From: Candidatus Moraniibacteriota bacterium
GTDB lineage: Bacteria; Patescibacteriota; Minisyncoccia; Moranbacterales; UBA1568
Direction of reading: 5' to 3'
DNA: 64,000 nucleotides
Assembly: GCA_049287005.1 (NCBI GenBank)
Contig: JBAQEZ010000003.1
Span: forward strand, 95,493 to 159,492
Under the pieces are notes generated by a model. It was not told the origin of the DNA. It worked only from the letters and a program-made list of their open reading frames with translations, and searched no databases. This document shows positions 1 to 64,000 of this stretch, piece by piece. The translations under genes and the position numbers were made by a program. How positions within the stretch are numbered: position 1 is the first letter of the stretch; the number at the start of each line of letters is the position of its first letter.

Positions 1-1078
1 CGTTCGATCGTTTTTGATCTTTTCGTTGTATTCCTTGAAGTGTCTTTTTAATTCCTCTAGCACTTTCGGATCATAAATTATGCTCATCAGAGGTAATGAA
101 ATTTGGTTTAATCGCGGCTCGATGTCGGGGTTGCTGAGTTCCGGTCGTAATTTGTGTTTACCCTTCTCTTTGAAACGGAACATGAGGAGTTTGTTCCTGA
201 GTAACAACGCCTCTCTTTTGAAATCATCGGAGATGTTGGTCGCAATATCCTCTCGCTTGGTTATCAGACTCATGTCCTCGGTTATCATTCGGCTTTCAAG
301 AGCAGGATCTTTGTAGAGTTCCCGTGTCGCAATCAACTTCGGACCGAATACATTGAATGATTTCGCATCATAGCTTTTTTTGTTGTTCGCCTCGCTCCTG
401 AGAACAGGAACATCCTTCATGAATCCCATATTGAGGATTTTCACGATGTCCGCTGTTGTCGTAGACATCTCGAAATCCGCCTCATCCAGCGTGAGCGTTC
501 CCCTGAAGTCTTCCAGTATCCTAAATATGGGTGATATTGTCGTTGCTCCAGCGGTAAAAATCGGCCGATAGCAGACCGAGCCTATAACCTGCAGAAACCG
601 TGATTTTCCTGTACCGTAATCACCGAGAGCACGCAGATACGGAAGCTCGTTGAAGTCGTCATGTATCCAGGTGAACATGGCGTAGTAGCTCGCCACATCC
701 TCGAAGAAAGGAGAAACAGCAAGATACTTCCGCATGAAAGCCTTTATCTGCTTGGCGAGGTCTTCGCGTGAAACATATTCGCCGACTGCCGATGGGAACA
801 ACACGACTCTGTTTCGAAGTAGGTTCTTATTCGGCGAATGAGGAATATATGTTATCCCGTTGTGCTCAAACATCTTCTCGATCTTTACTTCTCCGCTTGA
901 ACAGACTGCAAAGCTCGTCTCGGATTTTTCGGCATCGTAAAGCATTTCAACTAATGTCCCGTCGTTTAGAGCCAAAAAAGCAATCTCAGTCGGCTTCGGG
1001 GAGGTGCTTTTTTCTGGTGTGTCTTTTTTCTCCAATTCCTTTTTTAATGTTTCTAATTTGATGTGTTCTCTGGATTCC
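1..1078 (-). CDS. P-loop NTPase (Walker A GDYGTGKSRFLQ), putative replication ATPase/helicase of mobile element; partial, 3' end beyond window start
   Basis: Manual reverse-complement translation from ATG at 1078 gives an uninterrupted >350-aa frame down to position 1 (MESREHIKLETLKK...GDYGTGKSRFLQVIGSV...). It is absent from the ORF track because no stop lies inside the window. It starts 5 nt downstream of the zinc-finger gene stop. Confidence 0.6.
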
Positions 1079-1083
1079 ATAGG

Positions 1084-1698
1084 TTAAATGAGCATCTTTA
1101 CTGCCTCAGTGAACCTGACTCCGTAAAGATGCATGGTAAAAGTTATTACGTCGCCTCCCTCATGACATCCGAAGCAGTGAAATGTATTGCTATCGGTGAA
1201 GAAATAACATGAAGGAGTCTTTTCGTTGTGGAACGGGCAAAGGGCTACGAAGTTCTTTCCCGAAGCCTTCAGTTCAAGTTTGTCTCGAGCGAGATCGCAA
1301 ATCGGACGAACCCTGGCAGCCGCAATGAGTTCCTGCATGTCTATCCATCGTCGAGAATTACTTTCTTTTGGACTGCTTATAATTGCAAGCTGTCTTTTGA
1401 GACGAAAGAGATGATTTTCGGCGGTGATTAACTTCGGTATGCTTAGTTTTTCGATAAAGACCTCGTAGATGTCGTGATCTTTTTCGGGTATAGAGGCGAG
1501 TTGTTCCTGTATTTGCGCTTTCAGGCAGTCACACCTCTCTTGCTGCTCGTTGATCTTTTCCTGTAGCGTTTCCTTGTCTATTGGAAACACTTCGAGAAGC
1601 TCTCGATCGTTCAGTTTCGGCAATGATTTTCTCCACTCCCTCTCCCAATCAAGCGAAGCGAAAAAGAGTTCTTCATCATCCGAAAAGTCTTGTTTCAT
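1084..1698 (-). CDS. DnaG-type CHC2 zinc-finger domain protein (primase zinc finger located at the C-terminus)
   Basis: The C-terminal CPFHNEKTPSCYF...FHCFGCHEGGDVITF matches the canonical DnaG CHC2 zinc-finger consensus. The N-terminal 150 aa are charged/coiled-coil-like. Confidence 0.75.
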   Translation of the reverse strand: MKQDFSDDEELFFASLDWEREWRKSLPKLNDRELLEVFPIDKETLQEKINEQQERCDCLKAQIQEQLASIPEKDHDIYEVFIEKLSIPKLITAENHLFRLKRQLAIISSPKESNSRRWIDMQELIAAARVRPICDLARDKLELKASGKNFVALCPFHNEKTPSCYFFTDSNTFHCFGCHEGGDVITFTMHLYGVRFTEAVKMLI

Positions 1699-1828
1699 AT
1701 TTGAATGCGCATAATAGCTTACGCTTCATATAATGACTCTTCGATTAGTCGGATGAGTAAATAAAAAACCGCTTGTTAGAGCGGTTATTATCGTTCGACC
1801 AATATTTTATTCGATTAATATTCGAATG

Positions 1829-2716
1829 CTAGATAGTTTTATCGATATATAGTGATCGGTATTGTGATGGAATATTTTTTACCAACTCAACCTTTACAGG
1901 GATTTCGTTTTTTAATACGAGAATATTCTCCTGCTTCGATTTTTGTATCAAAGTAGGTTTTCTCAAGCCGTTGGTTTTCATGTATTCTTTTAGGCGACTT
2001 CTTTTGAATAATCCATTATTAATACAGTCCTGTAGATTTTTATCGAAATCAACTCTCGTTCCAGGTGCATTCACTATATAGGCGATAGAGTGGAGTTTTT
2101 TTATATAAGTATCCTCACCCTTGGCATTTTTGACTTCAAAGCGTATGGGTGATTCGTATCTTCCATCATACACAAGAAATATCACGTCGTTTGGTTGTAG
2201 CGTTTCAGCAACCAGACTTAAAGACTTCAATTCCTTCTCTTGGGTGCTTGTTTTGGTTTTAGGAATCATATCCATCCGAGCATCAACAAGGTGCTTTAAA
2301 AACAGAAAGTCAGCGGCTTCCGAATTGAATTTAATCGCGAGTTCGTAATCGCCGTAATATGTGACAGATTTCAGTATCCCAAAATATTCATGAAACATTC
2401 CAAGCGCATTCATAATATCTTCCCTACTGATACTCTCGGGGAAAGCATGAAATGGGAGGTTAAACCATAATCCATGCGGATACCGCCTAAGCTCATCTTG
2501 TCGCGACTTTGTATCGAGTGTGCTAATTTCTTTCCCGGCCCTGTCCGCAAGCACCTGCATGACCTTGAAAAGTTTTTCAATCTGACTATCTGGCAAACCT
2601 GAAAATAAATGCTGAATACTATCAGGTAATCGTGGATATTCCGGATTCTTCCATGAAGAAGATAGTGGCGCTATGGCTGGATCATTCTCTTTGGATTCGA
2701 CAGTGAGGGGTGTCAT
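1829..2716 (-). CDS. hypothetical protein (island 1)
   Basis: 295-aa ORF in an AT-rich island with no recognisable motifs; divergent from the 3000..3410 gene. Confidence 0.5.
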   Translation of the reverse strand: MTPLTVESKENDPAIAPLSSSWKNPEYPRLPDSIQHLFSGLPDSQIEKLFKVMQVLADRAGKEISTLDTKSRQDELRRYPHGLWFNLPFHAFPESISREDIMNALGMFHEYFGILKSVTYYGDYELAIKFNSEAADFLFLKHLVDARMDMIPKTKTSTQEKELKSLSLVAETLQPNDVIFLVYDGRYESPIRFEVKNAKGEDTYIKKLHSIAYIVNAPGTRVDFDKNLQDCINNGLFKRSRLKEYMKTNGLRKPTLIQKSKQENILVLKNEIPVKVELVKNIPSQYRSLYIDKTI

Positions 2717-2942
2717 TTGATTTTTTTAGTTGTTTATCTTGATATTCCCGCATATTGTACAGAAAAGCAAGTTGCCTTTTGCTTTATTTGAGTGTACTTT
2801 ATATATGAACCCACAATTGAAAAATACTGAGGTAAAGCCTTTGAGGTTTTGTCCTATCACGCTTTTTAGCGGGCGGCTCGGCGCACATGATAGGACACCT
2901 CGGTGCTTCTCGATTGTGGGTTCCGTCGGGTCGTCCACTCAA

Positions 2943-2965
2943 GTGAACATGTGAACGTAGTGAAC
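2943..2965. repeat. three tandem GTGAAC hexamers (iteron-like) in a divergent intergenic region
   Basis: caaGTGAACatGTGAACgtaGTGAACttc read directly; it lies next to a local GC-rich patch (2866-2940) inside the AT-rich island. Confidence 0.4.
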
Positions 2966-2999
2966 TTCTCGGCGACTTAAATTCATTTAGGTCGCTTTT

Positions 3000-3410
3000 A
3001 TGTTTGATAAAAAGGTAGACTACAATGCTTTAAACGCTCGACAGAAAGAGATTTACAACTTTCAAAAGGCTTCTGCTATTTTTGCTGAATTTGGATATAC
3101 GACCGTTAAGCTCTCTGATGATTGGATGGGGGCTGATTTTATCGCGATCAGTTTCGACGGATCGCAGTATCTCAGGGTTCAATTGAAGGGTCGTTTAACT
3201 TTCGATAAGAAATATCAAGGGAAGGGTATATACATTTGTTTCTATGATAAGAAAAGTGAGTGCTGGTACCTATATAATCATGATGAAATTTTGAAAAAAG
3301 TCATTAAATCAATTGAGAATAGTGATACATGGAATACAAACAAGCCGTATCACTATAAGTATCTCCAGTCAGAACACATGGAAATGTTAAGTTCGTGCAA
3401 AATTGGCTGA
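3000..3410 (+). CDS. hypothetical protein
   Basis: 136-aa ORF; a possible D...QxK nuclease-like motif (DFIAISFD...LRVQLKG) is weak. Confidence 0.45.
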   Translation: MFDKKVDYNALNARQKEIYNFQKASAIFAEFGYTTVKLSDDWMGADFIAISFDGSQYLRVQLKGRLTFDKKYQGKGIYICFYDKKSECWYLYNHDEILKKVIKSIENSDTWNTNKPYHYKYLQSEHMEMLSSCKIG

Positions 3411-3481
3411 AATTGTACTTTTTTGAGATTACGTCATATTTTGAGATTCGTTGGCATGTTCAAAATTTGTACACAGTAATT

Positions 3482-4066
3482 ATGAGAAAATATCTGAGGA
3501 GGTTGCAAAAGAAGATAAGGGGCATGGATACCGATGCTAAGTATGTCGCTGGGGCATACTTATTTGTTTTTATGTTCGTCGGTACAGCGGGTGTGCTCGC
3601 AGCATCTGGGTGGCATCCTGAGATAGCACCTTCGACACGAGTACGACCAGCGATGATGGAAAAAATTATACCTGCGGAAACAAAGTCGCTCTTCGATGAG
3701 AAGGAAGATGTTGTCGAGAAGCAATCCGTTTCAACTAAGAAGGCTATTCAGCCGATTGAACCGAGTAATGTTACGGATGTTACCTTGAAGACAGATCAGA
3801 AAAAAGCAGACCAAATAAAGACAGATGAATTGAAGAAGCAGCTTAAGATAGCCAAGGAAATTGAGAGGCAAGCGAAAGAGAGCTTCGATGAACTCAAGAA
3901 GACATTGAGCACACCGATTGCTCCTCCGCCAGCTATTAAGCCGTTCCCTGTTGCAAAAGCGCCAGAGCCAATAAAGGTGGATCTGCCGACAACCCATTAC
4001 ACGACAACTTGTTGGGATGATTTTCTTTTGGGCAAACAATGCAAGACAACGATGAGCGTTTATTGA
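3482..4066 (+). CDS. membrane-anchored charged/coiled-coil protein, hypothetical
   Basis: The ORF track frame 3395..4066 contains an N-terminal hydrophobic anchor (YVAGAYLFVFMFVGTAGVLAASG) followed by a K/E-rich region. The likely start is ATG 3482 or 3524 (the latter preceded by AAGGGG). Confidence 0.5.
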   Translation: MRKYLRRLQKKIRGMDTDAKYVAGAYLFVFMFVGTAGVLAASGWHPEIAPSTRVRPAMMEKIIPAETKSLFDEKEDVVEKQSVSTKKAIQPIEPSNVTDVTLKTDQKKADQIKTDELKKQLKIAKEIERQAKESFDELKKTLSTPIAPPPAIKPFPVAKAPEPIKVDLPTTHYTTTCWDDFLLGKQCKTTMSVY

Positions 4067-4120
4067 TGAAATGCTTTATTTAAAACAAAATTAGTGTTTA
4101 GACTCAATTTTCTTTACGCC

Positions 4121-4150
4121 AAACCCTCTCATCTAGAGGGTTTTTTGTTT
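4121..4150 (+). terminator. rho-independent terminator
   Basis: aaaCCCTCTcatcTAGAGGGttttttg: a GC hairpin plus T-run downstream of the 4066 stop. Confidence 0.6.
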
Positions 4151-4171
4151 CTACATAATAAAGTGCCTGCA

Positions 4172-4315
4172 ATAAAAGGCTTTATCTGAAACAAAGATAG
4201 GTGTTTGCTCATACTTTTTCAATTTAGATGTCTGCTTATTGTGTAGAGACAGATTTTCTAATCAATGTATCAAAAAAGGCTTTAAATAAAGCAAATCTAT
4301 GTGTTTGCTCAAATA
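4172..4315 (+). repeat. two short copies (A 4172-4215, B 4272-4315) of the island repeat family: hairpin aaaaGGCTTTAaaTAAAGC plus ATGTGTTTGCTCA
   Basis: Direct sequence comparison; copy B is followed by a sigma70-like promoter TTGCTC-16nt-TATAAT (4305-4332). Confidence 0.6.
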
Positions 4316-4409
4316 TTTTTAAAAAGTATAATTTCAAGTGATTGATCTTTTATGCTATTGCAAGAGCCTTTCTTTTATCCCTTGGACTCACAAAACACCC
4401 CCAGTCACA

Positions 4410-4557
4410 CAGAAAGATAAAAAACATAAAGATATATGGCCGGTATGTCGAAGTGTGCTCTAGGGATGAAATGGGCTTCGGAGCCATGTTAATAATAATG
4501 TATAAACAAAAAAAGGTTTTAAATAAAGCCAATTGATATGTTTGCTTAACTTTTTAG
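4410..4557 (+). repeat. long copy C (~150 bp) of the island repeat family
   Basis: About 75% identical to 5961-6105 (cagaaaNNaaaaNcataaagatatatNgccNgta...gggatgaaat...aaaGGTTTTAaaTAAAGCCaattgatatgtttgcttaa). Confidence 0.65.
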
Positions 4558-4590
4558 ATAAAAACAAGACCGCCTTTCAGCGGTCTTGTA
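4553..4590 (-). terminator. rho-independent terminator for the XRE-ImmA operon (minus strand)
   Basis: ACAAGACCGCctttcaGCGGTCTTGT is a 10-bp stem. On the minus strand it is followed by TTTTTATCT. Confidence 0.5.
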
Positions 4591-4899
4591 ATGGAAGTGT
4601 CTTGCTATTTTCGGAGCCGTTCACATTCCTTGCAGAGAGGTTTTCCGCCATTGCCCTGACGGAGATTCTCTCGCTCGATGTTGTTCCCGGTGTTACATTC
4701 CGTATTATCATGATGTACGGACTGTTTCACTGAGTGCCACGGTGATTTACGCATATGCGTGATGTGTGGGGTTGATTAGGTGGGCGTCAGCATGATACAT
4801 TTGATATGCAATATTTTTGTATTAGCTGGCTTTTAAGAGAACGACGCCGAGTTCTTTAAGAGAGAACTCCTCAAATTTAAACGCCCAAAGAAACCGCTA

Positions 4900-5448
4900 T
4901 TACTGGCGGCTTTTTTTGACCCTCAAATCTTTCTCTATACCAAGTTCGTTCAGACGATAGCCTAAAGCTTCTCCAGAAACTTTGAAAATGGAAGTCATTC
5001 GGACTTTCCGCAGATCAATGTCTAAATTGCTGAAAGCCTCCCACTTTTCTTTAAAGACTTCTCTGGGCATAAGGAATGCTGCTGCGAATCGGTTACAGAA
5101 CCGCTCCTCCTCGTTCATTGTGTATAGATTTCCATCGAAAAAGCCGAATGCAATCCCAGAGTTACGGATGACATGACCAACTTCATGACAGAGCGTGAAA
5201 TTCTGCCTTCGCGGATAGTCGGACTCTTTGATCCAAATTCTGTACTCGTCAGTAGCGGGATCGTAATATGTGAGACCAGAGATTTTCACAAAATGTTCTC
5301 CATCACCATGTCCAATCCAGATTTTTATCCCGAATTGATCTTCAACCCATTTGACCAATTCATGTATGGATGGCATAGGAGAGCCAATACTGTGAAAGAT
5401 GGCATTTGCTGTTCTTTCTGCCTCGATGTTTATTTTTGGGTAATTCAT
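4900..5448 (-). CDS. ImmA/IrrE-family zinc metallopeptidase
   Basis: HEVGHVI (HExxH) motif; 182 aa; immediately downstream of, and co-oriented with, the XRE repressor gene, the classic prophage/ICE immunity pair. Confidence 0.8.
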   Translation of the reverse strand: MNYPKINIEAERTANAIFHSIGSPMPSIHELVKWVEDQFGIKIWIGHGDGEHFVKISGLTYYDPATDEYRIWIKESDYPRRQNFTLCHEVGHVIRNSGIAFGFFDGNLYTMNEEERFCNRFAAAFLMPREVFKEKWEAFSNLDIDLRKVRMTSIFKVSGEALGYRLNELGIEKDLRVKKSRQ

Positions 5449-5452
5449 GATG

Positions 5453-5833
5453 TTACTTTTTGAGGTGATCGATGAGGTTCTCTATGATGCGGACAGCCTC
5501 CTTATTATCCATGCCATATTGCTGTCTGAGATAGACGCTTAAGGATGGAGTTGAGGGTTGGTCGCTTATAACCTTGAGAAGGCCTAAAATCTCTTTGACT
5601 TTGACGCTGAACCCGTCAGCTAGTTTGATAAGCGTATCAAGAGAGATATTTTTTTCATCAAACTCCCCATTTTCTATCTTTGAAATGAAACTCTTGGAGA
5701 GGGAGGCTCTCTCGGCTAATTCGTCCAGTGTGAAGCCCCTGTTTTTTCGGAGTTCTGATACGATTTCGCTCAATATCATATGTAGTTTATTTAAGTACAA
5801 TGAGAGTCTATCATAGGAAACTTTTTTGTGCAA
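5453..5833 (-). CDS. XRE-family helix-turn-helix transcriptional regulator
   Basis: HTH FTLDELAERASLSKSFISKIENGE; an alternative start at Met19 (5779) is more typical. Confidence 0.8.
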   Translation of the reverse strand: MHKKVSYDRLSLYLNKLHMILSEIVSELRKNRGFTLDELAERASLSKSFISKIENGEFDEKNISLDTLIKLADGFSVKVKEILGLLKVISDQPSTPSLSVYLRQQYGMDNKEAVRIIENLIDHLKK

Positions 5834-5960
5834 GGGGCGGTGAGCAAGGTACTCATTGAAGGAAAAAACTTCGGCTCTAACTGCACCCGCCCAAATATTT
5901 TTTTAGAGAGTGTTTTTGAATGATTTCATTCCTCGGATTCACAGAATACTCTCAGTTATA

Positions 5961-6105
5961 CAGAAATCCAAAAAGCATAAAGATATATAGCCAGTACGCC
6001 GAGGTGTCCTCTGGGGATGAAATATGGATTTGTAAGCTTGTCGTGTAATAACTCACAAACAAAAGGCTTCATTTGAAGCCAATTCATATGTTTGCTTAAT
6101 TATTT
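5961..6105 (+). repeat. long copy D of the island repeat family, in the divergent XRE / DUF4238-gene regulatory region
   Basis: See copy C. The hairpin here is GCTTCAttTGAAGC, versus GCTTTAaaTAAAGC in copies A and B: compensatory changes that preserve the palindrome. Confidence 0.65.
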
Positions 6106-6187
6106 TTCATTTGATTGCGGTCGGCGATTTTTTTGTGAATTGCGTATATACTGAAAGTGTTTCTTTTTCAGGCTTTCACCAAAAATT

Positions 6188-8659
6188 ATGTCCATAACAC
6201 ATCGTAATCATTATGTCCCTGAATGGTATCAAAAACGTTTTATATTACCAGGACAAAACAAACTACATTATTTGGATCTTTGCCCAGATAAAAAAATACT
6301 TGCTGATGGAAGAATTGTAACAATGAATTCTCATTTCTTCTGGGCGCCAAGTCAGTGCTTTTACAAAGAAGATTTGTATACGACATCCCTTTTTGGAAAT
6401 GAAAATGATGAAATCGAGAAATATCTTTTTGGGAGTATAGATATAACTGGAGCTAAGGCACTCCGTGCCATTGTAAGTAATGATATACAAAAACTCCACG
6501 ATTCGTTTAGTAGCTTTTTTGAATATTTAGATGCTCAGAAATTGAGAACTCCAAAGGGATTGGGTTGGATAAATGTTAATTATCCCAGGCTTACTCAGCT
6601 TCAATTGATGCTTGAGATGCAACAAATCAGACAACTGCACTGCACTATGTGGGTTGAGGCGGTGCGCGAAATAGTTTCTGCTGAAGATTCAGAGATTAAA
6701 TTTATAATTACTGATCATCCTGTTACTATTTATAATCCCGGATGCTCTCCAGGCACAAAATATTGCACATATCCAAATGAACCGTCTATAGCCCTAAAAG
6801 GAACACAGACCGTTTTCCCGCTGGATCTAAACCATTGTTTGATTTTAACCAATCTAGAATATGCGCAGGAGCCATTTTTAAAAGATTTACTTTCTAATAG
6901 GACAAATGCGCGGAATTTTGGACAAACAACTTCTCGTATTGATAATTGGATTAGAACCAGAAAGCTCAAGGATTTAGAGGTTAAAAAAATCAATTATATC
7001 TTAAAGTCACGAGCATCTAAGCATATCGCTGCTTCCAAGAAAGAGTGGCTTTATCCTGAAAAGGATATTAAAGAAACTTGGCAAAAAATAGGGCAAGTAC
7101 TTTTACCTCCAAAAAATGAGTTACACCATTTTGGAGGTGAGATGTACATGGGATACAAAGACGGAACAGTTCATTATCAGGATGCATTTGGGCGTACTAC
7201 TGGAGATACGTCGTATTTAAAAAAGCCAATCCCGAAAGGTAAAATTGGTAATAATGACCCGTGCGTTTGTGGAAGCGGAAGGAAATATAAAAAATGTTGT
7301 TTAGGAAAGAAGCCTGAAGATATGCCGGATACTACCGAGTACAGTATTCGAGAAAGAAATATTATATTCTCAAAAATTCTAGAAGACATACTGGGTCTAT
7401 CTAAAGGAAAAACCTGGGAAGATGTTCGAAAAGAATTAAGTGATGAGCAAGTAAAAAAAATCTACGAAGCTTTTCAGGGTTTATGGCCTAAAGATACAAA
7501 TATTATTAATTTATTGCCACACCCAGATGAAAGAATATCGAGAGCGCTGTATGCTGGTTTAATAGATCCTAGAACTGCAGCGAGAGATATAATCAGCTAT
7601 ACGCCCTATTTCGACGAAATTCTGGTCATAAATCCCTTTATGAATCCCGCCTATATAAGCCCGGAGTACAATCCGATAAATTTTCCGGGTCAATATAAAC
7701 AAGAGGTGTTAAAAAATGTTTTATTTTTCTTACAGCTGATGCCTTTTATAGAAATAGGCGCTGTGAATATAATTCCTGATCCCTGTTCTACTAATTATCG
7801 ATTACAAAGACAGATCTGGGATTTGGCGGAGTCACGTCATAAAAGATATAAATTAGAAGGATTTGACTTTGACCTCGAATCTGACGAGTCAATAAAAAAA
7901 ATATTTGAAGATGATTTTAAAAGGGGGATGACTGGTTTTTCTGACGAACATCTAATACAAAGCATAAAAAAAAGATTGCCAAAGCTACCTGATAGAGAAT
8001 TAGGAGAATTATTGGATTATATAAAAAAAGAGCGATTGAAAGACCCCTTGGCATTACTTCAGCCCATGGAAGACAATGAAAAAAGTGGACAGATGACTGC
8101 TACTCATGTAACCCCAAATCTTGAGCTTGGTTTCTTTATTGCGCAGCTTACGGGCTCGTTTATTTATACAGATAGTAAAGTGAGATGGCAAGAAATAACA
8201 AGATCAACTAAAGCCAGTGAGGATGAGAATAAAATGCCTTGGGAGTTTTTAGCAAAAACAATTAATGATATTGATTTCAATCTTGAAATTGACCCTTTAT
8301 TTAATTTTAAAATAAGAAAAACTGGGAAATTAGGATTAATAAGGGGTGCTGTAAGAAGATTGTGCACTACAATAAAAAATGAGCAAGATGCTCCTAAAAT
8401 TAAAATTTTAAACAAATCCTTATCTGACGAAATTATATTAGCGCACCAGAAGTCAGAAAAAGAGTTAGAAGCAATCAGGAAAGACAATGAGAAGCAGAAG
8501 GATGAAATTAGCTTTACATTTAAAAGTAAGATGACCTGTTTGATTTCTGTGGATGACTTTTTTTCATTAATACCAGTTCAAAGACTTGTTTTATCGTATG
8601 GGGCGAAACCTCAAAAAATAGTGCCAATAGCTGTATTCATTGAACATAATGATTGCTAG
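6188..8659 (+). CDS. large DUF4238-like protein with SEC-C metal-binding motif and ~450-aa C-terminal extension (candidate phage-defence/abortive-infection protein)
   Basis: N-terminus HRNHYVPEWYQKRFILPG resembles the DUF4238 start (HYVPxFYLxxF; family recall from memory). CVCGSGRKYKKCC matches the SEC-C motif exactly. 823 aa, inside an AT-rich island next to the ImmA/XRE pair. Confidence 0.55.
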   Translation: MSITHRNHYVPEWYQKRFILPGQNKLHYLDLCPDKKILADGRIVTMNSHFFWAPSQCFYKEDLYTTSLFGNENDEIEKYLFGSIDITGAKALRAIVSNDIQKLHDSFSSFFEYLDAQKLRTPKGLGWINVNYPRLTQLQLMLEMQQIRQLHCTMWVEAVREIVSAEDSEIKFIITDHPVTIYNPGCSPGTKYCTYPNEPSIALKGTQTVFPLDLNHCLILTNLEYAQEPFLKDLLSNRTNARNFGQTTSRIDNWIRTRKLKDLEVKKINYILKSRASKHIAASKKEWLYPEKDIKETWQKIGQVLLPPKNELHHFGGEMYMGYKDGTVHYQDAFGRTTGDTSYLKKPIPKGKIGNNDPCVCGSGRKYKKCCLGKKPEDMPDTTEYSIRERNIIFSKILEDILGLSKGKTWEDVRKELSDEQVKKIYEAFQGLWPKDTNIINLLPHPDERISRALYAGLIDPRTAARDIISYTPYFDEILVINPFMNPAYISPEYNPINFPGQYKQEVLKNVLFFLQLMPFIEIGAVNIIPDPCSTNYRLQRQIWDLAESRHKRYKLEGFDFDLESDESIKKIFEDDFKRGMTGFSDEHLIQSIKKRLPKLPDRELGELLDYIKKERLKDPLALLQPMEDNEKSGQMTATHVTPNLELGFFIAQLTGSFIYTDSKVRWQEITRSTKASEDENKMPWEFLAKTINDIDFNLEIDPLFNFKIRKTGKLGLIRGAVRRLCTTIKNEQDAPKIKILNKSLSDEIILAHQKSEKELEAIRKDNEKQKDEISFTFKSKMTCLISVDDFFSLIPVQRLVLSYGAKPQKIVPIAVFIEHNDC

Positions 8660-8749
8660 TTTGTAAAAATTCAGCTCTAACTGCATGATTATCCGTTCAA
8701 AAGAACTAATGGATTGTTAAAAAATATTAAACTGATATACACTTCATAA

Positions 8750-9463
8750 GTGAGATCCATAAAAGACGGGCTATACAATTACTTATCCCAACACAGCACG
8801 AGACGATTTAAAATACTCGTGGTATTTTTGTTTTTCTCCCTGGTTGGATTAATTACATTATTTGCTAATAAGGTATTTTCTGACCAAAATTTATACTATT
8901 ATACCTTTAGTACTATAGTCCAGGGGTTTCTAGCATTGGTTGCATTCCTTGGGGCAGTGGTCATTTATAAATTGCAGATTATTGAGTCTGATTTGGAAAA
9001 AATATCTAATAATCTATACTTCTTTATAAAAGTCTTCCCTCCATTCTCTGAATCAGTTGAAGGTGTTCATTCTTGGGCCGAAATTATGAATGAGGGGGGA
9101 AGAATCATAAATACACCCGAGAATAAAACAGGTATGTACTCTGATTCTATACAGAGAGCTGAGATTTATTGGAATAAACTGCGCAAATTGTCTAGTGATC
9201 GAGGAGATATTAGAACGAAAATGGTTGATTTTAGCTTATTCTCATTTCTGAATGTGGGGTTTTCTCTAATTTCAATGCCTATTACGAGACTATTTGTAGA
9301 GCAAAAGTTGTTTTATTTTGGAGAGGTTTTTATTATTATTGGTATTTTAATTAGCTGTTTTTCTCTTTTTCTAGCATTTGGGATTATCCGTGCCGTTTTG
9401 GGGTACTCTTTTTCAGCTAAGTTTGAGGCCGCCGCTTTTAAGCTAAACGCTAGAATCCATTAA
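8750..9463 (+). CDS. polytopic membrane protein, hypothetical (possible partner of DUF4238 protein)
   Basis: GTG start directly after an in-frame stop; at least 5 hydrophobic helices. Confidence 0.5.
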   Translation: MRSIKDGLYNYLSQHSTRRFKILVVFLFFSLVGLITLFANKVFSDQNLYYYTFSTIVQGFLALVAFLGAVVIYKLQIIESDLEKISNNLYFFIKVFPPFSESVEGVHSWAEIMNEGGRIINTPENKTGMYSDSIQRAEIYWNKLRKLSSDRGDIRTKMVDFSLFSFLNVGFSLISMPITRLFVEQKLFYFGEVFIIIGILISCFSLFLAFGIIRAVLGYSFSAKFEAAAFKLNARIH

Positions 9464-9679
9464 AGTTATTTATTTTCTAGTTGTTGCTCTTTTTATCTAA
9501 GTCACAACAGATAAGCACTTCAATAAGGAGTTGATTTAGTGATACTAGTCAGAAATTCAGTTCTAACCGTATTAACTACCCAGCTCAGATAAAAACAAGG
9601 CTCATCCGCCAGTCGGCAGAGAGCCTTATTTGTTATCCTCACAGTGGACGGTCAAACCGATGAATGTTATGGTAATGGT

Positions 9680-10291
9680 ATGAAAAATATCAAGGCGATC
9701 GTTTTTGATCTGAACGGGGTTTTTATCACGAGCCCCAAGTTGAGCCACAGATTTCATCAGGATTTCGGAGTTGATGAAGAGGCTTTTTTGCTCGCGCTGA
9801 AAGATGTCATGGCTCAAGTGCGGCAGCCTCATGCCGGCGGCGCCTATTCCTATTGGCAGCCTTATCTGGAACAGTGGGGCGTGCCATTCGATGAGGAATC
9901 ATTGCTTGATTATTGGTTTGCGGCGGAAAAGGAAAACCCTGCCATGATAAAGATCTCAGAAGCGTTGAAAGCGAAGGGCATTTCCCTATTCATTCTTTCC
10001 AATAATCTGAGAGAGCGATCCGGATATTACCAGGAGCGCTTTTCTTTTTTGGGCGCTCTCTTCCAGAAAATCTATTATTCATGGCAAACAGGATTCATCA
10101 AACCGGACAGACGGGCATACGAACTCATTTTGCGAGAAAATAATCTGCGGCCCGAAGAATGTATATACTTCGACGACTCGCAAACCAATATCGCCGTCGC
10201 TCAAGGCATCGGGATAGAGAGCTATCTCTTCCAGGGCAGCGACGATGTGCAAGAAAAACTGGCAGAACTTTTGACATGTCGGATCAGTTAA
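9680..10291 (+). CDS. HAD-superfamily hydrolase
   Basis: Motif I VFDLNGV (DxDx[TV]); ILSNN and FDDS motifs. The ORF frame opens at GTG 9644 and the first ATG is 9680. Confidence 0.7.
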   Translation: MKNIKAIVFDLNGVFITSPKLSHRFHQDFGVDEEAFLLALKDVMAQVRQPHAGGAYSYWQPYLEQWGVPFDEESLLDYWFAAEKENPAMIKISEALKAKGISLFILSNNLRERSGYYQERFSFLGALFQKIYYSWQTGFIKPDRRAYELILRENNLRPEECIYFDDSQTNIAVAQGIGIESYLFQGSDDVQEKLAELLTCRIS

Positions 10292-10397
10292 CCTCAGCAG
10301 CACCTCGTTTGGTATTAAAAAAAAGCCCACTGGATAGTGTTGCTACCAGTGGGATATCAGTTTATCCGTTCTTTCTGCCTTGCTTGTTAGCGATGAG

Positions 10398-10937
10398 TCA
10401 GCGGGAAGCGCTCGCCATCTGCCTGAGGTTCTCAGCGGCGCGCTCTGCTACCGTGAAGTCGGCATATTTCCGCGGCGTAATGATGCCATACATTCCGTCC
10501 CCGAGCATGACGTTAAGCGGAATGGCGAAAGCAGGAGGCCCATCGCCGCTTGGTTGCGCGGTGGCGTAGTGGGTCGCCGTGACGTACAGGATCCACTCTT
10601 CGGGGTTGCCGCGAGCGATGACCGCTTCTTGATTGGGCCAGTCCTTGGCCTGTCCGAGCGAGATCACCTGAAAGCGTTCCGGGTGATTCACCCAGATGTA
10701 AGCATCAGACGCAATCGGCACGAGGAAAAGAAACTGCGCCGCAGCGAATGTTTTCGCGACAATGCTCCCATATTCTTCTGTGAGGCCTGGCAAGCAAGCG
10801 GCCTCACCAAACCATTGCACGCAGATATAAGGCTTCTCGTTTTCCGTGAGCCGTTCCACACTGATGGTGGGAACCAGTACGGTGGGTTTTTTGGTTCTAC
10901 TCTCGGGCTGAAACGCCCGTGGGTCGATGCTTTGCAT
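10398..10937 (-). CDS. hypothetical protein
   Basis: 179-aa ORF convergent with the HAD gene. Preferred over the overlapping plus-strand ORF 10380..11207, whose translation is Arg-rich and low-complexity and which overlaps the VKOR gene. Confidence 0.5.
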   Translation of the reverse strand: MQSIDPRAFQPESRTKKPTVLVPTISVERLTENEKPYICVQWFGEAACLPGLTEEYGSIVAKTFAAAQFLFLVPIASDAYIWVNHPERFQVISLGQAKDWPNQEAVIARGNPEEWILYVTATHYATAQPSGDGPPAFAIPLNVMLGDGMYGIITPRKYADFTVAERAAENLRQMASASR

Positions 10938-11085
10938 GGGTACTCTCCTTTGTTAAGGTCACTGTCCAGGTGGCGAACGAAATGTTGCGGACTTATATTT
11001 ATAGCATTTTTATCTGAGCATGTCCATGACTGGCGCAAGGATCGCAAAAGAGATATTATAGGAGCATCATTAAAACAGTATCTTT

Positions 11086-11532
11086 ATGAAAAAATACTCC
11101 CTTATCATGTGGCTTGCGGCGGTTGCGATAGTCAATGCGACGTATTTGAGTTACAAAGCCTATGTGTATCATTTTGTGGACCCGAACAAATTATCGACCA
11201 TATGTGATTTTTCACGCTTTAGTTCCTGCACGGACGTGCTGCGCCACCCCCTGTCTCTCGTTTTCGGTATCCCCTTCCCCTGGATAGCCCTCGTGGTATA
11301 CCCGATTTTGCTGATAGTGGCCTGGTACGGTTATCGGAAGGCTTCTCTTCTGCCGGCGAAAATCATCGTGGTGCTTTCCGGTCTCGGTATGTGTTTCAAC
11401 GGCTTTATCATCTATCGGGAGATTCGCTACATTCATGCTTACTGCATCCTGTGTCTGCTTTGTACGGCAATCATCGTTTCCATCTTTGTCTTGTCCCTCC
11501 AGCTCGTGCGAGACGCCAAAAAAGAAGCCTGA
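11086..11532 (+). CDS. vitamin K epoxide reductase (VKOR)-family membrane protein
   Basis: Four to five TM helices with CxxC (CILC) in the last helix and a conserved loop Cys pair (ICDFSRFSSC). Confidence 0.7.
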   Translation: MKKYSLIMWLAAVAIVNATYLSYKAYVYHFVDPNKLSTICDFSRFSSCTDVLRHPLSLVFGIPFPWIALVVYPILLIVAWYGYRKASLLPAKIIVVLSGLGMCFNGFIIYREIRYIHAYCILCLLCTAIIVSIFVLSLQLVRDAKKEA

Positions 11533-11555
11533 CAGGCCATGCGGCTCGTAAAACC

Positions 11556-11588
11556 TTCCCACGTGGAACCGTTTTTTACTCGAAGGGC
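11556..11588 (+). terminator. terminator hairpin containing a near-copy of the TTCCACGTGGAA palindrome core
   Basis: aaaaCCTTCCCACGTGGAACCGtttttt: a near-palindrome plus T-run just after the VKOR stop. Confidence 0.5.
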
Positions 11589-11687
11589 GGTTTTTTGTTA
11601 TCTCTTTTGGTATTGGCTTAGATAAGGGATAAGATGAGAATTAATGCATAAAAATGCTTTATATAAGCCAAATATCTGTATCGTGCG

Positions 11688-11716
11688 ATTGACACCCTGT
11701 ACATTTTGTGCTATTA
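11688..11716 (+). promoter_or_regulatory. sigma70-like promoter for the 3D-domain gene
   Basis: TTGACA-17nt-TATTAT, followed by a ~65-nt leader containing a GGTTGGCCTG direct repeat. Confidence 0.55.
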
Positions 11717-11786
11717 TCATCGGTTGGCCTGAGAAGGTTGGCCTGTTCCCCTTACGAGGGTCGCAGCTCATCTGTAAGAGCAAACT

Positions 11787-12338
11787 ATGATATTTCGGAA
11801 AGACTTTCTTTTCGTAGCAGTAGCGATAGCGATCTTTGCCAATATGCATACCGCGCAGGCGATGGGGACTGAAATAGTGTTGCCGTCAGTGACTGCCTAT
11901 GACTTCAAAAGCGATCCTTTCTTGTTCAATTGGAACTTTATTGTCCAGAATAAGCAGATCGAAACAGCTGTTGTCGCCCCCTTGTCTTTCGAAGACAAGA
12001 CGCTCAACCGTTGGAAACAGAAGCAGGCGCATCTGTGGGCCGCCCTTCCCAAAGCGAAATTCACCATCAACGCTTCTGCTTATACGGCCGCGGCCGATGA
12101 ATGTGGTAAAAGCGATGGGATCACTGCCTCAGGACTGAAGGTCGCTGAGAAGCGTACCCTGGCCTGTCCTCCGGCTTTCCCGTTCGGTACCAAGATCAGT
12201 ATCGAAGGTGTCGGCGAACTGCGCTGCGAAGACCGCGGCGGAGCGATCAAGGGCAATCACTTCGATATCTATGTTCAAACAAAAACAGAAGCCTTCGCGT
12301 TCGGTCGCCGCAACTTGGTTGCGGAAGTGATAGAGTAA
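11787..12338 (+). CDS. secreted 3D-domain protein (MltA/YuiC-like cell-wall hydrolase domain)
   Basis: Signal peptide; the C-terminal ...GTKISIEGVGELRCEDRGGAIKGNHFDIYV matches the 3D-domain signature. Confidence 0.7.
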   Translation: MIFRKDFLFVAVAIAIFANMHTAQAMGTEIVLPSVTAYDFKSDPFLFNWNFIVQNKQIETAVVAPLSFEDKTLNRWKQKQAHLWAALPKAKFTINASAYTAAADECGKSDGITASGLKVAEKRTLACPPAFPFGTKISIEGVGELRCEDRGGAIKGNHFDIYVQTKTEAFAFGRRNLVAEVIE

Positions 12339-12346
12339 GGCAAATG

Positions 12347-12382
12347 AAAAACGCCCTTTGATAAGCTCAGGGCGTTTTTTGT
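12347..12382 (+). terminator. rho-independent terminator
   Basis: aaaaACGCCCTttgataagctcAGGGCGTtttttg. Confidence 0.6.
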
Positions 12383-12394
12383 TTGCAGAAGAAG

Positions 12395-12694
12395 CTATTT
12401 CGGGGAAAGGGCGAATAGAGCGACAGAAGAAATCCCCAGGACAATAGCGGCGATTTCAAGCACCGAGAGCGTGTCTCCGAAGTAGGCGTAACCCGCAATC
12501 GCTACGAAAATCATATTGAAAAGCAGGATGCTGTAAGAAGCGGAAGCGAAATCTGCGGAGCGGAGCGTATAGCCGTAGATGCTCATACCGACGACATACA
12601 TCGTGATAGCGAAGGCATACCAAACGAAGTTCTGTTGAAAGTAGGGATGATTTTCTGCCCAAGATTTCATGAAGAAATCTCCAGCCGCAAGCAT
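12395..12694 (-). CDS. small membrane protein (~100 aa), hypothetical
   Basis: C-terminal third of the track ORF 12395..13195, starting at internal Met168 (MLAAGDFFMKSW...); the rest of that ORF overlaps two tRNA genes. Confidence 0.45.
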   Translation of the reverse strand: MLAAGDFFMKSWAENHPYFQQNFVWYAFAITMYVVGMSIYGYTLRSADFASASYSILLFNMIFVAIAGYAYFGDTLSVLEIAAIVLGISSVALFALSPK

Positions 12695-12875
12695 GCCGCC
12701 GACGGAACACAATATGATGATCTGATAGAAAGACACAGTGTGAGTATATTTGTTCAATAAGCCTATTCTAACTGAAAATTCGAAATATATACAGAGAGAT
12801 GTTTTATTGACGCTATCCTTGAACTTCGGTAGACTGATGATGTTCTCTTTTGGAGCGAAAAGAGCGTGGAAAAAT

Positions 12876-12946
12876 GGTCCGATGGCCGAGTGGTTAGGCA
12901 AAGGTCTGCAAAACCTTTTACAGCGGTTCAATTCCGCTTCGGACCT
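12876..12946 (+). tRNA. tRNA-Cys (anticodon GCA)
   Basis: Cloverleaf: acceptor GGTCCGA/TCGGACC, anticodon arm AAGGT-CTGCAAA-ACCTT, T-arm AGCGG-TTCAATT-CCGCT. Confidence 0.8.
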
Positions 12947-12960
12947 CAAAGAGGTGTATT

Positions 12961-13043
12961 GCCGTGGTGGCGGAATGGTATACGCAGAGGACTTAAAATC
13001 CTCGGGTTGCAAAACCATGCGAGTTCGAGTCTCGCCCGCGGCA
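12961..13043 (+). tRNA. tRNA-Leu (anticodon TAA), long variable arm
   Basis: Acceptor GCCGTGG/CCGCGGC, anticodon arm GAGGA-CTTAAAA-TCCTC, variable arm GGGTTGCAAAACC, T-arm GCGAG-TTCGAGT-CTCGC. Confidence 0.8.
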
Positions 13044-13053
13044 CAAGAAAATA

Positions 13054-13083
13054 AAAAAGCCGAGTGATTACTCGGCTTTTTTG
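13054..13083. terminator. bidirectional rho-independent terminator
   Basis: aaaaaAGCCGAGTgattACTCGGCTtttttt with A- and T-runs on either side; it serves the tRNA pair and the convergent UDG gene. Confidence 0.6.
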
Positions 13084-13652
13084 ATTTTCTCCAACAATGC
13101 TGGAATTTTGCTGAAATCTTTTTTGAGCGTTTCGCGCATCCCGCCGTTGTAGAGCGCAGCGGCCGGATGATAGAGCGAGAAGAAAATTTGCTCACCGATA
13201 TCGTCGAATGTTCTGCGGAAAGCCTGACCGTGCACGTCTGAGATTTTCTTGCCGGGAATGAAGTGTTCCATGGCGTGGCGGCCGAGCGTCACGATGATCT
13301 TCGGTTGGATGATTTTTATCTGCTCATGGAGCCAGGGCATGCACGCGGCGATCTCTTCCGGGAGCGGATCACGATTGTTCGGCGGCCGATATTTCACGAC
13401 GTTCGTAATATAGATATCCGCGCGCTTGAGATGGATCGTGGTGAGCATCTCAGAGAGGAATTTTCCGGCAGCTCCCACGAACGGAATCCCCTGCAGATCT
13501 TCGTTCTTTCCCGGCGCTTCCCCGACGAACATGATCTCGGCGGACGCACTGCCGTCCCCGGGCACAGCTTGCGTGGCCGCCTGTTTCAATACGCAGGTAC
13601 ACGACTCTGCCATGAGGGTATTGAGCATCGTCAGGGTTTTTTCTTTGTCCAT
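13068..13652 (-). CDS. uracil-DNA glycosylase, family 4
   Basis: [23 protein letters not shown] family-4 motif. Start taken at internal Met76 (MDKEKTL...), because the upstream part of the track ORF is low-complexity and overlaps nrnA. Confidence 0.75.
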
Positions 13653-13683
13653 GATCTTTTGGTTTTCCACGGAAGATTTTTTC

Positions 13684-14643
13684 TTATTGTATGGTCCAGC
13701 CCTCTTTCGTTTCGAGCAGTTTGCCTTGTATCTCGAAGCCGCTGGCGAGCTTGTGTCCTCCCCCGCCGAATTCATGAGCGATAGCTGAGACATCGACGCC
13801 GTTATGTTCCATCGAGCGCAGGCTGGCGCGCACGATGTTGTCGCTTCTTTCCGATAGGACGAGGGCGAATTTCGCATCCGGTACCGCGCTCAGAATCGAG
13901 GACACCTGATAGATATCTTCCGCGGAAGCCTGACAGGCCTCGACATCCTGCTGGGTGATGGCGGTCACGAGCATCCCGTTTTTTTTATTGAAACGCGCTT
14001 TTTCAAACGCTTTCCCCCACAGTTTCAGCGCGCCGATATTTTTTTTGGTGAAAAGGATCTGGGTAATCTTTTCCAGCGGCGCCCCCTTCCTCACGAGGTC
14101 GGAGGCTATTTCCATGACGCGCGGAGAAACATTGGAGTGCTGCAATCCGCCGGTATCGAACAAAATTCCCGTGAGCAGCATCGTGGCCATCGTCTTGGTA
14201 ACCTTCGCTTTTGTCACAGAGAAAAAAAGATAGAGCAATTCGGATGACGAAGAGTATTCCGCATCGATCATGACGACATCGCCCGTGATGTGAATATCCG
14301 GATGATGATCGATGAGCACCACCACTTGTTTTTCTGCCAGGTTCCCGACGACTTTATCGAAACCGCGATCGACGCTGTCGCAGGCGATGACCGCGTCGTA
14401 GCTGGTGATATCCAGCTGATCCGGGTGGAGAAACGTATGATCGAGCAGCGGCTTCACATTATCAGGAAAAGCATCGAAACAAGCGATATCCACATGTTTT
14501 CCACAGTTTTTGACGTATTCCGCCAGAGCGAGATTGGCGCCGACGGTATCGGGATCCGGCCGACTATGCGCGAAAAGCAATACGCGGTTGGCTCTTTCGA
14601 TGATGTATTCGAGAGTATGAAATTCAGCGTCAAAATTTTGCAT
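13684..14643 (-). CDS. nrnA: DHH/DHHA1 phosphoesterase, NrnA-like (oligoribonuclease / pAp phosphatase)
   Basis: DHH motif (LIDHHPD) and C-terminal GGGH motif ([12 protein letters not shown]). Confidence 0.75.
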
Positions 14644-14654
14644 ACTCAGTAGTG

Positions 14655-14688
14655 AAATTTTGACAGTTTTTGAGAAAAACTGTCAAAA
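14655..14688. promoter_or_regulatory. perfect 14-bp inverted repeat TTTTGACAGTTTTT-gag-AAAAACTGTCAAAA between rbfA end and nrnA start
   Basis: Read directly; it contains TTGACA on both strands. Possible operator or weak bidirectional terminator. Confidence 0.4.
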
Positions 14689-14805
14689 ATTAGATTATTT
14701 CTTGATGGAGAATTCTTGTGTCCAGTGTCCCGCGGCCAAAATTCCAGTCGAAGTTCTGTTCCTGGGCATAACGTGTGGATAACCCTGAAAAATACCGCAA
14801 GCAAG

Positions 14806-15141
14806 CTAAAAAATTTCTTTGAGTAATTTCTCGACGACGTCTGCTTCTTGGGCGGTCGTGTCTATTTCAAAAGATATTTTTGGCATTGGCTTCATGTGTA
14901 GTTTTCCGTAGAGGTGTCTTTGGATTTTCGGCAATTCTTTTTTCAGCGTTTCTGATACGTAATGAGATTCTTTCTCCGGGAACACGCTGATAAACATCCG
15001 AGTATAGCGAAGATCTGGGGACGTGTCAATTTTGGCAATGGTAATAAACACCCCGATCTTGAGAGAAAGTTCCCGTTCCATAATTTCGGCCAGAAGCTTG
15101 CGGATCAGCTCGTTGACCCTGGTAATGCGCATTGACGGCAT
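14806..15141 (-). CDS. rbfA: ribosome-binding factor A
   Basis: 111 aa; RVNELIRKLLAEIM...KISFEID profile typical of RbfA. Confidence 0.8.
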   Translation of the reverse strand: MPSMRITRVNELIRKLLAEIMERELSLKIGVFITIAKIDTSPDLRYTRMFISVFPEKESHYVSETLKKELPKIQRHLYGKLHMKPMPKISFEIDTTAQEADVVEKLLKEIF

Positions 15142-15181
15142 AGAGGTGTATATATGAAATAGAACGAAGAGGATATCCTCA

Positions 15182-15253
15182 GTGCCCCTAGAGGGAATCG
15201 AACCCCCATCTCTCCCTTAGGACGGGATAGCTCTATCCATTGAGCTATAGAGG
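15182..15253 (-). tRNA. tRNA-Arg (anticodon CCT; assignment tentative)
   Basis: Reverse complement GCCTCTATAGCTCAATGGATAGAGC...TCCC-GTCCTAA-GGGA...GGGTTCGATTCCC...TAGGGGCA folds as a cloverleaf. Confidence 0.65.
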
Positions 15254-15405
15254 CAAACTTGCTGCTTTTCACTTGTGTATATTGCCATTCTCTCTGGCGG
15301 ACATCCGGCTCTGCTTATCCGGAACAGAGAGAACCTTTCACTCTCATGGATAGTAACAAGGAATATAGAACGCCGATATCCTTCTGTACCGCAAGTATTT
15401 GAGTG

Positions 15406-15478
15406 TGGACCGTGCCGGATTCGAACCGGCGACCTCCTCCATGCCATGGAGGCGCGCTACCAACTGTGCCAACGGCCC
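15406..15478 (-). tRNA. tRNA-Ala (anticodon GGC)
   Basis: Reverse complement GGGCCGTTGGCACAGTTGGTAGCGCG-CCTCC-ATGGCAT-GGAGG...GGTTCGAATCC...ACGGTCCA; the G3:U70 Ala identity pair is present. Confidence 0.75.
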
Positions 15479-15620
15479 ATGTAAATCACGATGCCTCTTA
15501 GAGGAGCTGCCATTCGTGCGCATCGCTTATGCTATACTTTCCTATCATACTGGTTTTTCTTGATTCGTCAATGCGTTGCCTCTTCACAAACACCCTATTT
15601 CCGCTATAATGAAGTGATTT

Positions 15621-17507
15621 ATGTTATTCTCTCCTATGATACGAAAGAGCGAACATCTCCCTGCCGGTCTCTCTTGGCATCGCATCTTTTTTGTTTTTTT
15701 TCTTTTCTCCCTTCCTTTTTCCATTCGCAAGGTTCTCGTTGTATTTTCTGCCGATGGCACTTTCAATGAGTATTTAGACGTATCCTTGTATCTTTCGGAT
15801 ATTTTGCTCCTCTGTACGGTATTTTCATACATATTATGCAATAAAGTATCAATATTGTCAATAGTATACTGGAGAAAGATGTTCCACGTGGAACATTTAT
15901 TCCTCCCTTTTTTTATTCCAGCCCTCTTGATCGTATGGTCCGGGCTCTCTATTTTTTGGTCGGCAAGTCCGCTACTCGCTGTGTATTCTTTCTCTCATCT
16001 CTTCGCAGGGTATCTTTTATACGTCTATATTTTTCTTTCTTGTGTTCCACGTGGAACAATCGCACGACATGAACCGTGTTCCACGTGGAACAAGTCTCAA
16101 ATTGGTACGGTGGAAATGTTCCACGTGGAACAATCGCACGACATGAACCGTGTTCCACGTGGAACATTCTGGTCTTGGATAGCCCAGTCCACAAAGAAAT
16201 GTTCCACGTGGAACACATATCAAGTGATTATGCTGGTATTTATAATCTCAGGTTTTTTTCAGTCCCTCATTGCTATTCTGCAATTCATAGAGCAAAAATC
16301 CCTTGGATTAAGCATTTTAGAGGAAAGTATCCTTTCACCGGCAAGTCCTGGGGTAGCCAAAGTAGTGATTGGTAGTGAGATATTCATAAGATCATACGGG
16401 CTGTTTCCTCACCCGAACATTCTTGGAGGTTTTTTGGCCGTATCTTTGCTGATGACCATAGTCTATCCATTGCTATTTACTTCCCAATTGTTCCACGTGG
16501 AACAATCAAACAGCATGAAGAATGTTCCACGTGGAACATTCTTGTCTTTTATTTCTCGTTGTATGGGTAAATGTTCCACGTGGAACACCTCACGGTCTCA
16601 TCTTGCAAAAATGTTCCACGTGGAACAATCGAGGTCTCTCTTTCTGTATAGAATGATTATTTTCTTTCAATCAGCCGCTCTTTTGTTCTCATTTTCCAAG
16701 ACGGCGATTGCTGGATTTATTATTGGGCTTGTTTTAGCCATTTTTGGTATGAAAAAAATGTTCCACGTGGAACAATCAAACAGCATGAAGAATGTTCCAC
16801 GTGGAACATTAATCGACTTAGAACCAGATACTGTGCAGAAATGTTCCACGTGGAACAAATTAAGTGCTCGTTTCAATAAAATGGGTATATTGTTCCACGT
16901 GGAACATTGGATCATTATGTTTGGCATTGTACTCACCGTTCTTGTGTTTGCCTCAGTGAATTTAAAACTTTTTATTGTTCAGCCCATTACGGAACGGCTC
17001 TTCTATATGCGGTCACTTCGGGTGTTGTGGCAAGAATATGCTTTTGAGGGCTTGGGAATAGGGCAATTTGTGTATAGGATACAGGATCTTTTCAGTGAAC
17101 CGCTCTTGAGCTGGCAGTTTCAGCCGATCCACAACGTATTTTTGCTTGTTTTCAGTGAAATCGGAGTCATTGGCCTTGGGCTGTTTCTCTGGTTTTACAT
17201 ATATGTTTTTCTAAAAAATAACCAAAATGTTCCACGTGGAACAAATCAACAAAAGGGCAGCCAATGTTCCACGTGGAACATTGGGAATAAAATTAGAGGA
17301 ATGTTCCACGTGGAACAATTTTCCGGCGTTCAGTTTCGGGGAGAATCAAAAGGCGGTAGGAAAGTTATCGCTGCCTATCTGCTCAGGTCTCTCTTGGTAG
17401 TAGTAGTCATTGCTATGCTCTTTGATCATTATTTCTGGGATATACAGCAGGGAGAACTCGTACTATGGATCATACTGGCTCTAGCCGTTTCTGAAAGCGG
17501 TTATTGA
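15621..17507 (+). CDS. O-antigen ligase (WaaL/Wzy_C)-like polytopic membrane protein carrying 17 in-frame palindromic-repeat insertions
   Basis: The 628-aa frame stays open. It has multiple TM helices and a conserved Wzy_C-like motif near the C-terminus (QPIHNVFLLVFSEIGVIGLGLF). The inserted peptides MFHVEQ / VPRGT / CSTWN are the three reading frames of the palindrome. Confidence 0.55.
   Translation: MLFSPMIRKSEHLPAGLSWHRIFFVFFLFSLPFSIRKVLVVFSADGTFNEYLDVSLYLSDILLLCTVFSYILCNKVSILSIVYWRKMFHVEHLFLPFFIPALLIVWSGLSIFWSASPLLAVYSFSHLFAGYLLYVYIFLSCVPRGTIARHEPCSTWNKSQIGTVEMFHVEQSHDMNRVPRGTFWSWIAQSTKKCSTWNTYQVIMLVFIISGFFQSLIAILQFIEQKSLGLSILEESILSPASPGVAKVVIGSEIFIRSYGLFPHPNILGGFLAVSLLMTIVYPLLFTSQLFHVEQSNSMKNVPRGTFLSFISRCMGKCSTWNTSRSHLAKMFHVEQSRSLFLYRMIIFFQSAALLFSFSKTAIAGFIIGLVLAIFGMKKMFHVEQSNSMKNVPRGTLIDLEPDTVQKCSTWNKLSARFNKMGILFHVEHWIIMFGIVLTVLVFASVNLKLFIVQPITERLFYMRSLRVLWQEYAFEGLGIGQFVYRIQDLFSEPLLSWQFQPIHNVFLLVFSEIGVIGLGLFLWFYIYVFLKNNQNVPRGTNQQKGSQCSTWNIGNKIRGMFHVEQFSGVQFRGESKGGRKVIAAYLLRSLLVVVVIAMLFDHYFWDIQQGELVLWIILALAVSESGY
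15880..17317. repeat. array of 17 perfect copies of the 16-bp palindrome TGTTCCACGTGGAACA (CACGTG core)
   Basis: Copies start at 15880, 16043, 16077, 16117, 16151, 16200, 16489, 16523, 16572, 16612, 16759, 16793, 16842, 16891, 17228, 17265, 17302. Four of them form composite units palindrome-18nt-palindrome, with related spacers ATCGCACGACATGAACCG (x2) and ATCAAACAGCATGAAGAA (x2). Confidence 0.95.
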
Positions 17508-17758
17508 CAAATAGTTAAAATATGATATAATATTCATCATCCTTTTTCAGTGTACACACACCTTCGCCGGAATGTCGTCTTGCTCTGTTGTCTGGCTGAG
17601 GGGCAATGTTCTGTTTCCTTGCGCATCGCTTCTGTTATTATCATCAGAACGGATGGAGCCAGAGCGCCCATGCGTTAGTGGAGGTATTTTTTTACGCAGG
17701 TAGTGCAGGAAAAAAGAATTGTGTTATAATTGAGCTATCTAAAAAACAAACACCGGAT

Positions 17759-18748
17759 ATGTTCAAAATTTCCCTCCCGAGTTTTGGAGAGTTGGGGACG
17801 AAGTTGACACTGTTTCTTTTTTTCGGGTTGATTATTCTCAGTTCAGCCTTTTTTGTTTTGGCTCAAGACACCACCAGCACAAAGAATATTTTTCAGGATT
17901 CCGATCAGGATGGCTTGAGCAATGATGAAGAAAAGTTGTATGGTACGGATCCGATGAAGAAGGATACGGACGGCGATGGTTATAGCGATGGAATAGAAGT
18001 CGAGAGCGGGTATGATCCGCTCAGACATGCGCCGGGGGATAAGATTATCAAGGAAGGGAAGAAGACTGGAACGGCGCCGGCAGCCTCCCAGGAGGGAGCA
18101 GTCAACCTCACGGAACAAGTTTCTGGAGAGATTGCTACTCTGCTCAAAAGTACGGATCAAAACGGGCAGACCATTTCTTTGGATGATATCAATAATTCTG
18201 TAGATAAGGTCATGAGCGGTAATGTCGAAACGGTTATTCTGCCGGATATTGACATGAAGGAGATAAAAATAAAAAGCTTGCCGAAGAATTTGAATAAGAA
18301 AAAACAGGCAGAGCAAGAAAAGAAAGATGCTATCGAGTATCTGACCGTCCTGGCGTATTTGGTTGCGAATAATTCTCCGAAAATGTTTCAGACAGAAAGT
18401 GATTTAGGCGGGCTGTTGAATAATCTTTCAACGGAATCCATATCGGCCTTGGCATCAGGGAATACGCAGCCTCTCGATGATCTGTCGAAGAAGGGAGAAA
18501 AAATTCTGGGGGAGCTGAAGGATATAGAGGTGCCGGAGAAAATGGTGGATGTGCACGTGAAGGCTTTGCAGATGGCCAAATATGCCATGCAATTGAAAGG
18601 GGAGTTGAGGCCATCGGATACCGATCCGTTGGGGCAGATAGCGGTGCTTTCCAAAGCGCAGGGATTTTTTGGAAGCATTACCGGACTTGCTGATGAAGTA
18701 CAGAAGAAACTCGCTGATTATGGTATCGAGGAAATCCCGCTTAATTAG
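17759..18748 (+). CDS. secreted protein with Asp-rich calcium-binding-like repeats, hypothetical
   Basis: Signal/TM segment LTLFLFFGLIILSSAFFVLA followed by DSDQDGLSNDEE...DTDGDGYSDGIE. A TATAAT -10 box sits at 17725-17730. Start taken at the first ATG with a hydrophobic N-terminus. Confidence 0.6.
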   Translation: MFKISLPSFGELGTKLTLFLFFGLIILSSAFFVLAQDTTSTKNIFQDSDQDGLSNDEEKLYGTDPMKKDTDGDGYSDGIEVESGYDPLRHAPGDKIIKEGKKTGTAPAASQEGAVNLTEQVSGEIATLLKSTDQNGQTISLDDINNSVDKVMSGNVETVILPDIDMKEIKIKSLPKNLNKKKQAEQEKKDAIEYLTVLAYLVANNSPKMFQTESDLGGLLNNLSTESISALASGNTQPLDDLSKKGEKILGELKDIEVPEKMVDVHVKALQMAKYAMQLKGELRPSDTDPLGQIAVLSKAQGFFGSITGLADEVQKKLADYGIEEIPLN

Positions 18749-18751
18749 TTC

Positions 18752-19810
18752 TTGGTGATGGAGCGTATGAAGGAAAAAATGGCAAAGATGATGACCAGGC
18801 GCATGGTAGTTTCTCTTTTGATGTTCTTGAGTGTGACGTTCGGTTTGTTTCCGCAACCAGCGCATGCTCAAGCGTGGGGAGCTGTAAATATTTTTTCTGA
18901 CCTGATGATGAATGTCGTTGAGACTATCAAGCGTCAGATGGAAGGGATGTTGCTTGGAACATTGAAAATGGCGGCCATCCAGACGCTGAATAACCAGGTG
19001 AGTCAGCTGGTCGGCGGGTCAGCTGGAGGGAGACCGCTCTTTATTACCGATTACAATGAATTTCTGTATCAGGGGCCGCGCCAGCGGACGGATCTGTATA
19101 TGAATGATTTCTTCTCGACGACCACGCGCGGGAAAGGATCTTCAGCGAATTATATCGGCGTGGGGGATATGGGTGGCCTCGGCGGCAACTACGCCGCTTA
19201 CCTGAGAAGTGTCGCGGAGAGCACCACCACGAGAAGGGGCGCAGCTAATGTGTACGATTTGGAAGAGTACGTCGCGAGTCCGGATCAGTTGTTCGCACGT
19301 GGCGACTTTCGCGGGTTGAATGCGTTTTTTTCCAATCCGGCCAATAATACTTTCGGATACACGTTGCAAGCTGAAGAAGCGTATCAAAACCAATTGGATC
19401 AGGAAGAGCAGATGGCGATGGCCAAGGCGATTGCGGCGGGTGGTTTCTTGCCGAATGAAAAGAATGGAGTGGTGACGGCACCAGCGGCGACGATCGAAGC
19501 GGCCATGACCAATGTGCAGAACATCCCCAACCAAATGATTGCTGCCGCATCCAATCCGGGAGAACTTTTGAGTGGCGTCGTATCGGCGATGGCGAACAAG
19601 CTGGTGAGTAATCTGGTTCAAAAGGGAGTAGGTGAGGTGCAGTCAAAAATCACCAAGGAAATCAGCAGCGTCAATAACAAGATGTATGGTGAGATAAATA
19701 ATGCGACAAAAACATTGGGACCGGCAGTCCGCTATATGGGAGATATCAATAAGAACCTGAATGTCAATATCAGAACTAGCACGCCTCCGCCGCCTTCGCC
19801 GGTTCGTTGA
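18752..19810 (+). CDS. secreted hypothetical protein
   Basis: Signal peptide ending AHAQA; 352 aa; 4 nt after the preceding gene, so probably one operon. Confidence 0.6.
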   Translation: MVMERMKEKMAKMMTRRMVVSLLMFLSVTFGLFPQPAHAQAWGAVNIFSDLMMNVVETIKRQMEGMLLGTLKMAAIQTLNNQVSQLVGGSAGGRPLFITDYNEFLYQGPRQRTDLYMNDFFSTTTRGKGSSANYIGVGDMGGLGGNYAAYLRSVAESTTTRRGAANVYDLEEYVASPDQLFARGDFRGLNAFFSNPANNTFGYTLQAEEAYQNQLDQEEQMAMAKAIAAGGFLPNEKNGVVTAPAATIEAAMTNVQNIPNQMIAAASNPGELLSGVVSAMANKLVSNLVQKGVGEVQSKITKEISSVNNKMYGEINNATKTLGPAVRYMGDINKNLNVNIRTSTPPPPSPVR

Positions 19811-19832
19811 CGAATACGTGTGAAAAATTTAC

Positions 19833-19866
19833 CCCGCCTTTCGTGAGAAGCGGGGTAATTTTTTTG
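19833..19866 (+). terminator. rho-independent terminator
   Basis: CCCCGCctttcgtgagaaGCGGGGtaattttttt. Confidence 0.65.
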
Positions 19867-19946
19867 TGGGTTTGAAAAATGATTGGCTTATCCGGGTTCC
19901 CTACCCGACGGCAGGCGGGGAACTGGAAACCTCTACAATGTGCGGG

Positions 19947-20020
19947 TGGGTCTGTCCAGATTCGAACTGGAGACCTCTACAATGTCAATGTAGCGCTCTA
20001 ACCAACTGAGCTACAGACCC
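19947..20020 (-). tRNA. tRNA-Val (anticodon GAC)
   Basis: Reverse complement GGGTCTGTAGCTCAGTTGGTTAGAGCG-CTACA-TTGACAT-TGTAG-AGGTCTCCAGTTCGAATCTGGACAGACCCA. Confidence 0.8.
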
Positions 20021-20201
20021 GTTTTTAAATGAGGAACCGCGGCACTCTAACTTCACCCCGTCACCTATTCTAGCAAAACCGTATCTTAGTTGTCAGCGAA
20101 AGCCGCTAGGCGACTACGTCTTATGATGTGCGATAACTGAAGTTTTTTCCTGAATAGGTGACAGGGCAAGCCTGAGCTAATTGTCCAAGATCATAACGAG
20201 T

Positions 20202-21107
20202 TTACTGTGTCGGAGGAATTTCAGGGAGAACCCCGTTCTCCAGGACGCCCTCTGTTTCTGCCGCCACTTTGCTTTTTTCCTGTGGACTTGCGATCGCTTT
20301 GAAAAAAGCGAGCCAGAGAGCTTGTTCGAAAATGGCAAACCAGGTGAGGAAAAGAGCGGAAAGGGCAAAAGAAGGAAGAACCATCCCTCCAGCGGAGAGC
20401 CCAAACTTTTCCCAAAGAACAGTAATACCCAGGATAACGAGGTTCACGAAAAAAGTAAAGAGCAACGTCAGAATGAAAGAAAACAAGGCAAAAAAGAAGG
20501 AGAGGGACATAAAGCGAGAAAAAAGAAAACTGCCTGTTTCGATGGATCCGCGGAGGGAGAGCGAAGAAAAGAGGAGATAAAAAAGAGTAAATTGCTTGAT
20601 GAGAAAAACAATCAGGGCAATGAGCAGAAACGTGAGAAAACCAAAACTGATGAGAGTGGGCAGCGCTCCGGGGTTGGTGCGAGAAGCGATGAGCAGGGGA
20701 ACGCAGAGGATACCTATGACGGCAAGAAGAAACAAGAGGGTGAGAGACTCAATGGAAAAGGCGCGGAGGAAATTGTTTCTTACGGCTCGAGGGGTGCCGG
20801 GATGATTGGGGAGCTGATGCTTATGGACGATGAAGGAAAGAGCCACGATGAGATTGCTTTTTCCGATAACGCTGACGACAAAGAGTCCCAACAGAAGCAG
20901 CGAGAAAAAGAATACTTCTTGTGGCGTCTTTTGCACGATGGCACGGAAAAGCTCTTCCAGAGAGGATATCTTCGCCAAATCCGCATTCATGAAGGTGCCT
21001 ATGAGGCCGGACAGCGCCACGAGCGATCCGAAAATCCACGGCAGTCTTCTCGCACGAGAAGCGACCCAGGCTTCCAGGACAAGCTTATGAAAGTATACCT
21101 TTTCCAT
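20202..21107 (-). CDS. polytopic membrane protein, hypothetical
   Basis: 301 aa with at least 7 hydrophobic helices; preferred over the overlapping plus-strand K/E/R-rich ORF 20181..21311. Confidence 0.6.
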   Translation of the reverse strand: MEKVYFHKLVLEAWVASRARRLPWIFGSLVALSGLIGTFMNADLAKISSLEELFRAIVQKTPQEVFFFSLLLLGLFVVSVIGKSNLIVALSFIVHKHQLPNHPGTPRAVRNNFLRAFSIESLTLLFLLAVIGILCVPLLIASRTNPGALPTLISFGFLTFLLIALIVFLIKQFTLFYLLFSSLSLRGSIETGSFLFSRFMSLSFFFALFSFILTLLFTFFVNLVILGITVLWEKFGLSAGGMVLPSFALSALFLTWFAIFEQALWLAFFKAIASPQEKSKVAAETEGVLENGVLPEIPPTQ

Positions 21108-21188
21108 ATTTTACGAACCAGTTATTGCCCCAAGCCCTACCTGTTTCTGGCAGGTGCGCGAGTATCACGAGCTGCAGACAAACGGTAT

Positions 21189-23027
21189 TTATGCAGCCTC
21201 CGCGGTGGGAGATATTTTCCCCACGATAGCATCGAATTCATCTTTTTCGAGAGTCTCTTTTTCCAGCAGTGTGTGTGCCAATACATCGAGCACCGTACGT
21301 CTTTCGTTTAGGATCTGTGTCGCGCGGTCGAAAGCGGTATTGATCAGGTGTGACACCTCTCCGTCAATATCTTGGGCGGTTTTTTCCGAATAGTCTCGAT
21401 CTTCATGCATGTCGCGGCCAAGGAAGACCAGCTCATCTTTCTTGCCGAATGTCCGTGCTCCTAACCGGCTCATACCGTAGCGGGTCACCATGTTGCGAGC
21501 CATCTGGGTGGCGCGTTCCAGGTCGCTGGAGGGGCCGGTAGTGGTGTCGCCGAAGATCATTTTTTCGCTGGCGTACCCGCCGAGCAGCATCGCCAACTCA
21601 TCGAGGAAATAGTTGTGGGAATGCAGACTTTTGTCTTCCGATGGGACGGCCAACGTGTATCCGCCCGCGTGTCCGCGCGAAATGATGGAGACCTTTTGTA
21701 CGGGATCGGCGTAGAGGAGACTGGCACCGACGAGCGCGTGTCCGCCTTCATGATAGGCGATGATTTCTTTTTCCTTCTTGTTGATCACGCGGCTCCGGCG
21801 TTCCGGGCCGAGAATCACTTTCTCGATGGACTCAGTCAATTCCGGCATGCCGATTGTTTTTTTGTTACGGCGCGTGGCGAGAATAGCGGCCTCATTCACC
21901 AGATTGGCGAGATCGGCACCGGAGAATCCGGGGGTGCGTTCGGCGATCGTGCGGAGAGAGACCTCTTTCTCGATGGGCTTGTTTTTCGTATGAATCACGA
22001 GGATCTGATCCCGCTCGTTGATATCCGGCAGATCCATCGTGACGCGACGGTCAAAACGGCCGGGACGGAGGAGAGCTGGATCAAGTACGTCGGGGCGGTT
22101 GGTAGCGGCGATGACAATAACGCTGGTGTCAGTTTCAAATCCATCCATTTCTACTAAAATTTGGTTCAAGGTCTGTTCGCGTTCGTCGTGTCCGCCGCCG
22201 AGGCCTGCGCCGCGATGGCGTCCCACAGCGTCGATTTCATCGATGAAGACGATTGAGGGGGCATTCTTTTTCGCTTGTTTGAAAAGATCGCGGACACGAC
22301 TGGCGCCGACACCGACAAACATCTCAACGAATTCTGAGCCACTGATATTGAAAAATGGTACGCCGGCCTCACCGGCTACCGCTTTGGCCATAAGCGTTTT
22401 GCCTGTTCCTGGGGGACCAAGGAGCAGCACCCCCTTGGGGATTTTCGCTCCCATACTGAGGAATTTCTTCGGATATTTCAAAAAGTCGACGATTTCCTCG
22501 AGTTCGGCCTTGGTTTCCTCCGCGCCCGCGACATCCGCGAACATGGTGCGCTTCTTCTTATCTTTCGGATCGAGCATCCGGGCACGACTCATGCCGAAAG
22601 ACAGCGCCTGAGCGTTGCCTCGCTGCGCTTGACGCAACATGAACCAAATAAAGGCGCCGATCAGCAGGAAGGGGAGCAAAAACGGCAGAAGCGTAGCGAG
22701 CCACAACGACCACCCGGAAACTTCCGTGACCGAGATGGAAACAGTGCTCAATTTTTCTTTGTCGATGCCGTAATTGGTAAACGTTTCGGTCAGCGAGCTC
22801 TCTCCTTCTTTGCTGGCTTTTTGCTTGTTCCCATCCTGCAGTTCGATGTCGAGATTGTTACTTTGGACGGTGATGGTCTTTACCTGGCCTTGATTGATTT
22901 CGGAGACCAATTCGCTCAAAGAGACAGGAGCCGGTTTCTTCTCCGGTGTCTGGTAGAGAATGATGATGCCGGAGACCAACAGAAAGAATAGAATGATGGT
23001 GAAAAGGTTCTTGAATATTTTTTCCAT
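21189..23027 (-). CDS. ftsH: ATP-dependent zinc metalloprotease FtsH
   Basis: N-terminal TM; AAA Walker [27 protein letters not shown]; HEGGHAL zinc-binding motif. Confidence 0.9.
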
Positions 23028-23047
23028 AGTATGTGTGAAGATAAAAA

Positions 23048-24082
23048 CTAAAAATTGAGTAGTCTCACTATATCACCTTTTCGGACGAACTTCAATCCCC
23101 TGAAGGTCAATGTTTGAGTCTTGCCTTTGGTGCTTTTGAGGGCCTTGATAAGCTCATTAACCAGGTTTTTGTCCGGGTTTTTTCCGGACAGAAACGGCGT
23201 CAGTACGAAACGTAGCTCCTGACGGATGAGTGCTAGCGGCAATGCCACGATGGCGGCACAGGAGAACTCTACGGCGAGCGGGCTTTGCTTGATAGCCAGC
23301 GTGGCGGGGATACTGGTCAGCGTGGCGTAATCTTCGCCGAGCAAGAGGGCGGTTTCCGCCAGCAATTTTCTCGTCTGAGGTTGGAAATTTTTTTCCAGGT
23401 AGGGGATGAGCGCGTGGCGGATTTGATTCCGAAAGTACCGAGGGTCAGTGTTGCTCTTGTCTTCTCGGGAGGTGATGTGACGCTCCTTCAGATACTGCGT
23501 GATATCCGACCGGCTCATTTCGATGAGCGGACGAATCACATGATCGTTCTTGGGACGCATCGCGGATAATCCAGATAATCCGGCACCGCGCAGGAGTCGC
23601 ATGAGCAGCGTTTCTGCCTGATCGTCTTGATTATGAGCAACGACAATGGAATGCGCGTTTATTTTTTGGCGGGTTGCTTCGAAAAAAGCGTAACGAATAT
23701 CGCGGAGCGTTTCTTCTGAGGCGTTTTTCAATTTTTTCTCTTGGGAGAGGCAAGAGAAGGTCAGTCCGTAACGGAGTGCCGCCCCTCTCACCAACCGCTC
23801 ATCTTGAGTGGAGTCTCTGCCGCGCAGATGGTAATTCACATGAACGACGTGGAGCGCGAAGGCCTGTTTTTTTTGCAAGAGCACGAGCATATCCAGGAGG
23901 CAGAGACTGTCCGACCCTCCGGAAACACAGACAATGAAAGCGTCTCCTCTGTGCCAGAGGTCGAATTTGTGTGCCGTGTTCTGCGCGCGCTTGATACAGC
24001 GGCGGACAAACGTCGAAAGAGGCGCTTCACGCGGCGGAAGCACTTTTTTCGATAATGGCACGGACTTTTTCGATGGCTTCAT
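23048..24082 (-). CDS. tilS: tRNA(Ile)-lysidine synthetase TilS (start uncertain)
   Basis: PP-loop FIVCVSGGSDSLCLLDML; sits upstream of ftsH in the conserved arrangement. The track ORF extends to 24172 but overlaps gmk, so Met31 (24082) or a later non-ATG start is more likely. Confidence 0.7.
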   Translation of the reverse strand: MKPSKKSVPLSKKVLPPREAPLSTFVRRCIKRAQNTAHKFDLWHRGDAFIVCVSGGSDSLCLLDMLVLLQKKQAFALHVVHVNYHLRGRDSTQDERLVRGAALRYGLTFSCLSQEKKLKNASEETLRDIRYAFFEATRQKINAHSIVVAHNQDDQAETLLMRLLRGAGLSGLSAMRPKNDHVIRPLIEMSRSDITQYLKERHITSREDKSNTDPRYFRNQIRHALIPYLEKNFQPQTRKLLAETALLLGEDYATLTSIPATLAIKQSPLAVEFSCAAIVALPLALIRQELRFVLTPFLSGKNPDKNLVNELIKALKSTKGKTQTLTFRGLKFVRKGDIVRLLNF

Positions 24083-24590
24083 CGAGCTTGCCCTGCTTGT
24101 TTTCGACGGTGTAGTCATAAAGATCTGTATGTTTGAGCCATTCTCTCGTATACTCCATGCGTTCCTGTACATATTCTTCTGTCAGATTGTCTCGCCTGCG
24201 GATGCGCTGTTCCAATACTTCCAAGGGAGCGATGATGAATATCGCGATGATGTTCGGAAAGAGACGCTTGGCGGTGGCTACGCCCTGATAGTCAATTTTC
24301 CATATGCCGATTTTTTCTGAAGCGGCGATGCGCTCCAATTCTTTCTTGGTTACGCCGTAGTAGTTTCCGTTGTAGTGTTGGGCGTATTCCACCATGTCGC
24401 CGCGTTCGATGTTCTCCTCGAACGCTGCTCGGGAAATGAAATAATACGGATGACCGTCGCTCTCCCCGATCCGTTTGGGACGCGTGACGGTAGTAATGAT
24501 GGTTTCTGTCGGCAGCCGTTTCGAGAGGCCATCAATGATGGAATCTTCTCCGGCGCCGGAGGGTCCGGAAATAATAAAAATATTCTTCAT
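24027..24590 (-). CDS. gmk: guanylate kinase-like protein with non-canonical P-loop (GPSGAGEDS: Walker-A Lys replaced by Glu)
   Basis: MKNIFIISGPSGAGEDS...TTVTRPKRIGESDGHPYYFIS matches the GMK fold motifs. Codon GAA sits at the usual Lys position, verified on the DNA. Confidence 0.65.
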   Translation of the reverse strand: MKNIFIISGPSGAGEDSIIDGLSKRLPTETIITTVTRPKRIGESDGHPYYFISRAAFEENIERGDMVEYAQHYNGNYYGVTKKELERIAASEKIGIWKIDYQGVATAKRLFPNIIAIFIIAPLEVLEQRIRRRDNLTEEYVQERMEYTREWLKHTDLYDYTVENKQGKLDEAIEKVRAIIEKSASAA

Positions 24591-24652
24591 ATTTTTGATG
24601 CTTGATTGGAAGGACGAAAACGTCCTGGATGAGCAGGACATTTTCGTGAGAC

Positions 24653-25858
24653 TTACGCTTTTTCTTCCTCGGTTTCTTTTCCTTTCTCCGCTTTTGTCGT
24701 CTTGCTTTCTTTGGCGGCTCCTTCTTTCACCGGGAGGAGACCCATGCGGTGACTTTTCGGTTCAATGGAGAGGATGCTCCAGGTGTAGGTCTCGCCTTCC
24801 TTGAAAACTTCCTCAATCTTTTTACCGGGGTATACCTCAGAGAATTCGCTGACATGAGCCAGGCCATGGATATCCTTATTCAGATAGACGAAGGCACCGA
24901 AGTGATTGATCTTGTCCACTTTGCCGGGAACGATATCGCCAACTTTGTATTTTTCCAGCACGGCGTTCCAAGGATCTTCTTTCAGAGCCTTCATAGAAAG
25001 CGAAATGCGCGTATCTTCGATGCCGATGATCTTGGCTTCGACGTGGTCGCCCGTCTTGATCACTTCGCGCGGATCATCGATGAGCTGCCAAGCGAGTTCG
25101 GAGATATGCACCAGACCCTCCAGTTTTTCCGTGGATTTTTTCTCACCTTCTTTGGTGGCGGGAGTGAATTTGATGAAGGCACCGAAATCGACAACCCCGC
25201 TCACTTCGCCGCTGACGACTTCGCCTACGCGGAGGAGATTGATGAGCTCACGTTCTTTTTCGCTCTGCGCAGCCTTTTCGCTGACAATCAGCTTTTCGTT
25301 TTCCCGATCCGCATCGAGGATGCGGACATGGACTTCTTGCCCGATCAGTTTTTTGAGTAAATCAAGAATCTTGTTCTTGTCACCGTCTTCAACGCGCGGA
25401 TAGTGCTCGCTCGACAACTGAGACACCGGAAGAAAGCCCGCGATGCCGTTCACTTCGATCATCAAACCACCTTTGTTGGCTTCGACGACCTTCGTCGTGA
25501 CCACTTCGCGGTTCGTGAGCTTGTGTTCAATATCATCCCAAGACTTCTCATAGGAAGCTTCGCGGATGGACAGCTCGATATACCCGTCCTCGTTCTCGTA
25601 GTCCATCAGTGTCGCGACGATAGTGGTGCCGACTTTCAGTTTTCCTTCGGGACCGAGGCCATCGCGCATTTCTTTGCCCAGCACGATTCCGGTTCCGATA
25701 GAGCCCAGATCGATCAAGGCGTAACTGGAAGACACGTGGATTACCGTGCCCTGGACCACCTCGCCCACTTCGGGAATTTCTACCACGTGTTTGGTAAAAA
25801 GCTCATCCATAGCTGACGGATTGAGATTGACTTCTTTAACTTGTGTGGTTTTGGTCAT
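24653..25858 (-). CDS. rpsA: 30S ribosomal protein S1 (four S1 domains)
   Basis: Repeated S1 motifs: GEVVQGTVIHV, GEVVSGEVSGVVDFGAFIKF, GDIVPGKVDKINHFGAFVYL. Confidence 0.85.
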   Translation of the reverse strand: MTKTTQVKEVNLNPSAMDELFTKHVVEIPEVGEVVQGTVIHVSSSYALIDLGSIGTGIVLGKEMRDGLGPEGKLKVGTTIVATLMDYENEDGYIELSIREASYEKSWDDIEHKLTNREVVTTKVVEANKGGLMIEVNGIAGFLPVSQLSSEHYPRVEDGDKNKILDLLKKLIGQEVHVRILDADRENEKLIVSEKAAQSEKERELINLLRVGEVVSGEVSGVVDFGAFIKFTPATKEGEKKSTEKLEGLVHISELAWQLIDDPREVIKTGDHVEAKIIGIEDTRISLSMKALKEDPWNAVLEKYKVGDIVPGKVDKINHFGAFVYLNKDIHGLAHVSEFSEVYPGKKIEEVFKEGETYTWSILSIEPKSHRMGLLPVKEGAAKESKTTKAEKGKETEEEKA

Positions 25859-26211
25859 AAATGTGTTATGTCTTGCAGGCTTGCTCCGGCTTGCGATAAA
25901 GAATTAATCGAGCAAAGGCTTCATTAAAAGCAAAAAACACCGTTCAATGTGGGTGTCTTAGAAAAACGACTGTAACGTTGAAGATTGCAACATCTTCGTA
26001 TTCAGTTGTGTTAGTCTAATTACCCTGAGCTTTCTTCAGCACTCAGTAGTATAATAGAGGAAGTTGCCTTTTTTGGCAAGGAGCGAAAGTGCCTCTTATA
26101 AAAAGTGTTACAAAGTAAAGCAATCTTAGGTGGACAGGGAGAGGGAGAACATGATACACTGGGTGCAGTCCGATGGAATTCGGAAGGTTTGGATGTTTAC
26201 TTTCTTGAAAT

Positions 26212-26871
26212 ATGAATATACAGTATTACGGTGATTATTGCTTTAAAATAAGCACAAAACCAGCGGGACGAGCGACGGAAGATGTAGTCATTTGGACGGA
26301 CCCTTTGCAAAAAGGAGCGGGACTCCGTTCCCCGCAAGGACAAGTCGACATCGTGTTTTTGTCTCATGGGAAAAAAGAAGAAACGAAAGATACGCTCAAA
26401 GAGGAGACGATTGTTCTCGACGCTCCGGGAGAATACGCTGCCAAGGGTATTTCCTCCCTCGGCTTTTCGGCTTATGCAGATATGAGTGAAGGCACGGAAA
26501 GGGGCCAGAACACGATTTTTATTTTTGAAAGCGAAGATATCCATATCTGTTACTTGGGGGCTTTGGGGCATGATTTGTCGCCGGAGTTGCTCGATAAATT
26601 GAATGGCGTGGATATCTTATTCCTTCCGGTCGGGGGAGCCGATGCTCTGGACGCCAAATTGGCGGCCGAGCTGGTGCACAAGATCGAACCGAATATCATC
26701 ATCCCGATGCATTACCAGATTCCGGGGCTGACGTTGCCTCTCGATACCGAAAAAGCCTTTTGCAATGCGATGGGGAATTGTCCATCGCAGACACTCCCCA
26801 AACTCAATATCAAAAAGAAAGATCTGGAAGGCAAGGTGATGGAAGTAGTGTTACTCGAACGAGGCGTGTAA
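26212..26871 (+). CDS. MBL-fold metal-dependent hydrolase
   Basis: 219 aa; HxHxDH-like region (FLSHGK...) and UPF0173-like layout; moderate. Confidence 0.6.
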   Translation: MNIQYYGDYCFKISTKPAGRATEDVVIWTDPLQKGAGLRSPQGQVDIVFLSHGKKEETKDTLKEETIVLDAPGEYAAKGISSLGFSAYADMSEGTERGQNTIFIFESEDIHICYLGALGHDLSPELLDKLNGVDILFLPVGGADALDAKLAAELVHKIEPNIIIPMHYQIPGLTLPLDTEKAFCNAMGNCPSQTLPKLNIKKKDLEGKVMEVVLLERGV

Positions 26872-26874
26872 ATT

Positions 26875-27234
26875 ATGGCACAAGGCTTGTGGGAAAAAAT
26901 AGAGGCGATCCGTGCGCAGCCGGAACATATCCGTATGCGCTATGTGGTGGGATGCTTGTTCGTTTCTATGTTGTTTATCGTCGGTATCTGGCTTTTGACC
27001 GTAGGGGAAAGTTTTCACAGTATCAGCAAGGAGGTCCCGGCCGCCGCCCTCAAAGGCAAGGAATTACTGCCAAAAAACCAAGTGCCGTCATTCAGCAGCT
27101 TATTGGAACGGACAACGCCTCTGCAGGTTGATAACCAAGGCATGCAGGAGAATGGGGATTATTTTGATAAGCAATTTCAGAAAGGCGCGCAAAATACGAC
27201 CGAGAATGCCCAGACAGCGCCGCAGGCTCTGTAA
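26875..27234 (+). CDS. small membrane-anchored hypothetical protein
   Basis: One TM helix (YVVGCLFVSMLFIVGIWLLTV); 4 nt after the previous gene. Confidence 0.45.
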   Translation: MAQGLWEKIEAIRAQPEHIRMRYVVGCLFVSMLFIVGIWLLTVGESFHSISKEVPAAALKGKELLPKNQVPSFSSLLERTTPLQVDNQGMQENGDYFDKQFQKGAQNTTENAQTAPQAL

Positions 27235-27309
27235 CAGTGTCAGTCTGGTGTCGTATACTTTTGAAAGCGGATCCAAGAGAAATATATTTAACTGAAGAGA
27301 GCGTACCAT

Positions 27310-29757
27310 ATGCAAGAAAAAGCTTTTCACGAGGGGAAAATCGAATTACGTTCCATAACGGATGAAGTCAGGCAATCCTATCTTGATTATGCGATGAGCG
27401 TGATCGTGGCGCGTGCTTTGCCTGATGTGCGCGATGGCCTGAAGCCGGTGCATCGCCGCATCCTCTATTCGATGTGGTCGAGCGGACTGCGTTCCACGGC
27501 CAAATTTCGCAAATCAGCGACGGTGGTCGGAGAGGTGCTGGGGAAATATCATCCGCATGGTGATACGGCGGTGTATGACACGATGGTGCGTTTGGCGCAG
27601 GATTTCTCCCTCCGCTATCCATTGGTGTGGGGACAGGGAAACTTCGGATCGATGGACGGCGACAGCGCTGCTGCCTATCGGTATACCGAAGCCAAGCTCA
27701 AGGCCATTGCGGAAGAGATGCTCCTCGATATCGACAAAGACACGGTGGATTTCATCCCGAACTTCGATGGGATGCACGAGGAGCCGCTGGTGCTCCCTGC
27801 CAAACTCCCGCAACTCCTCTTGAATGGGACGGTGGGTATTGCTGTCGGCATGGCGACCAACATTCCGCCGCACAATCTGAATGAATTAGTGGACGGCATC
27901 TGTCATCTGATCGAATTTCCGGAAGCGACGGTGGATGATCTGATGCAATTCATCAAGGGTCCCGACTTCCCGACGGGCGGAACCATCTATAATACGAAGG
28001 ATATCCGTGAGGCCTACGCTACCGGCAAAGGGCCGATTTTGGCGCGCGCCAAGGCGGAAATAGTGGAAAACAAAAGCGGTCAGTTCCAGATCATCGTGAC
28101 GGAAATGACGTACGCTACCAACAAGTCATCGCTGATCATGAAGATTGCCGAACTGGTCAAGGAGGACAAGCTCCAGGGCATCAAAGATCTGCGCGATGAA
28201 TCCGATCGGAATGGCGTGCGTATCGTCGTCGATCTGAAAAAAGACGCTTTTCCTCAGAAAGTGCTCAACAAGCTCTACCAGATGACGGATCTGCAGAAAA
28301 ATTTCAATGTCAATATGCTGGCGCTGGTGGATGGCGTCGATCCGCAGATTCTTACGCTGAAAGCCATTCTTGAACACTACATCAAGCATCGCGAAATCGT
28401 GGTGGTACGTCGCACGGAACATGATTTGAAGAAAAACAAGGAGCGCGCCCATATTTTGGAAGGATTGAAAAGGGCCTTGGATCACATCGACGCCATTATC
28501 GAGACCATCAAGAAATCGCCGACCAAAGAGGAAGCGCATGCGAACCTGATGAAGAAATTCAAGCTCTCCGATTTGCAAACCACGGCTATTCTTGAGATGC
28601 GGCTGCAGACGTTGGCTGGATTGGAACGGAAGAAAATCGAGGACGAATTGGCAGAAAAAATGAAACTCATCGCATATTTCGAGGATTTGCTCAAGTATCG
28701 CAAGAAGATTCTGGCGCTGGTCAAGAGTGAACTCCTCGAGATCCGAGACAGATTTGGTGATGAGCGCCGGACGAAAGTCATTAGAACCGGTGTGACGGAA
28801 TTCAAGCAGGAGGATCTGATCCCGAACGACGAGGCCATCATCACGCTGACGGAAGACGGGTACATCAAGCGCATGAATCCGAGCGTGTACCGTGTGCAGA
28901 AACGCGGCGGCAAGGGCGTCATCGGCGCGACGACCAAAGAAGAAGACCGGATCGCACAGGTGTTGTCCATCGAAATGCATGACAATTTGATGTTCTTTAC
29001 CAACACGGGCAAAGTCTTTCAGACCAAAGCCTACGAAATTCCAGAATCTACGCGCACTTCGAAAGGACAGGCCATCGTGAATTTCCTCCAAGTGGCTCAG
29101 GAAGAAAAGATCACGGCCGTGATCGCTTTCAACAACAACGATGCCTTCAAGTACCTCTTTATGGCGACGGAGCAGGGGACGATCAAGAAAACCAAGCTGG
29201 AAGATTTTGAAAACGTACGACGGAGCGGATTGATCGCTATCGGATTAGATAAAGGCGACACGCTCGGCTGGGTGGGCCCGACGACGGGTGCCGATGATGT
29301 GGTGTTGACGACCAATGATGGTCAGGCGATCCGTTTCAAGGAGACGGATGTCCGGCCGATGGGACGCAATGCTTCCGGAGTGCGAGGTATGAAGCTGAAA
29401 AACATAGACAAGATTGTCGGGATGGATGTCTTGCCGAAAGATGCCAAGGGATTGGAGCTTTTGATTCTTTCACAGAACGGTTTCGGCAAGAGAAGCGAAC
29501 TGAAATCATATAAGGTGCAGAAACGCGGTGGTTCCGGTATCAAGACGATGAAGGTGACGTCCAAGACGGGTAAGCTCGTGGGAGCAACTGTGACCAGCGT
29601 GGCGGACATTGAAAGCGATTTGATTCTTACTTCGGAGAAAGGAACGATCATCCGGGTGCCGTTCAAAAGCGTACCGCTCCTCGGGCGTGTGACACAGGGT
29701 GTGCGCGTGATGAAACCGCAGGCCGGTGACGGTGTGGCTGCCTTTACGGTGTTGTAA
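27310..29757 (+). CDS. gyrA: DNA gyrase subunit A
   Basis: [13 protein letters not shown], active-site Tyr region and the C-terminal beta-pinwheel repeats; 815 aa. Confidence 0.9.
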
Positions 29758-29788
29758 TCAGGAGAGCCTTGTATCGATTGAATTTTTT

Positions 29789-30973
29789 ATGGATTCTTTT
29801 TCAGCACTGAAACCAAGAAGAAAAACGCGTGTGGTGAACGTCGGTGGAGTGGGGATAGGCGGGGACAATCCTATCCGAGTCCAGACGATGACAAACACGG
29901 ATACGCTTGATATTGGTTCCACTGTGGCTCAAATCAAAGCTTGCGTGAAAGCTGGCGTGGAACTCATTCGTTTGACAACGCCTACCCCGAAACATGCCCA
30001 GGCGCTCGGATCGATTCGAGAAGCGCTGCTTCAGGACGGCATAGATGTGCCGCTGATTGCAGATATCCATTTTTTACCGGCAGCGGCGTTTGAGGCGCTG
30101 AAATGGGCAGACAAGATCCGGCTCAATCCCGGGAACTTTCTGGATGGCAAGATGTTTCGAGAGTTCGCGTTCAGTGACGTCAGCTATGCCAAGGAAATAG
30201 AGCGGATAGAAGAAAGCTTGCTGCCTTTTATCGTAGCCGTGAAAGATTCCGGCAAGGCGCTGCGCATCGGATGTAACCACGGCTCGCTTTCCGACCGCGT
30301 ACTCTCTCGTTTTGGCGACACGTCGCATGGGATGGTGGAGTCGACGATGGAATACTTGCGGATTTTCCACAAGCATCAGTTTCACAACATGGTGGTCGCC
30401 CTGAAGGCGTCAGACCCCCTCATCATGATCGAATCCAATCGGTTGCTGGTCGCGACGATGGACAAGGAGGGGATGGACTACCCGATTCATCTCGGCGTGA
30501 CGGAGGCCGGCAACGGTGAAGAAGGACGTGCCAAATCGACGCTCGGCATTGGGACGCTTTTGATGGAGGGTATCGGGGATACGGTACGCGTTTCTTTGAC
30601 GGAAGACCCGGTGAAAGAAATCCCCACTTGTTATGGGATTCTTCAGGCGACACACCGGCGTATTACGCGAACAGAATTCATCTCTTGTCCTTCGTGCGGG
30701 CGCACGCTGTTCGATATTGAACCGGTGACGAATATTATCAAAGAACGCATGGGGCATCTCAAGGGTCTGCGTGTTGCTATCATGGGGTGTATCGTAAACG
30801 GTTTGGGAGAAATGGCGGATGCGGATTATGGCTATGTCGGCGGGGCGCACGGCCAGGTGAGCCTGTATCGGAAAAAAGAGCTGGTGAAGCGGAACGTGTC
30901 GGAAAAGGAAGCCGTGGACGAACTCATTCGCCTGATCAAATCAGACGGTCAATGGGTCGAGCCGACTGTTTGA
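29789..30973 (+). CDS. ispG: 4-hydroxy-3-methylbut-2-enyl diphosphate synthase IspG (GcpE)
   Basis: RRKTRVVNVGGVGIGGDNPIRVQTMTNTDT and the C-terminal CPSCGRT Fe-S cysteines. Start at ATG 29789 within track ORF 29726..30973. Confidence 0.85.
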   Translation: MDSFSALKPRRKTRVVNVGGVGIGGDNPIRVQTMTNTDTLDIGSTVAQIKACVKAGVELIRLTTPTPKHAQALGSIREALLQDGIDVPLIADIHFLPAAAFEALKWADKIRLNPGNFLDGKMFREFAFSDVSYAKEIERIEESLLPFIVAVKDSGKALRIGCNHGSLSDRVLSRFGDTSHGMVESTMEYLRIFHKHQFHNMVVALKASDPLIMIESNRLLVATMDKEGMDYPIHLGVTEAGNGEEGRAKSTLGIGTLLMEGIGDTVRVSLTEDPVKEIPTCYGILQATHRRITRTEFISCPSCGRTLFDIEPVTNIIKERMGHLKGLRVAIMGCIVNGLGEMADADYGYVGGAHGQVSLYRKKELVKRNVSEKEAVDELIRLIKSDGQWVEPTV

Positions 30974-31000
30974 AAAAAAGAGAGCATGTTTCTCAAAAAC

Positions 31001-31029
31001 TTGACAATGGGCAAGTTTTTTTGTATGAA
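31001..31029 (+). promoter_or_regulatory. sigma70-like promoter (TTGACA-17-TATGAA)
   Basis: Read directly downstream of the ispG stop. Confidence 0.45.
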
Positions 31030-31056
31030 AAGGATACTACAACCAAAGGAGATACC

Positions 31057-31257
31057 ATGAGCGAAGACGTCGGTTCATCGGGAGTGACGGTTATGCCCTG
31101 TTTTGCGGCGCTGCTGGAAAGATGGGGAAAGACCGTCCCCGGAGAGGAAAGTCCTGTTGTTCGGTCGTTGCGAGTATGCCAGGAAAGAGACGCGCGACCC
31201 GCGTGTCATCCCGTCTCCGGAGAAGAGGCAGGCCGTGAGAAGCGAGATGCAGTGTGA
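31057..31257 (+). CDS. possible 66-aa small protein with strong SD (AAAGGAGatacc-ATG); alternatively part of a structured non-coding RNA
   Basis: SD 6 nt upstream of the ATG. GC-rich, hairpin-dense sequence containing GAGGAAAGTCC, bounded by a promoter and a terminator. No homology evidence for the protein. Confidence 0.3.
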   Translation: MSEDVGSSGVTVMPCFAALLERWGKTVPGEESPVVRSLRVCQERDARPACHPVSGEEAGREKRDAV

Positions 31258-31280
31258 GAGACGGAACCCCGTCGCCTGGA

Positions 31281-31305
31281 GGCATGCAGCGCATGCCTTT
31301 TTTTC
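31281..31305 (+). terminator. rho-independent terminator
   Basis: GGCATGCagcGCATGCCtttttttc. Confidence 0.65.
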
Positions 31306-31404
31306 TTGAATATATTGAGCACAAATTGAAAACGGCGCGAGTCGCTGCTCGGGCCGTTTCTTGTTGCTGTCGGAATGGACTGCCAAGCGAGCTTGTCAGC
31401 GCAT

Positions 31405-31764
31405 TTAGCAAACCGTCGCGACGTACATGATGTTGCCGATGCCGATGCCGATGGCGTGTTTGCCGCTCATCCTCGGAATAACGATTTCCTTTCCGGGACG
31501 AACGATGTGGCCGCCTCTGGTGATCTTGAAATTGGCTTCCAGAACGGCGACCTCTTCCCAGAAGCTCACCATGATGCGTTCCCCGTTGGGAAGGTGTTTC
31601 TCCAGGAGACCCTCGGGAGCCGACCCCAAGAGTTTGCTCTTGTCGATCACGGGATCGGAGGTACTGATAGTGATGCCTTTCCACTGGGGCTTGCGAGGCG
31701 GATGCTGCAGCTGCAGCCGCAGAGTACTCGCCGGAATGATAGTGTGCGGAGACTTCGTGGTCAT
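31405..31764 (-). CDS. hypothetical protein
   Basis: 119-aa ORF; preferred over the Arg/His-rich overlapping frames, but the family is not recognised. Confidence 0.4.
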   Translation of the reverse strand: MTTKSPHTIIPASTLRLQLQHPPRKPQWKGITISTSDPVIDKSKLLGSAPEGLLEKHLPNGERIMVSFWEEVAVLEANFKITRGGHIVRPGKEIVIPRMSGKHAIGIGIGNIMYVATVC

Positions 31765-31945
31765 CGCGACTCCTTCTGGTTTGCGTCCTCGGGTTGGGAC
31801 AATTCAATAAAACATTCCCGAGAGAAAAAGTCAAATATTTGCTAAAATGAGGGGAGTATGGTATTTTTTGTAAGTAATAAATTTTTGATGTAGCGTACGC
31901 TGGTGGAGAGGGATGACTCCTACGAACGTATCGCCGAATACAGCT

Positions 31946-32212
31946 ATGGCACTGACGCACAAGCAGAAAGAGAAAGTAACAGGGGAAGTGAAACGTCACG
32001 ACAAGGATACGGGTTCGCCGGAATACCAGATCGCGCTTTTTACGGAACAGATCAAGAAGCTGACGACGCACTTGAAAAAGAACAAGAAGGATTTTCATTC
32101 CCGTCGCGGATTGCTCAAGATGGTTTCCAAGAGAAAGAAGCTGATGGGGTATCTCGAAAAGACCAATGAGAAATCGTACAAAGGAGTGATCAAAACTTTG
32201 GGGCTTAAGTAA
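31946..32212 (+). CDS. rpsO: 30S ribosomal protein S15
   Basis: MALTHKQKEKV...DTGSPEYQIALFTEQIKKLTTHLKKNKKDFHSRRGLLKMVSKRKKLMGYL. Confidence 0.85.
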   Translation: MALTHKQKEKVTGEVKRHDKDTGSPEYQIALFTEQIKKLTTHLKKNKKDFHSRRGLLKMVSKRKKLMGYLEKTNEKSYKGVIKTLGLK

Positions 32213-32423
32213 GCCTCTTTGTTTTTTATAAAGGGTATGGTTTGTTGACTATCCCGCTTCAATTCCGATTTTTTCTCGTGAAAGAATGGGAGAAGAGAAT
32301 CGGGAACGCCTAGCGGCTCTCGCGTGAGCCAGTATAATTTTTTTAATAATGAATTGAAGCGGGGCGCTCCCTCCCAAGGCGGGCAGGCATAAAAGGAGCT
32401 TCTCGTTTCACCCGAAGACATTT

Positions 32424-32921
32424 ATGGCGAAGTTTGCAGAACAAAGAGTGGGTGTCTTGGTGGACATCCAGAACCTGTATTACAGCGCGCGGGTGCTGTA
32501 CAGCAAGAAAGTGAATTTCAAAAACGTGCTTTTGGCAGCGACGGATGAGCGTAAGCTGATCAGGGCGATCGCCTATGGCATCAAGACCGTCGAGGCCACG
32601 GAAGAAAAATTTTTCGAAGCGCTGGAAAAAAGCGGTTTCGAAGTGAAAACCAAGGATTTGCAGATTTTCCCGGATGGCTCCAAGAAAGGCGACTGGGACG
32701 TCGGCATCGCAGTCGACGCGATCAAGATGGCGGCCAAGCTCGATGTCGTGGTGATCGTGTCTGGTGATGGGGACTATGTTTCTTTGGTAGAATATATCCA
32801 GAGTACCTACGGTTGCCGCGTCGAGGCCATTGCGTTCGCGGAGTCCGCCAGCCAGAAGTTGGTAGAAAAAGTCGATGACTTCATCAATCTTTCGGACAAC
32901 AAGAAGCGTTTTCTGATCTGA
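32424..32921 (+). CDS. NYN-domain (LabA-like) protein
   Basis: VLVDIQNLYYS...VIVSGDGDYVSLV, the characteristic NYN/LabA acidic residues. Confidence 0.75.
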   Translation: MAKFAEQRVGVLVDIQNLYYSARVLYSKKVNFKNVLLAATDERKLIRAIAYGIKTVEATEEKFFEALEKSGFEVKTKDLQIFPDGSKKGDWDVGIAVDAIKMAAKLDVVVIVSGDGDYVSLVEYIQSTYGCRVEAIAFAESASQKLVEKVDDFINLSDNKKRFLI

Positions 32922-32998
32922 GTGTGAAATCTTTTGGAAATAAAGACAGCTATTGCGACTTGCGCGATAGCTGTTTTCAGTAGTGCCGATAGCGTCTG

Positions 32999-34318
32999 TC
33001 AATGCAGCGCTTGGAGATCGAACGAGTGACCCTGCCCGCGATGCGTTATGAGAGCGGTCAGGCCTCTGTCGCCGAAAGTTTCTTTGAGCGCCTTCCTGAT
33101 AATAGTCAGGTGGGAAGGGAGTGCGGATGCGGTCCCGTTGCCTAACTGCTCGTCAGTGCAGAGATCTCCGGATTTTTCGATCATGATGCGCATGATCCGA
33201 GCCGCTTCTCCAGGCAGAATGATTTTTTTCCCGGCAATCGCGATTTCTTCTGATCCCTTCCGGATTTTTGTGCCAGGTTTTTCTGCGAGTGACGCCTTTG
33301 GTGACCTTTTCTTGGCCGGCTTACTGTGAGTACCCTTCGTATTCCGACGGATATTTTCAAGGAGTGCGCCGGTTGCCTTGTGGATATCTTCCGCTGTATC
33401 TTTGGCGGCATCGATCGCTGCGCGGTGGTGATTGACAGCTGCGGTCAGCTGTTCGATGGCGTCAGTCAGGGCGGCGTGAATGTCGCTGATGTCATGGGTT
33501 ACGCTGGTTGTCATGCTATGGTTCCTTTCCTTCGGCTGAGTTTTGGAGAGGGGTGGTAGGTCAGTCATGGAAGTGGTAATCTGTTTCGGTTGTGTCGGAG
33601 CGAGAAGTAAGGGTATAGAAGACATGAAATCGGCCGCCGCGCCCTTTTTTGTAGCAGAAGCTGAGGCCGATGGAATTTGGGCGGGGTGGCGTATTTTCGC
33701 AGGTACGGTAGCCTTTTTCTCGGTGAGGTCGGTGGTCAATGGACGTCCTCTGCATATAATGCCGAAATCAAGAGTCTCTCCTTCCTGGTATCCATCCAAA
33801 GTAAACTCTTCGCTTATGCCGCGCGGTACGCGGGCAATACTGCCACCGGAGCAAGGGAAACTGTCACTCTTTTTGATGGGCGTGGTTATTCTGAGAATTT
33901 TCCGTGCTGCCAGAGCTACGCTTTCGATATGGTCGAGTCGCTGTTCGTAGTACCCCGCGATTCGGAGCGCAACAAAATCAACGGGTTTCACGGAAGTGTT
34001 TTTTCGTAAGGGGGCGATACCGATGACGATGCGGCCGGATATCTTGATGGTGTTCAAATACTCGCCTGGATTATGAAGGCCACGCAGACTCAATACCACT
34101 ATTTTGACGCTCGGATATTTTTTCAGCATGGCTTCAAAACGAATACAAAATTCGTTGAGAGTGGCAAAGCTGATCGCTACTCCTGGCAGACCATAGTCCG
34201 GGAGCCGGCTTTTGATTCCGCCGAGAAAGCTGATGATGTCGCTCTCTCCTGAAATCATGCCCATAATCAAAATGAGCGGTTGAAGCGTGATTGCTCGGGC
34301 TATTGTTTTGCGGACCAT
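32999..34318 (-). CDS. putative transcriptional regulator with C-terminal OmpR/PhoB-type winged-helix domain and unrecognised N-terminal and linker regions
   Basis: C-terminus ...LPSHLTIIRKALKETFGDRGLTALITHRGQGHSFD resembles trans_reg_C. The long low-complexity linker is Ala/Thr/Lys-rich. Confidence 0.55.
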   Translation of the reverse strand: MVRKTIARAITLQPLILIMGMISGESDIISFLGGIKSRLPDYGLPGVAISFATLNEFCIRFEAMLKKYPSVKIVVLSLRGLHNPGEYLNTIKISGRIVIGIAPLRKNTSVKPVDFVALRIAGYYEQRLDHIESVALAARKILRITTPIKKSDSFPCSGGSIARVPRGISEEFTLDGYQEGETLDFGIICRGRPLTTDLTEKKATVPAKIRHPAQIPSASASATKKGAAADFMSSIPLLLAPTQPKQITTSMTDLPPLSKTQPKERNHSMTTSVTHDISDIHAALTDAIEQLTAAVNHHRAAIDAAKDTAEDIHKATGALLENIRRNTKGTHSKPAKKRSPKASLAEKPGTKIRKGSEEIAIAGKKIILPGEAARIMRIMIEKSGDLCTDEQLGNGTASALPSHLTIIRKALKETFGDRGLTALITHRGQGHSFDLQALH

Positions 34319-34614
34319 GAGAGTCTCCCTGGGTTATTTTCGGTTGTTAATGGGCATTGCATGGAAGCTAGCATGACGAGTGGATCTTTGGCAAGAAAGT
34401 AAAAGACCCCGGAACACCGAATCTGTTGACAAAAAGCGATTTTTTCGGTACAGTGCGAAGGCAAATATATTCATTAACAACCTGCTTTTTGCCAAGGAAG
34501 GTGCTAGAGAAGTTCAAATCTCAAAGATCAAAGAGTAAAAAGTTTTTTGCTTTCTGACTTTTGTGCTTTGAATTTTTCTTCTTGCTTTCCCTTGTTTGAA
34601 AGCGGGCACACCAT

Positions 34615-36735
34615 ATGCAAGAAAAGAAATGGTCTCTCCAGCTGGGAGGGAGGGAGCTTGTTATTGAGACGGGCACGCTGGCCAAACAGGCGAGCGGATC
34701 GGTGACGGTGCGGTACGGCGACACAGTCGTATTGGCCGCGGCCGTGATGAGCAAAGAAATGTCCAAGATCACGGGTTATTTTCCGCTCATGGTGGATTAT
34801 GAAGAGCGGTATTATGCCGCCGGAAAGATCAAAGGATCTCGTTTCATCAAGCGCGAAGGGCGTCCTTCAGATGACGCCGTTTTGTCTGGGCGCGCGGTGG
34901 ATCGCACAATCCGCCCGCTGTTTGACAGCCGCATGCGCAACGAAGTGCAGGTGGTCGTGACAACCCTCTCCTATGATGGCGAGAATAACCCGGATCTTGT
35001 CGCGATGATTGCAGCTTCGGCAGCGCTTTCACTTTCCGATATTCCCTGGAACGGTCCCATCGGTGCCGTACGCGTCGGTTTGCAGGATGGCAATTTCGTT
35101 TTGAATCCAGCCAGTGAAGAGCGTAAGCATAGCGCTTTGGATTTGCTCCTGTCCGGCACCGGAGAAAAGATCAATATGATCGAAGCGAGCGCCCAAGAAA
35201 TCACGGAAGAGAAAATGGCGGAAGCGTTCGAATTCGGATTCGAAGCCATCAAAAAAATCACTCACTTTATTGAGGAGGTGCGCGTGGAAGCAGGGAAGGA
35301 AAAACGGGCAGCGGCGCTGCTCCACGGTTCCAATGAATTTGAAGCGGATATCCGCAGGGTCTGCGCCGAATTCGGTATGGCGGAAGCCTTGTATATCCGG
35401 CCGAAGCAGGCGACCGAAGCGAAAGTGGCTGAAATCAATGAAAAAATCGCAGTCTATGCGGCCGAGAAATATCCCGATCAAAAAAACCTTTCCGAAGTGC
35501 TCGCGATTATCATTGATGAGGTATCAGATGAGGCGGTGCATATGAATATTCTCGAGAAAGAGGCTCGTCCGGATGGACGGGGCATCACGGAAATCCGCCC
35601 GATCACCTGTGCTGTCGGCATCTTGCCACGCACGCACGGTACAGGACTCTTCACTCGTGGTGAAACACAGGCGCTGACCGTTACGACTCTCGGCGCTCCC
35701 GGTGATGAGATGGTTATCGACACCATGGAAACAGATGAGAAGAAGCGTTATATGCATTTTTACAATTTCCCCCCGTATTCTGTCGGTGAGGTCAAGCCGA
35801 TGCGCGGACCGGGCCGTCGTGAAGTTGGCCACGGCATGCTAGCGGAAAAAGCGCTGGTACCGGTTCTCCCGAGCAAGGAAGATTTCCCGTACACGATCAT
35901 CCTGGTTTCCGAAGTATTGGAGTCCAACGGTTCGTCTTCGATGGCTTCGACATGCGGTTCAACGCTTTCTCTCATGGATGCGGGAGTGCCGATCAAGAAA
36001 CCGGTCGCCGGTATCGCGATGGGTGTCATCACTGGCAAGAATGGCACGTACAAAGTACTCTCCGATATCCAGGGGCTGGAGGATCATTATGGTGATATGG
36101 ATTTCAAAGTAGCCGGAACGAAAGATGGGATTACCGCGATGCAGATGGATGTGAAGATCGATGGTCTGACCCCAGAAGTCCTCAAAACAGCCATCATACA
36201 AGCCAAAGAAGGACGGATGTTCATCATGGGAAAAATGCTTGAGGCTATTCCTGAAGTGCGTATGACGATGTCGCCGTATGCCCCGCGTATCATCACGCTT
36301 CATATCAACCCTGAAAAGATTCGCGATGTCATCGGTCCTGGAGGCAAGATGATCAATCAGATCATCGATGAGACCGGCGTTTCTATCGATATCGAAGACG
36401 ATGGATCGGTATTCATCACATCGACCGATGAAACGAGCGCCAAGAAGGCCGTTGAATGGATCAATAACATCACGCGCGAAGTGAAGGCGGGTGAACTGTT
36501 CCAGGCACGCATCACGCGTATCATGAATTTCGGCGCCTTTGCTGAAGTGTTGCCCAATCAGGAAGGACTGATTCACATTTCGGAACTGGCTGATAAGCGC
36601 GTGGAAAACGTGGAGGATGTCGTGCATGTCGGCGATATCATACCGGTCATCGTGAAAGAAATCGATAGTCAGGGTCGAATCAACCTCTCGCACAAGGCAG
36701 CTCTGCATCACGTGAGCGAAGAGAAAAGTGCGTGA
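34615..36735 (+). CDS. pnp: polynucleotide phosphorylase
   Basis: Two RNase PH domains followed by KH and S1 domains (…[20 protein letters not shown]…); 706 aa. Confidence 0.9.
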
Positions 36736-36817
36736 CAGGATGCAAAAGAAATAATTTGGTGTATAATAGGAGAGAAGAAATTCTCTCCTATTATTTTTTG
36801 CATTACTGAAAAAACGT

Positions 36818-37966
36818 ATGACATTCTCTCCTTTTGCAAGCCAGCAATCTTCTCCCCAGACAGGTATGGGAAACAAGATAGCGTCTCTCGCGACTATCCG
36901 TACGATGCGAGGGGATATGGAGGCAATCAAGCAGGGAGGGAAGGGCATGGTTTTTGTGCAAAGCCAGCGGGAAGAAAATTCTGTGCGCCGCATGCCATCA
37001 GAGCCGTCCGCGGACCCGCTGGGCAGAGATGAGGAGAAACTATTTCAGAGACAGGAGGAAGGCGTAGCGAAAAAAGTCGATAATCCTTTCGGAGTCGCTT
37101 CTCAAACCAACGCCAGCATCCCCGGACAGTTTTCTCAGCCACAGGGTATGAAAAACGGACTGACTCCGACAACGTTGGTGGGGGAACTCCTCACGGATAC
37201 ATCACGGGGGGGAGGAAGCGCGTTGTTCATAAATATTCTCATAGCGGCAGCTATCCTTCTTTTGATTGCAGGTGGAGCGTATTATTACTTTCTGGTGACT
37301 GGCAAAAAAGCCGCGGAGCGCGCGGGGTCGGCCGACACTGTTCAAAATATACCAGAGACAGCCATGCCCAGTGCTGAGGAAAACCTTGTTTACGCTTTGG
37401 ACAAGCCAAACTATCTTTCTATCAACACGGAAACGGTGTCACTTCTGGATATTCAAAAGACCCTCTCGGGAGTCGCTGCCCGTATCAAAGATTCTCCTAT
37501 TACGCGGCCAGTCGAATTCTTGGTAGTAGACCAGAACAATAATCCGCTCGCATTCAGCCGTTTCGCCTTTCTTGCGCAGTTTGATCTGGCGCCCGATGTG
37601 TTGGCTCTTCTCGATGAGACTTTTTCCCTGTACGCGTACAATGATGATGGCGGTATGCGTTTTGGACTCGGGCTTACCTTCAAAGATCAGGCGGCGGCTC
37701 TTCTGGCCATCGCGAAAATAGAGCATACGTTGCCTCGTGCGTTTCAGGCGCTTATCCTGGATCCGGATGTTAGTATTCCACAGGCGCTGGCTTTTGAGTC
37801 CAGTATGTATGTTCCTCAATCAGGCGGGCAGGGAATCTCGCTCCGTTACGCGAATATCGATATCCTGCGGAACCTGTCGATCGACTACGCGGTGGCAAGC
37901 AATCGCTGGTATATAGGAACGAGTAAAAACACGCTGCGCGCCATTGTGGATGCGGCCACGAAGTAA
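36818..37966 (+). CDS. membrane-anchored hypothetical protein
   Basis: 382 aa with a single TM (LFINILIAAAILLLIAGGAYYYFLV) about 140 aa in; no recognised domain. Confidence 0.5.
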   Translation: MTFSPFASQQSSPQTGMGNKIASLATIRTMRGDMEAIKQGGKGMVFVQSQREENSVRRMPSEPSADPLGRDEEKLFQRQEEGVAKKVDNPFGVASQTNASIPGQFSQPQGMKNGLTPTTLVGELLTDTSRGGGSALFINILIAAAILLLIAGGAYYYFLVTGKKAAERAGSADTVQNIPETAMPSAEENLVYALDKPNYLSINTETVSLLDIQKTLSGVAARIKDSPITRPVEFLVVDQNNNPLAFSRFAFLAQFDLAPDVLALLDETFSLYAYNDDGGMRFGLGLTFKDQAAALLAIAKIEHTLPRAFQALILDPDVSIPQALAFESSMYVPQSGGQGISLRYANIDILRNLSIDYAVASNRWYIGTSKNTLRAIVDAATK

Positions 37967-38180
37967 TGGCTTTTCAGAAGCAAAAATAGTGATAAACAGA
38001 AAGTAAATTATTTTATTTTTGAGCGGAGAAGCAGAAAAACTTATTTTTTATTATCCAGAGAAGAAAAAACGACTGGAATGAAGCATAATATGGCCGCCAC
38101 GATTGACCAAGAGCATTTTTCCTGTTATAATGAATCTGTAAGTAACTGAACTTTGACAATTTCTCTTCTCAAACCGTTCC

Positions 38181-38245
38181 GAACGGTGAAAGAGTTCCCA
38201 ATCACAATTTTCCCCTAATTGTGAAGGGGAACTCTTTCACTGTTC
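38181..38245. repeat. ~65-nt near-perfect inverted repeat (about 30-bp stem, loop TTCCCCT) inside a 750-nt ORF-free intergenic region
   Basis: GAACGGTGAAAGAGTTCCCaaTCACAATT-ttcccct-AATTGTGAaGGGGAACTCTTTCACtGTTC. Confidence 0.6.
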
Positions 38246-38723
38246 AAGAGTTTCGACAAAGTTCGAGACCGCCTCGCCCTAACACGAGGACCAAAACAAA
38301 AACAAAGTTTGCTCCTGAAAAATAAAAAACCCAGGAGAAAAACCAAAAGAAACAAAAAAATGTTCTTTCAAAAAAAACAAAGGCCAAGTGCCAGAGAACG
38401 GTGAAGGGAGAAGTATTTGCCAGTTAGGACAAATGCGATGGTGCATGAGCACAAACTACAGGAATGTAAATTGGATTACCGATGCTTTCTCACCCGAAGC
38501 TACGTAACCGACATACCTGTTGGCACATGCAAGTTCGGGCGTTACAGCCAAGTATTTAATTATTGGGCGTCGTAACGCCCGACACCAACATTCTCGTGGT
38601 GATCGGGAGGAAGGAAGACATGATGGCTTTAAGGGCCGTTTTTTTGTTGTTTATCTGCGCGGTTTAGCACAGCTTACAAACAACAACCCTGTAAGAAACC
38701 TTTTCATATGATAGTATATCTCC

Positions 38724-39113
38724 ATGGGAACTTTCAGAGTACAATCCCCGGCCGGATCTTTGGGCGAGGAGTTGGGCTGCCGCTATTTACGGGAGAAAGG
38801 CTATACGATTCTCGCTACCAACTACTGCAACACGAGCGGGCGGCGGTTAGGAGAGATCGATATCGTGGCTCAAAAACAGAAAGAAATAGTCTTTGTGGAA
38901 GTCAAAACACGCTTGAGTGGAACCAAGAGCGATATCGTGCCGGAAGCCAGTATTACTCGGGAGAAATTACACAAATTGGAGCGCATCGCGGCGCATTATT
39001 TGAGAGAAAGAAAGTGTCGGTCGGCTGCTTATCACTTTGATGCATTGGCTATTCTGTACGATGCGGGCGCCAAGAAGGCTTTGATCCGGCATTTGGAACA
39101 CATTTTTCTTTGA
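38724..39113 (+). CDS. YraN-family (UPF0102) endonuclease-like protein
   Basis: LGEELGCRYLREKGYTILATNY...GEIDIVA...IVFVEVKTR matches the YraN/UPF0102 profile. Confidence 0.65.
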   Translation: MGTFRVQSPAGSLGEELGCRYLREKGYTILATNYCNTSGRRLGEIDIVAQKQKEIVFVEVKTRLSGTKSDIVPEASITREKLHKLERIAAHYLRERKCRSAAYHFDALAILYDAGAKKALIRHLEHIFL

Positions 39114-39185
39114 TGGGCTTGGACGAGGACTGTCTTTTCTGCTATACTTGCGTGACGAAGAGATAATCCTTTTGAGAATAATCGT

Positions 39186-39530
39186 ATGTCGCTTGATGAA
39201 AATACCTTGATAGCGTTGAAAGAGAAGCTTCTGCAAGAGAAAACTCATTTGGAGGCTGAGCTTTCGGTTTTCGCCAAGCCGACGGGCATTCCTGGCGGTT
39301 ATGAAACGCAGATGGAAGAGATCGGCACCGACCTGGAGGACAATGCTACTGAAGTAGAAGGCTATGTCGACAATCTCGGACTGGAAACAAACCTGGAAGC
39401 GCAGCTGAAGGATGTCAATGATGCTTTGGATAAAATGGGCAAAGGGACATACGGGATCTGTGAGAATACTGGGCAGGAGATAAGCGTGGATCGTTTGAAA
39501 GCCTATCCGGCCGCCCGTACCGCCATTTAA
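39186..39530 (+). CDS. DksA/TraR-family protein (degenerate C4 zinc finger)
   Basis: C-terminal GTYGICENTGQEISVDRLKAYPAARTAI; two of the four Cys positions are substituted. Confidence 0.6.
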   Translation: MSLDENTLIALKEKLLQEKTHLEAELSVFAKPTGIPGGYETQMEEIGTDLEDNATEVEGYVDNLGLETNLEAQLKDVNDALDKMGKGTYGICENTGQEISVDRLKAYPAARTAI

Positions 39531-39542
39531 ACTTCGGATACT

Positions 39543-39977
39543 ATGAGGCTGCGGAAAGTGTTCCTATCGATGCTTTTTGTAGCCTTTTTTCTTTGGCTGC
39601 ATTTTTGGCTACGCGCCTGGATGGTGGCGACACACGATGATACAACACTGTGCAACCCCGGTGGACCATTTGGGGTGATTTTCCCAGTGTGGCTGCTGAT
39701 CGCCTTCAGTTGCGGGATAGTGCTTCTTTTGTTGGGAGCGTGGCTGAAAGAAAAAGGCGTTGTCTTTGGTTGGCTATGGCTTCTCATCCTTTCCGGTGGC
39801 TTGGGAAACCTGTTGGAACGTATCCTTTTTGGTTGTATTATAGACTATGTAGCCCTGCCGTTTTTTCCGGTGTTCAATCTGGCAGATGTGTTACTGACCA
39901 TCGGGACGATAGGGATTTTGTGGGGCGCGCGTTCCAAGAAACAAGAGAAAGATTCACTGAATATTAGAAATGAGTAA
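39543..39977 (+). CDS. lspA: lipoprotein signal peptidase II
   Basis: The LspA motifs are all present: N.GG.FG (CNPGGPFG), GGLGNLLERI, IIDYV, FPVFNLADV. Confidence 0.8.
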   Translation: MRLRKVFLSMLFVAFFLWLHFWLRAWMVATHDDTTLCNPGGPFGVIFPVWLLIAFSCGIVLLLLGAWLKEKGVVFGWLWLLILSGGLGNLLERILFGCIIDYVALPFFPVFNLADVLLTIGTIGILWGARSKKQEKDSLNIRNE

Positions 39978-40671
39978 TGAGCTGTTTCTTCATAATACTA
40001 TGTCAGCGAAAATTTTTTCTGCGACAACCTTGGGGTTGGAAAGCGTTTCTGTAGAAGTGGAGGTGGATGTTCTGTCCGCAGGACTTCACGCTTTTACGCT
40101 GGTTGGATTGCCGGATACGGCTATCAAGGAATCGCGCGACCGTGTCAGCGCCGCGCTCAAAAATAGCGGTTTCAGGCCGCCGCATCAATGCGGTCGCGTG
40201 ACCGTCAATCTCGCTCCGGCCGATCTGCCGAAAAATACTCCCATCTATGATTTACCGATGGCGTTGGGATTTCTCTTGGCGACAGAACAACTCTCTTTCG
40301 ATCATCGAAAAAAACTATTCATCGGAGAACTGGCTTTGGATGGTAGCGTGCGCCGCGTGCAAGGCGTCTTGCCTATCGCTTTGTATGCGAAAGAAAAAGG
40401 GTTCCAAGAAATTTATGTTCCGGAGGATAACGCGTATGAAGCGGCGCTGGTCGAAGATATCGACGTGATTCCCGTGAAGCATCTTTTTGCTGTCGCGAAA
40501 CATCTGTGCGGGGAAAAATTGATAGAGCCGTACCGGCGAGAAGCGGTAGTCTTCTCTACGGAGGAATATGATGGACTGGATATGGCCTACGTACTGGGCC
40601 AAGAACACGCCAAGCGGGCGCTCGAAATCGCGGCGGCGGGAGGGCACAATACGCTAATATACGGTCTATAA
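39970..40671 (+). pseudogene. comM: comM/yifB (Mg-chelatase-like AAA+ competence protein) N-terminal fragment, truncated by island insertion
   Basis: Ends ...AKRALEIAAAGGHNTLIYGL*, exactly where ComM normally continues into the Walker A (GGHNxxxxGPPGSGKT). The continuation is found at 51467. Confidence 0.8.
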
Positions 40672-40727
40672 AGTTGACAAATAGGAAATAAGGTATATAG
40701 TGGCTATACATAAGTTAAAGCCATTAT

Positions 40728-42515
40728 ATGGAGAACGCCGTAGGCTACATAAGGGTATCTTCCGAAAAACAAGACTACGAGCGTCAAAGGGACGAGATTA
40801 TTCAGTATGCCGCTAAAAACAACTTTACAGTAGTTAAATTCTTTGAGGACAAGCACTCTGGAAGTGACTATGATGAGAGGAGAGGCTTTCAGGAGCTTCT
40901 TATTTTTTTAGACGAGAATTCTCATATCAAGATAGTTATCTTTGATGAGATCAGCCGTATGGGGCGGGATACTGCTATGCAGGTAACGACCTATAAGGCA
41001 CTCTCAAAGAAAGGCATTAGGATTTTCACAAGAGGCAAGGGTGAATTTGGGAGTAATAAAGAGGACAACCTCTTATTTACAGTTCTTTCAGCAATCGCTG
41101 ACTATGAGAAGCAGACAATCATAGATAGAACCTCGTCAGGACGTAGAAAAGTCGTCAGGGACGGGTTTACGCAGATAAGCAGGCGTCCTTATGGATATAA
41201 CCTCGTTTTGACCGTAAAACAGAATAGGCAAGTCATAAAAAGGCAATCAATTGAGGTAAACAAAGAGGAAGCAGAAGTCGTTAAAAGAATGTTTGAAATC
41301 GTGGCAAAAAATGGGACTTCCTTTGACGCATTAAAGTATTTGAGCAACAGCAAGGTAAAACCACCCAAAGGGAAGAAATGGGGTAAATCTACTGTCTTGC
41401 GGATTCTCCATAACACTACTTATTATGGCGAGTGGAGATTTGGGAAGTACGTGAAAAATCATAAAACAAGGTATTCATTAGCAAAAAGAAAAGAGGAAGA
41501 TTTAACCATTGTTAATGTCCCGGCTATTATTTCCAAAACTCTTTTTGATGTTGTTCAGGAGAAATTGTCTAAAAATAAAACTAGCTTTAATCCTAGAAAC
41601 AGTAAAAGCACCTTTCTTTTGCAGGGAATGCTTCGTTGTGCGTGCGGCAAGTTAATGCAGTGTTACACGGAAGCAAGGACAAAAGAGAGGATTTACCGCT
41701 GTCCTCAAAGGAATATAGCAGGGGTAAGTGAAAAAACCTGTCAGATCCATTCGTTTAAAGCTGATTTTATTGAACGAATCTTTTTGCAGGAGGTGAAAGA
41801 AAGGATTGGAGATAAAGAGTTTTTAAAGGAAGAAAAGCTGAAAAAGCTTACTACGTTAAAAGAGCCATTGAACCGTCTTGAAAAGGAGCTTGATTCTACG
41901 AAAGAATCGTATGAATCGGATATCATCAACCTGAAACAATACTATGAGAAGTCTGTTATTCTCCAATCTAGTGATCCTGATAAAGCGAGGATATTTGAGG
42001 GGCTGGCAGATAATCTTTTAGAAAAGACAAAAGGACACAAAGAAACAATAGGAAAGTTAGTAGAGGAAATAAAGAAACTCAAAGAAAAAAGCATTGATTA
42101 TTCTTCATTCAAAGACCTCAAAAAGGCACTTGCGTATATTACTCAAAAGGACATTGAAGAATATGACGAATCTGCGCTTGATAAGAAAATTAAGTTAGCG
42201 AGAACTTACTTGAAAGAGGTGGTAGTAAGATTTCTTAATGAAGAAACAGAAAAACTACGGAGGGGGGTATTGGAATTGAGAAGCAGGGGAGTTTATAAAA
42301 AGGGAAATGAGGGTTACCGGAAGTTATATTTTAGTGTTGTTAATAAGGAACATATGCTTCGCAGGAATGCGGCAATTGTTGTAGGATTTGAGGTAAGTTT
42401 TGTGAATAACTTCCAATTGTTTGTTAAGTTTCCTTATTTACACGATCAACCGGAGCTTTTACAAAACTATGCAAAAGAGGGACGGGGAGTATCTTTAATC
42501 CCCTCTCACTTCTAA
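40728..42515 (+). CDS. large serine recombinase (resolvase/invertase N-domain + recombinase domain + zinc ribbon + coiled coil)
   Basis: VGYIRVSSEKQDYERQRDEI (catalytic Ser); CACGKLMQCYTEARTKERIYRCPQ zinc ribbon; 595 aa. Confidence 0.85.
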   Translation: MENAVGYIRVSSEKQDYERQRDEIIQYAAKNNFTVVKFFEDKHSGSDYDERRGFQELLIFLDENSHIKIVIFDEISRMGRDTAMQVTTYKALSKKGIRIFTRGKGEFGSNKEDNLLFTVLSAIADYEKQTIIDRTSSGRRKVVRDGFTQISRRPYGYNLVLTVKQNRQVIKRQSIEVNKEEAEVVKRMFEIVAKNGTSFDALKYLSNSKVKPPKGKKWGKSTVLRILHNTTYYGEWRFGKYVKNHKTRYSLAKRKEEDLTIVNVPAIISKTLFDVVQEKLSKNKTSFNPRNSKSTFLLQGMLRCACGKLMQCYTEARTKERIYRCPQRNIAGVSEKTCQIHSFKADFIERIFLQEVKERIGDKEFLKEEKLKKLTTLKEPLNRLEKELDSTKESYESDIINLKQYYEKSVILQSSDPDKARIFEGLADNLLEKTKGHKETIGKLVEEIKKLKEKSIDYSSFKDLKKALAYITQKDIEEYDESALDKKIKLARTYLKEVVVRFLNEETEKLRRGVLELRSRGVYKKGNEGYRKLYFSVVNKEHMLRRNAAIVVGFEVSFVNNFQLFVKFPYLHDQPELLQNYAKEGRGVSLIPSHF

Positions 42516-42680
42516 TCATTCTTCTAACTTTTGGCTATGGAATCAGGTAATTTATAAGTATTATTGGGTGGTCAAAAAATGCAGATTGAGGCTTGATTAA
42601 AGGTAATTTATGTGGTAAAATAATTGTGTTGGAAATACCGCAGAATACCGCAGTCTTAAAAAGAGTAAGCACAAAATAAT

Positions 42681-43835
42681 ATGGCAAAAATAATCAAAGC
42701 AAAGATTGAAAATCTAAAATACCGAGCGGGTAACTCAATGAGGGAAAACGGGTTGACTGAATATAAACTTGGTAACTTTGATGTGAACGAAGCATCGGCA
42801 AGTGGTATAGTAGAGATTAATGGCAAAAACAAAATTGCATATTCAAAATGGGTTACGCCAAAACGAACAAGGTCATATCCATTTGCAAGGATTTATGACA
42901 CATATAGTTTTGGTGGTAAGAGAATAACCATAATACCAATTATTAAAGATGAAGGCGTTGGTGCTTCAAAAAATAAATCAAATAATGACAGAATAAACTT
43001 CATTACGTTGTCTTGGATGAACCTTACCAATATATTTGTAATACTCGCTTGGTATTCAGAAGCAGAAAGGAAAAGTGAATACCGCATTACTAACCAAAGG
43101 TTTGACAATGACTATATAAAAACGAAAATAAAGGAAATCAGTGAATACCAGTTTGATGCTCATCACTGGAACAATAATCATTTTATAAAAGATTTTCGTG
43201 CTGTGTATGAAAAAGCAGTTTCTTCATATGAGCATATAGCAAAAAAACTGTCCGTGAAGTTGCACCCATCATCAAGACACAAAGCTTTCTTGGAAAAAAT
43301 AATTGATAAGTCAAACCCCAAGATAATTAGTCTGAACGGTTTTGCCTTGGAAACTCTAGCTAAATCAAGGTTGGCGGCGGCGAGGGAAGTTATTGTAAAA
43401 CACAAAAACGAATACCTGTCTCTTGATAGCGAAAAACTCCTATTTGAAATAATAAACAACCTTGGTGGCAGTTATTTTTTGACTGCTGACGAAATCATTA
43501 TTGATGGAGATAAGAAAAACCTGACCATACAGGAAGCCAAAAACGCAACAACAGGGAAGTTACCAAAATCGGCAGATATAAAAGACGGTTTATTCAAAAT
43601 ACTTTTGTTTTCCCAAATAAAAACAATTCATTTGGATGGCATCAAATATGACTATACAGTTACTTTGAAGCTAACTGGTAACCTTTCTTCAACTTTGCTA
43701 CTTCCAAACAATAAAAAGAATATATCTGCCTTTATCAAAAAAGAAAAACTGTCCGGTCCTGATATGGGAGCTATTTTTATGCTGAACGAGGAAGCTACAG
43801 AAAATAACTATGAGGTTAAAATCACCAGTAATTAA
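42681..43835 (+). CDS. hypothetical protein; candidate PD-(D/E)xK restriction endonuclease partner of the Dam-class MTase
   Basis: Possible catalytic IIIDGD ... LTIQEAK (D...ExK) near the C-terminus; sits in the same orientation 2 genes upstream of the MTase. Weak. Confidence 0.35.
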   Translation: MAKIIKAKIENLKYRAGNSMRENGLTEYKLGNFDVNEASASGIVEINGKNKIAYSKWVTPKRTRSYPFARIYDTYSFGGKRITIIPIIKDEGVGASKNKSNNDRINFITLSWMNLTNIFVILAWYSEAERKSEYRITNQRFDNDYIKTKIKEISEYQFDAHHWNNNHFIKDFRAVYEKAVSSYEHIAKKLSVKLHPSSRHKAFLEKIIDKSNPKIISLNGFALETLAKSRLAAAREVIVKHKNEYLSLDSEKLLFEIINNLGGSYFLTADEIIIDGDKKNLTIQEAKNATTGKLPKSADIKDGLFKILLFSQIKTIHLDGIKYDYTVTLKLTGNLSSTLLLPNNKKNISAFIKKEKLSGPDMGAIFMLNEEATENNYEVKITSN

Positions 43836-43843
43836 AATCCCCT

Positions 43844-44395
43844 ATGAGATATTATTCTTCAAAAGAAACTATATCGCTGGATGATGAAATTATAAAAAAA
43901 GCAAAAGAGTTCGCAGACAAAGTAGTTGGGACTATTAATTACGGAGATAGCAATCAGTTTGATCTAATCAAAATTGCAAACGACCATTTTATTAGTAAAA
44001 TTGGCGAGGAGGCTGCTAAAAAAGTATTTGAAAGTTTGGGAAAAAACGTTCAGGGTCCCAATTACACTATTTATGAAAAAAAAGAAAAAAGTTGGGATGC
44101 TGACCTCCTGATAGATAGTAGCGTAGAGGTCGCCGTAAAAACACAAAAAAAATCAGCCGCTGATAGATTTGGCTTATCTTGGACTTTTCAGGCATCACCA
44201 GAGCGCAGGGATATAATTTTGGATAATAAGGACGCGTGGGTGGTTTTTGTTGAGTGTAATGATAAAGATGGTTCTTTTGATTGCACTGTTTATCCGCCCT
44301 ATCAAATAAAAGAATTAACATTCGGAGAACCAAAACTTGATTATTTGAAAGGAAAAAAGAAAGTTGTTTACGCAACCAATTTACCCATAATTTGA
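43844..44395 (+). CDS. hypothetical protein, translationally coupled to the MTase (ATGA overlap)
   Basis: 183 aa; stop overlaps the MTase start codon; possible D...EVAVK motif. Confidence 0.45.
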   Translation: MRYYSSKETISLDDEIIKKAKEFADKVVGTINYGDSNQFDLIKIANDHFISKIGEEAAKKVFESLGKNVQGPNYTIYEKKEKSWDADLLIDSSVEVAVKTQKKSAADRFGLSWTFQASPERRDIILDNKDAWVVFVECNDKDGSFDCTVYPPYQIKELTFGEPKLDYLKGKKKVVYATNLPII

Positions 44396-45261
44396 GAGAT
44401 ATGATAACAACACCTTTAAGATATCCGGGCGGAAAAGCTAAAGCAATAAAAAAAATACTGCCTCTTGTCCCAACATTTTCCGAGTTTAGAGAGCCATTTC
44501 TTGGCGGCGCTTCTGTTTTCCTGGCTTTGAAGCAGAAGTATCCAGATAAGAAATACTGGGTGAATGATTTAAACAATGACCTATATCATTTTTGGATAAA
44601 TCTAAAGAATAATTGTGAAAAACTTGTAAGAGGGGTTCAGAGGAAAAAGGATATAGAAAAAGATGGTAGGGTGTTACATAAAAATCTTGTTGAAAATAAT
44701 CCAAAATCAAGTATTGGGAAGGCAATTAGATTTTTTGTGCTGAACAGAATAACATTTTCTGGGACTATTGAAGCGGGTGGTTATTCCCAAGGTGCGTTTG
44801 AGGCTCGTTTTACACAATCCTCTATTCGTAGACTGAAGCCTGTTAGTTCAGTATTAAATGATACTGAAATTACAAACCTTGACTATGAGAAACTGATTAA
44901 CAAAAAAGGTAAGGACGTATTCATTTTTTTAGATCCCCCATATTTGTCTGCAACAAAGTCTCGTCTATATGGGAAGAAAGGTAATTTGCATACAAGCTTT
45001 GACCACAAAAGATTTGCGAGAGTTATGAAAAAAACGAAGCATAAATGGATGATTACTTATGATGATTGTCCAGAGGTTAGGGATTTGTTTGCATTTGCCA
45101 ACATTTTAAGTTGGGAGTTTCAGTATGGTATGAACAACTACAAGCAGGAAACTGCGGCGAAAGGGAAAGAGCTTATCATTACAAATTACACGCTCCCGGA
45201 GCCTGAAACGCTATTTTCAATGAATGAGGTTTCACTAAAAATTACAAAAGTTACAGCGTAA
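44392..45261 (+). CDS. Dam-class (D12, alpha-group) N6-adenine DNA methyltransferase
   Basis: Motif I region RYPGGKAKAI / FLGGASVF and motif IV DPPY (IFLDPPYLSATKS). Confidence 0.8.
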   Translation: MRDMITTPLRYPGGKAKAIKKILPLVPTFSEFREPFLGGASVFLALKQKYPDKKYWVNDLNNDLYHFWINLKNNCEKLVRGVQRKKDIEKDGRVLHKNLVENNPKSSIGKAIRFFVLNRITFSGTIEAGGYSQGAFEARFTQSSIRRLKPVSSVLNDTEITNLDYEKLINKKGKDVFIFLDPPYLSATKSRLYGKKGNLHTSFDHKRFARVMKKTKHKWMITYDDCPEVRDLFAFANILSWEFQYGMNNYKQETAAKGKELIITNYTLPEPETLFSMNEVSLKITKVTA

Positions 45262-45426
45262 TAATTTATGAAGGTAGTCAATGTCTTATGTGTATCAACT
45301 GAAGAATAAAAGGGGGCAGGCAATTCTTTGCCCGCCCAGATTGAGTGTGTAAAAAAACTGTTGTAAGAAAAAGTCTTTTATGCAAAGTCCCCGATAGCCT
45401 AGATAATGAATCTATTCAAAAAATAA

Positions 45427-45828
45427 ATGAATAATTCCAATCGGTCACAACTTTATGAAGAAGAGTTTGATTTTATCTTTAACAAAAAAGGATCTGGTGT
45501 AAGGCGCGCGACAGTAATTTCTGCATTTATAGAGTGGCAGATAATTTCACTGGCAAGCAATTTTTTAGAGGAAAGGAACGTCGTACACAAGCCAGAACCA
45601 TATCAAGAGTATAGCCAGTCTTTCTATGTTTTAAAGGTGAATAGTGTTCTTACCACGGAAGAATTAGAAAGGGTAAAAAAATTTCGTAAGGAAAGAAATA
45701 AATCTATTCACGGGATATTCAAAGGTATGACACGTCCTGAATGGGATAGACAGAATAAACTTGTGATAAATCTCGGTAAGCCAATCGTAAAGGAACTAGA
45801 TAAAAAGCTTTATTCTTCTAATATATAA
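45427..45828 (+). CDS. hypothetical protein
   Basis: 133-aa ORF in the island; no motifs recognised. Confidence 0.45.
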   Translation: MNNSNRSQLYEEEFDFIFNKKGSGVRRATVISAFIEWQIISLASNFLEERNVVHKPEPYQEYSQSFYVLKVNSVLTTEELERVKKFRKERNKSIHGIFKGMTRPEWDRQNKLVINLGKPIVKELDKKLYSSNI

Positions 45829-45837
45829 TCGTTAATT

Positions 45838-46098
45838 ATGACCGTCCACATAGGCTACCGCTTCTACCCATTGAAAGAGCTATTACAAGCACTCAAAAAA
45901 GATAGGCAAACTTTAATTTGTGATTTGCCTTTTGAGTTAAGAATTCGCCAATTTTTTGAAAGCGAATTTAGTATAACGGGGAAAGAAGAACGTCCTTTGT
46001 CTGATGAAGAAGTGGAAAAGTTGGTAGAGCATTACAAATCTTTCCAAAAAATCTTTGAAGAAAAAGGGTTATTGCCTGTCAAAAAGTTAAACTTGTAG
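45838..46098 (+). CDS. hypothetical protein
   Basis: 86-aa ORF 10 nt after the previous gene. Confidence 0.4.
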   Translation: MTVHIGYRFYPLKELLQALKKDRQTLICDLPFELRIRQFFESEFSITGKEERPLSDEEVEKLVEHYKSFQKIFEEKGLLPVKKLNL

Positions 46099-46205
46099 AT
46101 TCCCCCATTATGTATTTAAAAGTATTTTTCTATCTTGCTGAAAAGAATCTTTATGCAAAGGTCTGGAAGTAAGGTAGTCTAGATAATAAATCTGGATATG
46201 TTTTA

Positions 46206-47369
46206 ATGATGAAAACCATTTTTACTAGGGATAGGATCAGAAAGGCGATTACTAGGACAAAACCGTGGGCAACGCCGATTTTTGCTCAATTGTGTATTGG
46301 AAACCACGAAAGCCTAGTTGTATTACGAAGTCAAATAGAAAAATGGTTGAAAAATGTTCCCAAAGAGAAAAGAAAAGACCTTGCGAGCAGGTTGACGCAG
46401 TGGGACGATATGAATCACCTCTCTGCATTTTTTGAATTGATGTGGCATCAATTTTTTCTTGAAGAGAAATTTCGCGTCTGTAATGAACCAGTTCTAGACA
46501 ATGGGAAAAAGCCAGAGTTTCTTTTATATACAAAATATGGTGATTTTTTATTTGAAGTGATAACCTCATTTGATGAGAAAACTTTGTATAAGAAGAAAAA
46601 GATTACGGAGGAAATTTTAGGGAAAACGAGTGAAATCAGTCATCATTTTAGGATAAGCCTTTCGTTAGATAAGTGGTTTGGTCACGATTTCAAATCTTCA
46701 TTGTTTCTAAAATTTGTAGTGAACCAGTTAGATTTATTGTTGTTGGCTAGAAATCAAAATCAAGAAAAGTTTGAGCCGATAACATATCGTCAGAAAGACT
46801 ATGTAATTGAAATTGATATTTCTTCTTTCCAAGAGAAACGTGGGAAAATTTTGGCAGGCGTTTCATATCCCGGTTATTCAGGGACTCTTGGGTCAAAACA
46901 AATCAAATCTAGATTGCAGAAAAAAATTACAAATTATAAAAACGTGGTTGATCTCAAAAAACCATTAGTTGTCGCGGTCTGTAATGATAATAGCAATTCG
47001 TTTATTGGGAATTCTGTGGAATATGATTTATTCGGGAGACCAACTGTTCATTTTAGCATTGACGGCTCTGGAAAGTCTTATTGGGGAAGAGATAATAGCG
47101 GAATTTTTATGCAAAGAAATGCTGATAGATCACCAAGAAATACTAGATTGAGTGCGGTAATTCAGTGTGCAAGGAAGTGGGGGAAAACAAAAAAATATAA
47201 GAATGGGTCGTATATTTATGATATGGCTGTTTATCATAATCCATTTGCGGCATTTCCAATCAGTAAAAATGTCTTTTCCAAATTTGCTCAATATATCCCA
47301 CATCAAACGAAAACTGGTGGCGTAATGAAATGGCGAAATAAGAAAGAGAATAGATACATTGTGTTTTAG
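46206..47369 (+). CDS. hypothetical protein
   Basis: 387-aa ORF; no motifs recognised. Confidence 0.5.
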   Translation: MMKTIFTRDRIRKAITRTKPWATPIFAQLCIGNHESLVVLRSQIEKWLKNVPKEKRKDLASRLTQWDDMNHLSAFFELMWHQFFLEEKFRVCNEPVLDNGKKPEFLLYTKYGDFLFEVITSFDEKTLYKKKKITEEILGKTSEISHHFRISLSLDKWFGHDFKSSLFLKFVVNQLDLLLLARNQNQEKFEPITYRQKDYVIEIDISSFQEKRGKILAGVSYPGYSGTLGSKQIKSRLQKKITNYKNVVDLKKPLVVAVCNDNSNSFIGNSVEYDLFGRPTVHFSIDGSGKSYWGRDNSGIFMQRNADRSPRNTRLSAVIQCARKWGKTKKYKNGSYIYDMAVYHNPFAAFPISKNVFSKFAQYIPHQTKTGGVMKWRNKKENRYIVF

Positions 47370-47410
47370 TGGTTTCTATCTAGCTGAAAGTAGCTTTTTC
47401 ACTCTTTTTG

Positions 47411-47578
47411 TTAAGCCATTTGATCTATCTGCCCCAAATCCATTTCCAGATTGAGTAAGCACTGTTGCTCGGTCATATCCGGATACTTCGCTTGAAGCTT
47501 CTCCACCGCGTCCCAAATCATTTTTGGAGGGTAGGTGGCTAGTGTTGGGTATTCTTTTTTGTCTAGTTCTTTATTCAT
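47411..47578 (-). CDS. 55-aa hypothetical protein (below the ORF-track size cutoff)
   Basis: Manual translation MNKELDKKEYPTLATYPPKMIWDAVEKLQAKYPDMTEQQCLLNLEMDLGQIDQMA; last gene of a minus-strand operon. Confidence 0.3.
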   Translation of the reverse strand: MNKELDKKEYPTLATYPPKMIWDAVEKLQAKYPDMTEQQCLLNLEMDLGQIDQMA

Positions 47579-47597
47579 AGATATTATTGTGCTGTAT

Positions 47598-48017
47598 CTA
47601 GTGACGAAATCGGGGGGTTATGCACATAGTTTGGATTTCATAAAAGAGCTTTCCATTCGGAAAATAGTACAGATATTTTTCTTCAAAAGGATCCCGAAAG
47701 ATTTCCTTTTTTACTCCATCAACAAGTATCCCGTCAGATTTGGAACAGATAGCTACCCGACCGGTATCCACCAATTCCAAAAGACCATAAGTGTCCTGTG
47801 TATCTTCCGGGTAATTGCTTGGCTTTGTTCGTAAATCTGTTTTGTTATAAAACACGGTAGCTTCTGATAGGCTATCTTGGCTATCGTATTTCTCTTTGGG
47901 CGAAAGCCTGATGATAGTAGTGCTTGTGCTTTCGTTGGGAATTGGATCTCTATGTTTGTAGGATTCAATCCTCTTTATTTGCTCTTGAAGCAGAGATTCT
48001 TTTTTATTGTCTAACAT
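47598..48017 (-). CDS. hypothetical protein
   Basis: 139-aa ORF within a co-oriented four-gene cluster. Confidence 0.45.
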   Translation of the reverse strand: MLDNKKESLLQEQIKRIESYKHRDPIPNESTSTTIIRLSPKEKYDSQDSLSEATVFYNKTDLRTKPSNYPEDTQDTYGLLELVDTGRVAICSKSDGILVDGVKKEIFRDPFEEKYLYYFPNGKLFYEIQTMCITPRFRH

Positions 48018-48036
48018 AAAACGTTCAATCTAAAAC

Positions 48037-48582
48037 CTACTTTAATTTTTTCAATTGGTTATTCCTTTCATTTACACATTCAGTAATGTTGCTATTATAT
48101 TCTTCTGTATAGGCGGGCTTATAATCATTAGCAAGCTGTTCTTGAAATCTTTCTTTGCTTTTTGAAAGACAATCGTTATATTTATCTATGGCTTTTTCAG
48201 CTATAACGTTTTTCTGTTTTATTAAATCACACTCGCTCTCGCTGACTTTGAGGGTAGTGCCGTCAAAAGCCAGACAGGATACTATTTTTTCTTCTACTTT
48301 TATTGGAGCAACTTCTACGCTTTTTATGGCTGTCTGGGTTTGTTGGGTAGTGGCTTCCGATACTGGAATGTCTTTTTCTGCTTCTTTATTTGCTTCTTGA
48401 TTGGTTTCATTTTTTGCTTGCAATTCCTCTACTGATTTTTGTAAGGCTTCAACTTGTTGTTTAGTTTTTTCTTTTTCATTTTTGATTACAAAATAGCCAG
48501 ACGCAACCGTTGTTGTTACTGCTGACGTTATAACTACTGTGAGCAATAATGCCCGGTGTTGTTGAAGAAAATCTTTAATCAT
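48037..48582 (-). CDS. membrane-anchored coiled-coil protein, hypothetical
   Basis: N-terminal TM (ALLLTVVITSAVTTTVASGYFVI) followed by a K/E/Q-rich coiled coil; overlaps the upstream gene by 8 nt. Confidence 0.45.
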   Translation of the reverse strand: MIKDFLQQHRALLLTVVITSAVTTTVASGYFVIKNEKEKTKQQVEALQKSVEELQAKNETNQEANKEAEKDIPVSEATTQQTQTAIKSVEVAPIKVEEKIVSCLAFDGTTLKVSESECDLIKQKNVIAEKAIDKYNDCLSKSKERFQEQLANDYKPAYTEEYNSNITECVNERNNQLKKLK

Positions 48583-49069
48583 ATTTATTGTCAGACCAGC
48601 CGTTTTCTTTTTTTAACTGATGTAATTTTAATAACCAATTGAGTTTTGTGTAGAATGTAAGTAATGCCATTGCTAATCCACAAAAGAGAGCCAATCCTAC
48701 CAACCCAAGTATCAATTCACCCAGTAGCCCTATCCCTTTTGGTGTTAGATCGTAAAGTTGTGAAAAACCAAATAAAAAAATAATCACTAACGTAGTGGCT
48801 AGTATATTTGATACTATTTTCACGCCACCGGTCAGCTCGGTATTTTTTATATAGTGCATTGTACGTATAAAACATTTTATATCACGCAACTTTGAACTTA
48901 TTAATTTTCGTTGTTCTTTGGTGAGATCAGAAACTTTCTCAATTAATAGATTTCGTTGTAAAGCAAAATAATATTTCTCGGAACAATCACCACAAAGGGG
49001 TTCATTATCTTCTGTCCACTTATCAGGACAATCCATTATTTTTTTACACCAAACACAGCTTTCTTCCAT
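48575..49069 (-). CDS. zinc-ribbon (CxxC...CxxC) protein with two C-terminal TM helices, hypothetical
   Basis: CVWCKKIMDC...CGDCSEKYY, then two hydrophobic helices. Confidence 0.5.
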   Translation of the reverse strand: MEESCVWCKKIMDCPDKWTEDNEPLCGDCSEKYYFALQRNLLIEKVSDLTKEQRKLISSKLRDIKCFIRTMHYIKNTELTGGVKIVSNILATTLVIIFLFGFSQLYDLTPKGIGLLGELILGLVGLALFCGLAMALLTFYTKLNWLLKLHQLKKENGWSDNKYD

Positions 49070-49723
49070 AGATACTATAAATAAAAAAAGGCAACCCTAC
49101 TGGTTGCAACACCCAACTAGACGATTATGCCCAGCTGTTTGAAGTAGGATTGCCCTTTTCAGGCACAATCCCACCTGCATAAAGCAAGGGTTTTTAGTTG
49201 AGTGTTGCATACTTAAATTACCACGAAAAACGTCCAGAATCAAACGTAAAAATTTGACTTTTTTCCAATTTGCGTGTATACTGTATGCAGTTGTTTATCA
49301 ATTATTGTAAAGAGTTTGGAAATCTGTTTAGTGAAATGTTGATTTTTCCACTGCGCGGAGAGAACCTCCCCAGTAACTTGTTGGTTGATTGAAGCTAAAT
49401 AAGATCCCAGACGATTCCTTTTGAGGAACATTATTTTTATCATAGGTTATTGCATACACACAGAGGGCGGAAAAGAGGGTTGATATCCTCTCTGACGAAA
49501 ACTCATTCTCCATAAAAAGAGATATGTCAGTCCGATCATTGTAACTGTTGTAGGGCGTTCAGAATAAACGTTAAGTAAGGCTCAAAGAAATCATTATCAA
49601 ATTAGGCAGGTTAGTTTCTGCTCTCTTTGGTGGTTATTTCTTTGAGTTTTTTTGTTATAAGAAAGAGGGTAGGCGTAATTTGCCTGCCCTCTTTTATTTG
49701 TCTAATCCATTAAACACACAAGT

Positions 49724-49924
49724 ATGCGGTCAATAGAAGCAAGGTTCAAAAAAGTGCAGGTCAGGAATTTTATCAAGAGTTCTTATGATTGTTTTGCAGA
49801 GGCAATATCGGGGCAGAAGTTTAGCAGGGAAGTGATCCATCGCTGGTTTATGAAACTGGTCAATAAAGACGATTATGCTAAAAGAGAGAAAAAAGAGTTA
49901 TTGCTATATCTGGAAAGTTTATGA
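49724..49924 (+). CDS. small hypothetical protein
   Basis: 66 aa, downstream of a 650-bp divergent regulatory region. Confidence 0.3.
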   Translation: MRSIEARFKKVQVRNFIKSSYDCFAEAISGQKFSREVIHRWFMKLVNKDDYAKREKKELLLYLESL

Positions 49925-50567
49925 AACGTCCGAGGACGACAGAAAATGCGGGGGTAAAGGCGGTTTGGGAGAGGGGCAAAGGGTAAATGATACATATTTA
50001 CCAAGTACCACGAGAAACAATGCTTAAAACGAGTTTTGTAAAAATAAGAATCAAATATGAAAAAGAAATGGTTAAGGAATAGAAACTATTATAAGTATTC
50101 CTTTTCTAACAAACCTGTCCATTGAAAATGAGGGTCAAATAGCTCTTGCCGGTGGCGAATAATAAGCCCAAGGTAATAAGCTAACGCCGGTTTGTTCGTT
50201 CCGGTAAATTCAAAACGATAGTCCGTGCGTTATACAGGAACTGGGGCGCAAGGAATACACATTATGGAGAGTGAAATCTCCTACCCAATGCTTCTTGTTA
50301 ACAGTAGCAAGATAACCGTTCCGAAAAAGGAAGCTGGGCTGCGGTACGCTCTAAATTACCGCCCTTGTGTCGCTATCCATATGAACAATCGTGTGGATAG
50401 CGATGTAAGGATAATAGTTTCAAAATCGTTAGCGACCCCCTCATTTTCAGGTTCCGGATACATAGCCGATCAAATAACCCACTCAAAAAGACGGGAAACT
50501 ACAACCATATATCGCAATCTCTTATAACCATATTAAATAGCTAATAAGAATAATTATTTATAAGTAT

Positions 50568-51104
50568 ATGGACAAAAAAAAGAAAAAAAAGAGAGGTGTT
50601 TATCTAAAAAATATGAAACAGAAAGAGAAACTAGAAGAATATGACCCCAATAATGGCAAGGGACTGAAATTACAATGGCTCAATTTCATAAAAGAATATA
50701 TCAAAAACGGGGGAAACGCTACGGAAGCCTATATAACAGCATACCCAGAAGTTAATAGGGAATCGGCGAGGCGCAATGGGTCGCGCCTGTTGACACACGC
50801 AGACATTATAGGAGAAATCGGAAACCGTTATGACGTTCAGACGGCGACGGACGCTTGGGTTATTGCTACGGCTATGAAATACGCCAAAGCAGGGTTAGAG
50901 AACCCCAAAGTGGCACTAGCCGGAGTGAAAGCACTAGAAATGATCGCTAGGAGCAAGGGTATGCTAACGGACGTTCAAAAAGTGGAATTTACAGCAGAGA
51001 ATCCGGCAGTTTTCTTTGCTCCATATAGCAAGGAAGAAGCAGAAGAAATGGATAAAATGTTCCAGCCGAAAGACGGGAAACCCCCAATTCGGATAATTGA
51101 ATAG
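50568..51104 (+). CDS. phage terminase small subunit-like protein (P27/Terminase_2 family)
   Basis: GGNATEAYITAYPEVNRESARRNGSRLLTHADI is the characteristic TerS HTH; 178 aa. No terL, portal or capsid genes are nearby. Confidence 0.65.
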   Translation: MDKKKKKKRGVYLKNMKQKEKLEEYDPNNGKGLKLQWLNFIKEYIKNGGNATEAYITAYPEVNRESARRNGSRLLTHADIIGEIGNRYDVQTATDAWVIATAMKYAKAGLENPKVALAGVKALEMIARSKGMLTDVQKVEFTAENPAVFFAPYSKEEAEEMDKMFQPKDGKPPIRIIE

Positions 51105-51466
51105 ATTACTAGAAAAAAGCCTTTTTGGTGAAAACGTTATGGAAAGAACCCGGGAAAATCAGGATAGAGTTTCTACTCCACGGGTAGCTGGTTCTTCCTT
51201 TGGCTCTATTCCTTTAAGGAGTTTTGGGAGTATAATAGAGTATGACAGTCGGATAGGCTTAAAACAATTGAGCAGGGAGATCCCTAGTAACGCATTTATA
51301 TTCAATGTAGGGAGTACTTATGTTGTTGTCGTTTTATAGTGGCTTATGATATATCTCATTTATGGAACAGGGGGCTATTCAATTAACTTTCCTTAATCCA
51401 CTATCCTTTCTAATAAGGGGTTGGAGTTGGTTTATTAGAGAATTCCCAGAAAAGCGTGTTTCTGAC

Positions 51467-52345
51467 CACAATATGATTTTCATCGGACCGCCGGGATCGG
51501 GGAAAACGCTTTTGGCGAAAACATTGCCCACCATCCTGCCGAAGTTGGATTTGGCCGAGAGTCTGGAAATTACCAAAATATTTTCGATCGCCGGATGTTT
51601 ACCAAAAGATAAATCGTTGATCATGACACGACCGTTCCGTTCCCCTCACCATACAGCCAGTGCGGTCTCTCTCGTGGGTGGCGGTTCTTTTCCGAAACCG
51701 GGAGAAATCAGTCTGGCACACCGAGGAGTATTGTTTCTGGATGAGTTCGCGGAATTCTCGCGGACGGTTTTGGAGAATTTGCGTCAGCCGCTCGAAGACG
51801 GGGAAATCACCGTCTCCCGAGCTAGAGGGTCTTTGCATTTTCCGGCGCGTTTCATGTTGGTGGCGGCGATGAATCCGTGTCCGTGCGGGCACGCAGGAGA
51901 CCCGCAGCGTGCCTGTGCTTGCGCGCCGTATCAGGTGGTGCGTTATCGACAGAAAATTTCCGGACCGATCCTGGATCGTATCGATCTGCATATTGATGTG
52001 CCGCGAGTGAAATTCGAGAAGCTGGCAGAAAAAGAAACCGGTGCAGAAAAAAGCAACGTTATCCGGGCGCGAGTCGAAAGTGCACGGGCCATACAGAAAG
52101 AGCGCTTCGCGGAGAAAACGTGTCGAACCAACGCGGAAATGACGAGCCATATGGTGAAAGAATTCTGTGTGTTGAACGATGAGACGCGGGATATTTTGCG
52201 TAGTGCTGTATCGCAATTGAAGCTTTCTGCGCGCGCCTATATGCGGATTTTGAAAGTGGCTCGGACAATCGCGGATTTGGCACAGGTGCCGTCTATCGGG
52301 GTCTCGCATCTGGCCGAAGCGCTCCAGTATCGATTCAAAGAGTAA
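51467..52345 (+). pseudogene. comM: comM/yifB C-terminal fragment (AAA+ and Mg-chelatase C-terminal domains)
   Basis: HNMIFIGPPGSGKTLLAKTL... continues the interrupted N-fragment. Track ORF 51362..52345 starts inside island DNA. Confidence 0.8.
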
Positions 52346-52437
52346 AGAATTTTTTGGTGGTTATTTTCTTTGTCCAAGCTCAAAAAAACTTCAAGCTTCC
52401 TAGAAAGATTCTTGCGATGAAAGACCACTTTTATTGA

Positions 52438-53445
52438 GTGACTATGAGTGAACGAGAAATTATGGATTACGGACTTCGAACGAAAAAAGCGCAGAGGAAA
52501 AGGGGAATGAAAATCATTTCTTTTTTCATCATCCTTCTCTTTCTTGGCGTGGGAGCATATATTGTTTTGGGGAAGACAGGATCAGAAGCGTGGAACTGCA
52601 ATGCTCAAAAAACAATCACGGTGGTCGATAACGGGCTCGAATTTCCGTTTGCTGATGTGGCTGAAAAAACCGTCGGAGAACTCCTCCTTTCGAAAAAGAT
52701 CATCCTGACTTTGGGTGACAGCATTTTTCCTGACGTAGAGGCACCGCTTTTCTCCGGTACGCGTATCCTGATCGCGCGCTCTCATCCGCTCTCGGTCGTG
52801 GTTGATGGTGGCGAGCAGGTACTCCATACGCAGGCGCTCTCAGTGGGGCAAGCTCTCGAGGAGAGTACCATCGCGATAGACGAAGACGATATCGTGAAGC
52901 CGAGCCGTGATATGTTTGCAGTGAACGGTATCAGAGTCGTGATCACGCGGGTGCAGATTGAAGAGCAATCAGTCGAAAAACCGATCGCCTTTGATAAAAA
53001 GGTGAATGAAGATGGTAATCTCTCCTGGAGAAAAAATGTCGTGACGCAAAAAGGAGAGAATGGCATACAGAAGCTTATCTATAGAGTAAGCAAATACGAC
53101 GGTAGGGAAGTAAATCGCAAACTTTTGAATACGGAAGTTATCAGGGACCCGGTTGCGCAGATAGTGACGCAAGGAACGCATGTACAGTTGGGGAAAAGCC
53201 ATAGTGGCGGAGCTTCGTGGTATGCTTTCACTGGAACGATGGCAGCGGCCAATCCGTGGCTGCCGATGGGGAGCTATGTGAAAGTAACCAATGTGGGCAA
53301 TGGTAAGAGCGTGATCGTGAAGATCAACGATCGTGGGCCGTTCGTTCCTGGGCGTATTATTGATCTTGATAAAGCAGCCTTTACTCGTATTGCCTCAATT
53401 GGCGCCGGCGTCATCAATGTGAAAATGGAGGAAATCATCAATTGA
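52438..53445 (+). CDS. membrane-anchored G5-domain + RlpA-like double-psi beta-barrel protein (cell-wall associated)
   Basis: N-terminal TM; G5-like region (NLSWRKNVVTQKGENGIQKLIYRV...); C-terminal GGASWYAF...VKVTNVGNGKSVIVKINDRGPFVPGRIIDLDKAAF RlpA/DPBB signature. Confidence 0.7.
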   Translation: MTMSEREIMDYGLRTKKAQRKRGMKIISFFIILLFLGVGAYIVLGKTGSEAWNCNAQKTITVVDNGLEFPFADVAEKTVGELLLSKKIILTLGDSIFPDVEAPLFSGTRILIARSHPLSVVVDGGEQVLHTQALSVGQALEESTIAIDEDDIVKPSRDMFAVNGIRVVITRVQIEEQSVEKPIAFDKKVNEDGNLSWRKNVVTQKGENGIQKLIYRVSKYDGREVNRKLLNTEVIRDPVAQIVTQGTHVQLGKSHSGGASWYAFTGTMAAANPWLPMGSYVKVTNVGNGKSVIVKINDRGPFVPGRIIDLDKAAFTRIASIGAGVINVKMEEIIN

Positions 53446-53452
53446 TGTCCGT

Positions 53453-53529
53453 CAGCTGAGCGAGAATGTGGTGCAGATGAGCCCGGTAACTTCAAGGACA
53501 TTTTCAGCTGGGCAAAATTGTAGATGAGG
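53453..53529 (+). repeat. 78-bp degenerate copy of the giant-gene 3' end, positioned just upstream of the giant gene (direct repeat with 60218..60295)
   Basis: cagctgagcgagaatgtggtgcagatga...aaggacattttcag[c/t]tgggc[a/g]aaattgtagatgagg; about 90% identity with a 1-nt indel. Confidence 0.85.
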
Positions 53530-53644
53530 AAAAGAGCGCGCATGGACATGGGCAAAGACTGCAAGCAGCCTACCGCAGAAGAATCTCATACCTCTGTATG
53601 AGATTTTTCTTTGCCTTCTGAGAGTATCTTTTTCTCCTCTTTTT

Positions 53645-56600
53645 GTGGTATTATTTCAATGGATGGTTGTTGTTCAAACAGCTATTTTGAGTGTAGAAAA
53701 AAGAAACAGCAGTATGCAAAACGTCTTGTCGGCGCATCAAAGAAGAAAACGGTATCAGATGAAAAATCGCAGACGGCTGGGGTGTTTTGACGGCGGCGCG
53801 TATCAATCGCGGGTCAGTATTTTGTGGCGACGCTTACGACAGCAGTATCGGCGATGGCAAGCGGAGGTATCCGCGCCTATGGCGGCGCACATACTTGATT
53901 TTTTCGTGCGAACCAAGAGGCCGAAATCATTCGATAGTGTCAAGGCGAAAAGAAGTATTTCCCGGAACAAGAGAGGGCGATCTCCTTTCGGTCTTGCTTC
54001 CATGTGGTACCGGCGGTATATAGCATTCAATCCGGTGGCCAAGGTTTCGGCCCTCCTTATCGTCATGCTGCTTAGTGGCGTGTACCTCTTTCCTTTTGGA
54101 ACACAGGGTGCGACTTTCACGTTCGTCCAAACTTCCTGGCTCGGCGGAGCCACCGCGAATCCCGCCACTCACGCGAGCAACCAGACCGGTTGGACGGAAT
54201 ATGCCAGCAAGGACACGAATGTCTCAGCGGTGAATGGAGGTGCGGACGTGACTCTGACGTCGACCAACTACGCTTTCACCGATGATGGGACAACGGATGT
54301 CTCGCCAACCGGAGGAGTCGCTACATCCGGGGGCGGGTTTGGGAACGGGACGAATGCCAGCACGACCGTAACCGGCAGCGGGACAGGGGCGAGCGTGGGG
54401 CTCGCGGGTTCGGTTACCGCATTCGATACCCGAGATGATTATACAGTAGGCACCAACCCCCAGTTTGCCGCCTTCGACTCCTCTACGAATTCCGTCTGGG
54501 TGTCGAATTACGCCTCCGGCAACGTCACAAAACTCAACCCCGCCACCGGCGCGGTTATCGGTACCTATACGGTCGGCACCAATCCGGTCGGTGTCCTCTT
54601 CGATCCTTCCACCAACTCTATCTGGGTTGCGAACAACGGTTCAGACACCATTACGAAACTCAATGCCTCCACCGGTGCCCCGACCGGCACCTATAACACG
54701 GGAACCCACCCGAGAACGCTCGCCTTCGACTCTTCCACCAACTCTATCTGGGTATCGCAAGAAGGTGCGTATGTTTCAGGTTCCGTCGCTAAATTCAATG
54801 CCTCCACCGGTGCCCTCCTCGGTACGTATCCCACGTCTGCCTATCCGGGTAATATCGCCTATGATGATTTTACCAACTCTATCTGGCAGGCGAGCGGCGG
54901 CGACAGCAAGCTTTACAAGCTCAACGCTGCTACGGGCGCCCTGACTGCTAGCTCCACCTCGGGTATGGGGTCCTCACTGACTTACGATTCTTATACTCAC
55001 TCCATATGGCTGGGGAGATTCGGTTACTCTGACCCCGAAATTAAAAAATTCGACGTTACCACCGGGGCAAACACGGCTACGGTATATATTGCATCCGTTA
55101 ATGATACTGGGTATGTCAACTTTGACCCTGCGACCAACACTATCTTAGTGACAGGGACTAGCAACAATACCGTTACGAGATTCGATGTCTCCACCGGCGC
55201 GACTCTTGGTGTGTATAGCACCGGCACTACCCCGCAAAGCGCCATCGCCGACCCCTCTACCAACTCCATCTGGGTGACGAACTACGGCACGAACACCGTC
55301 TCCAAGATCAGTGGCCTCACCGGGTCCACTTCGGCGAACTATACTGTCGGCACTACTCCGCAAAATGCCGTCTTTGACCCCTCCACTAATTCCGTCTGGG
55401 TAGCGAACTACGGCTCCAACAATGTTAAAAAACTTAATGCTTCCACCGGAGCGGTCACCGGCACCTATACCGTGGGTACCAGTCCTTATGCCATTGCTTT
55501 CGACTCGTCCACCAACTCCGTCTGGGTGACCAATAGCGGATCCAGCAATGTCAAAAAACTCTCTGCCGCCGACGGCACGGTCACGGGTACCTATACAGCA
55601 AGCACCAGTCCCAGGGGCATTGCTTTCGACTCGTCCACCAACTCTATCTGGGTATCAAACTTCACCTCCAATAACGTCACCAAACTCTCTGCCGCCGATG
55701 GCTCGTACATCGGTACCTATCCTGTAGCCACAGGAGGGAACCCTCTTGGTGTTGCTTTCGACTCCTCCACTAATTCCATTTGGATAGCTAATAGCGCTAC
55801 TGCCAACGTCACCAAACTCACTGCCGCCACCGGTGCGCTTGTCGGCACGTATGCCGCAGGCACCACCCCGACACGTTTGGCCTTCGATTCTTCAACCAAC
55901 TCTATTTGGGTGACCAATAGCGGATCCAATAACGTCAAAAAACTCAGTGCCGCCGACGGTTCGGTTACCGGTACGTATACCGTAACTAGTGCCAGTGGGA
56001 TTGCCATCGATCCCACCACGAGCTCTGTTTGGGTGTCGAGTGGGGGTGCTAGTAACACGCTTGTCACTAAACTCAATCTTGCTACTGGCGCGACAATAAA
56101 GACCTATACGGTGGGGACTCAACCATCGGGAGTGACTTTCGACTCCTTCACCAATTCCATCTGGGTTGCGAACTACAGCACTAATAACATCACTAAAATA
56201 GTCACCGGCACCACCACGTATTCCACCCCCGGCACCTTCACCTCCGCAGTCATTGATCTGGGGACCGGCGTTGGCTTTGGCACGATGTCGTGGACGGCCA
56301 CGCTCAACAGCCAGACGCTCACCATGAAGGCTCGTTCCTCCGCCACGGTAGACTTTTCCGGCGCCACCGCGTGGGCGAGCTGTACCGACATCACGAGCGG
56401 CGCCGCGCTCTCTACCGGCGGCTGCATCACCGATGGTCACCGATACATTCAGTATCAAGCCGCCTTCTCCACTGCCGATACCGCCATCACCCCCGCTCTC
56501 AATAGCGTCTCTATCGCCTATGGCCAATACGGTAGCGGCACGCTTACCTCATCTATTTACAACTCTTCCTCCGCGGCCAATCTTCTTTCCAGACTGACAT

Positions 56601-59600
56601 GGACGGCGACCGGTACAAGTGGGATGGAAACAGTCCAATTCCAAGTCCGTTCCGCCGCTACCTCGGAAGGCGTGGCGGGCGCGACCTGGTGCGGGTATGA
56701 AAATTGCTCGGGCACGAGCTACTTCGACGCGGCCGAAAGCGGCGTGACACTTTCTCCCTCCCATCCTCTTATGATCGGTACAGATGATCAGTATTTTCAG
56801 TACAAAGTGATCCTTTCGGGCGGTGCCGTCACCCCCGTGTTAAACAGCGTGACGGTTCAATATGTCGTCAACGCCGCACCGAATCTCGATACATCCTTCG
56901 GCACGAATGGCATCACGGTGGCGCAGATTTCCGATTTTTCCGATCCTGACTGGGGAAAAGTCCGCATCACGTATCAAGTGCGCGATGTCGATACCGGAGA
57001 TGGAACAAACACTCCTGGCTCGGTCACTCCCTCCTTTGCCTACGACACCGGCTCAGGATTCACGACGATCACAGCTCCGAGTATCGCGGCCGGCTCTCTC
57101 ACGAGCAAAGCGGTTGATGCTTCGAGCTATACTCAGTATGAGGCGATCTGGGACGCTCAAACCGATATCCCGGACACTTTCGCGGCAGCACTCCAGGTGC
57201 GGGTTACGGTAAACGACAATGAAGCGGCCAACAACACGGCGACCGCCACCGATACGCTCGCGTTCGATTCCAAGGATCCTGTTTTGGGTGGGGCTCCGAT
57301 CATCGTCGACGCTTCGACAGTACCGGCGGCAGCCACTTTTTCCGTCACGGACGACTCCTCACTCCAGATGAAAGTCTCCCTCAACGCCGATTTGGCAGGA
57401 GCTTCATGGGAAACCTACAGCGTGAGCAAGACTATGGCTCTCGTTACCAATCCCGATACCGTCTACGCGCAGTTCCGCGATACCTATGGCGACGAAACGG
57501 CAATCGTCTCGGTGGCGTCTACTGAAACGCCGACGCTCATGATCGTGCAGGATATTTCTAATCCAGCGACTTCCGAATGGCGTCTCTTCTCTTCTTGGCG
57601 CGCTGTCGCTGAGCCGTCTGCCGGCTTCGCGAGCTACAAGCTCTATCGCTCCACGGACAATGTTACATTTTCGCTTATTACCACGATCTTTTCGAGAGTC
57701 ATGAATTACTACATTGACGATACTGCCGCTTTCGATACTCTCTACTACTATAAAATCAAGATGACAGACAGTGTCGGAAACGTTTCCTGGTTTTCCAGCG
57801 TTCTGCAGGGGAAAGCCAACGGCACCCAGGACGCGGGGGAAGGGGGCGGGGGAACGGAAACGACCGCCCCGACGATTTCTACGGTGGCCAGTTCCGGCGT
57901 CTCTACCACCGAAGCCACCATCACCTGGGAAACGGACGAGCTTTCCACTTCGACCGTCGGCTTCTCGACCACGCAGGGAATCTTTACGGATGAAATCGGC
58001 GTGGCGACGTATACCGACAACGCCGCCGGTTCCGGCATCCATCAAGTTGTTCTCTCCGGTCTGACACCCGATACCACCTATTATTATCAGGCGAAATCTG
58101 CCGACCCTTCGACCAACGAGGGCATCGCCAACAACGGCGGCACTGGGTATGTATTTACCACACTCCCCGGTCCGGCTATCTCCGGCGTAGCCATATCATC
58201 GGCTGCCAATACGCAGGCCACCATCACCTGGAATACGGACATCGCTTCCACCTCCACAGTCGTGTATTCCGCGTCTGTCTCGGGAGGGGCGCTGGTCACT
58301 CCGACCGAAGTCGGCAGCTCGACGCCGGTGACTGTCCATAGTGTGCTCCTCTCTGCGCTCACGCAGGGCACGACGTATTACTTCTCCGTCAAATCACAAC
58401 ACGGTAGCGATATCGCCCAAGATACCAATGCCGGCAGCTTCTACCAATTCACGACTACGTCGGATGCGACCAGCCCCATCATCTCCTCGCTCGCGGCCTC
58501 CGTCATCACCTACGATCGAGCTGCCCTCACTTGGAAGACGGATGAACAGGGTTCTGGCCAGATCCGCTACGCCACCGTCTCCGGTGGCCCCTACACTCAG
58601 ACCACCGAAACCGCCACCTACGGACAGGATCATTTCGTCATCCTGCCTTCCCTCATCACCGACACCCTCTACTACTTCAAGGCCTACTCCCGGGATCTCT
58701 CCGGCAACGCGACACTGTCTCCGGAGAACTCTTTCACCACGCTTCAGGATCCGAGCTACCAGCATGATCCCCTCAGCAGTATCACGAGCGTTTCTGCCTC
58801 TCTTGTCACGGATACCAACGCGGTCATCTCCCTGACAACCGACCAACCGGCACTGTGTACTATCGAATACGGCACGGCCCCAGGCAGCTACACCGCTACG
58901 CCCGTGACGGAAACATTGGAAAACAAGCGTCATGCGATCACGCTTCCTTCGCTTCTGTTCAGCACGACATATTATTACCAGGCGACGTGCATCGACAACC
59001 TGGATACGTCCGTGGAATCCGATGAGGAGAGCTTCGCTACCACAGTCGAACAGGTGGACACGGGCAGCGAGGGCGGAGATATCGTCGCCCCGGCCATTTC
59101 CAGCGTCAGTGTCGGGACCGTTACCGGCGAGAACGCGACGATTACCTGGACGACGGATGAGGATGCGAATGGTTACGTCCGTTACGGCATCACCACGGAC
59201 TACGGCAGTATGGCCGGCGATGATTTGGTGAACGCTGCCATCTCCACGTACGCGACCGAGCACACCGTCATTTTGCGAGACCTGATTCCGTCGACGAAAT
59301 ACTACTATACCGTCCTGTCTTCCGATGCTGCCGGCAATCTGACGACTTCCTCAGACTCCTCCTTCACCACTGCCTCTCCTTCCACCATCTCCTCCATCAA
59401 TATCCTCTCGACCAAGATCGGCGAAGCCACCCTGACCTGGAAAACCAGTTCCGCCATGACCTCCATCGTGGAATATGGTCTCACCGAAACCTACGGCGAC
59501 AAACAAGAAAGTGGCACCTCGACGGAAACGCACAGCCTGACGGTCGCGAAGCTTCAGAGCAATCAGCTCTACCACTTCCGCGTCAAAGGCAAAGACAAGG

Positions 59601-60289
59601 ACGGCAACCTCTATTCCTCTTCCGACTACACTTTCGAACCGAAATCTCCTCCGCAGATCCAGAACGTCGCGAGCAAGGTGCTGTCCGACAACGAGGTACA
59701 GGTGGATTTCACGACCAGCGCTCCGACGGATGCCCTGGTAGTCTTCACCAACACGAAGGACGAAAAAGATACCGGGAGCCAAGGCAAGCCGGATCTCAGC
59801 ACCTCTCACAGCCTCATTCTCAAAGGACTGCAGGCGGGAGCCACGTACTCCGGCAAGGTGGTGGCGCACGATGAGGCGGGCAACGAAGTGACGGAAATCG
59901 TCAAGAACTTCACCCTGAGCCAAGACGATACCTCTCCGACAATCGATCAGTTGAAAACCGACATGGCTCTGGCTCAAGATGGGAAGGTTCAGGCCATCAT
60001 CTCCTGGTATACCGATGAGCCGACCACCACCGTCGTGACCTACAAAGAAGGCTCGGGAGGGGACGAAAGGATGCTCAACGTCAAGGATGACTATTCCGCG
60101 GCGCACATCGCCATCATCACCACATTCAAGGTCGGTTCCGTGTATTTCCTCAAAGCCCACTCCGTTGACAAAGCAGGTAACGAAACCGTCTCGAGAGAAC
60201 GGATGATCCTCACTCCTCAGCTGAGCGAGAATGTGGTGCAGATGATCATCGGCAATTTCAAGGACATTTTCAGTTGGGCGAAATTGTAG
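53645..60289 (+). CDS. giant (2214 aa) cell-surface protein: N-terminal signal-anchor, ~25 YVTN-type beta-propeller blades, beta-sandwich region, eight Fn3-like domains
   Basis: Blade repeat GTYTVGT.P.G.AFDSSTNSIWV.N.GSNNV.KL.A..G; Fn3-like repeats P.IS.V....T...ATITW.TDE.S.S.V.YG...YYY.A.S.D. The start codon is uncertain (GTG 53645 or a downstream ATG). Confidence 0.8.
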   Translation: MVLFQWMVVVQTAILSVEKRNSSMQNVLSAHQRRKRYQMKNRRRLGCFDGGAYQSRVSILWRRLRQQYRRWQAEVSAPMAAHILDFFVRTKRPKSFDSVKAKRSISRNKRGRSPFGLASMWYRRYIAFNPVAKVSALLIVMLLSGVYLFPFGTQGATFTFVQTSWLGGATANPATHASNQTGWTEYASKDTNVSAVNGGADVTLTSTNYAFTDDGTTDVSPTGGVATSGGGFGNGTNASTTVTGSGTGASVGLAGSVTAFDTRDDYTVGTNPQFAAFDSSTNSVWVSNYASGNVTKLNPATGAVIGTYTVGTNPVGVLFDPSTNSIWVANNGSDTITKLNASTGAPTGTYNTGTHPRTLAFDSSTNSIWVSQEGAYVSGSVAKFNASTGALLGTYPTSAYPGNIAYDDFTNSIWQASGGDSKLYKLNAATGALTASSTSGMGSSLTYDSYTHSIWLGRFGYSDPEIKKFDVTTGANTATVYIASVNDTGYVNFDPATNTILVTGTSNNTVTRFDVSTGATLGVYSTGTTPQSAIADPSTNSIWVTNYGTNTVSKISGLTGSTSANYTVGTTPQNAVFDPSTNSVWVANYGSNNVKKLNASTGAVTGTYTVGTSPYAIAFDSSTNSVWVTNSGSSNVKKLSAADGTVTGTYTASTSPRGIAFDSSTNSIWVSNFTSNNVTKLSAADGSYIGTYPVATGGNPLGVAFDSSTNSIWIANSATANVTKLTAATGALVGTYAAGTTPTRLAFDSSTNSIWVTNSGSNNVKKLSAADGSVTGTYTVTSASGIAIDPTTSSVWVSSGGASNTLVTKLNLATGATIKTYTVGTQPSGVTFDSFTNSIWVANYSTNNITKIVTGTTTYSTPGTFTSAVIDLGTGVGFGTMSWTATLNSQTLTMKARSSATVDFSGATAWASCTDITSGAALSTGGCITDGHRYIQYQAAFSTADTAITPALNSVSIAYGQYGSGTLTSSIYNSSSAANLLSRLTWTATGTSGMETVQFQVRSAATSEGVAGATWCGYENCSGTSYFDAAESGVTLSPSHPLMIGTDDQYFQYKVILSGGAVTPVLNSVTVQYVVNAAPNLDTSFGTNGITVAQISDFSDPDWGKVRITYQVRDVDTGDGTNTPGSVTPSFAYDTGSGFTTITAPSIAAGSLTSKAVDASSYTQYEAIWDAQTDIPDTFAAALQVRVTVNDNEAANNTATATDTLAFDSKDPVLGGAPIIVDASTVPAAATFSVTDDSSLQMKVSLNADLAGASWETYSVSKTMALVTNPDTVYAQFRDTYGDETAIVSVASTETPTLMIVQDISNPATSEWRLFSSWRAVAEPSAGFASYKLYRSTDNVTFSLITTIFSRVMNYYIDDTAAFDTLYYYKIKMTDSVGNVSWFSSVLQGKANGTQDAGEGGGGTETTAPTISTVASSGVSTTEATITWETDELSTSTVGFSTTQGIFTDEIGVATYTDNAAGSGIHQVVLSGLTPDTTYYYQAKSADPSTNEGIANNGGTGYVFTTLPGPAISGVAISSAANTQATITWNTDIASTSTVVYSASVSGGALVTPTEVGSSTPVTVHSVLLSALTQGTTYYFSVKSQHGSDIAQDTNAGSFYQFTTTSDATSPIISSLAASVITYDRAALTWKTDEQGSGQIRYATVSGGPYTQTTETATYGQDHFVILPSLITDTLYYFKAYSRDLSGNATLSPENSFTTLQDPSYQHDPLSSITSVSASLVTDTNAVISLTTDQPALCTIEYGTAPGSYTATPVTETLENKRHAITLPSLLFSTTYYYQATCIDNLDTSVESDEESFATTVEQVDTGSEGGDIVAPAISSVSVGTVTGENATITWTTDEDANGYVRYGITTDYGSMAGDDLVNAAISTYATEHTVILRDLIPSTKYYYTVLSSDAAGNLTTSSDSSFTTASPSTISSINILSTKIGEATLTWKTSSAMTSIVEYGLTETYGDKQESGTSTETHSLTVAKLQSNQLYHFRVKGKDKDGNLYSSSDYTFEPKSPPQIQNVASKVLSDNEVQVDFTTSAPTDALVVFTNTKDEKDTGSQGKPDLSTSHSLILKGLQAGATYSGKVVAHDEAGNEVTEIVKNFTLSQDDTSPTIDQLKTDMALAQDGKVQAIISWYTDEPTTTVVTYKEGSGGDERMLNVKDDYSAAHIAIITTFKVGSVYFLKAHSVDKAGNETVSRERMILTPQLSENVVQMIIGNFKDIFSWAKL
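54430..56210 (+). repeat. intragenic tandem ~120-bp repeats encoding beta-propeller blades
   Basis: Recurrent ttcgactc(c/g)tccaccaactc(c/t)atctgggt at the DNA level. Confidence 0.7.
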
Positions 60290-60295
60290 ATGAGG
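60218..60295 (+). repeat. 3'-terminal 78 bp of the giant gene (copy B of the flanking direct repeat)
   Basis: See 53453..53529. Confidence 0.85.
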
Positions 60296-60347
60296 GGTAT
60301 ACTACAATACGAAATGCAGATCAGTAATTCTTCAGCATGCTAACGCA

Positions 60348-61652
60348 ATGAATGGTCCATTGTTGCACGTCGAAAATTTGAACGTTACCTATAACGAGGG
60401 AAAGCAGAATGAGATGCGTTCGTTGCAGGACATCAGTTTGGACATCTATCCGGAAGAATATGTGATCGTCTTCGGACCGTCGGGATGTGGAAAATCGACG
60501 CTGCTGTATTCGCTGGCTGCACTGCAAGCGCCGACTTCCGGCGAAATCTTCTTCAATGGGCAGGCCTTTTCCCAGATGAGCAAGAAAGACAAGCTGCTCT
60601 ATCATCAATTGGGTATGGGCATCATCTTTCAGGCATTCTTTCTCATCCCTTCTCTGACTATCATCGACAATATCTGCCTCCCGAAACTTTTCAGGAACGA
60701 AGATAAGCAAGCGCGCCGCGAAGAAGGGATGCAGCTTTTGAAACGCTTCGGTATTTTGGAACAGGCCTTCAAATTCCCGAGCGAACTGTCCGGCGGGCAG
60801 AAACAAAGAGCCTCCATTGCCCGCTCGATGATCAATAAGCCGGATATTATCTTTGCTGATGAGCCGGTAGGAAACCTCGACAGCGCATCCGCTACCAACG
60901 TGTTGGAAATTTTGAAAGAGCTGAATGAGGTTGACAAGAAAACGATTATTCTGGTGACTCATGAACAGAATCATCTGCAATACGGCGACCGCAATCTCTT
61001 TATGAAAGACGGACGGCTGGTAAAGGAAGAGGTGCGCAAAGAGAAACGGGCCTTCGGAGGATCTCTATCGAAGCCGGCAGAGGAAGCCGCAGAGCGTTTG
61101 CCCGAACTGGAGATGTTGCTCCGTTCATTCCGTGGTATGCCGGAGGAGCAAGCGTCAGTGTTGCTCCTGCCGTATAAGATCAAGCAGCTGATGTTCCATA
61201 TTTTTTCGGAAATCACCGAAGAGCAAGTCAGGATTACGGAGGGATTTCTCCGGGATTATTTTTTCAATACCTTGGACAAGGAGCAGCTGGCAGGGGTATT
61301 GGATGCTGGTTTCGCTCAGGGGGGGGCGAACTGGAACACTCGCCGGGCTCTCTCTTTTTCCAATCGTGTGAATGAGCTTGTTGTTCAGGCAAAAAAGATC
61401 AAAGAGTCGCCTCAAACAGCGTCGAGTACGCTCAGCGCCTATCTTGTCCAGGCTTTCTCTTTGCGTCTGAACGAGGAACAATCCGCGCGTTTCGAAGCTC
61501 TTTTGAAAGAGCGTCTCGATAACGCAACGGATTGCGCCGGGCTGGGTCATTTGCTGGACATCCCATGGGAACAGGAGGGATTGGGGCTCCATAAATTCAC
61601 CGCCGAAAGAATCGCTCGGGAAGTAGAACTGATTCTCTTGCTTAAATACTAA
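60348..61652 (+). CDS. ABC transporter ATP-binding protein (MacB/LolD/FtsE-like) with ~200-aa C-terminal extension
   Basis: Walker A GPSGCGKST, signature LSGGQKQR, Walker B IIFADEP, H-loop; the extra C-terminal domain is unrecognised. Confidence 0.85.
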   Translation: MNGPLLHVENLNVTYNEGKQNEMRSLQDISLDIYPEEYVIVFGPSGCGKSTLLYSLAALQAPTSGEIFFNGQAFSQMSKKDKLLYHQLGMGIIFQAFFLIPSLTIIDNICLPKLFRNEDKQARREEGMQLLKRFGILEQAFKFPSELSGGQKQRASIARSMINKPDIIFADEPVGNLDSASATNVLEILKELNEVDKKTIILVTHEQNHLQYGDRNLFMKDGRLVKEEVRKEKRAFGGSLSKPAEEAAERLPELEMLLRSFRGMPEEQASVLLLPYKIKQLMFHIFSEITEEQVRITEGFLRDYFFNTLDKEQLAGVLDAGFAQGGANWNTRRALSFSNRVNELVVQAKKIKESPQTASSTLSAYLVQAFSLRLNEEQSARFEALLKERLDNATDCAGLGHLLDIPWEQEGLGLHKFTAERIAREVELILLLKY

Positions 61653-61667
61653 GGCGACAATAGATCT

Positions 61668-62867
61668 ATGAAGCTTTCCGATGCATTCAGCCTTTCCACG
61701 CGCATGTTCAAGGCTCGCAAGATGAGAACCGCTCTCACTATTTTGGGTATGAGCGTGGGTATCGGCGCGGTTCTTTTCCTGGTCTCTTTGGGCTATGGTC
61801 TCCAGAAAGCATTGCTCGATCGCATCACGACAGCTGATTCTCTTGTCACGCTCGATGTCACGGAAGCCAACGCTGCCCTGGTGCCGATCAATCGGGATAT
61901 GGTAGGAAGAATCCGCTCTTTGGAAGGAGTGACTGAGGTGAGCCCCGCTTCTCGATTGACTGCTCAGGGGATGCTTGGTGATATATCGCTGGATTTGGCC
62001 GTTGTCGCGACGAATCCAAATTTTATGAAATTGAGTGGCTTCCGTCTTGACAGAGGATCAATGATGAACGATGCCGACCCTTACGGCATCCTGATTTCTT
62101 CCGCGCTGGCCAAAGTACTCGAAAAGGATGGAGAGACTATTTTGGAAAAGTCGATCGAGCTTACTTTTTTTGTGCCGCGCGTGGACAAAGAAAGCACCCA
62201 AGAAAAATTGGACAAAATAGGCTCAGAGCAAGGATACAAGGTTATCGGCATCCTTCCGAGTGAGGAGAATATCATTTTCGTCCATGCCACTTCTCTGCCC
62301 GCCGACGCCATCGATCATTATTCCCAACTGAAAGTGAAATGCCAGTCGAGCGCGACTATGCAGGCAGTACGCGATAAGATCATGGAGGAGGGACTCTTGG
62401 TATCATCGCTTTCGGATACAGTGGATCAGGCGAACAAGATTTTTTCCATCGTGCAGATCGTACTCATGAGCTTCGGTGTTGTCGCTCTGGTCGTTTCCGC
62501 TATCGGTATGTTCAATACCATGACCATCACGCTGATGGAGCGCACCGAGGAGATCGGCATCATGAAATCGATCGGAGCTTCCGACGGAAGCATCTCCACA
62601 CTGTTCTTGTGGGAATCGGTCATCATGGGGCTCCTCGGCGGTTTGGGTGGGGTAGCCCTCGGGCTCATCGGCGGGCACGGGCTGAATATAGCCATCAATT
62701 TTTTGGCGGTGCGGCTCGGTGGAACATCGGTCAATCTTTTCTATACGCCGAACTGGTTCATTCTTCTGATCGTCGTCTTCGCTGCTTTTGTCGGTTTTTT
62801 GACGGCAATCGTCCCGGCCAGACGGGCGAGTCAGATAGATCCGTTGGATGCCTTGCGTTACAAGTAG
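61668..62867 (+). CDS. ABC transporter permease, FtsX/MacB-like
   Basis: N-terminal TM, large extracytoplasmic domain, and a C-terminal FtsX domain with three TM (…GIMKSIGASDGSI…). Confidence 0.8.
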   Translation: MKLSDAFSLSTRMFKARKMRTALTILGMSVGIGAVLFLVSLGYGLQKALLDRITTADSLVTLDVTEANAALVPINRDMVGRIRSLEGVTEVSPASRLTAQGMLGDISLDLAVVATNPNFMKLSGFRLDRGSMMNDADPYGILISSALAKVLEKDGETILEKSIELTFFVPRVDKESTQEKLDKIGSEQGYKVIGILPSEENIIFVHATSLPADAIDHYSQLKVKCQSSATMQAVRDKIMEEGLLVSSLSDTVDQANKIFSIVQIVLMSFGVVALVVSAIGMFNTMTITLMERTEEIGIMKSIGASDGSISTLFLWESVIMGLLGGLGGVALGLIGGHGLNIAINFLAVRLGGTSVNLFYTPNWFILLIVVFAAFVGFLTAIVPARRASQIDPLDALRYK

Positions 62868-62950
62868 GCCGGACTTACGGACAACACTTTTTGGTTGCTT
62901 TTATCTCCCAACCTTGGTAGCATGGTTTTTCCCTGCCGCTTATCTGAAAT

Positions 62951-63751
62951 ATGAGAAACATGCTCGTAAAACCGAAAAAATCATTGGGGCAGAATTTTCT
63001 TCAGGATGCGGAAGTCATCGAGGGTATTTTCGAGGCGGCGGCAGTAGAGAAGACGGACTGGGTGTTTGAAATCGGCCCAGGAACAGGGCTCCTGACCGTA
63101 CGGCTGGCGGAGCAGGTGGAAAAAGTGCTGGCCATCGAACTAGATCATGAACTCGTAACGCGTTTGCAGAAACAGTTTGTCGATTCGAGGAGCGTCTCGA
63201 TTCTGGAAGGGAATATTCTGGATGTAGATTTGAAAGAACTGCTCGATGCATCAGGATTCGCTGCCCATTCCTATAAAATTATTGCCAACATTCCGTATTA
63301 CATCACTGCGCCCATCATCAAAACGCTCCTCTCGCTCAAACATCAGCCAGAGACGATGACACTCATGGTGCAGGATGAAGTGGCGGATCGTTTGGCGGCG
63401 CGACCGGGGAGTATGTCTCTTCTTTCTCTCATGGCGCAATACTATGCGACTGTCGAGAAGAAATTCTTCGTTCCGAAAGAAGCGTTTGAACCTGTGCCGA
63501 AAGTGAACAGCGCGGTGATTCAGATTATTCCGAGGAGAGCCTATGATCCCGAAGAGGATCGGAAAGTATTCCGTCTGGCGCGAGCCGGATTCGCTGCGCG
63601 GAGAAAAACATTGGCCAATAATCTTTCCTCCAGTCTATCTCTCTCGAAAGAGGATGTGGAAGAAAAATTGAAATCACTTGGTCTGCGTCCGGATATCCGG
63701 GCACAGGCACTTTCTATCGAAGATTGGGAACGTCTAGGGGAGATCTTTTAG
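62951..63751 (+). CDS. ksgA: 16S rRNA (adenine1518/1519-N6)-dimethyltransferase
   Basis: LGQNFLQD and EIGPGTGLLT SAM-binding motifs; NIPY motif. Confidence 0.85.
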   Translation: MRNMLVKPKKSLGQNFLQDAEVIEGIFEAAAVEKTDWVFEIGPGTGLLTVRLAEQVEKVLAIELDHELVTRLQKQFVDSRSVSILEGNILDVDLKELLDASGFAAHSYKIIANIPYYITAPIIKTLLSLKHQPETMTLMVQDEVADRLAARPGSMSLLSLMAQYYATVEKKFFVPKEAFEPVPKVNSAVIQIIPRRAYDPEEDRKVFRLARAGFAARRKTLANNLSSSLSLSKEDVEEKLKSLGLRPDIRAQALSIEDWERLGEIF

Positions 63752-64000
63752 AAGAGAAGAAGAGCGATCACGCCTCCATAGGCGGCAGTGATAGCGAGAA
63801 TAATACGAGGGAGTTTGCGGAAAGCGAAGAAGGACCTCTCATTGTCGTTTCCTTCTTGCATGCTCCAGAATGTCAGACTACCGAAAAAGAGTGCGGGCAA
63901 AAAAAGAAAGCGAGCGTTCAGAACGAGCGGACTGATTACATAGAGGAGAAGGAGAAGACTGCCGATGAGAAGCTTGGCTTTATCTCTGCCAAGGAGAACT
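63748..64000 (-). CDS. hypothetical membrane protein, C-terminal part only (gene continues beyond window end)
   Basis: Manual translation gives an open frame over the last 253 nt ending ...FRKLPRIILAITAAYGGVIALLLF*; its stop overlaps the ksgA stop by 4 nt. Confidence 0.4.
   Translation of the reverse strand, partial: VLLGRDKAKLLIGSLLLLLYVISPLVLNARFLFLPALFFGSLTFWSMQEGNDNERSFFAFRKLPRIILAITAAYGGVIALLLF

What the first reader, a model, noticed from the sequence alone, without database searches (positions are those of the whole stretch)
53453..60295. 78-bp direct repeats (copies of the gene's own 3' end) exactly flank the giant surface-protein gene
The last 78 bp of the 2214-aa gene (encoding ...QLSENVVQMIIGNFKDIFSWAKL*) recur at ~90% identity at 53453-53529. 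That is 8 bp after the upstream rlpA-like gene stop and ~120 bp before the giant gene's promoter.

The upstream copy has a 1-nt indel and is non-coding. It is best explained as the relic of a tandem paralogous giant gene that was deleted, or as the footprint of recombination that swaps giant-gene alleles.

Either way it marks a hotspot for variation of a surface adhesin.
Basis: seen in the sequence. Interest (0 to 1): 0.6.

Follow-up and report, generated by a model that had tools for sequence, protein, structure and literature searches.

The report
Leftover end of a lost giant gene
A 78-base copy of the giant surface-protein gene's own 3' end sits just upstream of that gene in a Moranbacteria (CPR) genome; it is most likely the dead remnant of a second, tandem giant gene, at a locus where related genomes carry different numbers of such genes, which is a tidy but ordinary piece of genome evolution.

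Summary
Window 53452-53529 matches 60217-60295 at 72/79 identity with one 1-nt indel (E 1e-21). Independent public assemblies of the same organism (Cand. Moraniibacteriota, GCA_049304235.1; Logan SRR28062879) carry both copies unchanged.

The repeated piece is the last 23 codons, the stop and 6 nt of 3' flank of the giant gene. These codons encode a C-terminal tail (..TPxxxENIIQIIxxNFxDIFxWAK*). In a 76-locus metagenome scan that tail ends giant ORFs of about 1300-3400 aa. In 21 of 57 informative loci a MacB/LolCDE-type ABC pair follows it.

Relatives carry real tandem giant genes whose tails are their most similar part (82-95%). The closest ortholog contig (L062) begins and ends with an identical 123-nt tail.

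At the same rlpA|ksgA site relatives show four states:
- no cassette;
- the ABC genes without a giant gene (L155);
- a giant gene plus the ABC genes;
- the window's state, relic plus one giant gene plus the ABC genes.

It is not a shared 3' UTR, an att site or a target-site duplication. Active allele swapping is not shown. Interest is modest: a new example of a known kind.

The parts
52438..53445 (+). Upstream gene for a DUF348-G5-DPBB (RlpA/Rpf-like) cell-wall protein. Its TGA stop lies 6 nt before the relic. The gene caller in the independent assembly starts it at 52444.
   Evidence: Pfam DPBB_1 3.3e-18, G5 3.7e-18, DUF348 5.9e-11. 58 homologous loci in Moranbacteria genomes. Exact product found in Logan contig L156.
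53452..53529 (+). Upstream repeat copy: a non-coding relic of a giant-gene 3' end. It covers tail codons QLSENVVQM..GNFKDIFSWAKL, the TAG stop and 6 nt of flank, and carries a 1-nt deletion plus 2 clustered substitutions.
   Evidence: 91% identical to 60217-60295, E 1e-21. Frameshifted, with only a 13-codon open frame. Present at 100% in independent assembly L156.
53580..53612 (+). Intrinsic-terminator-like hairpin (12-bp stem, CUCU loop) followed by a T-run. It probably terminated the lost upstream giant gene and now sits after the rlpA-like gene and the relic.
   Evidence: RNA fold dG -19.3 kcal/mol, z = -6.6, 0 of 200 shuffles as stable. The simple terminator scan missed it.
53646..53654 (+). 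TGgTATTAT extended -10-like promoter motif for the giant gene. The same motif follows the tail and spacer in relatives L062 and L003.
   Evidence: Alignment A3: invariant TGGTATT block in window, L062 and L003. The consensus promoter scan did not call it, so the assignment is inferred.
53714..60289 (+). Giant surface-protein gene, 2191 aa from the ATG at 53714 (the longest mechanical ORF starts at the GTG at 53645, 2214 aa). In order it has a basic N-terminus, one hydrophobic anchor, about 14 YVTN/NHL beta-propeller repeats, Fn3/Pur_ac_phosph_N-type domains and a conserved C-terminal tail.
   Evidence: ORF list and translation. Start 53714 as called in L156. Pfam Pur_ac_phosph_N 1.1e-40, NHL 3.8e-18, fn3 3.8e-13. 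42-aa repeats (D2). Ortholog L062 is 65% identical over the C-terminal 1376 aa and 40% over the N-terminus.
60217..60295 (+). Downstream repeat copy: the functional tail codons, the stop and 6 nt of flank of the giant gene.
   Evidence: 100% in L138 and L139.
60348..61652 (+). ABC transporter ATPase, LolD/MacB-type with a C-terminal extension of about 200 aa. It is the conserved downstream partner of tail-bearing giant genes.
   Evidence: Pfam ABC_tran 1e-30. NCBIfam LolD 5e-62, below cutoff. A homolog lies directly after the tail in 21 of 57 informative loci.
61668..62867 (+). MacB/FtsX-type permease (type VII ABC), the second gene of the conserved pair.
   Evidence: Pfam MacB_PCD 1.7e-22, FtsX 6e-17. 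Co-occurs with the ATPase in the loci.
62951..63751 (+). ksgA/rsmA-like rRNA adenine dimethylase, the conserved right-hand neighbour. In the window's closest relatives it directly follows the rlpA-like gene.
   Evidence: Pfam RrnaAD 9e-58. Synteny in L004, L005, L006, L010 and L024.

Best explanation
The upstream 78-nt copy is a decaying remnant of the 3' end of a second giant surface-protein gene, or of a second copy of the same 'spacer + giant gene' unit, that once lay directly upstream in tandem.

The organism is a Candidatus Moranbacteria (CPR/Patescibacteria) bacterium. Its giant protein belongs to a family that ends in a strongly conserved tail of about 25-30 residues (..TPxxxENIIQIIxxNFxDIFxWAK*). 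The family often occurs as tandem genes and is often followed by a MacB/LolCDE-type ABC transporter pair.

In this lineage the layout was probably [giant A][terminator, promoter][giant B][ABC1][ABC2], wedged between the rlpA-like gene and ksgA. A deletion then removed giant A from just after the rlpA stop codon down to its last 23 codons. What remains is the relic, A's terminator hairpin and B's promoter.

The homology ends 6 nt after the stop codon in both copies. That is what a tandem duplication with a unit of about 6.77 kb (53530-60295) would produce.

Shown:
- the repeat exists in independent assemblies and the upstream copy cannot code;
- the tail is a conserved coding module;
- tandem tail-sharing genes exist in relatives;
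- giant-gene content at this site differs between lineages.

Inferred:
- that a full giant A existed here;
- the deletion itself;
- that the relic has no function of its own today.

As a side effect, the two copies, which include a 29-nt exact block, could still support rare unequal recombination that deletes or re-duplicates the giant gene. This has not been observed.
For: 1. The repeat is real: 72/79 identity, E 1e-21, no third copy in 64 kb. It is reproduced at 100% in independent assemblies.

2. The relic cannot code. A 1-nt deletion splits the tail frame.

3. The tail is a conserved protein module, not a UTR element. Five protein homologs end in it. In a 76-locus metagenome scan it closes ORFs of about 1300-3400 aa.

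4. Relatives have true tandem giant genes that share the tail. L070 has two genes 118 nt apart; L072 and L075 each have two giant genes separated by one short gene. Their tails are the most similar part of the genes. In L070 the last 163 nt are 95% identical, 367 nt are 85% identical, and the rest cannot be aligned. In L072 the last 185 nt reach 82% against 68% over 1087 nt. In L075 the last 85 nt reach 87% against 65%. The window's 91% falls in this range.

5. The closest ortholog contig, L062 (65% aa over the C-terminal 1376 residues), begins and ends with an identical 123-nt tail. L143, from the same sample, starts in that tail and continues into ABC1. Ten Logan contigs of another relative all break inside the tail. 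L073 starts with a 60-nt repeat of its tail end.

6. L003 shows the end of a giant ORF (tail and stop), then a spacer, then the same TGGTATTCTT motif that precedes the giant gene in L062 and the window.

7. After the relic comes a strong terminator-like hairpin (z -6.6) and then the promoter-like motif. This is the layout expected for a spacer between two giant genes.

8. Content at the site varies. rlpA is followed directly by ksgA in L004-6, L010 and L024. rlpA is followed by ABC1-ABC2-ksgA with no giant gene in L155. Giant-ABC1-ABC2-ksgA occurs in L140-L154.
Against: - No relative was recovered with a complete giant gene between the rlpA-like gene and a second giant gene. All contigs of the nearest cassette-bearing relatives break in or near the tail, so 'giant A at this position' remains an inference.
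- L155, the one relative that lacks the giant gene, has no significant tail remnant (best local alignments no better than shuffles). It is therefore not the product of tail-to-tail recombination, or any remnant has decayed.
- Four of the six substitutions between the copies are synonymous (P = 0.013 against random). Outgroup states (L001, L003, L062) suggest these arose on the functional gene's branch, so the pattern does not prove that the relic was long part of a working gene.
- A duplication of just the ~80-nt segment would leave the same present-day sequence.
Confidence: 0.72

Rival explanations
1. Duplication of the small segment alone. Only the ~84-nt piece (tail end, stop and 6 nt) was copied to the rlpA 3' flank, by replication slippage, template switching or a repair patch. 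No second giant gene ever lay here.
For: The present sequence alone cannot separate this from a truncated tandem copy. No full upstream paralog was recovered at this position in any relative. The relic keeps ancestral-looking states and has few changes of its own, which fits a fairly young copy.
Against: Tandem giant genes sharing the tail are documented in the family. In L062 the upstream copy is at least 123 nt, longer than the window's 78 nt, so a larger upstream piece exists in a relative. L003 shows the end of a giant ORF followed by the same spacer and promoter motif. The relic's right edge coincides with the expected unit junction, directly before a terminator and promoter spacer.
Confidence: 0.12
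2. Active recombination substrate. The flanking tail repeats are kept because unequal homologous recombination between them switches the giant gene's copy number (0, 1, 2...) or lets incoming alleles replace it, acting as a variation device.
For: Copies within one genome are more alike (window 91%, L062 100%, L070 95%) than copies between genomes (76-81%). This is compatible with gene conversion or recent recombination. A 29-nt exact block is present. From general knowledge, this is about the minimal length for RecA-dependent exchange in E. coli. Giant-gene number differs between lineages at the same site. The N-terminal half of the protein diverges far faster than the C-terminal half.
Against: No deletion or duplication junction was observed. 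L155 has no hybrid tail between rlpA and ABC1. The relic is frameshifted and diverged in its middle, as a neutral remnant would be. High similarity of tails is equally explained by strong purifying selection on the tail peptide. Three assemblies show the same single arrangement.
Confidence: 0.1
3. Mobile-element boundary. The repeats are att sites or a target-site duplication made when the giant gene was inserted by a recombinase or transposase.
For: Direct repeats flank a 6.7-kb segment. The cassette is patchily distributed among Moranbacteria.
Against: There is no recombinase or transposase between 53.4 and 62.9 kb; only the giant gene and two ABC genes lie there. There are no terminal inverted repeats. 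78 nt is far longer than typical target-site duplications (general knowledge). The right copy is coding sequence conserved across the whole protein family. The variable block extends beyond the right copy to 62.9 kb.
Confidence: 0.02
4. Translated extension. Read-through of the rlpA-like TGA stop would add 25 residues ending in GNFKDIFSWAKL, giving the cell-wall protein the giant-protein tail core.
For: After the 1-nt deletion the conserved half of the tail is in frame with the rlpA-like gene, with no further stop..EEIIN*CPSAERECGADEPGNFKDIFSWAKL*. All 12 tail-core residues are intact, although 4 nucleotides differ.
Against: An in-frame, stop-free arrangement is expected by chance about one time in six (own estimate). 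The relatives' rlpA-like genes end at the same stop without any tail. Nothing suggests recoding, and the genes here read correctly with TGA as a stop. The four synonymous differences probably arose in the functional gene rather than in the relic.
Confidence: 0.03

Closest known systems
Truncated remnants of tandemly duplicated genes (gene relics left by deletion inside paralog arrays)
   Same: A short, frameshifted, non-coding copy of a gene end lies directly next to a full-length paralog. The homology stops at a unit junction, and relatives carry intact tandem copies.
   Different: Here the surviving piece is exactly the most conserved module of the protein family, the C-terminal tail. It sits at the edge of a cassette whose presence differs among genera. 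The full upstream copy was not directly observed at this position.
Tandem clusters of giant extracellular proteins that evolve by recombination, e.g. Giant1-5 of Apilactobacillus kunkeei (PMC12863079)
   Same: Consecutive genes for very large surface proteins. According to that paper's abstract, diversification occurs by intragenic recombination and gene gain. Both cases show variable and conserved parts within the proteins.
   Different: The phylum and domain make-up are unrelated (beta-propeller plus Fn3 here, beta-solenoid there). The window has only one intact gene plus a relic. No recombination tracts were tested here.
Large Fn3/FhaB-type exoproteins of Patescibacteria proposed to evolve rapidly (Patescibacterium danicum, PMC11809585)
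   Same: Very large, poorly conserved surface proteins in CPR bacteria. Those authors speculate about homologous-recombination-driven variation.
   Different: That work found no full-length homologs and did not describe a conserved C-terminal tail, an ABC partner or a flanking relic.
Type I secretion of giant adhesins (C-terminal signal recognised by an adjacent ABC exporter)
   Same: A giant repetitive surface protein with a conserved extreme C-terminus, encoded next to an ABC transporter.
   Different: The ABC genes here are MacB/LolCDE/FtsX type (type VII), not HlyB type. No membrane-fusion or outer-membrane component lies in the cassette. The protein has an N-terminal hydrophobic anchor, which suggests Sec export. 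The resemblance is by analogy only.

Membership tests
Gene remnant of a tandem paralog | Significant homology to part of a neighbouring functional gene | tested here: met
   72/79 identity, E 1e-21.
Gene remnant of a tandem paralog | Loss of coding capacity | tested here: met
   A 1-nt deletion splits the frame. Only 13 open codons lie upstream and there is no start codon.
Gene remnant of a tandem paralog | Intact tandem paralogs of the same family exist in related genomes | tested here: met
   L070, L072 and L075 each have two tail-ending giant ORFs in one locus.
Gene remnant of a tandem paralog | A full-length copy at the orthologous position in a close relative | tested here: inconclusive
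   L062 has an upstream tail copy of at least 123 nt, but the contig starts there. Contigs L140-L154 break in the tail or the giant gene.
Shared 3' UTR / terminator repeat (REP-like element) | Many copies downstream of unrelated genes | tested here: not met
   There are only two copies in 64 kb. In the 76 metagenome loci the homologous sequence is the coding end of a giant ORF wherever this could be judged. No Rfam family matches. The rest of the genome was not searched.
Site-specific recombination (att) or transposon target-site duplication | A recombinase or transposase inside or next to the flanked segment, with terminal inverted repeats | tested here: not met
   Only the giant gene and two ABC genes lie between 53.4 and 62.9 kb. 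There are no terminal inverted repeats.
Type VII ABC transporter (MacB/LolCDE/FtsEX) for the downstream gene pair | A permease with a MacB periplasmic core domain and an FtsX domain, plus a separate LolD/MacB-like ATPase | tested here: met
   MacB_PCD 1.7e-22, FtsX 6e-17, ABC_tran 1e-30. LolD-like 5e-62, but below the equivalog cutoff.
Type I secretion system substrate and exporter | An HlyB-type ABC exporter with a membrane-fusion protein and an outer-membrane factor | tested here: not met
   The ABC genes are MacB/LolD type. There are no further genes in the cassette.

The most novel reading that the evidence does not exclude
The conserved tail may be an undescribed C-terminal targeting or docking module. 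It would couple giant CPR surface proteins to a dedicated MacB-type ABC machine. Because every family member carries it, tail copies would double as portable homology that lets giant genes be deleted, amplified or exchanged as units. On this reading the window's relic is the visible trace of such a copy-number switch, not a dead remnant.
Probability: 0.12. Interest if true: 0.6.

Novelty: new member of a known kind. Interest (0 to 1): 0.3.

Why it matters
Taken alone, the repeat is a small gene remnant. Its value is as a marker. It shows that giant surface-protein genes in an uncultivated CPR lineage occur in arrays that expand and shrink. It also pins down one site (rlpA|ksgA) where related genera carry zero, one or probably more such genes.

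Following the repeat exposed two further things. First, a widespread, strongly conserved C-terminal tail on giant CPR proteins. Second, its frequent pairing with a MacB-type ABC transporter (21 of 57 loci). My literature searches found no description of either.

If the tail and the transporter work together, that would bear on how these episymbiont-like bacteria display or release their largest surface proteins.

Tried and rejected
- **Generic 3' UTR or terminator element:** rejected. There are only two copies in the window, the sequence is coding in relatives, and no Rfam family matches.
- **att site or target-site duplication:** rejected. No recombinase and no inverted repeats are present, and the right copy is conserved coding sequence.
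- **Assembly artefact:** rejected. Independent assemblies agree at 100%.
- **'Lineage-specific insertion of the whole cassette':** this was my first reading. I revised it when searches showed the same giant/ABC cassette next to ksgA in at least four other diverged lineages. The window's closer relatives by ksgA, rlpA and comM identity lack it, so the distribution is patchy. Either it was lost several times or it was moved by flanking homology; this is unresolved.
- **Tail remnant in L155 between rlpA and ABC1:** not significant.
- **Synonymous-substitution test (4 of 6, P = 0.013):** real, but not discriminating once the changes are polarised with outgroups.
- **Search for orthologous N-termini:** returned mainly generic YVTN/NHL propeller proteins and was of no use for synteny.
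- **AlphaFold2 of the last Fn3 domain plus the tail, with 6 sequences:** the Fn3 fold was acceptable, but the last 13 residues (91-103 of the 103-aa model) had pLDDT below 50, so no structural statement about the tail is possible.
- **Resemblance between the rlpA 3' end and the tail (about 22/36 nt, seen in the MAFFT alignment):** judged to be chance.
- **Literature searches:** found no description of this tail or cassette.
Full report
**1. The observation**

Window 53452-53529 (78 nt) and 60217-60295 (79 nt) align with 72 identical positions and one 1-nt gap. The repeat finder reports the same pair as a 29-nt exact block plus a 46-nt block at 91% (families D12 and D10). blastn of either region against the whole window returns only the other copy, at E 1.2e-21.

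The downstream copy is the last 23 codons of the giant ORF (..QLSENVVQMIIGNFKDIFSWAKL), its TAG stop and 6 nt beyond it. The upstream copy starts 7 nt after the TGA of the preceding gene. It carries a 1-nt deletion with two adjacent substitutions and cannot be translated as a tail.

The arrangement is not an assembly artefact. The window belongs to a Candidatus Moraniibacteriota MAG: ABC1 is 100% identical to a protein of GCA_049304235.1. An independent Logan assembly of run SRR28062879 reproduces window 52321-56808, relic included, at 100%, and 58079-62585 at 100%. The NCBI contig reproduces 57819-64000.

**2. The genes around it**

- The upstream gene (52438-53445) encodes a DUF348-G5-DPBB cell-wall protein, the 'rlpA-like' gene.
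- The giant gene most likely starts at the ATG at 53714. That is the start called in the independent assembly, and the N-termini of this protein and its L062 ortholog align from this ATG.
- The giant protein has, in order: a basic N-terminus, one hydrophobic anchor, about 14 YVTN/NHL-type 42-residue propeller repeats, a run of Fn3/purple-acid-phosphatase-N type domains, and the tail.
- Directly downstream lie a LolD/MacB-like ABC ATPase with a C-terminal extension and a MacB_PCD+FtsX permease. A ksgA-like rRNA methyltransferase follows.
- Between the relic and the giant gene there is a very stable hairpin followed by a T-run (53580-53612; dG -19.3, z -6.6). A TGgTATTAT motif sits at 53646-53654.
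- No Rfam family matches the region.

**3. What the repeated sequence is**

The tail is a conserved protein module. Five database proteins that match the C-terminal 216 residues all end in it.

I then ran a back-translated pattern scan of JGI metagenome contigs. This kind of scan can also find non-coding copies. It returned 76 loci. In nearly all of them the tail closes an open frame of about 1300 to over 3400 codons. The consensus is ..LLTPK(R/K)xENIIQIIxxNFxDIFGWAK followed by a stop.

In 21 of the 57 loci with at least 1.5 kb after the tail, a homolog of the window's ABC ATPase starts right downstream; where the permease was in range it followed.

**4. Tandem genes in relatives**

L070 has two tail-ending giant ORFs 118 nt apart. 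L072 and L075 each have two, separated by one short gene. In each pair the tail is the most similar part of the genes:

| Locus | Tail region | Longer 3' region | Rest of gene |
|---|---|---|---|
| L070 | last 163 nt, 95% | 367 nt, 85% | not alignable |
| L072 | last 185 nt, 82% | 1087 nt, 68% | not reported |
| L075 | last 85 nt, 87% | 839 nt, 65% | not reported |

. The window's 91% lies inside this range.

Other relatives point the same way:
- The closest ortholog contig, L062 (65% aa over the C-terminal 1376 residues; N-terminal half much more diverged), begins and ends with an identical 123-nt tail.
- L143, from the same sample, begins in that tail and continues into ABC1-ABC2-ksgA.
- Ten Logan contigs of another relative all start inside the tail.
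- L073 starts with a 60-nt repeat of its own tail end.

I read these breaks as the tail being multi-copy in those genomes. This is an inference from how assemblers behave.

L003 shows the end of a giant ORF followed by a spacer that ends in the same TGGTATTCTT motif that precedes the giant gene in L062 and the window. 'Tail - spacer - promoter - next giant gene' is therefore a recurrent layout.

**5. The locus across genomes**

I fetched 58 loci around rlpA-like homologs from GTDB species representatives, all Moranbacteria/Patescibacteria. None has a giant gene, a tail or these ABC genes within 10 kb.

In the window's closest relatives by comM, rlpA and ksgA identity (L004-L006, also L010 and L024), ksgA follows rlpA directly. 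L007 and L008 carry unrelated inserts at the same spot.

The cassette is nevertheless not unique to the window. Four more diverged lineages have giant-tail-ABC1-ABC2-ksgA-UbiA-UvrD in the same order: L140/141, L142-144, L145-154, and probably L001. They are 68-77% nt identical to the window and to each other.

L155 has comM-rlpA-ABC1-ABC2-ksgA with no giant gene, and its 94-nt spacer holds no significant tail remnant.

Giant-gene content at this one site therefore ranges from none, through 'relic plus one', to 'one plus at least another tail copy'. Whether the patchiness reflects repeated loss or exchange through the conserved flanks cannot be decided here.

**6. Interpretation**

The simplest account is an array [giant A][terminator/promoter spacer][giant B][ABC1][ABC2] in the ancestor or in a donor. 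A deletion then removed A from just after the rlpA stop down to its last 23 codons.

Homology ends 6 nt past the stop in both copies. This fits a tandem unit of about 6.77 kb (53530-60295). The terminator-like hairpin after the relic would then be A's terminator, now serving the rlpA-like gene.

I put this at about 0.7. The main gap is that no relative was recovered with an intact gene at A's position, because short-read contigs break at the tail.

The rivals, with my confidence in each:
- A duplication of only the ~80-nt piece (about 0.1).
- An actively maintained recombination substrate (about 0.1). This is compatible with within-genome copies being more alike than between-genome copies, but strong selection on the tail peptide explains that equally well, and no recombinant junction was seen.
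- A mobile-element boundary, essentially excluded because there is no recombinase and there are no inverted repeats.
- Read-through of the rlpA TGA into an in-frame tail core, which is expected by chance about one time in six and has no other support.

The excess of synonymous differences (4 of 6, P 0.013) looked like evidence for a long-functional paralog. After polarising with L001, L003 and L062, the changes appear to lie on the functional gene's branch, so I do not count it.

**7. Comparison with what is known**

The relic is a new example of an ordinary class: a truncated remnant beside a surviving paralog.

Tandem clusters of giant surface-protein genes that evolve by recombination are described in Apilactobacillus kunkeei (PMC12863079, abstract). 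Rapid evolution of very large Fn3/FhaB-type exoproteins has been proposed for Patescibacteria (PMC11809585, discussion). The giant-gene survey in bioRxiv 10.1101/2023.11.21.568195 concerns other lineages and architectures.

My three literature searches found no description of this tail or of its pairing with a MacB-type ABC transporter. Absence from that library is not proof of novelty.

The resemblance to type I secretion (giant protein, C-terminal signal, adjacent ABC) is only an analogy, because the ABC genes here are of the MacB/LolCDE type. A shallow AlphaFold2 model gave no confident structure for the tail.

**8. Verdict**

- It is unproven as to any ongoing allele-swapping role.
- Interest is modest at 0.3. 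The more promising lead is the conserved tail plus ABC cassette, which goes beyond the finding as given.

Noticed in passing
window 40138-52342: A comM/yifB-like Mg-chelatase gene is split. Its N-terminal part lies at 40138-40665 and its C-terminal part at 51467-52342 (87% and 90% identical to the intact L006 protein). About 10.8 kb of low-GC DNA (34-38%) lies between them. That DNA encodes a large serine recombinase (40719-42512), a D12 N6-adenine methyltransferase (44341-45258) and a small-terminase-like protein (50541-51101). It looks like an integrated phage-like element and is absent from relatives L004-L010 and L024.
   Followed up: partly
window 15880-17317: Seventeen perfect copies of the 16-nt palindrome TGTTCCACGTGGAACA (0 expected) occur at irregular spacings of 34-337 nt. 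They lie between an rbfA-like gene (minus strand, 14806-15141) and a TSP3-repeat protein gene (17606-18748). No dnaA or dnaN was seen nearby. Function unknown.
   Followed up: partly
window 4159-6112: Dispersed direct repeats in a low-GC stretch. They include a 100-nt pair at 79% identity (4373-4472 and 5924-6023) and a four-copy 67-nt family.
   Followed up: no
L062-L137 (metagenome loci); window 60217-62867: The tail ..TPxxxENIIQIIxxNFxDIFxWAK* ends giant ORFs in a 76-locus scan. In 21 of 57 informative loci a homolog of the window's MacB/LolD-type ABC ATPase follows directly, usually with the permease. This may be a functional cassette; I could not find it described.
   Followed up: partly
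window 53443-53523: After the 1-nt deletion, the conserved half of the relic is in frame with the rlpA-like gene behind its TGA stop (..EEIIN*CPSAERECGADEPGNFKDIFSWAKL*). This is probably chance.
   Followed up: partly
L007 10988-12628; L008 10946-12772: The same rlpA|ksgA intergenic site carries unrelated inserts in two other Moranbacteria. In L007 there are a 105-aa and a 312-aa ORF, which from the look of their sequences may be TrpR-like and HisG-like (not scanned). In L008 there is a 616-aa ORF with many hydrophobic stretches. The site appears to tolerate insertions.
   Followed up: no
window 53714-56500 vs L062 257-2950: The N-terminal, propeller-repeat half of the giant protein is far more diverged between orthologs than the Fn3 and tail half. 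DNA does not align there and the extreme N-terminus is 40% aa identical, against 65% aa identity over the C-terminal 1376 residues.
   Followed up: partly
L138 10088-11496 (same genome, about 4 kb beyond the window's end): A bAvd/23S_rRNA_IVP-family gene lies next to a tyrosine recombinase on the minus strand. bAvd proteins accompany diversity-generating retroelements. This was not examined.
   Followed up: no
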